DNA of 49,604 bases, the filler included, from Jimgerdemannia flammicorona (Eukaryota), in NCBI GenBank assembly GCA_003990765.1. It is 2 parts of 2 records of this genome, joined end to end, with 100 filler letters (N's around TTAATTAATTAA, not from the genome) between each part and the next. Parts side by side here need not be neighbours in the genome. Positions count along the whole stretch, not along the records: positions 1 to 24,753 come from RBNJ01000930.1; 1 more part is not named here. One strand, given 5' to 3'. The translations under genes and the position numbers were made by a program. The stretch's first letter is position 1. Every line of letters starts with the position of its first letter. Positions 1 through 49,604 of the stretch are shown one piece after another. The notes under the pieces are model-generated. The model was not told the origin of the DNA, did not search any database, and was given only the letters and a program-made list of their open reading frames with translations.

Positions 1-99
1 TTTTTTTTTTATAGTCCCTTGGACTGCCCTTTATTACTGACATCTATAATTCTAACAATACAATGTCACCCCCACCCTCAACCAATGCCCTGTAGACCC

Positions 100-3000
100 A
101 ACTCTCCCTCCTCGACCTCTCCCTACCCAAGTACCACCTAGTTACCCACTACCCGAATCCTCCCACCACTCTTTCAGGAGATACACTGCACCAAACCCCT
201 GTGGTACCCCCCACCTAGCCCCCAACCTTGCCACCAGCTATTCAAAATGTCCAATAGCAACCATTCCCAATGCGTCACCTTGTCCCCAACTCCAATCTGC
301 TACCCCTCCTTGAAGACATGAACCCAATGTCCAGCCAACCCAACCTATATGGCCAAAGCCCAACCAAGGGTCAGCTATTCATCCCCAACCCCACCCACCA
401 GTCACCAGTGGAGCTCTCCCCATCTCCCCCCTTCCTCTCCCTCCAAGGCACCCAGCCCTACCCAGTTCATAATATATTCCCAAAACTCCTCCAAAACTTT
501 GCACTCGCCAAGCCAATATTCAGATGTTTGAACCATGCCTCTCTCCTGACCAATACTGAAACAATCCTCGCACTCGAACACTCCACTAGCCACCAAGTGT
601 CCAGACTGATAGTTCAACATCACATTCTGCCATAGTACACACTACCACACCACTCAGAACTTGGAGAGCAGTCACTGCCTCACCCTTTTGCTCTAAAGCC
701 AGAGTCCATTCCAATCCCACTCCTTACCAATTCCAACCCTCTGCCAGGCTTCAGACCACAGGTTGCCACCTAGGCCTTGCAGACACTCCAAACCCTCACC
801 AAGCTGAAAGTTCTCTACTGGAACACCATCCAGTAGAAGCCTGTCCCACCGCCATATCCACAGTTCCCAATCCTCCTTGGCTTCATCACCTTGCCACTGA
901 AGTCCAATTTTCTTAGTGCCATCTACCACCCCCCACCAGAAGCCTGAAAACCATATCCTCCTGCTCCCATCCATGGCCACCATTGCAAGCAGGTCACCCG
1001 AGCTACCATGTGGGGAGTACTGAACCTCCCACAACCTCTGCATAAGTGGCACCCACTCCTGACCCCTAAGCTCACTCGTCCTTCGCAACCACCAAGCTCT
1101 CAAACATTGAAGCCACTTAGTAAAGTCCACTAAGCCCAGCCCACCTCTTTCCAAGAGCAGTGTGAGCACCTTCCAACCCACCTGGCTCCACCACCCTCCC
1201 CAGATCCATGATCTCGCCATCTTCAACAGCCCCTTGACTACCCAGGTTGAGAAATCTAAATGATATCTCACATATCATAGCTTTGGCATCCAGTACACAT
1301 TCAGCACCATCACCCTTCTGGCTAGTGACATATGCCGACCTCCCCATTGCAGCAGAACATTTCCCCACTCCAGAAGTTTTCAGTCCCACCATGCCCGAGG
1401 AAGCAGAGATCTGAACACTAAGAAGTAATTCCCAAATAATGCACTGGTTCACCAGCCAGTACCACTGTCCCAATGACATCGCCACCAATAATTCCAGCAC
1501 CCAGCACCAGAGTCTCACATTTGTGCCAGTTTAGTTTAGCACCAGAACCCCTCTCATACTATTCCACAGACCTCTGTAACTCCCCCACATTCATCAAGGA
1601 GCCCAGCCTGACCACCATATTATCAGCAAAGGCCCCCACTTTCCAATTAATCCCTAAAATGTCTAAACCCCCAATCTGATACTGAATTCTATTCAGTAGA
1701 GATTCTAGGGAAAGGGCATACAGTATGGGTGATAAGGGGTCCCCTTGCAGTACCCCACAGCCCAATGGAAAGGTCACCCCCCTGTGGCCATTGATGACCA
1801 ATGCTACCTGACTGTCCTCTAAGAGGCTGATCAATGATCCTCAGAACCCTGGGGGGATACCAATCCATCTCAGCACTCCCTCTAGCCATATTCTCCACAC
1901 TCTATTATATGCCTTCTCTTGGTCCAGAAACACCAATCTGCTATCCACCCCTATCGCCCGGGCACCTTCAATCACTCCATATATCTAAGCTATCCCATCT
2001 TGAATCAACTGGCCACTGACAAACCCATACTGCTCCACACCAAGCACCTGCTGAGCGATTCCTTGCAGCCTCATCACCAAGATCTTCGTCACCAGTTTTT
2101 GGTCCATGTCGAGAAGCATGATTGGCCACCAGTTCTTCCAGTCCTCTCTTCTCCCCTTATTCTTGTAGAGCAAGGAGACTAGCCCTAAGTGCTGTCCCTC
2201 AATCCAAGCACCAGACCAAAGAACTCCATCACACATAGTAGTCATTTCCTCTAGCACCTCACCCACCCCAGCCATCTTCTGCCAAAAATCCCAGGGAAGT
2301 TCATCCTCTCCTGGAGCTGTCCCCTTACTTGCCAAGGCCACAACCCTGTGAATTTTCTTGCCACTCACTAGGTCCCCCAATACCCCAAGACCCATCGCCA
2401 GATCCAGGTGCCAATCCCCCAGCTGTCTTTCAACATCCAGAGCATCCATTCCTCCTTCCTCCTCACTCCATAGATTCTCCCATCTGGCTCTCAATAGGCT
2501 CAGAATAGCCAGAGTCCCCACTACCAGCTTGCCATTTGCATCCAGAACCCCCTCCCACCACTGCTTTGTTCATCATGCCTGTAATAACCACAACAAAACC
2601 TAGTAGGCCTCTCCCCTTCCTCAAGCCCCTGCCACTGCAGTTGGGCCACCATTCCCTGCAACTTCACCTCCTCCTCCCTTCATAACACTCCTTTAAGCTC
2701 CCCCACCTTCTGCCAGATTCTCACAATATGCCAATCAGTCACATTCCCATCTTCCAACATATCTGCCCATCTCTCCATGAGTGCTACCAGATGCTGCAAG
2801 GTCCACAGTACCCTCCACCTTCACTAGGCACACTTTCCTTTCCCAGCTTCCCTCCAATACCCCTGAGCATTTGCCTTCAGTCTTCTCTAGTGGTCCTCAA
2901 TCTCAAGGCCTTGTTCCCACCACCTACCGATATTTCCAACCACCTCCATTTTCCAACCCTCCCACAACCCCCTATCCTCTAATAAGGAAGAATTTAGCTG

Positions 3001-3738
3001 CCAATGTTCAGACCCATCCTCATTTCCCTCAAACCTCCTCCCTCTAAGCAGCCCCCAGTGATCAGACTACGAACACCAAACTACTTTCAGTGCCAACCAG
3101 ACATCCACTCCCCAACATTCCACTGTCAAAACCCAGTCAATCCTAGAGCCCAGCCCTGCTACCCAGTGGGTGTACACCTGCTGATTGACCCAAAAATGTC
3201 TTCCTGAGTCCACTAAAGAACTCAACCTCTCTGTCTCCAACCAGTCACCCAACTCACGACTTTTGCCCCACATGTCTCTCCCTCCATCTGTTCTATCCAT
3301 CTCCTTATCCCATACTATATTGAAGTCACTCCTCATACAGTCCAGCCCAACTTCTCCCAATACACCAGCCTTGTTCAATCTGTGAATCCAATCCACCCTC
3401 TTCCCTCTCTCAGCTGGGCAGTAGCAAGACCCAACCATCAATGAGCCCCATCCAGGCCTCTTCTAAACTCCCCACACCATCTGAGACCCCCAATGTCCAA
3501 TGTCCTCAATATCTCCCATCCCTTTCTGAATGAGAATACACACTCTCCCCCTCCATACTACTGCCCCCCCCCATTCCTTAGTCTAATCCTGTAAGTCCAC
3601 ATCTGCCTCATAATGAACATTCTGTAACAAGAAGAGGTCTGCATCTAGTCCCTTAAGCCATCCAAATATATACTTCCTCCTAGCCACCCCCTGTAACCCA
3701 TTAATATTCAACAAGAATATCCTAGTTGTACTGTTCAT
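100..3738 (-). pseudogene. LINE ORF2 (APE endonuclease + reverse transcriptase), multiple stops and frameshifts
   Basis: EN motifs: NINGL...DLFLLQNVH, (G)DFN, SRIDWVL. RT motifs: LLYKNKG..WKNWWPI.LLD.D.K, QYGFVSG, GVLQGDPLSP, AFADNMVV, GGLGLVDF. The 3' boundary is approximate. Confidence 0.9.
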
Positions 3739-3811
3739 ATTGAATAAATGTTGCAATAGAGACCCCATTTTAGAATTCCATACTCATCTCATCTCCAGTC
3801 AGATCTAAGCA

Positions 3812-5677
3812 CTATTCAGCTTCCAAGTCACCCTCTGCATTAGCCTGAGCATCCAGTGTCTCCAAGATTTCCTGACATTCCACTCCGTCCACTACCTCCA
3901 TATCTGACCAATAATCCAAGCAGACTACACACCACTTCTCCAGTTCCTTCCTCAAGTTCCACAAGAATAGTGCTCTGTTGCTCACAATCCTCCTAAGTTC
4001 CTCCTCTCTCTGATCATTGACTTGATATTCAACTGACTCCAGGAGAACAGCCAGGATCTCATTTCTCGGCACCTCCTCCCCCTGTAGGATCTCCTCTCAA
4101 TGTCTTTCTTCCATCACTCTGAAATCCTCACCCCCCAGCTCTTCAGCTGCTACCCCTTCCAGGGTCTTCCACATCCACTTCTCCTCATCCACCACCTCTA
4201 CCACACTCTGAGCAATTTGTCCCCCATCTACCTCAGAGTCCACCAGTGCACTCCTCCACACTGACTCATCCCACTCCTCATCTGGCACATCTAGCAGCTC
4301 CTCCTCCCCCTCAGCTCTACCTGGGATACTATACTGAGGGTACACACCTTCACTCATATCCACATCTACCTCTGTATTGCCAACCCTCTCCACCTCCACT
4401 CTTAGCTAAGCCCCACTCTGGGTCCTTTCACCCCCCTCAGCCCAGGCGCTCTCCTGTAATCCTGCACCCCTCTCCCCTGAGCTTCCACTGGCCCTACCTT
4501 CACCCAACCTCGCCAGCAGCTCCTTCTGGATTTTCCTCCCCTGCAACTTCTCCCAGGCCCCCTTCTCCATTCAGACCCTCTTTCCATCCACCTCCCCCAC
4601 CACCATCCTGGCCTCAAACTCCTTCCATGCCAATCTCCTCCTCACGACTACCCCTTCCAGATCTTCCAGAGCCTCCAACAGGTCTTCCTCCTCCTCCTGG
4701 GTCCCCTTCACCCTCAAGACCTTGTACTCCACTAGTCTTCACCTCAGTATTGCTAGCCAGTCCCTCAACTTCCCTATACTCTCCCTCTCAGCCAGCCTCA
4801 CCCTGACATCAATGTCACCAGTCTGAAGCTCTGTACCCTCCCAGACCTTGAACTCAACATCCACAATCTCTCCATACTCCCTGATCACCTTCACAACCAA
4901 CTCCCTGGTCCTCTCCTTTGACACTGTAGGGAGATCCAGCACTGTCAACTGTACCACTTGAGGGTCCCAGCGCATATATCTGGTCATAGGGACGACAACT
5001 CCACCAACTGTTACCCCCTTCTCCAAGGCCACCAGCAAGGTGTCTTTCTCCTCGAACCCCACCTCGACCCCTTCCTTCTTCTTCAAAAACTTCACCAACA
5101 CTGCTCCTTTTGTCTCCTATGCTACCAGCCCCAAAATCATCCTCGCTGTCACCACCAAGCCACAGAAACACATCATAACTGTGAATTCTGACCTTGACTT
5201 CTTGAGTAATGGGGCCAACACCATGCCCATAACCCTATCTGCCAGGTCCCTGGGCCTCATGCCTACTCCCCGTCCTGAATTATCAACTACCATCACATCT
5301 GGATTTTTTGCCAGATCTCCAGTCACAGCCCCATCACCAGTCACATCTCCAGCCCCTACTCTCACTCCTCCCCCACCCTTAGCAACTCCCCTGGGTGCAC
5401 CTCCCATTCCCCCAGTAGTAGCTATCGACATCTTCCCCAGGCCCAGCCAACCATCTAGACCTGAGGCCATCTTCCCTATTCTGACCTTGTCAGCAAAGGT
5501 TGACCTCTCCCCTCCTCTCTGCCTCAGACTGCCCCTCTCTCCACCACCAGGACCATGGCTAGCCATCAAGGCCTCCGGCATCTCCAATCCATCTCCCCTC
5601 CTTCCCACCTACTGCCAGCCAAAGACACTGTCTCCCCCCTGGCCAGTACGCTCACCAGTTCAATCGTTGCCATCCAT
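3812..5677 (-). pseudogene. LINE ORF1, degenerate
   Basis: Run of minus-strand ORF fragments directly upstream of ORF2. The N-terminus MDGND*TGERTGQGG..FGWQ*VGR matches the ORF1 start at 24616 (TGQGGPGAFEWQQVGR). Confidence 0.8.
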
Positions 5678-5758
5678 GTCAATAGTTGTCAGGTACCAAA
5701 AACATAGTAAAAAGTGTTGTCTGAGTCTTGTGTCACCCGAATGTTACCGGTGAAAGGA

Positions 5759-6626
5759 TGATGACTTTCTCAACTCTTCTCCTCATCTCTACTGTAATCA
5801 TTATAGGTACCCCTTTCATCAGAAGTTATATCACTCTGAGATTCTATCTCAAGCAGCATGTTATTAGAATACACACCTCTCTAATAGTTAACCCAGTCTT
5901 CAGTATATCCTCCAATAGTCTGGCCTCCTCAAAGCTCACCTCCACTCCTTCCAGTTCTCTTAGAAACTTTATGGATACTGTACCATTCATCTGCTTAGCA
6001 ATTAGCCCCAAGACTATTTTTACTATTACTGCTAAGCCCCATACAAAGTAACTGCAAACTCCAAGATTGACTTCTTGAGTAATGGGGCCACTACTAGGCC
6101 CATTACACTATCAGTAAGATCACTCAGCCTCATGTCCTTTCCACAGCTTGGTCTACCATTAGTAGTCCCATCTAGATTTTTTTTCAGATTGCCCATCACA
6201 CTCTCATCAATAGTCACCCCTTCAGTTACTATACTGCCAGCCCCCCTACTCTGGTCCCCTAGAGGGGCTCCCTCCTTCCCTCCAGTATCTATATTCTCCT
6301 TCTCTAGCTCTAGCTATCTATCCAGTCCCATCACCTAAGCTTCCATCTTAACTTTGTTAGTAAAGATTGACTGCTTCTCCCTAGACTATACTGTACCTCC
6401 TCCTCCTCTGTTACTAACCCCCTTTCCTCCTGATGAAGTGCTCAGCATCTCCAAACCTACTCCCTAATCTCTCTCTACATGTTGCCAGTCAAATGTACTA
6501 GAATTACTCTATCTAATATACTTCATAAAACTCTGATTTGAGGATATATTCTTAAGATATTTCTCTAAAGAACAGTGTAAAGATAGTTGATATGTATTTA
6601 TATAATATGAGATATATCAAGAAGAA
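5759..6626 (-). mobile_element. Older, more mutated 5' fragment (ORF1) of a related LINE, interrupted by LINE-a
   Basis: Peptide DLTDSVMGLVVAPLLKKSILEF matches LINE-a DLADRVMGMVLAPLLKKSRSEF. Nucleotides 6061-6135 resemble 5191-5262. Confidence 0.8.
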
Positions 6627-6630
6627 CTAG

Positions 6631-7370
6631 TATAGTAGTTTATTCTCATTTAGTATATAATTAATTTACTTATATACTACTTTATCTTAGATACCAAATA
6701 AATATATCTTATATATACTAAGATAATATATATACCCTACTGATTTATTGATCTGAATGAGATATATCAACATTTTGAGCTTAGTTATAACTATAATGAG
6801 TGATTAATTTAATACTATAATATGGTACTTTATCTTTTAGTATAGAATAATTTTAATTAATAAGTATTCTTTATTCTTCTATCAACTTAGTGTTTTTGTT
6901 ATAATAATTTCATTCTAACTTAGCTTTGGCCAGATACTCTTTGTATCTTTTTAGTAAATCCTGGACCTCTTCTTCTTTATGAGCTTTAAATTATAAATTA
7001 TTCTACAAGTATTGACAAGTATTATATAAATTGGTTTAGAGACTTATAATTTAGATATACAGAGTTAGTTAATATTATAATTTATAGAAGATATTATATT
7101 TAAGTATATTCAGAGTACTATCTTTTTCTAGGCCAGCTAAAAAATTATAGTAAATAGACTTATAGCTCATTTCTATAGGTAAAAAGATAATTAATTGAGT
7201 AATTCAATTAATATTTCTTACTGGGCTAGATAAGCTATAAACTTTGGTATAATTTAGCAGAAAATTCTTAATAGTAATATGTAGTAATATCTATATTGAT
7301 AACTATTTTAGTTTTTTACTATAGTATTTTTTTTATATTACTATAGAGTCATAATAAAAGACTATTATTA
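6631..7370 (-). pseudogene. Heavily mutated DNA-transposon transposase relic (Sola-like)
   Basis: Minus-strand reading: FLLNYTKVYSLSSPVRN..IFLPIEMSYKSIYYNFLAGLE..TNLYNTCQYL..KEEEVQDLLKRYKEYLAKAKLE..HYSYN*AQNV..YLFGI. From memory this matches the HGLPSPGR / TDLCDTC / YDWAQ / HLFG motifs of Sola-type transposases after C>T/G>A decay. Confidence 0.7.
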
Positions 7371-7860
7371 CACTCTTTTCTCTACTATCTTACTGATCAC
7401 AATAGTTTGGTAGATAACCTTCTGAGTCCTCTTTCCATAATTAATACTCTCTCTATCTCAGATTGATTTACTATACCTATTACAGAGCAGTGGAAGAGAG
7501 GTAATAGTGATGAGTTGCTCCTTTATTAATGTTAGATTAGTGTCTTCTCTACTTTTTTACAGTTTCTGGTACCTTTGGCTATATCTGGGGTATACTTATT
7601 TTGGTATGATACCTTCTTCCTTTTGCTATTACTAATAAAGTATCATTTTGGTATATTATAGATTATATAGAGAGTCAGCTGATCTTGGGCATTAAGTGCT
7701 CAATATAAATTACCTGCAGATCCTTTGTATCTGTAGTAGGGCTCTCTGACTTTGGCAAGCTTCTTGGTGAGTACAGTTCTGGCATAGGTGACTGTTTTTC
7801 AGATAATGAGAAGAGATGGCCATCACAGATAGGAGAAAGAGTGATAATAGTGAACCAGTG
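7371..7860. repeat. Unclassified repeat X, host copy, first part (continues at 11264-11659)
   Basis: Aligns along its length with 7861-8360. 11252-11659 aligns with 8351-8756. Confidence 0.8.
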
Positions 7861-8934
7861 CATGCTTCTTTCTCCACTATCTTACTGGTCACAATGGTTT
7901 GGTAGGCAATCTTTCAAGTCTACTTTTCATAATTATTACCCCCTCTACCTTGGGTTGGTTTACTATATCTATTGCAGGGCAGTAGGAGGGAGGCAATGGT
8001 GATGAGTTGCCCCTTTATTGGTATCAGATCAGTGTCTTTTCTACTTTTTCACAGTTTCTGGTGCCTTCAGCTACATCTGGAGTATATCCATTTTGGTGTG
8101 GTGCCTTCTTCCTTTTTCCATTGCCAACAAGGTGCTGTCTTGGTGTATCTTGGGCTATATAGGGAGTTGGCTAACCTTGAGCATCAAGTGCTCAGTATAG
8201 GTTACCTGCAGGTCCTCAGTATCTATGGTGGGGCTCTCTGGCTTTAGTGAGCTTCCCAGCGAGTGTGGTTCTGGTATAAGTAACTACTTTTCAGGTATTA
8301 TCAGGATGGGAGGGGAGATGGCCATTACAGATAGGAGGAAGGATAATAATAGTGAACTAGTAGGATACTAGGCTGGGGATGGTCATTAGGGCTGGGGCGG
8401 GTAATGCTTCAGTGGGGCCTTTTGATTGGTACAGCATAGTTAGGTAGTAGGTGATACTCTTGGCTTCTTTTGGTGGATTGGCAGGTTAGGCCCTGGTTGT
8501 CAGGGGGGGTTGGGGGGCCTGAGGCTACCCATTTCAGACATCTTAGCTGCACTCAACTAGAACTGGGAGCTGACATGGCAATGTGATCGAGGCTTGCAGA
8601 CTTGAGTAGTAGAGTATTGGAGGTCTTCTTCTGTCTCATATATAAGTTCTTTACTCACCTCAACTGAGAGAACCAGGCCCTATCCACCATGTTGTACTTT
8701 GATGAGGGTTTTTCTCTGCCTGTCATTCTCTTTGAGGTGGCAGGGGCTATTCTATTTGGCTTGGGCATGGTCTTGTATATACATTGGGTTCTCAGGCATA
8801 TACTTTTGGTCATTGGCATATGGTTGGATTTCCCCTGATAGTAGGGAGAGCATGGTGCACAGAATGAGATACAGGCTGCCATAGGCCCTGCTGCACCTAG
8901 TATAGTTGAGCTGCTGGACAATAGCTAGCCTAGG

Positions 8935-11093
8935 TATAAGAGGGTTGCTTTTAAGATAACTGTTACGTAGTTCTGGAAGGGTTTTCTGAAAGTTCTGGAT
9001 GTTCTGGGAGACCATGTTCTTATGGTCAAGATCAATTTCATATGGAGTACATTCTCTATGCTTATTGATTTCAAGATTGGGTTGATGTCTCAACCAAAGT
9101 CCTTTTTCAGACTAGTTCTGGATGTTCAGGATTTTCTGTATTTCAGAGAGTTCAAGAAACTAAGACAAGCTTAGTTGAATTGGTGTATCGCTGCAGACAA
9201 TACTCAATTAAGAAATTTCATGATAGGGTTAGGAGTGGGATCTAATAGAGAGTGGATTTACTTAAGAGTAGTTTGTGGGTTATTAAATAGGTTTATTTAC
9301 TATTCATGATATTGCTATACTAGGAGTAGTTGTATCAAGGGGTATTGTGGGGAAGTGCTCAGAAGTTGTGTTTGGATTGTTCAAGTCCATTCAAGTCTGA
9401 GATTCTGAGATCTGGGGGAGGGGATATTTATACTAGTGAGGGCTATCTGGACTATGTTAGATATGGATGTAGTACTAAGTGCCTTGCTGAGTCGGAATGC
9501 AGTCACGTAGTACAAGGGTGATCTGATATATCAAGAGATTATCTGACTGCTGAGTCAGTTTACAGTTATATTATATAAGACTAATCTAACTATACTATGA
9601 CTGCTAAGCTATTTATAGGTTTAGACACTATCTGGGTAGTCTTTGATAACATCACTATCGATTGCATCATCTCTGATGAAGTAGTCATCTAGGAATAGTG
9701 GTTCATAGATTACTTCTCCTTGTTCGCTGAGGTAATAATACATTGGAACTTTGTCTCTATCCTACAAGATGGCATTGTCAGTCTTGTATGCTGGGTAAGG
9801 TATTGGTGGGTGAAGGAGAGATGCATCATCTTCACTTTCATCAGTTTTGCTATCTGCATACCTTCTATAGGTTACAGCACTATGAGTTGCGGGGTTGTAG
9901 TAAGCTGGCAGCTGTGGTTTGTATCACTCATACTCAGGTAGTGGAGTGGTTGGTTCGATCTTGAGAGTTGTCTGGAGGTATAGGTTGTGTTCTCCGATCT
10001 CTTCATTGTAGTTGAAGTAATCAGAGATGAATGTGGGTTAGTATTCATGCCAGTAGTCATTGTTCCAATAAGTCTCATATGCTGTTATAAATTGTTGTAA
10101 ATTCATCGGCAAGGTTGGCGGTGTGATCAGGGTTGGCAGGGATCCTTGGCTTGAGGTCATATCAGCATCAGAGGGATCATTGTCTTCTGCTTTGTCTTCA
10201 TCAAAGTGGATTATATCATAGATATCCTTCATGGTATATCCAACTTGGGGCATTTGCAGAATATAATCATTGGGGTGTGAGAAGGTTCTGTCTGTGGTTT
10301 TGACATACTCGAGGTACTTATAGTTGAGTTCTTGTATTATATTGTTGATTTGGCCATAGGACAGGGTAGCTATCATTTTGGCTGTAGTAACTCAGAGGCA
10401 GGGAATAACAGTTCTATACTCATAGAAGAGTTCTCGGTGTTTGCAGGTAATGAGTTTCTGGTGTTGAGACATCTGGGTAATATCTGTATTGTGATGGTGT
10501 TTGACTATATCTTCTAGGAGGTGGCCGATCTGGTAGTAGCTTGAGATTTGTCCAATTCGGTGGGCCTCATTGAGTATGTTTAGAGCATTTCATCGGGCTT
10601 CCACAAAATAGAGAGATGCCAGGCTATGGATATTCATGAGGGGTAGAGGGGGAGTGGCTCGGTTGACAATGGTATTCCAAATGTCAGCATAGATACAGGT
10701 ATAGATCTCAGTGGTCATGTTTGTGTGTTTGAAAGTTGTAGTTGTTGTTTATTTTGGTTCTTTGATTTGACGTATCTTGGTACTCAGTATATATGCATTT
10801 GGTCCTGATTGGTAAGATTCTATTTATATAAATCTTGTGTTCCATGACTTTATGTTAACTCAGCTTCATGATCAAGCAGGTGATTTCCAGATTTGTTCAG
10901 AGGTCGCATGTGATTTCAGTGGCTTGTTCAGAGGGTGATATGTGATTTTGGTGGCTTGGAGATTGTGCACTTACACTCAGCTTCATGATCAAGCAGGTGA
11001 TTTCCAGATTTGTTTAGAGGTCTCATGTGATTTCAGTGGCTTTGTTCAAAGGGTGATATATGATTTCAGTAGCTTGGAGGTTGTGCACTTACA
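8935..11093 (-). mobile_element. Solo LTR of gypsy family A (copy 1), with an extra 118-bp duplicate of its 5' end
   Basis: Reverse complement of 19358-21423. Termini TGTAAG...CTTATA. 5-bp TSD ctagg (8930-8934) / ttagg (11094-11098). 10976-11093 duplicates ~10858-10975. Confidence 0.9.
9621..10718 (-). pseudogene. LTR-encoded accessory ORF, family A copy 1 (366 codons, in-frame stops)
   Basis: Same ATG-to-TAA length (1098 nt) as copy 3. Includes the ORF-track fragment 10038-10376. Confidence 0.8.
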
Positions 11094-11193
11094 TTAGGTT
11101 AATGGGGGGGCAGTGCTTGATGGGTGGTGGGAGAGGGTTTTGGCCTATATAGTCTAGGTTTCCTTCTAATAAAAATCCATAAGACATTGAGTC

Positions 11194-11251
<58 letters not shown>

Positions 11252-11659
11252 AGTGAACCAGTGAGGTATTAGGCTAGAAGTAGTCATCAGGGCTGAGATG
11301 AGTACTGCTTTGATAGAGTCTTTTGATTGGTACAAGATGATTAGATAGTAGGTATTACTCTTAGCTCCTTTTGGCAATTTGTGGGGTTAGGCCCCAGTCA
11401 TTGAGAGTGGCTAGAGGACTCAAAGCTACCTATATCAGATATCTTGACTATACTCAACTAGAACCAAGAGCTAATGTAGTAATATAATTAAGGTCTACAG
11501 GCTTGAGTAGTGAAATATTGGGAGTCTTCTCTTACCTTATATATAAGTCCTCTACTTACCTTACTTGGGAGAACCAGACCCTACCCACTGTTCTGTACCT
11601 TGAGGAGAGGTTTTTCTTTATCTGTTATTTTCACTTGGGGTGATAGAGACTATTCTATT

Positions 11660-14600
11660 GAACTTCTTTTGCTCAAATCACTCAGAGTAAGATAAGCCAC
11701 CAGCAAAAGACAACATATTTTCCAGTTTTTATTTTGAATATACTGGTGTACATTATGTAGCAGAAGTCTATAAAGCACAATAAGTTTTGGCAAAATCTGT
11801 CAAGTTTTGGTGACATGACTAGTTAAGGTTCCTCTAGCTTTGAGCATCTGGAGAGGAGGAGGCCTGGTCTGGGCCTTCCCAAGAGCTTTGCAGCTATTGC
11901 AGGGACTGGTATGGCTGCTGGAGGGACTGGTGGTCAGGAGAGATCTGGTGGAATCAAGGCCTGGTATACTGTGGTGGGGAGTAGGAGGGTGGCAGTCAGA
12001 TCCTTGGGGGTAGGGTAGGGGGGGCATAGTGTTGGGGTCAGGTGATGGGTCAGGTGATGGGTCAGGTGTCCAACAGGGGGCAGGGGTCTGATAGTGTGAT
12101 GTCCAGGACTAGTTCTTCTGGGGCTGGGCTGGTGGCTAGAGAGAGAACTGCTGGTGGTATAGTTGTAGCTGATGAAGTAACTGCTGGTATCTCTGGGATC
12201 AAAGAGAAGGTGACTCTGGTAGCTAGAACAGGTGAGCTCATGGTGCGGCCCTTCTTTCATAAGTCAGTATTAATATGGGCAGTTTTGGCAAATTTTCTGA
12301 GATTGGTAATGTCAGCTAGAGAGGTTCTGCAACTAATGGGAAATGAAGTGGCTGGAGTGGAGTCCTTGAAATTTAGAGGCAGTGGAGATTAGATTTGTAG
12401 AGGAGGATGTAATGATGAAGATACTGGAGAAAGAGCTGACTGTCAAGAGCATCCAGATTGGGATGGCAAGATGTTTGAGGTGAGACCCACATATTGTATA
12501 GCTGGTGGTGGAAGGTCTGCCAACCCTGGGCAGACAGAAGATCAAGGAGATAGTGGTGGAGGCACTGGGAAGCTATGGTGAGATGGTGGATTTTGGTTTC
12601 ATGTTTTGGGAGGGCACCAAATTGAGGAATAGCAACTGCAAGGTGATGCTGTAACTGGATCTAGATTGGAGGATAAGAGTACAAGATGTGGAGGAGGAAA
12701 GGAGCTAAACAGGAGGAGGAAGAGCTGGCAATTACTCTGGAGGAGAGGGAGGCTGCCAAAGAGCTATGAAAGAGGAAGTGGGAAGAGTTCACCAAGAATT
12801 GGGTCTGGATTCAGGCTGATGGCAAGCAGAAAAGGTAAAGGAAAGGGAATTGGAAGCATCTGTAGGCTGCTCTTCAGGGGGCAGTACTGGAAGAGGAGAC
12901 AAGAGCAGAGGTGATCAAGAATTAGATAGAAGGCATAGAAGTGGCAGAGGTGTCTTTCTCCTAGCTGGGTGATGTGGAAAGCTCAGAACATATACCAATG
13001 AGAGGAAAGTGGGCAGATAAGGAGAAGGTGAGAGAGGGGGGCTTTGAGAATGTTATTGAAGTAGTACTGGAGACTCAGATGGAGGATACCCATATAACTG
13101 GGGTGGTAAATGTTCATTGGAATTGCCCTGAGGCTGGGGAGGTGATATATTTGGAGAAGGTTGCAGAGGAGGATGAGCTGGTGGATGTGGCCTCTGATGT
13201 GTCAGCAGACAGGAAGCAGCTACAAGAGTTAAGCAGAATCCCTAGACCATTGACTCCTGGGCCCCTGGTGATGACAGTGGAGAACTGGTATCAGGTAGTA
13301 CTTGAGGAACTTATGGAGGAGGACATCAAGGAAGTGGATGTTTTCCATGGATCTCAGGAGGCATGGGAAGGATTTTTCAATATTGCAATGCAGGGGCCCA
13401 AGCTGGTGATGGCAATGGTGGTGGCTCTTCTGGATAATAAAGGATATGAAGTTGATGAGAGCAGAATGGCAGACATCAGGAAGGTGGCAGCTAAAAGAGT
13501 GGATCTTTTCTGCAGTAGTGTGAATGGTGATCATATCTGAAGGACAATTTGCAAGAACCAGTGAGAGATTATTAGAGGAAGGGCTGAGAAGGTAGTGGCA
13601 GTCCCAGCTGAGCTTTAAATATTTTCTTTGATAATGATGAACAGTTTATATATTTTATCAATTAATGTCAATAGATTGCATGATGGTATTAAGAGACAGT
13701 GACTGTTCCAATGGCTTAAAGTCAGGAGATATGATATTGTTTTTCTTCAGGATGTTTAGGCTTATAAAGAGCAAGACTATAAGATATGGAGTAAAGAATA
13801 GTATGGTGGAGCAGGTTGGAATAAGCAGGTGGATATCTTGATCAGTGTAGGTAAAAGCAAGCTGGTGGAGGTAGAGGTCTATAGTGATAGACTGGTGTGG
13901 GGAAGGCTAAAAGAAGGAGTAGGTGACAGTTTGACAGTAGGCTCAGTTTACCTCTCTACAGTTGGCAGAGAGCGAAAGCAATGAGTTGAGAGTTGGTAGA
14001 CTTGGGAAGATTGAGAGGTGGTTGTTTTGGACATTCTGGGGGAGAACTTCAATATGGTATGTAATTGAACACTAGATAGGTCTGATAGTAGAGCAGGAGT
14101 TACAGTGTCCTCTGGACTATCTTAATGGCTTCAGGTGGAGCATGACATGAGATTGGTGGATGGTGTTCATCAGTATCAGAGGGAGGAGTCTGGACCTTTT
14201 ACCTGGTAGCATCCAGTTGGTCAAGGATTAGTTGAGACATGAATAGATTGGGTGCTAGTAGCTGAGTATTGGGGTAATGTGCTGGACATTACAGAGGTAC
14301 ATTGGTGCTCTTGGTCTGATCATTGGGAAGTAGAGGTATGTGGTAGATTCCAAGCAGCAGACAGTAGTAGAGAGTGCTGGTATCTCAATGTGGCTTTACT
14401 CAGAAGGAAGAGAGAGAACAATTTGTGGCAGTTGTGAGACAGGAGATAGCATGATAGCAGAATGATGAGCAGTTGATAGCAGAATGGTGGGGTAAATTCA
14501 AACATTTGGCAGGTGCCTACTGGTGTGATGTTGGAGAAGTGGCTGGAAAGGAGCAGAAGGACAAAGAAAGGAGAGTAGAGCAGGGGCTGCAATGGCAACT

Positions 14601-17304
14601 GAAGCTATTAGAAGGGGGGAACTTATCTGAAGAGGTATGCCACTGGTTGGCAGTAGAGGTGACAGAGTGCAGATGGATTTGAGGGCATCTGAGACCAGGA
14701 TAGTAGATGGTCTGCTAGCCAGATTGTAGGCTAGACAGTTGGAAGAAGGAGAGAGGCTGACTAAATATTTATCTGGTATTTTAAAGGCCAGGAGGGTGCA
14801 ACACAGCTGGGCCTCAGTATTGTATAAAGATGGAGTAGAGGTCTTAGAGATTACTGATATATTGGGAGAGATATCAGGACAATGGCAGGCTCTCTGGCAA
14901 GATGGTGGAGAGTATGCTAAGGATGTAGCACTTTGAGAGAACAATGATAATATGGTGAACAATTGGCCAGTGATAGTATTGTCTGAGATAGGGGAGGTAG
15001 TCATGGGAGAGGTATCTTTAGATAAGTATTAGAGTTATTGAGGAAGATACAGACTGGTTTATCACCTGGGGAAGATGGGCTGCTCTGGGAATTCTGGAAG
15101 GAGTTCCAGACAGAGTTTGGTAGCTGATTGGTAGAGATGGCTAACTTTATCCTAAAGGAGAGCAGCTGGATTAGCAATGGTTCCTTGGAATTAGTTGCCC
15201 TTCTATATAAGGAAAAGAGAGATCGACGAGTATGGCATAATTGGTGATCTATCATACTGCTGAATGTAGATAGAAAGCTGGTCTCAAAGATTCTGGCAGA
15301 GAGGATGTAGCAGTATATTTTTGCAATAGTTGGTGAAGAGTAGTGAGACTTCATCAAGGGAAGGCAGATTAGAAATAGTATTGCTTGGGTACAGAATGTC
15401 TTAGAAGGCTGTAGGAGCCAGCAGGTAGATGACCAGATCATCTTTCTGGATCAAGACAGAGTACAGTGGAGTTATTTGGAGGCTGTTCTGAAGAGAGTAG
15501 AGTTCAATATAGTAGAGACAAGGCAATTGATGGGCTTAGTACAGAGATACTGAGTGGTAGTTATAATAAATAGATAGAGTGGGCCAGAGTTTGCCTTAGG
15601 GTGAGGTGTACTATAGGGGGATCCTCTCTCTCCCCTCCTTTATGTACTCTCTCTGGAGCCTTTGCTGGTATGGCTGAAGGGGTGGCTTTCTGGACTGTGG
15701 ATGGAAGATGTGGTCTGGAAACTAGGTGCTTTCACAGATGACATAGTAGTAGAGTTGGGTAGTATAGAGGATGTGGATCTTCTACAGGAAAGAGTTGGGG
15801 CCAAGCTGAATTGAGGCAAGTATGAGACAATGGAACTTAGTACTGGTTTGGGGGTACATGGATAATTTGGACAATTGGTGACCATAGAGAGTGCTGTTCA
15901 GTATCTGAGTATCTGGTTCTCAGTATATGGGATAGTCCTGCAGAAGGAGTAGTGGTATAGATTGATTCAGAAGTTGGAGGGTACTTTGACTGGTTGGTCA
16001 GAGAGGAGCTTCTTCTTGGTAGGCAGGATAGTGGTCTTGAATATATATTGGTTGCTCAAATTGTGGTATCTAGGATATTATCTGGATTTTCTGGAGTGGG
16101 TGGTATAGCAGCTGAAGAAAATTGTGGAAGGGTGGTTGTGGTGTAGAAAGTGACCACAGATTGGGTGAGACACATTGGTGATGAGGACAACTGATAGAGG
16201 CCTGGGGTTGGTGGACTTCAGATACTGGCTGAAGGTACTTTGGGGTTGGTAAGAGTGCTGGCTAGTAGCACTAAATGAGGAGGATTGGGGCAGGCTAGTT
16301 ATAGACAATTGAGAGATCTGGTTCTGCCTCTATAGTGAGGTTTGGAAGGATATGCAGGGTCTGCTTCAGGTCAGAAATGTATGTAAACTGCAGTATAAGG
16401 GATTCTGGTGGAGTATTGTAGAGGCCTGACTAGCTATGGAGTTGGCAGAACTAGAAATGGCAGTGGGTGAGAACCCTGAGCAGAGGTAGTGGTGGCTGGG
16501 AGACCTCTACATAGATGGCTATAGTTTGAAGGAGTACTCATTAGTTGAGGCAATAGAGTGGATTAGGGCTGGCCCTCTGGAGAGATGGCCAGCAGGTTGG
16601 CAGAGAGCAGGATTTGGTAAAGACTAGAAGTGAGACTATATCTGGAATTGGGGAGCCTCTTTGCTCAAGATAGTACCTCCTAAGTACTGGGTAGTTTGGT
16701 GGTAGTTCTTGAGAAGAAACATGATGTTGGGCTATCAGACAGTGATGGTAGATGGCTGTTGGGACTGCAAGTAATGTAGTGAGGTGGATGGTGGAGTAGT
16801 TTAGACACCAGAGCATATTCTGGTAGCCTGCCCTGGGGTTGAAGGATTCTGGCAGAGTTTGGAAGTTTATTGGAGCCCTCAGAGTCAAAGATCAGGAGAT
16901 CCAGTCAGCCTGGTGGTCAAGTACTAACTGGTGGGGGAGATTGGAGATATCTGGGGAGGCCTAGGTTGAGTCTTAGGGATTTGGGTTCTGATAGCAGTGC
17001 ATTGGCAATAGATATTTGAGCAGGACCCATGGATGGGAATTGGAGAGCTGGTGGAGTGGTAGAGGTGGCTTCTCCAGGAGGTAGTACAGAGGTGGTAGTA
17101 TCAGGGGAAGCAGCTTTAACCAGAGATCTTAAAAAGGTACAGGACATCATACAGCAGAGTTGAGAGTATCTGGTGATAGATGATCATGGAGTTAGATAGA
17201 AAGAAGGAGTTGGCTGAGCAATTCTACCTATATATATTGTGTCAGTAGTAGTTTATGGTTAATTTGTATTATAATAGCAGTAATAAAGTTGAAGTTCAAA
17301 TAAC

Positions 17305-17349
<45 letters not shown>
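11660..17349 (+). mobile_element. L1/Tx1-clade LINE, full-length and degenerate (LINE-b)
   Basis: Poly(A) at 17308-17349. ~15-bp TSD agagactattctatt (11645-11659) / agaggctattctatt (17349-17363). ORF1 relic ~11790-13617. Confidence 0.92.
13634..17250 (+). pseudogene. LINE-b ORF2 (APE endonuclease + RT), many stops
   Basis: MMNSLYILSINVNRL..YDIVFLQDV, G(E)NFN, IDWVL, WSDH, SPGEDGL, GDPLSPLLY, GAFTDDIVV, YLSIWF, and a zf-RVT-like Cys/His segment near 16760-16830. The 3' boundary is approximate. Confidence 0.88.
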
Positions 17350-17353
<4 letters not shown>

Positions 17354-17365
17354 CTATTCTATTTA

Positions 17366-19357
17366 TATAAGAGGGTTACTTGTTAGAGTAACCATTATAT
17401 AGTTCTGAAAGAGTTTTTCAGAAGTTCTGGATATTCTGAAAGACCATTTTCTTAAGATCAAGATTAATTTTATATAGAGTATATCCTCTATGCTTATTAA
17501 TTTTAAGATTGAGTTGACATCTCAATCAAAGTCCTTTTTTGAACTAGTTCTAGATATTTAGGATTTTCTATATTTCAGAAAGTTCAAGAAACTAAGACCA
17601 GCTTAGTTGAATTGGCATATCACTGCAGACAATACCTAATTAGGAAATTTCATAATGGGATTAGAAGTGGAACCTAACAAAGAGTAGATTTACTTAAGAG
17701 TGGTTTGTGGATTATTAAATAGATTTATTTGCTATTCATAATATTACTATACTAGGAGTAGTTGTGTGAAGGGGTATTGTAGGGAAGTGTTCAGAAATAT
17801 TTTTGTATGTTCAAGTCTGAGATTCTGAGGTCTGGGGGAGGGGGTATTTATACTAGTAAGGGGCTATCTAGGCTATACTAAATATGGATGTAGCACTTAG
17901 TACCTTGTTGAGTCAGAATGCAGTTATATAGTATAAGTGTGATCTGATATATCAAGAGATCATCTGACTACTGAGTCAGTTCACAGTTATATCATACAAG
18001 GCTAATCTAACTATACTATGACTGCTAAGCTATCTATAGATTTAGATACTGTCTGAATAGTCTTTGATGATATGTATTACTATTGATGACATCATCTCTG
18101 ATGAAGTAGTTATCTAGGAAGAATTGTTTGCAGATTAACTCTCCTTGTTCACTGAGGTAATAATTCATTGAGACTTCATCACTATCCTACAGGATAGCAT
18201 TATCTGTCTCATATACTGGATAAGATATTAGTGGATAAAGGAGGAGTACATTGTCTTTACTTTCATCAGATTTGCTGTCTGTATACCTTCTATGAGTTAT
18301 GGTACTATGAGTTACTGGGTTGTAGTAAGCTGGTGGCTGTGGTTTATATTGCTCATACTTGGGTGGTGGAGTTGTTGATTTGATCTCAAGAGTTGTCTGG
18401 AGATACAGATTGTGTTCTCTGATCTCTTTATTATAGTTGAAGTAATTAGGAGTGAATATCAGTTGGTACTCATACCAGTGGTCAATATTCCAATAAGTTT
18501 TATAGGTAGTTATGAACTATTGTAAGTTCATCAGCAAGGTTGGCAGAGTGATCAAGATTGGTAGAAATCTCTGGCTTGAGATCATATTGGTATCAGAGGG
18601 ATCATTGTCTTCTACTTTGTCTTCATCAAATCAGATTATATTATAGATATCCTTCATAGTGTATCTGACTTGAGGCATTTGTAGGATATAGTCATCAGAG
18701 TGTGGGAAGATTCTGTCTATAGTCTGAATGTACTTGAGGTATTTATGGTTGAGTTCTTGTATCATATCATCTATTTGGCCATAGGATAGAGTAGCAATCA
18801 TTTCGGTAGTAGTAACTTGGAGGCAGAGAATAACTATGCTATACTCATAGAAGAGTTCTTGATATTTATAGGTGATGAGTTTCTGGTATTGAGATATCTG
18901 AGTAATGTCTATATTATGGTGGTATTTGACCATGTCTTCTAGAAGGCAGCCAATCTGATAGTAGCTTGAAATTTGTCTGATTTGGTGGGCTTCACTAAGC
19001 ATGTTCAGGGTATTCTATCAGACTTCTATGAAGTAGAGAGGTGCTAAACTATAGATATTCATGAGGGGCAGAGGAGGTGTGGCTTAGTTGACAATGGTAT
19101 TCTAAGTGTTAGTATAGATATAGTTGTAGATCTCGGTGGTCATGTTTATATATGTTCAAGAGTTGGGGTTGTTTGTTTGGTTTCTCTGTTTCAATGTGTC
19201 TTGATGCTCAGTATATATATATTTGGTCCTAATTGGTAAGATCCTGTTTGTATAAATCTTATGTTTTGTAACTTTATATTGACTTAACTTTGTATGCTGT
19301 GACTTCAGTTTAACTCAGCTTCATGATCTTATAGGTGATTTTCAGATTTGTTCAGAG
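17366..19357 (-). mobile_element. LTR of gypsy family A (copy 2), missing its first ~73 bp where element A inserted
   Basis: Reverse complement of ~19431-21423; ends CTTATA at 17366. Contains the LTR ORF relic at 18042-19143. Confidence 0.88.
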
Positions 19358-21423
19358 TGTAAGCGCACAACCTCCAAGCTATCAAAACTACACGTCACCC
19401 TCTGAACAAGCCACTGAAATCACACGCGACCTCTGAACAAATCTGGAAATCACCTGCTTGATCATAAAGCTGAGTCAAACCAAAGTTATAGTGCACAAAG
19501 CTGAGTCAATACAAAGTCACAGAACACAAGATTCATATAAATGGAATCTTACCAATCAGGACCAAATGTATGTATATATACAGAGCACCAAGACATGTTG
19601 AATCAGAGAACTAAAACAAACAACAACCACAACTTCCAAACACACAAACATGACCACCAAGATCTATACCCATATCTGTGCTGGCATTTGGAATGCCATT
19701 GTCAATCAAGCTACACCCCCTCTGCCCCTCATAAATATCTATAGCCTAGTACCCCTCTACTTCGTGAAAGCCCGATGGAATGCTCTGAATATGCTTAGCG
19801 AGGCCCACTGAATCAGATAAATCTCAAGCTACTACCAGATCAGCCGCCTCCTGGAAGATATGATCAAACACCACCATGATACAGACATCACTCAGATGTC
19901 TCAACACCAGAAGCTTATCGCCTGCAAACATTGAGAACTCTTCTACAAGTATAGCACCATTATTCCTCACCTCTGAGTTACCATAGCCAAAATGATTGCT
20001 ACCCTGTCCTATGGCCAAATTGATGACATGATACAAGAACTCAACCACAAGTACCTCGAGTACATCGAAACCACAGACAGAACCTTCCTACACCCCAATG
20101 ACCATATCCTGCAAATGCCCCAAGTTGGATATGCCATGAAGGACATCTATGATATAATCCACTTTGATGAAGATGAAGCAGAAGACAATGATCCCACTGA
20201 TGCTGACATGACCTCTAGCCAAGGATCTCTACCAACCCTGATCACACTGCCAACCTTGCTGATGAACTTACAACAATTCATAACAGCATACGAGACTTAT
20301 TGAGACAATGACCACTGATATGAATACTAATCTGCATTCACTCCTGATTACTTCAACTATAATAAAGAGACTGGAGAACACAACCTGTACCTCCAGACAA
20401 CTCTTGAGATTGAACCAACCACCCCACCACCTGAGTATGAGTGACATGAACCACAGCCACCAGCTTACTACAACTCCATGACTCATAGTGCTGTAACTTA
20501 CAGAAGGTATACAGACAGCAAATCTGATGAAAGTGAAGACAATGCACCCCTCCTTTATCCACCAACACCTTATCCAGCATATGAGACAGATAATGCTATT
20601 CTGTGGGATGGTGATGAAGTTCCAATATATTATTACCTTAGCAAACAAGGAGAAGTAATCCACGAACTACTCTTCCTAGATGACTACTTCATCAGAGATG
20701 ATGCAATCAATGGTGATGTCATCAAAGACTACCCAGATAGTGCCTAAATCCATAAATAGCCTAACAGTCATAGTATAGTTAGATTAGCCTTGTATGACAT
20801 GACTGTGAACTAACTCAGCAGTCAGACAATCTCTTGACATGTCAGATCACACTTGTACTATATGACTGCATTCCAACTCAGCAAGACACTTAGTGCTACA
20901 TCTATATTCAGCATAGTTCAGATAGCCCCTCACTAGTATAAATACCCCCTCCCCCAGACCTCAGAATCTGAGACTCAGACACACAAGAACATTTCTGAAT
21001 ACTTCTTCACAATATCCCTTCACATAACTACTCCTAGTATAGCAATATCATGAATAGCAAATAAACCTATTCAATAACCCACAAACCACCCTTAAGTAAA
21101 TCTGCTACCCATTAGGTCCCACTCCTAACTCCATCACGAAATTTCCTAATTAGGTATTGTCTGTAGCAATATGTCAATTCAACTAAGCTGGTCTTAGTTT
21201 CTTGAACTTCCTGAAATACGGAAAATCCTGAACATCCAGAACTAGTCCGAAAAAGGACTTTGGTTGAGATGTCAACCCAATCTTGAAATCAATAAGTGTA
21301 GAGGACATACTCTATATGAAATTGATCTTGACCATAAGAAAACGATCTTCCAGAATATCCAGAATCTCCAGAAAACCTTTCCAGAACTATGTAACAGTTA
21401 CTCTAAAAAGCAACCCCCTTACA
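19358..21423 (+). repeat. 5' LTR of element A (2066 bp)
   Basis: TGTAAG...CTTACA inverted termini. Boundaries match the TSD-flanked solo LTR at 8935-11093. TATA-like TATAAATA near 20937. Confidence 0.92.
19650..20747 (+). pseudogene. LTR (U3)-encoded accessory ORF, ~365 aa in consensus, unknown function
   Basis: ATG 19650 to TAA 20747 in one frame that joins ORF-track fragments 19992-20303 and 20478-20747. Several interrupting stops are sense codons in sister copy 1, e.g. CAC TGA ATC AGA TAA here versus CAC CGA ATT GGA CAA. Confidence 0.82.
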
Positions 21424-21426
21424 ACT

Positions 21427-21439
21427 TGGTAGCAGTGGT
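21427..21439 (+). promoter_or_regulatory. Primer-binding site, likely tRNA-iMet
   Basis: TGGTAGCAGTGGT begins 3 nt after the LTR end. TGGTAGC is complementary to the 3' end of eukaryotic initiator tRNA-Met. Confidence 0.7.
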
Positions 21440-21529
21440 TTACAACCCAATTCCACTTCAAGATGCTTCCTCACCCTGCTACAAACCTCTCTGCGAATTC
21501 CTACAAGTTGGTATCAAGCCCAACCTCTG

Positions 21530-23400
21530 AACTGGAATTTATCCAAACCATCTGACAATCTGGAGAGAATTGAACCTAATGTACAAGGACAATTTGATCT
21601 CCACACCTGCAACAAGTGGGACAAACTTCATTCAAAAAAAGAAGTACTCTGATTAAATCAGCAAATAGGTGAAATCTTATTTACCGAACTTCTTGCACTA
21701 CACCTAGCAAGTCAAGATGAAGAAGGTCTTATTGAAGTCTTCTTTACTCTTCTCAACAAGAGTTTTGTCAGCTCCACAAACCCAAGTGACCTAGGACAAT
21801 CAGCAGCAGTCTTTCTAGCCTTAGTTCCTCATAAAGCCCAAGTCTCTGTAGCCAAGTGGCTCAACTCTACCAACTTTCACCATACAAGGACCAAGACCGC
21901 ATTATACTACTGATTCCAGAACAGCAAGGCCCACCATATTCTTAAAGAAGAAGCAAGAGAAACCCTTCATCAACTACCTGACTCTGAACCTAAAGCAGGC
22001 CCTGCTACAGCCCTACCTGAATCTGAAACCAATACCGAACCTGAACTTGACTTTGAATTAAGTCTATCTGAGATCAGATATACAACTGATTCTGTCTACT
22101 TTGACACTGAGCAAACCCAATTACATGGGGACCAAACCAAAGAAAAGGAGGAGTATCTCAGTAAATTCAATCCCAGATATACCATCAAAGGAGAAGTACC
22201 TCTATCAAGACAGAATACACCTACACAGCAACAAACAGTTATCTATCAAGCCCTCACTCCAGACCCCCAACTACTACTCCAGTAACTTACACAGACCCAA
22301 AGAACCCTATCACACTCTGCACCAGTACCTCAAGTAGTACTAGTATGTAACACCACTACCAGCAGTCTAACCACCTCCAGTAAATAATATGGTGAACCAA
22401 CAGATTCTAGACCTCACAGCCCAGGTAGCCATAATGGCAGCAACCATTACTGCCTTAGCAGAACAGACCTGATCTATCAAAAATCTGAGCCTATCTACCT
22501 TTAATAGTACTGCACAAGAAGTCCAAAGCTTCATTAGTGTAGTTGACACCAATTTCGAAGCCAATCAATGGACTAATGAGCGAGTTGCTGACTATGTTCT
22601 GACAAACAATCAAGACCACACTCTGGAATAACTCTTTGCTACCACTACAGCCTATGTCCGCTGAGTTGTTACATTCTTCCAAGGACCTGCTGAAGAATAG
22701 TGGTGAATCCTTCCTGAAAAACCCCTCACATGGGATACCTGACCTGTAGTAGTTGCTCAGAATGCAGCAAACAATGTCCCAGGATATGGAGCCCATCCTG
22801 CAGTCCCTGGACTTAAACAACTCATGATTGCTCAATACCACAGCAAAACCATGATTGCTAAATCTCAAGTAAAACTCTGCAACCTCAAATTCGATGTACA
22901 TGGCAAGGAAGAATTCGAACCCTTCTGTACAAAACTTGAGTCACTCCTGAACACTGTTAGCCTAGGATATATCACCAATGATGAAGCACGAAATGGTACA
23001 AGAGCAGACCATTTATTCAATGCCCTGCCTGAATGGCTTATTAGAAAAATCCGAGAACAAGGCTGCCCAGTTGGTTGTGATCACCAAAAATGGTGCCTGG
23101 CAAGAATCAAGACTATGGTCAAGTGAATCCTAACAGCTGGACCAATTCTGCCCTGAAGACAATTCAATAACAAGGAAAGGACTTGGACCAAGAAAGAAGA
23201 ACTCAAGCATGAAGCATCCCAAGCTCCCTCCACATCCATCTCTTGGATACTCAGAAATCACAAACCCACTCAGCCAAGTACCTTCAAGAAACTTACTGAA
23301 GGTAAAAGGAATGAACTTTGAAGAAGCAGAGCATGTTTCTATTGCCGAAAGACAGGACACATGGCCAGTGTCTGCCCTAACTGAAAACCCCTAACAGCAA
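21530..23400 (+). pseudogene. Gag of element A, with long N-terminal extension and CCHC zinc knuckle
   Basis: CFYCRKTGHMASVC at ~23334-23375. Capsid-like segments (LSTFNSTAQEVQSFISVV; LFNALPEWLIRKI). Start is approximate. Confidence 0.75.
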
Positions 23401-23453
23401 CATGAGCAACTGTTACCACTCTGCACCACCTCAACAACCTGACCACCAGAACA

Positions 23454-23861
23454 CTGGACTTTATCAAGTTAAGACAAACTGCTAAGACCCCAACCAAAAG
23501 AAGCCAAAAAGCAACTGGATATGACCTGTATGTAGCTGAAGAAGCTACAGTTTCCAACCAAGAAGTCAAACAAGTCTATACAGGAATTAGCATTCAAATC
23601 CCTGAAGGATATGTTGGAAGAATATGCTGTCACAGCAGCCTAGCATTGAAAGGACTCTCAGTAGAAAGAGGAGTTATCGATGAAGATTACACAGGTAAAA
23701 TCATTGTCCTCATCCAAAACCATAGTTGGACACCCTTCAAGATCCCTATTGATTTCTGCATTGCCCAGATCCTATTCGAAAAAATCGAGTCAACCCTGAC
23801 AGTCAAGGAAGTCCCTGAACTACTGCCCACCATCCAAGGATCCAAAGGATTTGGCTCATCA
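23454..23861 (+). pseudogene. dut: dUTPase domain of element A polyprotein
   Basis: Motifs ATGYDL, (R>H)SSLA, GVIDEDYTG, IAQ and GSKGFGSS, in frame with the upstream zinc knuckle. Confidence 0.93.
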
Positions 23862-24080
23862 AACAAGGCCCTAACTCAACCTACTATGAGTAAAGAAGAA
23901 CAATTCTACAAAAAGATCGAAGATGGATATGTACCAAGTGGCTGATGCCCTCATGACATTGGAATGTACTCTTTCCAAATGATTGATAATTGCTTCTCTT
24001 GTATCAATGAACTGGCTCAAAGAAGAACCAACAGAAGGAAAGCTCCTACAACTGAAATCACCACTATTGGATTAGACAAA

Positions 24081-24440
24081 CTGCTCACACTTAAGGCTTT
24101 TGTCAACCAAGCACCTGTCAAGATTATGATAGACAGTGATGCCTTAGGCAACTTCATCAATGAAGAAACAGCCAACAGACTTAAGGTCTTCACCTCTCCA
24201 GTACAATAAACTCAAGCAGTGGCTACAGCCAATGGAACCTCACATGTTATTAGTAAGGAAGTCTACAACCTACTCTTCTGAATTGGTAATTACCAAGTAT
24301 ATGTTACTCTCCAAATTGTACCACTTCCTGACAATGAAATCATCCTTGGGACTCCATGGTTAAAACAAGAGAACTCCATGATTGATTGGGTAAACCATTC
24401 TCTGGCCATCAAGAAAGGATGCCACAACTTCAAACTGCAA
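24081..24440 (+). pseudogene. Retropepsin aspartic protease of element A
   Basis: VKIMIDSDALGNFI (DSG decayed to DSD), VATANG, IILGTPWLKQENSMIDW. Confidence 0.88.
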
Positions 24441-24535
24441 GGCGAGAAGAACCCACTTAATTCTAGTAACCCTGGATCAAAGATCACCCACATCAACAAG
24501 CTACAACTTAAGAAATTAGCCAACATCCAACCACA

Positions 24536-24753
24536 CCTTTCTCCGGTAACATTCAGGTTACACAACCCTTTGGCAACACTTTCAACGCAGTTTCTGGAGA
24601 AAAGCTACTAGTATCATGGCAAGCAACGAGCATCTGGAGGTACATACTGGGCAGGGTGGCCCTGGAGCGTTTGAATGGCAGCAAGTGGGGAGAGGCCCTG
24701 GCTTGGGGGGAAGTATGAGGGGCCTGCTGGTGGGGGGCCATAGTGGAAGAGGG
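24536..24753 (+). mobile_element. 5' end of a LINE of the LINE-a family, inserted in element A pol and cut by the gap
   Basis: CCTTTCTCCGGTAACATTCAGGTTACACAA terminus. ORF1 start MASNEHLEVHTGQGGPGAFEWQQVGRG at 24616. Confidence 0.82.
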
Positions 24754-24853
24754 NNNNNNNNNNNNNNNNNNNNNNNNNNNNNNNNNNNNNNNNNNNNTTA
24801 ATTAATTAANNNNNNNNNNNNNNNNNNNNNNNNNNNNNNNNNNNNNNNNNNNN
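24754..24853. other. Assembly gap with artificial stop-codon linker (N44-TTAATTAATTAA-N44)
   Basis: Symmetric N runs around TTAATTAATTAA, exactly 100 bp in total. Adjacency of the two sides is not guaranteed. Confidence 0.95.
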
Positions 24854-25619
24854 AAAAAAGAAAGAAATTTGACTATACCAAGTACAAAAGAAGCTAGATC
24901 TTGATCAGGAACAAAATCCTATGCTTATCTATCAGAACAACTAATTTATAATTACTACATATGGCAAAGAATTCTATATATTACTCCAGAGCAAAGCATA
25001 TTGATATACAGTACCATTACATAAGAGAGTATATAGAGAATGAGACTATATGCTTGGAATACATCTCCATGGAGTATATGATTGCAGATTTGCTCACCAA
25101 AACCCTTCTGAGACCTAAATTCCAGCAATACACTAAAGAAATGAGTCTTATGGTAAACTATATGCCAGTAATGGGTATTGAATAATCACAGGATATTTTG
25201 TAATGAAAAGGAAGCAGAAAAATGATACAATACCTCTCTCTACACCTCTCTCTCTTCAAGCATTACATTGCACTATTCATTCTTTCTTCTTCTATATTTG
25301 AGATTTTCTACTGTCAGGATCTATCTACATCCTTCATTTTCACTATGGTTTCTTATGTTTTAAGCATGGATAGATGGCATTTTTTTCGTACATTTGCAGT
25401 CATTTTGCGGTTATTACTTGGTTACATTGCATTCTTGCATATTATCTCGTGGAGCGGGAGTGTTGAAATTGACATCTCGATAATGTGGCTTACACATATG
25501 TAACTACGTTACCTTGAGTTACGTCACTCGATGCGTAAATACACGCTATCTGGAATAATAAACAAATGCTCTTTTTCTCTGCTCTCTCTTTCTCCAGTAT
25601 CCACTCCATATTCACAACA
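24854..25619 (+). mobile_element. Ty1/copia 3' fragment: RNase H end, PPT and 159-bp 3' LTR
   Basis: SRAKHIDIQYHYIRE..MIADLLTK motif. Purine tract ggagcgggag to 25460. LTR TGTTG...CAACA at 25461-25619. Confidence 0.9.
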
Positions 25620-26319
25620 ATAACTTAATGGTAAATAGTGGCACTTTATTGGTAATGCTTTTATGCATTGTAATTGTTAGTGATATAACCATTTAAGACG
25701 TGAGTACACCCGTCACAAATTGTTAGATATTGAACTGCACATATATCTTATAGAGTAGAGATTGTATCTCTTTTAGCCATCGTTCATTCTGTGTTCGTTT
25801 GTTAGCAGAATAATGCACCCTGCTGCATCCCTCCGTGATCATGAATTATTTATTGTAAAGTTGTGACAGGGAGTTACTAAAGCTTTCTACAAAACCCAAA
25901 CGCACGCGTTTCATTTCTCGACTTTTCAGAATGTCCTGTGATATATCTCTCATCAGTCTTCGTTTATCACGTCATATTTTGGCACCAATATCTTCTGTTC
26001 GTCTGAGGTTGGTAGTTCTTGCTGGTGCCCGTTGTATTCTATCCTTAATGAAATTTCAAATCGCAAATTCATCACAAGTAGGAATACCGAATCTCCGCGC
26101 CCCTAAACTCCACAATCATACGTTTTTTTTTACGAAATATAAGGGGTTTAATTCGATGAATGTATAGAGCACGGTGTTGGATCACGTCGGAGCGTCACTT
26201 AAAGCCAATGCATTCGCAAAAATAGTCTGCAGACTTTGAGTTTGATCATTACAGGTTTGATTACAGTAAGAAAATATCGCATTATGTAAACCATTTTTTT
26301 TTATTGTAACACGCGCCGT

Positions 26320-27107
26320 TCAAGCCCAGCGGTTCACGTTGTACATACACTCCATGGATTCGATATCCAAAACGTTCCCAGCGGTCATTTTGGTGATCCT
26401 ACAGGCTTCTCCAACATCCGGTTCGCCTGCACGTCGGCGAGACCTTTGACGGAAAAAATGAAACGGAAACATTAGCTATTATTATCGATTCCAAAACTCA
26501 TGCCACAACACGAATTCTACCAGTTTGGCATTGCTCCGTCGCAATTGACGATATCTTGGCCATGACGAAAACGAAAAATTGTGTGCATTCCCAATTCGTC
26601 AACACCACCGTTGGCGATGATGATATTGATCAACGAGTCGCGGGTCTGTCCGGCGACACCGTCCCTCAAACCGGGCGCGCCAGGTACGTTGTTGAATCCT
26701 CTCTCGTTCCACTGTATAATAAGCAGCGGGTCATCGACAGCCATTGAAGTGTTTGCGATTTTGAGCACAAGTTTGGCTAGATCCGGGTTTTCTCGTAGAA
26801 ACCTGGGAAGCTCCGCAACATCTGGACGCACCGTATATATAAATTTGTAAATAGATAGTTTTCCACTTAAATCGCACACTTACAAACATATTCGGTTGGC
26901 TCCCTACCAAGATCGGCCTTCTCACACAATTTCTGAACAGAGCTTCTGTGAACTAGAGGCGTCAAAGTTGTCAATAACGCGTGTCGTTTAGAATCGGTAG
27001 GCAGAATACATAAAGGTTTAAGCTTTTTGACATAGTAGATACAATGTTGAAAACAAAAAGACCAAATAATTACCTTTCTTGGTGAGGAACTGAAATATAT
27101 TGGTCAT
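26320..27107 (-). CDS. Intact 4-exon host gene, 175-aa protein of unknown function (exons 27107-27074, 26952-26884, 26821-26521, 26443-26320)
   Basis: Three GT-AG introns (121, 62, 77 nt; donors GTAATT, GTAAGT, GTAGAA; branch-like TTGAC and GCTAAT) splice in phase. Product: MTNIFQFLTKKVHRSS...MAVDDPLLIIQWNERGFNNVPGAPG...MPNWSRRRAGEPDVGEACRITKMTAGNVLDIESMECMYNVNRWA*. CT-rich tract upstream; CpG retained. An alternative start at ATG 26744 gives 115 aa. Confidence 0.8.
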
Positions 27108-27646
27108 TGTCAAAGTTGTTGGAGAGAGGAACAGGAGGTAGCAAAGAGGAAGAGACAAAGAGGCACGGGAAAAAAAACCTATGTGACCGCTAATAAATGT
27201 TTCAGAAGCCGACACGGTATAGTCAGAAAATGACGTTGATCAATTCTAACACTATGATGTTCGGTGGGCACATATTGAGAATGTTCGAGAGCATTTGTTG
27301 GCTCCCATCTAAGGTGGCTTGATATAAACATTTTGTTGTTTCACGCCTCTGGATTAACTTATATGAAGTCTTAATCAGAAAGGATATATATAATAAGGAA
27401 ATATGTGCCTTTGAACTATTCAGAGTTAACTTTTTTAGATATCTATTTTGTGAGAGCACTAGCTCTGTGTTTTTTTTTTTTTTTTATGTCACCTTCATGT
27501 TACTGTGACTATTGATAAAATTTAGGAACAAGAATCAGGAGATAGATATTTAATCATAGTACCTGAACCTAATTTCCAATATAATATGTATATTACATTT
27601 TATAATTAGTAGTCATCTGATCTAATAGTTGTAAGATGCAAGCTTA

Positions 27647-27790
27647 TAAGCCTACAAGCCTACAAGCCTACAAGCAATAAGCATAGCCAAGAGCTTTGAA
27701 TATCTCAATAAGTACAAGTAATAAGTATAAGCTAAGAGCTTTGAATATTACAACAAGTATAAGCCCAAAAGTCTACAAGTAATAAGTATT
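27647..27790 (+). repeat. Short tandem repeats (AAGCCTAC x3.5 and a duplicated AAGAGCTTTGAATAT unit)
   Basis: Directly visible in sequence. Confidence 0.7.
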
Positions 27791-27809
27791 ATGAAAGAGA
27801 GCAATTACT

Positions 27810-28750
27810 ATCTTTCTCTATACTATTTATATTATATCAAACTTCACAATATACTTTTGTATAGTTTATTAGAGGAAAGCACAATTGATATATCAATATA
27901 TAAAAGATCTGATAGATATACTAGATCTAATAGATCTGGAGCATTTGGATGACAGTATATGAAAAAAAAATTATAATATAGAGTTGAGCTTCTTTAGTGA
28001 TACTAATGGTCAGGAGAGAGTTGGAGGGAGTCAATACTAAGCTCAGTCAATAAGTGGTCAGGTTAGATGAGTTTTATAGATAAGGTGAAGACTGGTAGTT
28101 AGCCTGGGGATACTCAAGTTAGTAAACTGAGAGAGAAGAAGAAGATGAGTACTAGATGGGCTAGAGGGATACTGCTGGATAGAGCAGGTATAGAGGCTGG
28201 AGATACTGACACTGGGGGCCAAGAAGTGACTACTGATAGCAGGATAATAGTAGATCTGAAAAAAAATCCAAATGTAATAATTGATGGTTGAGCTGAGCAG
28301 ATGGGGCTTACAAAGATAAAAGATCTAATAGATGGTATAATAGAGTTAGTAGTAGCCCAATTACTCAAGAAATAAATTTCAGAATTTATCATCACTTTGT
28401 ACTTCCAGAGGCTTATAGTAACTGCCAAGATGATTTTGAGTTTACTTATAAATTAACTGACTGAAGTTATCTTAGTGAAGTTCATATATGAACTGGAGAG
28501 AGTTGAGGTAGAGTTTAAGAATAATGGACTACTAGAGGAGGCCTTGAAAGACTAGTAGTTGGTAAAGTAGTATACTGATAGCTAGGAGTTTGAGGTGAGA
28601 TCTGAAAGTTATATAGCTTTTAGTGAAGAGAGTACTTATAGTTATAACTCTAGAGATGAGAAGGAGAATTAAGGAGATGATAAAGTATAGAGAGTGATTA
28701 GATATTAGATTCTATATATAGGAGAGTACTATGTTTAAGATAGATGATAT
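27810..28750 (+). mobile_element. Highly decayed LINE ORF1 5' fragment, LINE-a family
   Basis: DLKKNPNVIIDG..KDLIDGIIELVVAQLLKK*ISEF matches LINE-a DLAKNPDVMV..RDLADRVMGMVLAPLLKKSRSEF. Boundaries are approximate. Confidence 0.72.
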
Positions 28751-28759
28751 AGGAATATA

Positions 28760-30730
28760 ATTCACTCATTGAGAATAATAATTGAGATCTAGTCTCTCTT
28801 TTGTCAAATTGATAAATTAGAAGATCTCACTAGATATATAAGATTAAATATAATAGCAATAGTAATATAGAGTAAAATGAAGCTCAATTTATAGTAAAGG
28901 ATTATTTAGAAGAATATAGTATAGATTATAAAAAGATCTTCTCTCCAGTATTCAAGCTTACTTTGCTCAAGATACTTCTTATGATTAGAGACAAATACAA
29001 CTATGAAATCTATCAAATTGATATTAAGATAGCCTTCTTGATTGATAATATAGATATAGAGCTATATATACATCTGTCAACTATAAGGATACAAACTACA
29101 TAATGATGAGCAAAAAAAGCTTATATGCAAATTATATAAAGGTCTCTGTAGTATCAAATAAGCAGTAAGACTGTAGAACTGAAAAATCAACAAATACCTC
29201 TTAGATAACAGATTTTAGTATTATGAAGCTGATTCATATACATCAGACATATATTCTCAGAAATAGTATATATAGAAATTTGAGTAGACAATATTATTTT
29301 GATTAAGACAATAAGTGAGATTAATAATATAAAGATAACATTATATCAGAAATTCAAGATAATAGATATGGATAATATATTCTATCTTCTTGAAATATCA
29401 ATTATATATATATAATAGATATGAGTATGCTATATATCTATTACAAGCTACATATGTATATATATATAAACTATATTCAAATAATTCAGTATGAGTAAAT
29501 ATAAGCCTATCAGAACTCCTATAGAGATATCTATAAGGTTAAAGAAGTTCAATAATGATATATCCAAAGAATCAATAATATCTTCTATTAGTAAGCTGTG
29601 AGATATCTTATATATCTTATGCTTAAAATGAGATTCAACATATTATATATAGTCAACAAGATGGTACAGTACTTATTCTACTATAAAAATTTATATTAAA
29701 CAGCAATTAAGCACATTTTCTAGTATATTAAAGATATGGTATACTATATGCTTAGTTTGAATAATGATAATAAGAGACAAAGTGAGAGTACTATAAGATT
29801 ATCTAGTGTATATAATACTGATTGGGCTGGCAACCTGGATGACAGACAGTCTATGACTAGATATCTCTTAAAATTAGTAAAAATAGAGTTATTTCATGAT
29901 ATATATATGCAATCTTCAGTAATAATATCATCTATACAAGTAGGTATTATATATTATCTATAATAATAAAGGAAGCTATATAGCTTTTGAAACTACTAAA
30001 TAAATTGGAATTTTCTCAGAAATAGTACTCTATTCTACTCTAATAAGACAATCAATCTATAATTATTATAGTAAAGAATCCTATATCTTATATAAGAACA
30101 AAAAATATTGATATATAATATTATTTTATATAAAAATAGATGAAAAATTATACTATATATCTCAAATATATCTCAATAGAGTATATGATAATAGATTTAT
30201 TAACTAAAGCCCTTCTAAAGATAAAGTTTGACTTATATATACTAGAAATAGGACTTATAAACTACATATATACCAGTAAGTAGTAAATAATAGTGATAAC
30301 ATAATGATAATAGAAAGTTTTTCAGAGTACTAAAAGCCTCTCACTATATCTTATATATATCTATTAATATTACTTATATCTCTTCATTTGTGAATAGATC
30401 TAAATCTATATTACTAGTCTTCTACAATATTCTTGACCTTTTTATATACTTATAAATAGGAAATTTTGACCTTTTTCAGTTATCTAGATAGCATTTAGTT
30501 GGTTATATTTTAGTTTGGCCATATTTTAGTTCTTTTATTTATATATTCTAGAATATATCTTATAGAGCAGGAGTATAGAAATATCTTAGTTATATCAACT
30601 TGATATATAGTAGTATGGCTTAACTATATTATTACTATAAATATTATCAATATACATAAAAGTATGTAAGCTATCAATAAATAATTACTGTTTCCTTCCC
30701 TCTATCTGTCCTTATCTCAAGTATTCTACA
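28760..30730 (+). mobile_element. Decayed Ty1/copia 3' half: RT, RNase H, PPT and 157-bp LTR
   Basis: EYSIDYKKIFSPV..EIYQIDIKIAFL (copia RT), TDWAGNLDDRQS, RTKNIDI, DLLTKAL. PPT agagcaggag. LTR TATAGAA...TTCTACA at 30574-30730. Confidence 0.88.
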
Positions 30731-32663
30731 ATATATATAAGCTATAATAATTATAGAAGATTTAAAAATCATATTTATCTTTCTTAAAATCTATTAATAA
30801 CTTAATTTATTGATCTCTGATCTTCTATTGAGAAAGGAACTATATATATAATAATACTTATCAGATAGCTGCTACTATAGTTAGATATAACTGAGACTGA
30901 TACTAAAATAATATATATATGAGAATTTCAAAAATATAAATTGGCTATATATTTTTTAAACTTTAATGCAGACAAATTTGCTTATAAAAAAAAAATTATA
31001 TCTAATTTTTATTTATAAATATAAAGTTAAAAAAAAATTTACTTTTTTTTTTTTTTATACTTTTATTAATAAATATAAAATTTTTTACAGATAAATTTAT
31101 CTGCAAAAATATACAATCTATTGAATATAAATTTTAAGTAAAGTGCCTTTCAAATAAAGAACTGATTATATTATAATATAAGCTATCAAGAATTATAAAT
31201 TGAATTATTTAAATTAAACTCTTAATTTGATTTAGGTTAAATTAATTTAATTTATATAAAAGTACTAGTTTACTATACAATCTCTATAAAAGCTTCTGGG
31301 ATATATTACCAGTAATCTACTTATTAATTCACTTTGAATCATATAGTTGAGATTTATGTTCTAAATACTGATATCATATTTTATATATATATACATGTAT
31401 ATAGTAATACTTATAGTGGGCTTTTATATATAGAATTTATAATTTAAAAATTATTATTATCAGCAGTATTGTTATATTTTCTTAGTATATACTTAATGGT
31501 CACTATACTACTAAGAGTACCAATATTACTACTTTTCATTAGCTCAAAAGTATTTTACTAACTGGTTATAGATAATAGGTTACTAGCAGTAGGCCTACTC
31601 ATAGATCTCATACAGTGGGACTGACAGTAAATTTAATTGGACTTTTTAGCTGAAGATTGTTATTATTCTAATTAGATTTTATAGAATTGGAACTGAAACT
31701 GACAGTAACATTGTTACCATCTTCATATATTACTTAGATAAAGAAAAGACTACTATTATTATCTATTTCAGTAGTATTTATATTATTATATTTCTCTTTA
31801 TCACTCTCTTATTTGTTTCTATATTAATTGCTCTTCCTGTATCTATTTTCACCACTGCTTTCTATCTCATTCTCTCTATTATTATAATTACTTTACTTAT
31901 GTCTATACTTGCTAAAGTACCCAGAGTAGTTCTCAAACTTATCTAATTAGCTACTATTATATTAATTTTGAGTTTGAATTCATTCTTTTGGACTTTGATT
32001 TTATTGGTCATCATTATGAAAATTTTCCTAACATCTGCTCTAGGTGTAACTGCTCTTGGTATATTTGTATATATTTGGTATCTGTGTTAGCTATAGATAT
32101 ACCCAAATATCTGTAGATATATTTATATATATTTGAAAATTTATATTATATATATTTATATTATACTAAGATATCTAAATATAAATTATAATATAGCAGA
32201 TACATAACTGTATAAGTATGTCAGGTTTCTGTATCTTGAAAACTTAATCTTTTTTAACTCTGCAGAGTCCTCAGGATACAGGGGTAAGTGAGTTTGAACT
32301 ATATCTATCTATAGACTTACTAATTCTTTTGTTTTTTCTTTCTATTTCAATCAGAGGTTTTATTCACTCTAGATATTGGAGATATTTATACAAGTTTACT
32401 AGCTATAAGGTGGCTAAGTTATAACTATGTTTTTTATGAGTTATTCTTCATAAGTATTAATCTTTAATATCTATTAAATCTTTAACAATTGTCAAAACTT
32501 TAACATTTGTAAAATCTCAACATTTGTAAAGAGTTTAACATTTGTGAAATAACTGCTATTTGTAAGACTATACTATATTTGGGAATCAGATTTAAGTACT
32601 TTGATCAAATATCTATTCTCCTAATTTCTGTTACTAATTCAGATCAACTGTCATAACTTCCTT

Positions 32664-33190
32664 TTAAATAGGTAATTTATCTCTGAAACATTCTATTCAC
32701 TCAAACTCCTAAGCCTCCACAAGTTATATTTCCTTATACTGTACAATCTGTACCATTACATTCTCCCAGTAATGTCTCTTGATATGTCTAAAGTCTCCTG
32801 CAACTACTTCTCAGAAATGGGCTAGAGCTGACTCATCATCTTCAAACAACTTGTTAACTCACTTAGTAATTGTAATCTGAGTATAAGAGAGCTGGTACTC
32901 TCTAATCCAGTCTTCTTTTCCCATCTCTGGTCATCAGTTTAGTAGCTATCCCAACTTAAAGTATTCTTGAAAACTCAGTCCAGTTTTGATAGATCTTGAA
33001 ATATGAGATTTTTGAAAAGTCTGAACAATACTCTGGATACTGTCAAAGAATTCTTCCATAATTGGTAGCTCAGTAGTGCACCATTGTCATTTTATGGCTT
33101 GATGTATAGTACTGATGATCTTGAGGGTTGAGGCAGTACTCTGTTGATTAGCCATGATACTTCTTGAGTTAATGTCAGTGAATGATAGTA
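32664..33190 (-). pseudogene. Accessory ORF3 of element B, between integrase and PPT; homologous to the LTR-encoded ORFs
   Basis: One frame from ATG 33059: MEEFFDSIQ..QEYFKLG*LLN**PEMGKEDWIREYQLSYTQITITK*VNKLFEDDESALAHF*EVVAGDFRHIK. The stops are compatible with CGA/CAG/CAA C>T changes. The upstream limit is approximate. Confidence 0.65.
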
Positions 33191-35780
33191 GAGATGATTG
33201 TGCTTGAGAGTTTTTGTAGCCAAAAGGTGGTTCTTTTTATATCTTGCACAAGGTAAGGTTCTTTCTACTTAGGCTCCAGTTTTCATAACTATGAAGCTTC
33301 TTCTATATTCTGATATATCAGAACTTTGTCTCCTATCTTGATAATCTTCAGGGGCTTGTGAATCTTCTCTATATTATTCTATTATAGTACCTGTGCCTTG
33401 GTTATATAATCCTTGGCCTTCTTTCTGATTTGATATAGTTTCTATATTTCTGATTCTATACATTTCCATACAGTATCTCTATTAGATGATAATGTTTCTT
33501 GAGAACTTTCTTCTCCAAACAGTATCTCTCAAGAGGTGAAATGGGTACTTTGTATTGAAGAGCAGATAATACTATTGGCAGATAATGATCCCAGTTTTTG
33601 TAGTTATTGTAGATCTTGGTTATGACATTCTTGAGAGTCTTATTGGTCCTTTCTACTTGTCCATTTCTCTGAAAATGATAGGCTATAGTCTGAATGTACT
33701 GAATCTTGTACTTCTTGTAGAGAACCTCAAAGAACTGGTTCATGAATTCTATTCCTCTATCTGTAGTTACTTGTGCTGGAGTCTTGAATTAGCACATGAT
33801 TTCTTTTTAGAAGAAATCAGCAATTGACTGTATATTGGCTTCTTTGAGGGGTCCTGCCTCTATCTATTTTGTAAAAAGGTCTATAATGATGATGATATAT
33901 TGGTTGCTAGTCAAAGTCAAGAGTAGAGGGCCAATTATATTTATTGCAATATGTGCAAAGAGTACTAGTTCTATGTTTACTGATCCTGAGGTCTGATTTT
34001 ATTGGTCTTGTTTCTATTTCTGACATTTGTCACAGGTCTTGACAAATCATCTGATGTCTTTTTCTATTTCTGATCACTATATTGTTCTTCTTGCTTTATC
34101 ATATATATTTGTTCCTCTTAGATGGCCAAGTTCATATACTGATTTAATTGCTTGCTCCTTCTTATATTCAGATATAACTAGTAGTTTTTCTTTCTTTAGT
34201 ATTTCTTCATTAGTCTCAAATTATTTCTATATACTATTGATAATCATTTGTATCCATTCTTCCAAATATTGGGGTATCTTTTGCTGTCTCAGTAAGGTGA
34301 TAATTCTATAGTAGAGTTCCTTATTCATGATTGATTTGCTGATTGGGAGTTCTTTGGAGTATCTGTGAGAGGGCATCTGCATTGGCATTAGTTCTTTCAG
34401 AGTAGTATACAATGGTTATATCATAAGCTTGCAACTTCATAATCTATCTGGCATAGATTCCTTTGGATTACCTGGTGATCAGTAGTTAGGTGAGGGCTGA
34501 GTGGTCTATCTGAATAGTGAAGTATCTCCTTACAAGGTAGTAGTGAAACTTCTTTATAATTCAGATGACTGTATATTCCAACTTATAGGACTTATATTCT
34601 TTTTCAGCTGCTCAGATTTCTCAGCTGAGATATGCAATGATATATTCTACTTTATCTTTTTTTTGGGCCAGGATGGCTCCTAGTCTTTAGGCACTTGCAT
34701 CTGTCTATAGAATAAATTCTTGAGTCTAATCAGGTCTTCTAAGCTGTTGTCTGCTGGTCTATTGGAACTTGATATCCTTTTTGTTAAATTCATAGATTGG
34801 GCCTACAATATTAGAGAATTCTGTAATAATATGAGGTAAATCCCATGAAGGCTTTGGCTTTGGTAACAGTAGTGGACCTTGGGTATGCTACTACTGCTTG
34901 AATCTTGAGTGAGTTTGTGTATATTCTATTCTAGTTAATAATATGGCCAAGATAGGAAATCTTAATTTCTGTAAACTTGTACTTCTTGGGCTTAATGTAT
35001 AGACCATACTTCCTTAGCTTTTCTATCATCTGCTGGATATACTGCAGATGTTCTTTAGCTGTCTTTCTGTAGATAATAATATCATCCACATAAACTATCA
35101 TCTATCTTCCCATATCATAGCAGAAGATTTTGTTCATCATTTACTGAAAGCTTACTGATGTATTGCAAATTTCAAATAGTATTCACAGATAGACATAAGT
35201 TCCATCTGGGGTAATGAAGGCTGATTTTTTACTTGCTGCTTCAGTAAAGCCAATCTGGTAGAATCCTGAGTATAAATCCAAGATACTATTGTATTGTACT
35301 TCATCTTCCAGAGTTACAAGGATGTTACTAATGAGGGGTAGTGGTTGGTAATCCTTCTTTGTAGCCAGGTTGAGCTTTCTGTAATTGGTGCAGAGTCTTG
35401 AGACAAATTCTCCTGGTTTGCATTCTTTATTTAGGACCAATATGACTGGTGAAGCCCAAGGACTGCTGGCTTCTTTGATAATACTGACTTCTTCCATCTG
35501 CTTGATTTCTTCTCTGAGCCATTTATATTATGCTGGCAGAATTGGCCTTGCTTTTTGATAAATTGGTTCAGTGTCTCCTATATCTATATTATGCTAGTAG
35601 TATAGAGTCTTCTCTTGATATTCTTGAAGTCTGTTGCTAGAACATCCTTAAATTTATAGAGTATCTTCTTGAGTTTTTTCTTGAGTTGAAATTCATCTCC
35701 AATGGTATAGCTATGTTTGTTTGTGGTTTCTCCCTCTGTGATCTACTTCTGTGATCTTGGTGCTAGCAAATACTCCTCTT

Positions 35781-36200
35781 CTAGTAGATCTGAATTCTTT
35801 TCTTACTCCTTCTGTTTCCTCCAACTTTCTGACTTCTATGATCTTAGGCTGAAGAATTGGAAAGATCAACATCTGTATCAATCAGTCTTTCTTCTTGATT
35901 AGAAATGAAATCATGAAGTTGTGGTTTCTAGAAATGAGTAGTATTTCCTCAATATAGTCTAAATTGATGCCTTCTTCTTCAAAAGTAATTTTACTCTTGG
36001 CCAGACTACTTCTTGTCTTGAGGATCCCAACATGGTCCTTTGGAATGGTTATTTTCAGACCAGTTGCAAGCAGAGTAATTGTCTGAGGCTCTAGTACAGT
36101 TTTCTCTACTGTGGCAATATCTATTATAGCTGTATTCTCTAACTTATATTCTGATAGAACTGTATCAGAGTGGATTTTCTAAATCTTGACCTTGATTTCT
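35781..36200 (-). pseudogene. dut: dUTPase domain of element B, between protease and RT
   Basis: LATGLKITIPKDHVGILKTRSSLAK..GINLDY..LIQMLIFPI..RKEFRST are decayed dUTPase motifs (RSSLA, GxDxDY, RxGFGST). Confidence 0.85.
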
Positions 36201-39167
36201 TCTTTACCATCACTGTCCTCTAGAAGGGCTGGTGGTTTATCATCCTCTTTCTCATTCTTTTCTTGCCTTCCTTATTTTTCAACAGCCTTCTGTCTTCTTT
36301 CATAGTAGATTTACTTGATTCTGCTGATACACTAGTAGCAATAATCAACATGTTTCATATAGTACATCTTGATTCCATGAGGGCAGACTCCTTGTGGTAC
36401 ATATTCTTCAATGATCCTTATGCACTATTCTTCTTTACTAATCTATCTGACTTTCTTCTTCTTTTTCTGAGTAGTCACCATGTAGGCTTCTTCTTGCTTA
36501 CTTTCTTCTTTCTCCATTTCAGGTAGCACTCCTTTGTTGACATTGATAGAAATTCACATCTCCTAACCTTGGTAGATGATCTGTATCTTTCAGGCATTTA
36601 GGTCAATTATTGCCCTGGCTTTATAAAGCTACTGATTGCTGATGAGAATGTCATAGTTGGTAATATTGATTACAATTACATCTACTGAGATTGTTATCCC
36701 TCCAAACTTGATGGGAACATCTCAGATCTTTTCTAGAGATGTGTCTCTTATGCTATCTGCTGTGATAAATACTAATTTGATTGCTTCTTCAATCTCTCAA
36801 CCTAAGCAGTCTACTGCTTTCTTACTGAGGAGATATCTTTCTACTCCAGTATCAATGATGGCCTCAAAGATTCTATCTTTGATTTGACAGGTTATATAGA
36901 CAGATGTCTTGCAATTATCTTTACTCTCTTCTCCTGAGTCTTCTTGAACATTGTTGGTCTTAGTTATCTTCCATTCTTGTTCTTTGGTTATCTCCACAAG
37001 TTTATATCTTATTTACTATCTGAATATGGATATTTCTGCCAGCTGGCCAAAAGTTACATTTATCTTTTATTGATTGAGGTCCTTGAAGATATCATACTTA
37101 AAAGTCTGGTTTTGTAAAGCTTCTTCTCTTTTTCTCCTTTACTAGCTGAGATAGTTTCTCAAATGATATCTTAAACAGTCTGTTCTGGTTCCTTATCTTG
37201 ATCTGTTTCTTCACCTTAGCTTTCTGTAGTAGTTTTCATCTGTTTTTCTAAAGAGTTCTTCTTGAGTCTCCCTGGCAGTCTCTTGTAGGATTCCTTTTAG
37301 ACATCTTTCTTTATAGTCTGTATGGAGTAAGCCTTCTATTCTTCTTCATCTAATTCTCTGATTTCTTTGAAAGTAATAGTATTGACCTATTCCTTATTCC
37401 TTATAGCTTGGTCTCACTCATACATTCATATAAGTAGTGGTCTTCTTCTCTACAAGTATAGCAGATATCTCTCTTCTTGCCTGAGGTGGTAGCAAACTTC
37501 TGAACTGAGCAGTAGTCTCTTCTTCTAATTTTCTTTACCATATCTCTGAGATAGGTAGTCATGTCAGCAAACTTCTTAGTAAGTTCCTGTATAGGGTTGC
37601 TGTTTCTCTATTACTCTGTAGCTCTTATCTGAGGTGTATTTTGATTGATCACTGTGATAGAAATCATACTGGTTGTCTTGGGTGCTTTGATTCTGACTCT
37701 AGTGACTCTTTCTATTATGTGGTCTTGTAGATGTCTGGCTATCCAGTATCACTGGACATAGGTGACCTTTTGTACTAGATCCAGATCTACTGATAATGAG
37801 TAGATGGCCAGGGCTATCTCTAATTGAACTTCTTTTATAAAGGTTGTCTTGGCTACTTAATCTTAGATAGTAGTAGTATAATCTGTAAGAATTATCTGAT
37901 ATCAGATTCTGGTGTCAAATGTGTTTAGATCTTTGCTTATTCCTTGATATATTATATTGAGCTAATCCTTCAGGACTTACTTGATCTTGTCTGTATAATA
38001 GGTGGTTCAGAGCCAGGCCTTCTGTACTGCTAGCATGATATTGTCATCATTTCTCACATATATAGGTTGTAGCTATAAATGCTGCTCTTACTGGTCCTCA
38101 GAGACTGAAGGACATGAGAGCTACTTGCTGTCTTATTGTCAGAGTCCTTACTACAGCATATTACTTAAAGTCATCAATAAATATGATGATCAATTTATCT
38201 GAGGTATATTTATGAAATACTGGTAGTCTTATATCCATCTTGTCTAAATGTCTTGGTTTGATTTGAGTGGTTATTTGAGTAGTAGTGGTCATTTGTTTAT
38301 TCAGCTTCAAAGTGAGGGATTTATCTTGATTATCAGCTAATAGGCACTAAGTTGTAATAAAGCAGACATATAACTATATAAGTATGTTGGGTTTCTGTAT
38401 CTTGAAAACTAGATCTTATTTGACTCTGCAGAGTCCTCAGAATATAGAGGTGGGTGAGTTTGAAGTATATCTGCCTGCAGGCTTATGCTTTATCTTTACT
38501 TTAAACTATTTTGATCTGAGGATTTATTCACTCTAGATACTGGAGATATTTATACAAGTTTGCTAGATATAAGGTGGCTAAGTTATGACTATGTTTTCTA
38601 TGCATTATTCTTTACAAGTGTTAATTCTTGACAACTGTTAAATTTTTGACAATTATCAAAACTTTAATATCTGTAAAATCTCAACATTTGTAAAAAGTTT
38701 AATGTTTGTGAAATTACTGCTATTTGTAAGGCTATACTATATTTGGGAATTAGATTCAGGTACTATGATCAAATATCTATTCTGCTGATTCATATTACTA
38801 ATTTAGATCAATTATTACAATATCTAAATATATATCTTGACCATGATAATTATATTTTCCAAGGGGATGAAATTCTCAGTACTTATATTTAATACAATAC
38901 CTGTATCATTACAGATTTTATTTACTGCAACAGTGACCTTAGAATGATGACATCAGTACAGAAGACAGTCTTTCCTTACAAGCTATCAGATTGGAGTACA
39001 AGAAGATTATATGGCATATGAGATGAGCAATGATGACCAACTGTGAGTCATTGTGATGACAGTATAAGCATCCTGAGGAATATAAAAGAAGGATCAAGGA
39101 ACCACAGTAGCAGCAACCAACAAGACTCACTAATCCCAAAATAGCTCAAAGACTTACCACAAACAAA

Positions 39168-40019
39168 ATGCCTGCTGCTCACCAAACCTCAAGGTTAAGG
39201 AACCACTAAGGCACCTTGGTCAAAGAAAGGATGTTCCAAGACATCAGAAGAGCTATGAGGACCCACACAAGAAGGACTCCTAGTGTCAACCTGAGTACTG
39301 GTGACCCTTATCACTATATTCTCTACTGCTATGAAATGGAAACAAGGATCACCATTGCTACTGAATGCCTCCAAATGTGGCAGGAGTATGAAATAGGAAA
39401 CCTCCTCTGCCAGGAGTTCCCACAGGCCAGCACTCAAGAGCTACAAGATACCACTCCTATGGATATATACGAAATAAGGACAGCTAAGAAGATCCATCAG
39501 ATCTTCAGGCATACACCATGGTCAATCCCCAACTTGGAGTATATTAGAGTCTCAGATTTCAGAGACCTGTCATCCCACCATATTAATGCACTAGAAGCCA
39601 GGGTGGCTACAGAAGCCCAGTCCACTATCACCCTCAATAGTGATGAAGTAGAAGACTTCTGGCATCCCATTCTCTAGGACAATCCAGATCAATTCCTGCA
39701 AGGATTGATCTCAGTATTCCAAGGCCCAAGCATCCAGGTTAGACCTCTCCAATACCCCACATTTGTTCTCTATTTTGTGGAAGAGAACCTCATAGACTAG
39801 AGAGCTCTAGATCTCCTTGTTCCTGATTTCCCCACCACCAAATGTGATGACATCATCAGCAATGACATCATCTCATGTGACATGTGTGAGATACATGACA
39901 AAGCATGCAAAGTATATGAAACACATGACCTACACAATGAGTTTGCAGACCTTATCTCCTTCAAAGACATCCTGACCTCTGATGATGAAGCCTCTATGGT
40001 CCTGAACATTCTGCTCTAA
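39168..40019 (+). pseudogene. LTR-encoded accessory ORF of family E (284 codons, 3 internal stops)
   Basis: ATG 39168 to TAA 40019 in the frame of ORF-track 39216-39677. The YEIGNLL...TAKKIHQIF...IPNL core aligns with the family A LTR ORF and element B ORF3. Confidence 0.72.
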
Positions 40020-40031
40020 GTCTCTTGGTTA

Positions 40032-40190
40032 TACTGAATAATGTCAGCACCAGCATTTGATATAATACTGAATAATGCCAGCACTGGCATTTGATGTAAT
40101 ACTGAATAATACCAGCACCAGCATTTGATGTAATACTGAATAATGCCAGCACTGGTATTCTGATATAACACTGAATTATACCAGCATCCT
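40032..40190 (+). repeat. 34-bp tandem array (~4.6 units) inside LTR E
   Basis: Unit TACTGAATAATRCCAGCACYRGCATTTGATRTAA at 40032, 40066, 40100, 40134 and ~40169. Confidence 0.9.
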
Positions 40191-41133
40191 GAACCTGTAC
40201 AACTATCAGTGCCAACTCTGGAACTTAGCAGTTTTTCCTGTTCTGGCATTTTATTTTAGTTATTGGAATTTATATTTAGCTTTATATCTTAGCAACCATT
40301 GAATTATATTTTGTATAAATATCCCTCTTATTTTCTCTGAAATAAAGTCAGTTCTGGTTTCACTTATACACTCTTCCTTGCAAGCAATCTAAGAGATAAC
40401 AAGACAGTTAAAGATAAGAAGTTTGAGGACTATAAGATCTTGGAAAGGCACTCCAATAAGAACTTGCTTATAATAAATTTGAGTTAGTCTAAGAGATATA
40501 TCTTGAAGAGAATCTGGCATATTTGAAGGACTCAGTGACCACTATGTGACATTACTTAAAATTAAAAAATATATACATATCTGTCACTATGATGATTAAG
40601 AAGAAAGGAATCAAATCATAAGTATTTCTATTAATTTTGAGAGTATTGTTTATACTGCTCTTAGTTTCAAATAAAGGAATAAAGTAAATTTGATAATATA
40701 ATTTCAATAATAGAAATAATCTCAAATATATTTCTATACCTCTATACTAATACTGCAGTCTCTTTATCTCAGGAGATCTGTCTTATAAAATATTATATAT
40801 ATATAAGAGAAAATATAGCATCTTTATGTTTTAATTTAAATAGCAGCTGAAGTTGTTCAATACTAATATCAGAAATTTCTTCTTTTTTCTTCTTAATCTG
40901 AGTATTATAATGAGCAATTTATTTATAATAGGAATACTTGTAAAATGCTAGATTACACTAATATATATTATAAATATTGTAATAAACAGAAAAAGCAATT
41001 TATTTATAATATAAATTATATACTTTTAGATATTATAATAACATATAAATGATGTAAAATAAATTGGCATAAAGTTATATAGATATATATCAACTGGTAA
41101 TTCCAACACTCTCACTCAAGAAGATATATATAC

Positions 41134-44100
41134 TGTAATGTTCCTGGCTCAATAGAGGCAAATTACAAGGTTGAGGGTTGATGTAGTTTAGCTTGAGCCC
41201 CTAGTTACTTTGCCAAAAAGTAATAAAATGTTCTAAGATTCCTGAGGTCCTTGGTGTTTAGTGGTATAATAGTCAAAGCTGGATATCTGCAAGTGATTTA
41301 TATGTTGATTTCCTAATTGGGATGGTTCTCTGGGTATAGCAGTGATTTGTGTGTGAATGGGTTTCCTTCTTAGGTCAACTAGGAATTAGTAGAATTTCAT
41401 GTATAGCACAATGATCTCTGCATGTAATGGTCTGGCAATTTAGCAATTCTCCTTCTTAGGTTGCAGTGATCTCTGTGTGACAATCTCCATGTAGCATGAC
41501 AATTTCCAAAAGTATGTGATTTCTGGTAGATAACTCGATTCAGCTTACTAGAAATAGAGGATGGCATGGGTTCTTCTTACTGGAAATAATACTGGTGGTA
41601 GATTACTCAATAACTCAGACTCACTGGGGACAATGGATAACTCAGATTGGTATAGATAACTCAGATAGCATGGATTCTTCTAAATCAGGCTCTTCTGGGA
41701 ATACAGATAACTTGATAATGGCAGATGATGTGGATACTGTGGAATTGGCAGGCTTCTGGAAAATAACTTGGGTGGTGTGGATTCATCTGAATCGGTGGCT
41801 TCAACTGGGAATACTACTGGCATGGATTCTTTCTGAATCAGCAGCTTTAACTGGGAAACAGCAGTGAAGTTCTTTCTTGAACTTGGGTGGCAAATCTTCA
41901 GGCTTATCTGGCAAGTGAACCAAAAATGGACTCATTCTTTATATCAGAAAGTGGACTGGAGTGGAAGAGAAGGGAACCAAGCTCACAACTTCTTGACAGT
42001 GGCTCATTGACAGGTATATCTCCTAAGTATTGCAATCCTTCCTAGATCAAGTGGCTTTTAGCAGGCATTTCTCCTAAGTGTACCAGACAATTGACTTTTG
42101 CTTTGGTTTGTGTTCAACTTTTGGACTGAGGTTTATTCACTCTTATCTCTGGGGTAATTTATACAAGTTGGTTGCTATCTGGTTACTATGTGGCTAATAT
42201 AGGTTTGCTACTTATGACAGGTGGACAGAGTCTGTATGGTGTACAGGACCTGAATAGTGTACAGAGTCTGTATAGTGTACAGAGTCTGTATAGGTAAACA
42301 GACCCTTTATGGTATATTTGGCTAATTATACAGTTTCTACAGCCAGTTACTATGCTGTGTATTCACATCATCTTGGCTAATTGTTCGTATTATCTGGCTA
42401 AGATATAATTCAGGTAGTATATCTTGGTTTGTTATATCAGCCCCCACTGAAGGATAGTCTGTCCCAGACTGTTCTTTAGTCATCATCCCAATAAGCATAG
42501 GCTGCTTCTGCATCTATGCCTGTTCCATCATCTTCATTATCTGTATTAGGGCTGAAGCTCAACTAGTAGAGAGTCTCCAGGCTCTGAGGTTGAGGTGTGG
42601 CCATCTGGCTCCAGTAGAGGGGTCTCAGAGATAATTGATCCCTCTTCTTCCTGTAGGGTCTAGGGCTTCTATGAAGTTGGTGGTATCTTTGGCCCATCCT
42701 TGGCGGGTTGCATGTCTGATGAGAGCTAGAATGTCTTCTCCTAAATTATAGATCTTGAGGGTCCTTTTTTCTGGCTTTTTAGTCTGACTTTTTCGGATCT
42801 GGCTTTGGTTATCTCCTTTCTTCAAAGTGTGAACTGCAACATCATGACTGAGATGGATATTCTGATACCTGCAGTCTCAGCAGTCTGGGTGTCTTCCAAG
42901 GTTACAATATTCCATTACTTTAAAATGATGTTCCCAGTTATTGATCTTTTGTTGTTTTGGGAATTAGTACCCATCTTGGTCATAAGTGGGTGGAAGAGTA
43001 GACAAGGGATATATTTCAGTCTGAGTGAAGAAACCTTGTCCCCTGAATTGGCTTTACAACTTGGTGGTAACTTCTTGGAAGATAGTTGACTGTACAAGTA
43101 TGTTCAGGAGTTCTGGTCTCTAGGGTCTCTATCTCTTCTGTTGGTCCAATAAATGGCACTGATAGCAGTAGTCTTAGGGAGAGTGGAAGATCATTTGGTG
43201 TGGACATCTTTCTAACCAAAAAGTCTTTTCTTGGTGAGTCTCTTTCTTTGAGATAATGGTGATTATGCTGGGTTCTTCTTCCATATTCCAGGGGTCATTA
43301 TCTTCAGGTGGTGTCCAGTGAGAATTATCCCAGAGAATGAGTTCAGGGACCTCTTCTTCTTCAGGTGCTTCTTGTTCAGGGACTTCTTGGTCAGAAGTTT
43401 CTTCTTCCTCAGATGATTCTTGACCCCAAATTACTTATACTTCTGCCACTTCGGTTGCAGTTGTTTCTGGAACATGTCTGCATTTTTTTTTCTTCCTTTG
43501 GCATTCTGGGCAGGCTGTGCCAGGCGATTTCCTTGTTTCCATGATCTTGGAGGAATGCTCAGAACACTTGTGTCTCTTGAGGCAGATAGGACATCCTTTG
43601 GCTTCTCCTGCAATAGCTCCAATGGTGATAGGGATAATGTTTTTGGCCCACACATTGTCTTCTGGTCTGTCATCTACCAGGTTAATTTGGGGATTGAGTC
43701 TGGGATCATTTCTGTCTTCAGATTCTTCTTCCTCTTCTGTAGTAGACTCTTCACTGCTGGCATATTCTTCCTAAATAGTGACCTTCTTTTTCTTCTTCGA
43801 TTGCTCATAGCTGGTTATCTTAACTCTGTACTTCTTGCCTCTATAGTCAAACTTGAATACCTGTTGATCAATATCAATAACTGCATTCATTTCCTTCATC
43901 CAGTTGGTACCAAGAATCATGTCTTAAGTGACAGCTTTGGTGACAACAGCTTTTGGGATGGAGAACTGAATGTGTCCAAGGGAGATAGTGATATTTCATA
44001 CTTCTCCAAGAGGTTGAGTTCAGGCTCCATCTGCTACTATGATGCTAAGATTGGATGATCCATCAATAGGCCATTAGAGGGTGTCCAGGAATAATTTGGC

Positions 44101-47100
44101 AATGACACAGATAGCTACTCCAGTGTCTATGAGGATTTTCACCTTTTGTCCTCCAATATCTCTATGTAGGTAGGTGCTGACATGTCTTTCCACTGCTTGG
44201 ACAGAGATAGAAACTGGTTCTTGCTGTGGGATTGGAACTCGGCCAGTACTAGACCTGGTTGTTCTCAGCAATTTGTTTTGGACTCCAGCTGGTGTCAGTT
44301 ACAGGAACTGCAGGAGAGGGACTTCCATATTGGCCTCTTGGATCTTCTGCCAGACTTCATTATAGATGTCTCTAGGCATGGTCTTTGGGGTGTACTTTTT
44401 CTTGGGCTTTGGGGCAATAGGTTTCTGTTCTTCTTGTTCTATTTCTTCATCTTCTGGTGGTAACTCATTTGTCTCAGGGACAAAAGGTGAGGGGGTTCAG
44501 AGAGGTGTTTCTACTTATTCTTCCTCATGTTTTTCATCTTCCTCTTGGATAGTTCTTCTGCTGACGTTTCTGGATGGCCTTCCTACAGGTCTCTTCCTTT
44601 TCTCTGCTGGGTAAACTGTTTTCCAGATAGTAACCTTGGTAGGATACAAGTCTAGGTCACTGTAGTCTTCACTGTTGCTTGCTTCTTCAAAATCGTCATT
44701 CAGTCTTCTTATACTGAGTGTCATTCCTTCAGTTTGGTGGTTCTGAGTCCCTTCAGTCACTTCTTTTGATGTCACATTTGGTAATATAGTGTCCAAATTA
44801 TCCACAGTAGAAGCATTGGACTTGAGCTATATCTTGGGCAGGATATCTTCTCTCTTCTTACTGATAACTCCTGTTATCTCTGGGTGGATAACCTTGGCTC
44901 CTCTGTGGTGGGTATCCTCCATTGTCTTGGTAGCTCCAGTTTTTATGTGTAGTGAGTTTTTCAATCTGTCCAACCAATCAGTCCAACTTGGAGCTGAGGT
45001 CTTGGATTTTACTTCTGTCCTTCTTTCCTTTCTTAGCTGGCCTTCTTTCTTTAGATCTTTCTTGTCCTTAAAGGAGTCCTTGTAGGGCTTTGACCAGGAT
45101 GTCTTCTTTATCTTCTTTCTTGTCATGATCACTCTAAGTAGTTCCTTGTCTGACATCAAAGAATCCTTGGGCTATATCTACTTGCTCTTTGGACCTTCTG
45201 ATGCCTAAGGTGCAGACATAGGGCAATGTTTGGGGGAATTCCATTCATGAAGATCATTGGACCAATGATGTCCTGGTTGGTGGCATTGAACCCGGCAGTA
45301 TGCATTCTTTTCTGAATTCTTGTGAAGAAGGCTCTGGGTGATTCTCCAAGATTCATCTTCATTCCTATGATGGATTCTTGAGCCTTGTAGTGGGTTTCAT
45401 TTCCTACATACTTTTCAATGAGCCAGTGGACCATGGCCTCATATTTTAGCTCATAAGACATTGCTGCTTGTATCTGTCTTACCAGTTCTGAATCTGGATT
45501 ATTTACTGTTCAATGGAAAATTCCTCTGGCTGGTTCTCTGAGCTGGGCCTTGTAGATAGCAATTTTTCTTTTATCTGAGAGATTTCTCAGGGCTGTAATT
45601 CCTTCAATTCCATTAAGGAATTCTCTGGGGTCTTCTTCCAGGTATCCTGCAAAGGTTGGCAATGATCATCACTTTCTTCTGATTCTGGTTCAAGTTCAGA
45701 TTCTGATTCTGATTCACTTTCTGAACTGTTACTGGAGATGGGGGTGCTTGGGTATCTTGGGGATGGTGTTCTGGACCTTGGACAAAGTGGAATAAGCCTA
45801 GGTATTCTTGTAGGAGCTACTTCTAACTCTGCAAGAGGTTGTGGTAAAGGTTCTATTGGTGAGATTGATGGGACTAGTATGGGGCATCTGGCTTTAAGGT
45901 CTCGGGTTTGTGTGATCAGATCTTCTAGTTCTTGTGCAAGTTCTTTGAAATCTCTAGCAGGGCTGCCTATATTGTCTGGTTGATCTGGTTGAGGATTTTG
46001 GGCTGTACTGCCTTCTGGTTGGGATCCTTCTGATGCTGGATAGTTGGTGAGTCTTGATGTAATTACTTCTCTTCCTGTCCAGATGCTGGTAATAACTGAT
46101 TCTCCTGTAGTGGCAGAGGTTGGTGTTGTATCAAATGTATCCAGTTTGACTGTGGGTTCTTGTGAGCTGAAAAGTCACATTGATTTTGAAATCTTTCCAG
46201 TTGAGTTCCCAAATGTAATGTGCCTGGCTCAATGGAGGCAAATTACAAGGTTGGGGGTTGATGTAGTTTTGCTTGAGCTTCCAGTTACTTTGTCAAAAAG
46301 TAATAAAATGTTCTAAGATTCCTGAGGTTCTTAGTGTTTAGTGGTATAATAGTTAAAGCTGAATATCTGTGAGTAATTTGTATGTGGATTTCCTAATTGG
46401 GATGTTCTCTGTGTGTAGTGGCAATTTGTGTGTGAATGGGTTTCCTTCTTGGGTCAACTAGGAATTGTTAGAATTTTATGTATAGTGCAATAATCTCTCC
46501 ATGTGATGGTCTGGCAATTTAGCAGTTCTCCTTCTTGGGTGGCAGTGATCTCTATATGATAATCTCTATGTAGCATGATAATTTTCAAAAGTATGCGATT
46601 TCTGGTAGATAACTTGATTCAGCTCACTGGGAATAGAGGATGGTATGAGTTCTTCTTACTGGGAATAATACCAGTGGTAGATTACTCAATAACTCAGGCT
46701 CACTGGGGACAATAGATAACTCGGATTGGTATAGATAACTTGGATGGCATGGATTCTTCTAAATTGGGCTCTTCTGGGAATATGGATAACTTGATAATGG
46801 TAGATGATATGGATTCTCTGGAATCAGCAGGCTTCTGGAAAATAACTCAGGTAGTGCAGGTTTATCTGAATTGGTAGCTTCAACTGGGAATACTACTGGC
46901 ACAGATTCTTCCTAAATCAGCAGCTTCAACTGAGAAATGGTGGTGAAGTTCTTCCTTGAACTTGAGCAGCAAATCTTCAGACTTATCTGGCAAGCAAACC
47001 AAAAATGGACTCATTCTTTGTATTGGAAAGTGGACTGAAGTAGAAGAGAAGAGAACCAAGCTCACAACTTCTTGGCAGTGGCTCATTGGCAGGCATATCT

Positions 47101-47524
47101 CCTAAGTATTGCAATCCTTCCTGGATCAAGTGGCTTTTGGTAGACATTTCTCCTAAGTGTACCAGATAATCGACTTTTGCTTTGGTTTATATTCAACTTT
47201 CAGACTGAGGTTTATTCACTCTTATCTCTGGGGTAATTTATACAAGTTGGTTGCTATCTGGTTACTATGTAGCTAACTATAGGTTTACTACTTATGGCAG
47301 ATATACAGAGTTTGTACAGTGTACAGGACCTGTACAGTATATAGAGTCTGTACAGTTTACAGAGTCTGTATAGGTAAACAGACCCTTTAAGTATATTTGG
47401 CTAATTATACAGTTTCTGCAGCAATGGTTGCCAGTTACTATGCTGTGTGTTCATGTCATCTTGGCTAATTGTTCGTGTCATCTGGCTAAGGTATAAATCA
47501 GATGGTATATCTTGGTTTGTTACA
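41134..47524 (-). mobile_element. Non-autonomous gypsy-like LTR element C (gag + protease, no RT/RNaseH/IN)
   Basis: Paired ~1.3-kb LTRs (41134-42436, 46214-47524) with 4-bp TSD ATAC. Decayed tRNA-Pro-like PBS (TGGGAACTCAACTGG) and PPT (AGTGGGGG). Gag PTFAGYLEEDPREFL ~45660 and LGESPRAFFTRI; protease VKILIDTGVAICVI ~44130. The 3.8-kb interior has no RT motifs. Confidence 0.88.
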
Positions 47525-48261
47525 ATACCAAACTCCCCAAAAAAAATGTCAACTATATCTAAAAAAAAAAAAAATACAGACTAGAATAAAAAACAATATA
47601 TAATATATCCAAAAACTAGAACTGCATATAATCCAAATTACTATTATAAAATCCTATATCTAAGAAATTTTCATAGATCAAAAAGAATTCTGAAATATCT
47701 GAAATACTAACTAAAAAAAAAATGCAATATATATAATTAGCTTGTAGATGAGAAATATCAATATATATGTAATATAAGGCTTTTAATAGTCTGAAAAGTA
47801 TCTTGCTTCAGTCATCATATCTATTGTGGCATCGGTTATGTATATAATGAACTTCAACTGCATGGCTCAATGTGTGCCACTGGTGAAGCATGTGATGGAT
47901 AACTGAATGTGTTGGTGACGTTTGCGGCGGTTACGGGTCGATGGTCATGTGATCGGCTCATTCGATTCATGCGATAACTGATAATAGCGGGAGTTCGTTC
48001 GTCGATGGCTCAATTGTTTAGTGGATAAGGGCGGTGAACTTGAATTTATGCGGCGACAACGGGCTTGCTCTTTATGCGGTCAATTAAAGTGGTCCATGGT
48101 GCAGTAGGTCAGGAATCGGTCGATGGCTCGCTCGTCCGTCTTGTTTAACTTGAAAGGGTCCTGGCGGTCATTCGGGTCTTTGGCAGTGGGTCAGTTTTTG
48201 GCGGTCTAGTATCCTTTGGCTGGGTATCCTTGGGTTCCTTGGTTTTCCGGGTCTTGAATCT

Positions 48262-48420
48262 CGAATGGCGGTCGAATGGCGGTGGTCCGAATGGCGGTCG
48301 AATGGCGGTGGTCCGAATGGCGGTCTGAATGCGCATTCCAAATGGTGGTTTGGTCTTGAATCCTTGGCTGGGTCTCGGGTCTCGAATGGCGGTCTGAATG
48401 GCGGTCCAAATGGCAGTCTG
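48262..48420 (+). repeat. GAATGGCGGT-based short tandem repeats in LTR D
   Basis: At least seven GAATGGCGGT(C/G) units. Confidence 0.85.
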
Positions 48421-48754
48421 GTCTTGAATCCTTTTCGTGGCGGCGGTCTTATAATGTTTTCTTTCTTTCCATGGCAAGAGAAAATTCTTTAACTCAAACC
48501 TCGAGCGATCGTTGCTCTAGTTATCTTGTTCTCAGACTTTATCTGGTCTCTTGGAGGCAGTGATTTCTTTGTAAACTAGAACTGACTGAGGTTTATTCAC
48601 TCTAAGAATATGGGTTATTTATACAAGTTTGCTAGCTATGGGGGGGGGCGCAACTAAGGCTAACATATACTACGTTGTGGTGAACTTTGCTATGCTATTG
48701 GCTTGCACGATGCGTGGTGCAGACTATTTGTTTACTATAGATTGGGTTGTAGGG

Positions 48755-49100
48755 GATAGTAACGCTGGATTCGGATGAGCAGGCAGGAGTGCTGACTGTT
48801 GCCAGAAATGGTTGTGAAGGGTAGCAATGCTGAAAATGGGTGTTGCTGACTTGCTGACAAGAATGCTGAAAATGGTGGTACTGGATAGCAACACTGGATT
48901 TGGACTTGCTGACAAAACGCTGAAAACGGTTGTGCTGGGTAGCAACGCTGGATTCGGATGGGCTGACATGATACGATGGTTGTTGCCAGAAGTGGTTGTG
49001 GAGGGTGGCAACGCTGAATTCGGACCTGCTGACAAAAATGCTGAAAATGGTAGTACTGGGTAGCAATGCTGAATTTGGACTTGCTGACAAAACGCTGAGT
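48755..49100 (+). repeat. Degenerate tandem array (~55-60 bp units) in LTR D
   Basis: Recurring TAGCAAC/TGCTG.ATT.GGA..TGCTGACA..AATGCTGAAAATGG modules. Confidence 0.8.
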
Positions 49101-49604
49101 TCTCACGGCTAATGGGCAGTACTTCTAGAGGGAATAGTACCCTGTGGCAGGCAAATCTTGCTGGGTTGTGATTTCTTCTTCATCTTATCTCTCCTCAAAG
49201 GGGGGAAGCGCCAGCCAAGAGGTGAGGGGGTAGAAAAGGGGCCGGTCATCTTCAACAACATTCTCCAACCCTTGAACAGCTTGAATGCGGACAGAGGACT
49301 GGTAGACTCTCTGTTGCTCCTCTTCTTCTTCTGAAGGCTCGTCAGTTTCAGTGTCAGAGGGGGTTTCCTCAGGGGCAGGGTCTTGGAGTTCTTGGGCCTC
49401 CTCTTCAAAGACAGGAACTTCTTGGGCTTCTTCTTGATTTGGTTCCCAAATGATGAGGTGTGAATTGTGGCTGACAGGGTGGTGGGTGGTTGGGGTAGCT
49501 CCAATGGGTGTCTCTATAGTGATGGGCGGTCCTTCAAATATCTCCATAAGACTCATTAGGTGACCTTGATGGTTGTCTCGGAGTGGGGTGGTGTGGAAAC
49601 CTGG

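Follow-up and report, generated by a model that had tools for sequence, protein, structure and literature searches.

In MMTV, the superantigen gene sag lies in the U3 portion of the long terminal repeat (LTR), upstream of the promoter, and is duplicated together with the LTR. MMTV is an animal retrovirus with an env gene, and Sag is a membrane glycoprotein that acts on host immunity and is dispensable for the enzymatic steps of replication. The 3' accessory genes of other retroviruses, such as nef of HIV/SIV and bel/bet of foamy viruses (with Tas nearby), partly overlap U3; their products are regulatory or host-directed, and their expression relies on mapped spliced or internal-promoter RNAs. 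To our knowledge, a complete and selected gene inside an LTR is a textbook case for MMTV only.

In Ty3/gypsy-type elements, lineage-restricted open reading frames (ORFs) without known domains are described, in the excerpts consulted, for Cer1 of C. elegans (CERV), for the plant Athila/Ogre/Tat elements, and for a bdelloid rotifer (PMC10309623, PMC2864245, PMC5408684), and a figure legend marks an "add. ORF" in some fungal chromoviruses (PMC2864245). An excerpt of PMC10309623 presents CERV as a regulator needed for the export of genomic RNA. According to the same excerpts, these extra ORFs lie outside the LTR, whereas the ORF analyzed here appears to be part of a 2-kb LTR. Fungal Ty3/gypsy elements bearing a dUTPase include PosPlaTy3 of Postia placenta, elements of Phanerochaete chrysosporium, and Tmt1 of Tuber, with the dUTPase of PosPlaTy3-3 located at the N-terminus of Pol; the passages on these elements in the excerpts of that paper hold no mention of an LTR-borne ORF (PMC2864245). 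The phrase "LTR contains an ORF" occurs in an excerpt of PMC9412291. A word search of open-access text for retrotransposons with an ORF inside the LTR returned retrovirus papers only and, among the matches listed, no open-access article on fungal LTR retrotransposons dealt with LTR-borne ORFs by its title or abstract.

Here, we analyzed a stretch of DNA of 49,604 nucleotides from Jimgerdemannia flammicorona (the window). The reading that we favor, and that we consider likely as a whole, is that of a selected gene lying in the LTR (U3) of a probably Ty3/gypsy, dUTPase-bearing element, which would be a rare site for a 365-codon gene of such an element. By arrangement, the closest described case is MMTV sag: in both, a complete coding frame would lie inside the LTR, here upstream of the presumed promoter. 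Unlike in MMTV, no env was seen, the element is retrotransposon-like and resides in a genome that is rich in repeats and shows C>T hypermutation, and the two proteins are unrelated in sequence (0 Pfam families for the present one). The likeness to nef and bel/bet consists in the presumed position downstream of pol, with the difference that here the whole frame would be inside the LTR and is known from sequence alone. As in the PosPlaTy3, P. chrysosporium, and Tmt1 elements, a dUTPase is present in gag-pol; the RT that would serve for family placement is missing from the window.

A 2.07-kb repeat unit with the features of an LTR

Self-blastn identified a unit of ~2.07 kb present three times in the window, with pairwise identities of 81-84.5%. 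The three copies, which have common ends and unrelated flanks, were delimited by self-blastn and by a three-copy alignment, complemented for copies B and C by reading of the sequence. Copy C (19358-21423, + strand, 2,066 bp) is the 5' LTR of a cut element; copy A (8935-11093, - strand) is a solo LTR; and copy B (17366-19357, - strand) is truncated, missing its 5' ~70 bp because element C inserted there. No complete two-LTR element is present within the window.

Copy C begins with TGTAAG (19358-19363) and ends with CTTACA (21418-21423), and the ends of copies A and B are the same, with C>T changes. Copy A sits between CTAGG (8930-8934) and TTAGG (11094-11098), which are identical at 4/5 positions with one C/T difference; a match of at least 4/5 has a probability of ~1.6% by chance, and it comes from this single copy only. 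Three nucleotides past the end of copy C, a sequence resembling a primer binding site (PBS), TGGTAGCAGTGG, can be read on the + strand at 21427-21438; it would pair with the 3' end of a tRNA, and no tRNA genes were found in the window. The termini, the PBS-like sequence, and the flanks of the solo copy that the initial annotation had described as a target site duplication were all recovered by direct inspection. The ORF also lies where it had been placed, within the repeat and ahead of the PBS, not in the internal region, and both the solo copy A and the truncated copy B hold it, in agreement with the statement that solo LTRs carry the ORF.

The internal part of element C (21424-24523, + strand) was defined on the basis of Pfam matches and public contigs. 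It contains a zinc knuckle (23328-23381; zf-CCHC PF00098, E 0.002), a dUTPase (23481-23861; Pfam, E 1.5e-28), and an aspartic protease (24081-24416; gag-asp_proteas PF13975, 5.2e-8, and RVP_2 PF08284, 1.3e-6), all on the + strand, in one frame and in the same orientation as LTR copy C. In an Atlas look-up, the dUTPase stretch matched generic dUTPase clusters only, mostly from phages, and a search among longer proteins with the dUTPase-protease part as query returned no match. Element C ends before RT and IN, and RT, RNaseH, and IN of this element are absent from the window; the + strand between 26000 and 38000 holds copia-type RVT_2 only. The type of protease, together with the known dUTPase-bearing fungal gypsy elements, suggests that the element is probably Ty3/gypsy.

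The contigs of four public runs were compared with positions 19300-24650. Three of the runs (X1, X4, and X10) show loose ends behind 24523, and for this reason we consider element C to be cut there. The differences listed for these contigs are 40 of 1,221, and the stop places of copy C lie outside those 40. In run X4, four contigs carry a purine-rich loose end, ..AAGAAGGGGAGAGT, immediately before 19358 (agreement 0.74; short contigs from another sample). These ends would look like a polypurine tract ahead of a 3' LTR; the window itself contains no polypurine tract.

Considering the common TG..CA ends, the flanks of copy A, and the presence of TGGTAGCAGTGG and of gag-dUTPase-PR after copy C, the unit is in our judgment highly likely to be the LTR of a retrovirus-like element, and the ORF very probably sits inside this LTR. 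As the window offers a solo copy, a truncated copy, and one joined to a cut element, and lacks an element with two LTRs, one could also think of an independent mobile unit lying by chance beside a gag-pol fragment. We regard this as very unlikely: 3 nt past the end of the unit comes the PBS-like sequence and then, oriented like the unit, gag, dUTPase, and PR; a purine-rich tract precedes the unit in other copies (public contigs); and TG..CA ends are combined with a 5-bp flank duplication.

A frame closed in all copies and open after reversion of transitions

The 1,098-nt frame reported by the initial annotation was found in the three copies of the unit, and none of them is open today. The ORF of copy C (19650-20747, + strand) comprises 365 codons plus the stop and has 8 internal stops, that of copy A (9621-10718, - strand) has 5, and that of copy B (18042-19143, - strand) has 9, along with a 4-base insertion near the 3' end that shifts the last ~10 codons. 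Using two outside homologues described below (P0001 and P0002) as queries, tblastn retrieved the three locations above and no others in the window.

When the C/T and G/A differences among the copies were set to C and G, one frame was open for 412 codons from stop to stop, while the longest open stretches in the other five frames ranged from 49 to 132 codons. The same reversion applied to two unrelated repeat pairs of the window, as a control, gave at most 128 and at most 58 codons. A simple majority consensus, taken over the three copies, is closed (longest stretch 124 codons), because five stop positions were struck in two copies each. All stop positions (15/15) are occupied by a sense codon in another copy, and the residue found there in P0001 or P0002 is W, R, or Q. 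Several of the doubly struck positions sit in CpG or CpA contexts and, given the rates at CpG and CpA, repeated hits at shared stop positions would be the simple reading. The 412-codon frame depends on reverting transitions and is in this sense a model, justified by the outside homologues; on these grounds, the earlier suggestion that the ancestral frame was open held up.

Two open homologues in environmental assemblies

An exhaustive HMMER search against representatives of ~15 billion proteins retrieved two relatives, P0001 and P0002. Each is open and is the only member of its cluster, and the two come from environmental assemblies. P0002 (128 aa, 80% identical) shares the Met start of the ORF and runs off its 1,180-bp contig; P0001 (247 aa, 62% identical) covers residues 115-365, has the same C-terminus as the ORF, and comes from a 998-bp contig. 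A narrower protein search ("near") returned P0001 only, and a search among shorter proteins, limited to 30-69 residues, found no relative. At the DNA level, no relatives were detected in scans of metagenome_contigs, viral_contigs, and genome_contigs. A match to an electric-eel protein (E 2.9e-6) falls on a Tyr/Trp/Gln-rich stretch and was discarded as compositional.

The de-mutated product is 90% identical to P0002, compared to 72-80% for the single copies, and 67% identical to P0001, compared to 57-61.5% for the single copies. The reverted product is therefore closer to the homologues than any single copy is, which supports the reverted reading independently.

Hypermutation and selection leave different traces

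The LTR alignment contains 420 transition-only columns, 44 transversion columns, and 8 three-state columns. The C>T changes affect 86% of CpG, 45% of CpA, 39% of CpC, and 11% of CpT targets, with a mirror pattern for G>A. In ascomycetes, repeat-induced point mutation (RIP) introduces C>T/G>A changes into repeats and strongly prefers CpA sites. The pattern observed here is a repeat hypermutation of the RIP or deamination kind, and its CpG preference also fits methylation-driven deamination. All three ORF copies were later inactivated by this C>T/G>A hypermutation; since all the copies in the window are dead, the gene may be extinct in this genome.

Hypermutation does not generate transversions, so we used these as a record of the older divergence among LTR lineages. 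Within the ORF, 18/26 transversion or three-state sites fall at codon position 3 (p = 2e-4), and 17/26 are synonymous, where the codons would predict 15.4% (p = 1.2e-8); when the same 26 sites are read in the two other frames, 2/26 and 1/26 are synonymous. Transitions in the ORF are synonymous in 41.9% of cases versus 38% expected. They look neutral, which fits a decay after insertion. The synonymous bias among transversions, obtained from three LTR copies with transitions set aside, bears out the selection proposed in the initial annotation, and we consider it highly probable that the ORF was kept by purifying selection while the element family diversified.

The argument for a gene has to be weighed against the possibility that the reversion of transitions, in a sequence rich in A and C, created the long frame artificially. 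Undoing C>T and G>A eliminates stops whichever frame is read, and the majority consensus is closed. Yet the five control frames and the two control repeats stay closed under the same treatment, the synonymous bias of transversions is specific to the frame of the ORF, and P0001 and P0002 are independent open homologues. We consider such an artefact extremely improbable. Because the reverted frame and the homologues are open and the transversions are mostly synonymous, the ORF is with high confidence a real gene that was selected in the past.

A real gene could still be a passenger, i.e., a host gene transduced into the LTR and useless to the element, with selection acting on the host copy or only early on. 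P0001 and P0002, the sole two homologues, could be host genes instead of LTR copies, and the product resembles neither gag nor pol. However, the synonymous bias was measured between LTR copies, which implies selection while the ORF sat in diverging LTR lineages; a wider host gene family is absent among the ~15 billion proteins; and the ORF shows the same strand asymmetry (A>T, C>G) as the adjoining gag-pol region. We thus regard a passenger as unlikely and favor a gene that belongs to the element.

The predicted product

No Pfam family was found in the three ORF copies, in P0001, or in P0002, and a PDB profile search with the product gave 0 matches at E<=10. A gag paralogue was considered and rejected, the best match between the product and the gag-dUTPase-PR of the element having an E of 3.4. 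The AlphaFold2 model has a mean pLDDT of 32.7 over the whole protein and of 54.4 over the N-terminal 128 residues, with 4-5 predicted helices. With this low-confidence model, Foldseek against PDB gave no match at E<=0.001 and returned generic helical bundles (best E 0.78). The Atlas model of P0001 is poor (pTM 0.15) and without a usable look-alike. No relation to Sag, Nef, or Tas emerged in sequence or fold from Pfam, PDB, and Foldseek on the low-confidence model.

The part covered by P0001 has a net charge of -36 and contains 19% Asp+Glu, 15% aromatic residues, and 10% Pro; for the tail, we put the net charge at about -30, with the same shares of aromatic residues and Pro. The tail also has two PPxY-like motifs, which are not conserved in P0001. 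Many transcriptional activators look like this, with a helical domain ahead of an acidic, aromatic tail, and Tas of foamy viruses, which has an acidic activation tail, is the model for a tentative guess here: the product could be an element-specific regulator, e.g., a transactivator. The sole basis of this guess is the combination of a predicted helical domain with an acidic, aromatic tail, and we rate it as possible, with the balance somewhat against it.

Organization of the LTR

From 5' to 3', the LTR consists of TGTAAG, ~290 bp, the 365-codon ORF, 190 bp, TATAAATA, ~115 bp, AATAAA, ~360 bp, and CTTACA. At its 5' end, TRF identified 31-bp tandem repeats at 19375-19440 and 19466-19529 (stretch 19375-19529, + strand). 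No other part of the LTR is as variable: the transversion density is 7.1% here versus 2.4% in the ORF, and the number of repeats differs among the copies and among the public contigs, some of which show skips of 31-51 bases there. By reading the sequence, two TATA-like boxes were noted on the + strand at 19535-19541 and 19573-19581, 70-115 nt before the ORF start; they are a candidate promoter, kept in copies C and A and weaker in copy B. Downstream, the TATAAATA box (20937-20944, + strand; sequence read and three-copy alignment) lies 190 nt past the ORF stop and is conserved in 3/3 copies. It is the presumed promoter of the element and would mark the end of U3. The AATAAA at 21060-21065 (+ strand), also conserved in 3/3 copies, is the presumed poly(A) signal of the LTR.

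As the conserved TATAAATA lies downstream of the ORF, we place the ORF in U3, a placement that we consider probable. The TATA-like boxes upstream of the ATG would also allow another arrangement, in which transcription starts from them and the ORF is the first cistron within a very long R. Against this, the strongest TATA box, kept in 3/3 copies, is the one downstream of the ORF, with AATAAA ~115 nt further on, and with an R of ~1.5 kb the 5' LTR would contain a functional poly(A) signal at a great distance from the cap, a situation that, as far as we know, the known LTR elements avoid. A location in R is in our opinion quite unlikely, and the following considerations refer to the ORF in U3.

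A possible mode of expression and its implications

According to the proposed explanation, the 2.07-kb repeat would be the LTR of an element with a gag zinc knuckle, a dUTPase, and an RVP_2-type protease. Because the ORF would lie in the LTR, each retrotransposition would copy it to both ends of the element. Located in U3, the ORF would be found in the genomic RNA downstream of pol, i.e., in the position of the retroviral 3' accessory genes. Its expression could run from the upstream TATA-like boxes to the AATAAA of the LTR, so that each LTR would be a self-contained gene cassette, or it could occur through a subgenomic RNA of the 3' LTR. The product might be a regulator specific to the element, in which ~140 N-terminal residues would form a helical domain ahead of the acidic, aromatic tail. 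As a more speculative and rather doubtful extension, solo LTRs left behind by the deletion of an element might go on producing a factor that acts in trans (a transactivator or a suppressor of host silencing) for the remaining members of the family.

If this explanation is true, the dose of the gene would scale with the number of LTRs and not with the number of elements, the gene would survive LTR-LTR recombination, and its action in trans might extend to all members of the family. A self-contained LTR gene cassette serving its family in trans would be a strategy not described so far, and it would offer a concrete case for transposon self-regulation, or for the countering of genome defence, in repeat-rich soil eukaryotes. 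The protein would also exemplify a class of orphans, with only two fragments among ~15 billion predicted proteins, that annotation overlooks because repeats are masked.

The region between copies A and B

Copies A and B are direct repeats and were considered as the LTR pair of one element; this was rejected, the interior being occupied by a LINE-like element on the opposite strand. The 6.4 kb between them gave zero Pfam matches on the - strand. On the + strand, a shorter piece of the region matched RVT_1 (30.5 bits, E 3.7e-7), the full-length three-frame scan giving 0 families, and the LINE-like element has a 42-base poly(A) tail. In copy A itself, the 5' 118 bp are present as a tandem duplicate (10858-10975 / 10975-11093).

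Nested arrangement of the repeats

Nested, mutated repeats make up the entire window, and no host genes were seen anywhere in it. Among the contigs of four public runs compared with positions 19300–24650, we found copies of the ORF-carrying LTR inserted into other copies of their own family, with joints running, for example, from 21053 or from 24268 to the LTR start (19358). The insertion of LTR C (the 5′ LTR of the gag-bearing element) into the truncated copy LTR B is the same kind of arrangement. This match between the window and the public contigs suggests that landing in its own copies is frequent for this LTR family.

Between LTR B and the solo copy LTR A lies a LINE-like non-LTR retrotransposon (11251–17349, +), recognized by an RVT_1 match at about 15239–15811 (+) and by a poly(A) tail of 42 bases (17308–17349). 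Its (+) strand is strongly G-rich, with a GC skew of about +0.45. A 53-base poly(A) run (11198–11250) separates this element from the right flank of LTR A. The sequence to the left of LTR A (8345–8756) is 71% alike to the 5′ part of the element on its right (11246–11659), and LTR A seems to have inserted into an earlier-arrived member of this LINE-like family. Positions 1–6000 of the window show the mirror GC skew (−0.5), at a GC content of about 50%; this stretch may belong to the same family on the opposite strand.

Stretch between LTR C and gag

The first clear gag methionine lies about 960 nt past the end of LTR C. The intervening stretch (21424–22383, +) has the same reading frame as gag-dUTPase-protease and a similar stop density. 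It represents one of two things: a leader of unusual length, or additional N-terminal sequence of Gag.

Other retroelements

Two further pairs of direct repeats, 41134–42434/46214–47522 (88.6% identical, 5.1 kb apart) and 32182–32647/38348–38811 (84% identical, 6.2 kb apart), resemble the paired LTRs of different elements. The longest frames in their de-mutated consensus (C/T and G/A differences between copies set to C and G) have at most 128 and at most 58 codons, thus neither pair carries a gene comparable to the LTR ORF. Copia-type material is represented by a fragment at about 28780–29530 (+; RVT_2 match, E = 1e-12) and by a copia-like RNaseH tail, recognized by eye at about 24900–25200 (+), directly past the cut point of the gag-bearing element.

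Follow-up and report, generated by a model that had tools for sequence, protein, structure and literature searches.

Accessory genes distinguish complex retroviruses from simple retrotransposons. The sag gene of MMTV and the nef gene of HIV and SIV lie in, or overlap, the U3 region of the 3' LTR, and Tas of foamy viruses is a 3'-proximal regulatory gene driven by an internal promoter. In the retrotransposon Boty/BcGypsy1 the extra gene brtn lies antisense. To our knowledge, few accessory genes have been described beyond animals and plants, and almost none inside an LTR. The additional gene brtn has been described for Boty/BcGypsy1 of Botrytis cinerea (bioRxiv 10.1101/2021.04.13.439636, available part), and additional ORFs for the LTR retrotransposons of bdelloid rotifers (PMC5408684, available part). 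A literature search, with supplements outside its scope, found no description of an ORF within the LTR of an LTR retrotransposon, nor of the protein family considered here.

The window, the whole 49,604-nucleotide stretch of Jimgerdemannia flammicorona DNA analysed here, contains candidate ORFs of this kind in three families of LTR elements, A, B and E. The three peptides of the original prediction were recovered in the frames it gave (plus strand for E, minus strand for B, and the sense strand of three LTR copies for A), and in the places it gave, the B ORF between integrase and the polypurine tract (PPT) and the A and E ORFs inside long LTRs. We consider it reasonably likely that they represent a lineage-specific accessory gene of dUTPase-carrying Ty3/gypsy-type LTR retrotransposons, present as the same cassette in B, E and, probably, A.

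Element B carries gag with a CCHC knuckle followed by protease, RT and integrase on one strand, in the Ty3/gypsy (Metaviridae) order. Its LTRs are direct; a primer-binding site (PBS) follows the one at the 5' end, and a PPT precedes the one at the 3' end (Table 1). The LTRs are 84% identical (32182-32647 versus 38348-38811, blastn self-match) and, at about 472-474 bp, slightly longer than the 468 bp first estimated. Three-frame reading showed a DTG protease motif, as well as the core of integrase and its C-terminal KLEPKxKEPY...LKKYHG; all element and ORF domain maps rest on stop-free ORF pieces, and the B integrase gave no Pfam match on the pieces tried. The B gene, ORF3, had been placed at 33190-32664 on the minus strand; its intact relatives P0013 and P0014 set the ATG at 33155 and the stop at 32699-32697. 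It ends 31 nt before the PPT, and integrase, in a different frame, ends at ~33140. The window copy is decayed, with eight in-frame stops versus 6 and 13 in the other frames, and its frame is thus not stop-poor. Four intact B-type relatives (P0009, P0010, P0013 and P0014; 107-153 aa) show 63-66% identity in the database search and 70-72% identity to the window copy in alignments, and the MANQ start is common to P0013 and P0014.

The ends of the E LTR were set from the loose ends of contigs assembled from other sequencing runs. Five X2 contigs show a purine tract and TGT just before 38929, eight X1 contigs run on past 40551 into ACTTGGTGCCCATTGG, the PBS type of B, and depth is high across 38754-40595 and about 0 across 40596-40902. 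The E ORF, at 39168-40016 plus stop as predicted, lies within these termini. Relatives P0001-P0004 were 75-88% identical in the database search, P0005-P0008 were recovered by an exhaustive profile search, and intact E-type ORFs measure 200-342 aa with 28-80% identity to P0002. A second E-family ORF, E2, is truncated by the window end; its C-terminal 139 codons are stop-free and are matched by the E-family HMM at E 5e-20 (E 4e-24 with another E profile). The window lacks a second copy of the E LTR attached to an interior, and the search for an upstream-in-downstream repeat within its E LTR was non-significant (score 47 versus a null of 41 ± 6).

The A and E LTRs, of 2066 and 1626 bp, match the predicted sizes of 2.1 and 1.6 kb. 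One A frame is kept across three LTR copies, with 5-8 stops, mostly at different codons, versus 16-41 in the other two sense frames. That the ORFs are, or once were, genes was borne out, for E and B by their intact relatives and for A by this frame. The LTR of the second A copy (8924-10978) has a 118-bp tandem duplication extending to 11093. Because two of the three A-LTR copies border a LINE rather than gag-pol, the LTR status of A is taken from copy A2 alone, whose ORF lies within the LTR. For neither E nor A does the window include a complete element, with gag-pol between two LTRs. A database search with a 127-aa A piece, at 'longer' lengths only, gave 49 candidates and none at E <= 0.01. 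The copies in the window are riddled with RIP-like CpA-biased transitions.

Table 1. Positions of elements, ORFs and signals in the window
Feature	Position	Strand	Basis or remark
B gag-pol, heavily decayed	33156..38347	-	Pfam matches and three-frame reading
B zf-CCHC	37404-37607	-	Pfam match
B dUTPase	35885-36178	-	Pfam match
B RT	34934-35527; RVT_1 at 35186-35527 and 34934-35101	-	Pfam match
B integrase core	about 34000-33300	-	three-frame reading
B TATA box TATAAAAAG, 77-79 nt upstream of ORF3 ATG, within integrase C-terminal coding region	33233..33241	-	
B ORF3, 152 codons + stop	32697..33155	-	translation; intact relatives
B PPT AAAAGGAAG, 1 base ahead of LTR start	32657..32665	-	read from sequence
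B 3' LTR, about 474 bp	32182..32655	-	blastn self-match; ends read from sequence
B 3' LTR TATA (GTATAAATATC)	32391-32381	-	word search
B 5' LTR, about 472 bp	38348..38819	-	blastn self-match
B 5' LTR TATA	38555-38545	-	word search
B PBS-like ACTTAGTGCCTATTAG after 5' LTR	38352-38337	-	read from sequence
E LTR, 1626 bp, TGCAAC to GTGACA	38926..40551	+	loose contig ends
E TATA box TATAAAAG of ORF, 79 nt before ATG	39081..39088	+	read from sequence
E LTR ORF, 283 codons + stop, 3 in-frame stops	39168..40019	+	translation, relatives
E 68-bp tandem repeats after stop, with T(G/A)TAATAC; first copy 42 nt past stop	40028..40186	+	
E LTR promoter TATA GTATAAATATC	40313-40323	+	downstream of ORF, marks U3/R region
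E LTR AATAAA	40341-40346	+	downstream of ORF, marks U3/R region
E2, second E-family ORF, P0008-like	49185..49604	-	ORF list and HMM
E2 LTR TATA-like GTATAAATAAC	48624-48614	-	one mismatch to 11-mer
A2 LTR, 2066 bp, TGTAAG to TTACA	19358..21423	+	self-match, ends read
A2 TATATATA, 70 nt before ORF ATG	19573-19580	+	read from sequence
A2 ORF, 365 codons + stop, 8 in-frame stops	19650..20747	+	translation
A2 LTR TATA	20936-20946	+	word search
A2 AATAAA	21060-21065	+	read from sequence
A2 PBS TGGTAGCAGTGG after LTR	21427-21438	+	read from sequence
A2 dUTPase in interior after LTR	23406-23942	+	Pfam match
A ORF, second copy, 5 in-frame stops	9621..10715	-	within LTR 8924-10978
A ORF, third copy, 7 in-frame stops, C-terminus divergent	18049..19140	-	within LTR 17366-19354

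The original prediction had joined the three ORFs by a shared motif. As a regular expression ([YF]x[ILV]Gx[LI]L) the motif is loose and by itself a weak link, giving five six-frame matches of which one is unrelated (11148) and missing the third A copy; profiles lift both E-B and E-A above their nulls. With stops treated as X, Smith-Waterman alignment gave z = 5.3 for E-B (0 of 300 shuffles reach it) and about 0 and 0.5 for A-E and A-B, and when the window was searched by tblastx with the E region and with B ORF3, no cross-family match reached E <= 1e-3. The profiles are shallow (Neff 1.3-2.1). E and B were aligned by hhalign over 68 columns in the register of the original prediction (P 2.5e-4, probability 43%), and an earlier profile pair scored 32.0 versus a column-shuffle null of 12.9 ± 2.6 (maximum 19.6; 0 of 100 reach it). 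The E HMM matched P0009 at 15.7 bits (E 3e-4) and P0014 at 13.7 bits (E 1e-3; Z = 666), against best null scores of 8.5 bits over 30 shuffles of the window in six frames and 4.6 bits when the window was reversed; for the window's own, decayed ORF3 it gave only E 4.6. MAFFT alone put E and B in one register, at 15-24% identity, with E, Y, L, A, K, H, F, V and D residues nearly invariant. These comparisons make homology of the E and B ORFs fairly well supported.

When the whole window was scanned in six frames by HMM (666 chunks), the A ORFs, in the expected register, were the top non-E matches. They scored 13.2 and 11.9 bits with the E profile and 13.8, 11.7 and 10.6 bits with an E+B profile, versus null maxima of 7.9 and 9.2 bits; a third E profile gave A copies 9.8 and 6.3 bits versus a null maximum of 8.5. 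By hhalign, E-A scored 26.6 versus a null of 14.0 ± 2.6 (maximum 23.1; 0 of 100 reach it); a separate hhalign comparison gave P 0.008 and a probability of 4.8%. With the A HMM, P0007 (E 0.22) and P0014 (E 0.48) were recovered in the right register amid noise matches. Homology of A and B was not detectable by hhalign (P 0.087-0.13, in another register). Since the E-B and E-A profiles rise above their nulls and A-B does not, the proposed single family is fairly well supported for E and B and, by a weaker link through E, probable for A, whose score varies with the E profile build.

Both E and A ORFs lie upstream of AATAAA and of a TATA word (GTATAAATAYC) also present in the B LTR, which is short and has no ORF. 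Every LTR of A, B and E has this 11-mer in the sense orientation, E2 differing by one mismatch; there are nine matches versus 2.8 expected (0 of 100 shuffles reach nine). Because they are upstream of the TATA common to all LTRs, the E and A ORFs would, on these signals, lie in U3 and not in R/U5. They also have their own TATA about 70-80 nt before the ATG, and the upstream TATA, its spacing and the leader are common to B, E and L001, a metagenome contig that also carries the E ORF 5' UTR AGACTTACCACAAACAAA. When their LTR parts were compared, A, B, E and L001 showed no DNA likeness beyond short TATA and terminal words, and candidate integrase C-terminal remnants upstream of the E, A and L001 ORFs were unconvincing (best 10/200 and 4/200 shuffles).

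The 1.5-kb L001 was the sole confirmed locus among 134 pattern matches in a metagenome scan with the E alignment. Here an E-type ORF is followed by 11 nt of purines and then TGTAATAAG; a 28-nt repeat common to its head and tail (matched by 0 of 200 shuffles) could reflect tandem or wrap-around assembly, making L001 ambiguous. B and E have a common PBS type and LTR 5' end (TGTAACAG-like), the stop codon lies 305 nt from the LTR TATA in B and 293 nt in E, and the T(G/A)TAATAC word 42 nt past the E stop matches the offset of the LTR start after the B stop. These features, with L001, are in favour of a boundary shift, and the simplest history would be that the PPT/LTR boundary moved across the cassette. 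The direction of the shift, into the LTR as originally proposed or out of it, is polarised by no tree, and absorption into U3 stays conjectural.

The encoded proteins appear soluble. The maximum Kyte-Doolittle 19-residue mean was 0.17-1.22 in seven proteins, with no transmembrane-like segment, in keeping with the prediction that they are not env-like. The E and A proteins have a pI of 4.5-4.9. Net charge over the last 60 residues ranges from -6 to -16, five of the six long forms falling at -11 to -16. No above-threshold Pfam match was obtained for any of nine proteins or pieces, three of which had sub-threshold rows, and P0002, P0007, P0012 and P0008 had no family at E <= 1; an HTH_Tnp_Mu_2 row (E 0.052, 14.1 bits versus a cut-off of 20.5) fell outside the shared core. 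In the PDB the E profile found no sequence at E <= 10 and the B profile two, at E 0.08-0.3, so that the family does not correspond to a known domain. There is reason to doubt the description 'old and conserved': when 1.84 billion representatives were searched exhaustively with the E profile, only five clusters emerged, each of short metagenome ORFs labelled 'hypothetical', with no longer cellular protein among them.

P0002 and P0014 were modelled with AF2 at mean pLDDT of 45 and 62; the two models have the same helix order in the aligned core, which is not independent evidence because the second model used a mixed E+B alignment. The best fold-search Z scores were 3.3 (P0002) and 3.5 (P0014), and the best Foldseek E was 1.4; the many winged-helix rows for the low-pLDDT P0002 model were at noise level. 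No fold was assigned, and the HTH-like fold of the original prediction stays speculative. In the ESM Atlas, P0002 gave scores of at most 0.83 and no credible named match, and the top rows for P0014 (0.95) were unnamed clusters. The two lists have four clusters or cluster names in common: an unnamed 148-aa cluster (97 members), the DUF6192 and Closter_coat clusters, and the name 'Translation repressor', borne by clusters of different size. At most, this overlap suggests that the model sees a likeness between the two proteins.

Taken together, the proposed cassette would consist of a TATA box, a leader of about 70-80 nt and an ORF of 150-365 codons for a soluble, all-helical protein, acidic in its long forms with a strongly acidic tail. 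In B it occupies the 3' end of the element's interior, where its TATA falls within the coding sequence of integrase; at two E loci and, probably, in three A LTR copies it lies inside the LTR, upstream of the LTR TATA and AATAAA. The family is unannotated, its own upstream TATA being a candidate promoter. Each E or A LTR, including solo LTRs, may then form a complete transcription unit of TATA, ORF and LTR polyadenylation signal, and the full-length RNA would likewise carry the ORF at its 3' end. The ORFs, where they lie, the LTR limits and the sequence relationships are observed. Transcription of the cassette, the direction of the boundary shift and the function are what we infer from these arrangements.

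The resemblances might all be chance among three unrelated lineage-specific ORFs, A+C-rich sense strands biasing their amino-acid make-up. The loose motif, the low identity, the shallow profiles and the multiple-testing cost of scanning six frames by eye speak for this; we nevertheless judge it improbable, because E-B profile and HMM scores are far above composition-preserving nulls, because B, E and L001 have the upstream TATA, spacing and leader in common, and because B and E agree in PBS type and LTR terminus. A narrower doubt carries more weight, though we still rate it unlikely: only B and E may share the gene, the A ORF being unrelated, independently acquired and E-like through composition and a few helix-forming residues. 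A was never linked to B, its pairwise z with E is about 0, the third E profile places it around its null maximum, its hhalign probability with E is low, and A differs from B in PBS and LTR start, with dUTPases only 30% identical. Set against this, the A ORFs are the top non-E matches in the same register, clearly above 30 shuffled nulls with two profiles, and the cassette layout and downstream LTR TATA word are the same in A. That the ORF is a captured host-gene fragment, passively carried, is the least probable account; LTR elements are known to capture extra ORFs, and LTR retrotransposons of bdelloid rotifers carry additional ones (PMC5408684, available part), but the five metagenome clusters include no longer cellular protein and the cassette has kept its own TATA in three lineages.

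A real family could also act on RNA or host defence, through Rev-like export or packaging, or as a suppressor of RNA silencing or repeat-induced mutation. This is again unlikely, to about the degree of the separate origin of A. Some E members have an arginine-rich N-terminus (P0002, net +8 over its first 45 residues), E proteins end in leucine-rich words, and the RIP-like transitions throughout the copies imply that the host attacks these repeats, so that a counter-measure would pay. The basic N-terminus is, however, not conserved (net -1 in P0012, P0008 and P0014), and no RNA-binding family was matched in Pfam or the PDB. Within the accessory-gene reading that we prefer, the protein may, as our leading guess, be a nuclear regulator or transactivator acting on the element's own promoters, a possibility well below even, with an RNA-handling or anti-silencing role nearly as possible. 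More doubtful still is the fuller proposal in which the E or A LTR would be a free-standing gene for a trans-acting regulator, LTR number would set activator dose, and B and L001 would represent the ancestral state, with the cassette standing just ahead of the PPT.

Were B and L001 ancestral, the passage of the LTR boundary across a gene would be directly visible. A family on both sides of that boundary in related elements would exemplify the origin of sag/nef-type U3-resident genes. Should LTR promoters be under the control of this protein, a solo LTR would be an expression unit and not an inert scar. For annotation, such ORFs are hidden by LTR finders and repeat maskers and labelled 'hypothetical' by gene callers.

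Among known systems, MMTV sag and HIV/SIV nef resemble the present genes as sense-strand accessory ORFs downstream of pol that are dispensable for reverse transcription chemistry; the E and A ORFs would further resemble them in lying inside U3, duplicated in both LTRs. Searches by sequence and by fold revealed no similarity to them, however; the elements here belong to a non-vertebrate host and have no env, and the A, B and E ORFs would use their own TATA instead of splicing. The A, B and E ORFs are on the sense strand, unlike brtn, to which they can be likened, by its description in the available part of the source, as extra unannotated ORFs in a fungal Ty3/gypsy element. The element B gene lies between integrase and PPT, as do errantivirus env and the ORF3s of bdelloid rotifer elements; unlike these, the A, B and E gene shows no signal peptide or transmembrane-like segment by hydropathy and no Pfam family, and in E and A it is inside the LTR. 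Foamy virus Tas offers a parallel as a 3'-proximal gene with a second promoter inside the element, beside the LTR promoter, and the acidic C-terminal tail of the A and E proteins recalls transactivators such as Tas. Tas shows no homology to the family, the E and A cassette lies wholly inside the LTR, and transactivation would here be a predicted property.

The three candidate accessory ORFs, from the LTR-retrotransposon families A, B and E, lie in a nest of decayed retroelements revealed by self-comparison of the window (see table). All three peptides quoted in the original prediction were found, in the frames that it gave, and the motif that it took to be shared occurs in the window, although this loose pattern has five matches, one of them unrelated. 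All three copies keep the frame of the A ORF (365 codons): it contains 5-8 stops, mostly at differing codons, against 16-41 in the other sense frames. B ORF3 follows directly on the end of integrase (~33140), which is in a different frame; 31 nt beyond its stop is the purine tract AAAAGGAAG and at 42 nt the LTR begins. In the window copy of B ORF3 the frame is not more open than the other frames. A window-wide HMM scan of 666 chunks located a second E-family ORF (E2) at the right window end, stop-free, similar to the database relative P0008 and truncated by the window end. This ORF is apparently undecayed, in a region of 48% G+C, unlike the decayed copies, and is followed by ~180-bp tandem repeats and, within 48614-49098, by a TATA/AATAAA pair resembling that of the E LTR.

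Pfam searches of stop-free ORF pieces (sets of 132 and 145) identified zf-CCHC, dUTPase and RT in element B, on the minus strand. A dUTPase lies inside pol, between protease and RT, both here and in the interior adjoining A2, the plus-strand A-LTR copy. Single-copy differences among the A copies (8934-10975, 17366-19354 and 19358-21423) comprise 420/464 transitions; C>T and G>A changes together number 269, and the CpA context is over-represented among them (147/268 vs 37% background). The decay of the A copies thus carries a RIP-like mutation signature. Two A-LTR copies meet head to head with abutting 5' ends at 19354/19355, and one copy has a 118-bp tandem duplication of its LTR start region. 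The window also holds two related LINE-like (non-LTR) elements, collinear at 30-48% identity (tblastx) and strongly G-rich on the sense strand; the second, which lies between two A-LTR copies, has a poly(A) run at its end. The RVT_2 (Ty1/copia-type RT) fragment lies within a very AT-rich stretch at 28-32 kb (21-33% G+C). Element D (41134-47522) has LTRs that are 89% identical and start with TGTAAT; its 3.8-kb interior gave no Pfam match among ORF pieces of at least 50 aa, and D may be a non-autonomous LTR element.

Positions of the ORFs, LTRs and neighbouring features in the window, with the TATA motifs preceding the ORFs
Feature	Position	Strand	Details
LINE-like element, first	1-6000	-	
RVT_1	1562-1840	-	in first LINE-like element
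A 2.1-kb repeat	8924-10978	-	self-comparison
Tandem duplication in A copy	10858-11093		118 bp
LINE-like element, second	12370-17350	+	poly(A) run 17331-17349
A 2.1-kb repeat	17366-19354	-	self-comparison
A 2.1-kb repeat	19355-21433	+	self-comparison
A2 LTR	19358-21423	+	TGTAAG start, ...TTACA end
A ORF, copy A2	19650-20747		
dUTPase, A2-adjoining interior	23406-23942	+	Pfam, E 3.6e-30
44-N runs	24754-24797 and 24810-24853		
RVT_2 fragment	28876-29100	+	E 5e-11
B 0.47-kb LTR pair	32182-32647 and 38348-38811		self-comparison
B ORF3	ATG 33155, stop 32699-32697	-	
dUTPase, element B	35885-36178	-	Pfam, E 5.6e-07
E LTR	38926-40551		TG...CA, 1626 bp
E ORF	39168-40019		3 in-frame stops
D 1.3-kb LTR pair	41134-42434 and 46214-47522		self-comparison
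Tandem repeats after E2 ORF	48745-49098		~180 bp
E2 ORF	49604-49185	-	
B ORF3 TATA	77-79 nt before ATG		TATAAAAAG, within integrase coding sequence
E ORF TATA	79 nt before ATG		TATAAAAG
L001 (metagenome contig) ORF TATA			TATAAAAG
A ORF TATA	70 nt before ATG		TATATATA

The limits of the E LTR were obtained by mapping contigs of four public sequencing runs to 32000-41200. In one run, five contigs depart from the window sequence just upstream of 38929 and read a purine tract and then TGT; in another, eight contigs read on past 40551 into ACTTGGTGCCCATTGG, a PBS of the type that follows the 5' LTR of B (ACTTAGTGCCTATTAG); and contig depth falls to ~0 past 40595. The E LTR therefore has the limits listed in the table and encloses the entire ORF, and it is present elsewhere both as a 5' and as a 3' LTR. 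A contig of run X3 bridges the two B LTRs (32455 to 38716), skipping 6260 nt and inserting 36 other letters, an indication that B exists elsewhere as a solo LTR or in a rearranged form. The A2 LTR is followed by TGGTAGCAGTGG and a same-strand interior with dUTPase. Between the remaining two A copies is a poly(A)-tailed LINE rather than gag-pol, so that the status of A as an LTR depends on A2; N runs interrupt the A2 interior, and its 3' half and 3' LTR therefore lie outside the window. Every A, B and E LTR carries the 11-mer GTATAAATAYC in sense orientation, and E2 carries it with one mismatch (9 matches vs 2.8 expected; none of 100 shuffles reached 9); AATAAA lies downstream of it. We take it as a putative LTR promoter because the short, ORF-less B LTR carries it; the ORF of A, E and E2, being upstream of this TATA, would then lie in U3. 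The predicted placement of the ORFs, before the PPT in B and inside the LTR in A and E, is confirmed.

Are the three ORFs members of one family? Among pairwise comparisons only E-B rose above noise (z 5.3; 0/300 shuffles attained the score), with A-E and A-B at noise level. Alignment of E and B by hhalign gave P 2.5e-4 and a probability of 43% in the register originally proposed, and the E HMM scored the B-type proteins P0009 and P0014 at 15.7 and 13.7 bits, against a best of 8.5 bits among 30 shuffled six-frame windows and 4.6 bits for the reversed window. E and B are very probably homologous. For E-A, hhalign gave P 0.008 and a probability of 4.8%; in a column-shuffle null the real score was attained by 0/100, for E-B and E-A alike. 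The A copies scored 13.2 and 11.9 bits with the E HMM (null maximum 7.9), 13.8, 11.7 and 10.6 bits with an E+B profile (9.2), and 9.8 and 6.3 bits with a third E profile (8.5); in the window-wide scan the A ORFs were the top non-E matches, in the expected register. Conversely, the A HMM found P0007 (E 0.22) and P0014 (E 0.48) in the correct register, yet amid noise matches, and A-B by hhalign gave P 0.087 in a different register. The single family originally proposed thus holds for E and B and probably extends to A, whose membership we rate somewhat above even, although a direct A-B link was not detected.

Database relatives indicate that the E and B ORFs are genes. A word-indexed search with E returned four relatives of 75-88% identity, and a profile search run exhaustively over 1.84 billion representatives found only five clusters, including the divergent members P0005, P0007 and P0008; P0011 and P0012 were added by cluster look-up. 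All E-type relatives are intact ORFs of 200-342 aa from short metagenome contigs. P0009 and P0010 were found with the window copy of B ORF3 read with X for each stop. Their cluster mates P0013 (139 aa) and P0014 (153 aa) are intact and share the MANQ start of B ORF3, and because of this B ORF3 is, as judged by its relatives, a maintained ORF. No relative of A was found in a search restricted to the 'longer' length class. No member matches Pfam or any solved structure.

Each ORF is preceded by its own TATA at a fixed spacing from the ATG, and the leader AGACTTACCACAAACAAA is common to E and L001, a 1.5-kb metagenome contig with an E-type ORF (P0012). The stop and the LTR TATA are 305 nt apart in B (41 interior + 264 U3) and 293 nt apart in E. 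The 68-bp repeats of E contain T(G/A)TAATAC, first 42 nt past the stop, exactly the offset at which the B LTR starts. Downstream of the ORF, L001 has GGAGGGAGGAT and, next to it, TGTAATAAG. These points are suggestive and would agree with a shift of the PPT/LTR boundary from one side of the cassette to the other; the original proposal of such a shift, absorbing the gene into U3, is plausible and newly supported, but unproven. The short L001 also carries a 28-nt head/tail repeat (169-197 and 1480-1508; 24/28 identical, 0/200 shuffles attaining the score), one copy upstream of the ORF TATA and the other ~217 nt beyond the TGTAATAAG word. The repeat may represent a shared upstream promoter element, or it may reflect tandem or wrap-around assembly.

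With a pI of 4.5-4.9, the proteins of E and A are acidic, very much so in the final 60 residues (net charge -6 to -16), and they contain no hydrophobic segment, in agreement with the predicted lack of a signal peptide or transmembrane segment. The B protein is shorter and consists of little more than the shared helical core. AF2 models were weak, with pLDDT 45 for P0002 (E type) and 62 for P0014 (core 80-86), the latter built on a mixed alignment; both are predicted to be all-helical, with an identical succession of six helices in the aligned core. Fold searches with these models gave no match over Z 3.5. Tentatively, the protein might be a transcriptional activator of the element's own promoters; a role in RNA handling or anti-silencing follows close behind. 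Accessory genes of LTR retroelements as such are already known; this family is unannotated. A soluble helical domain with an acidic tail, in a separately promoted 3'/U3 cassette, is presumably most like a retroviral regulatory gene.
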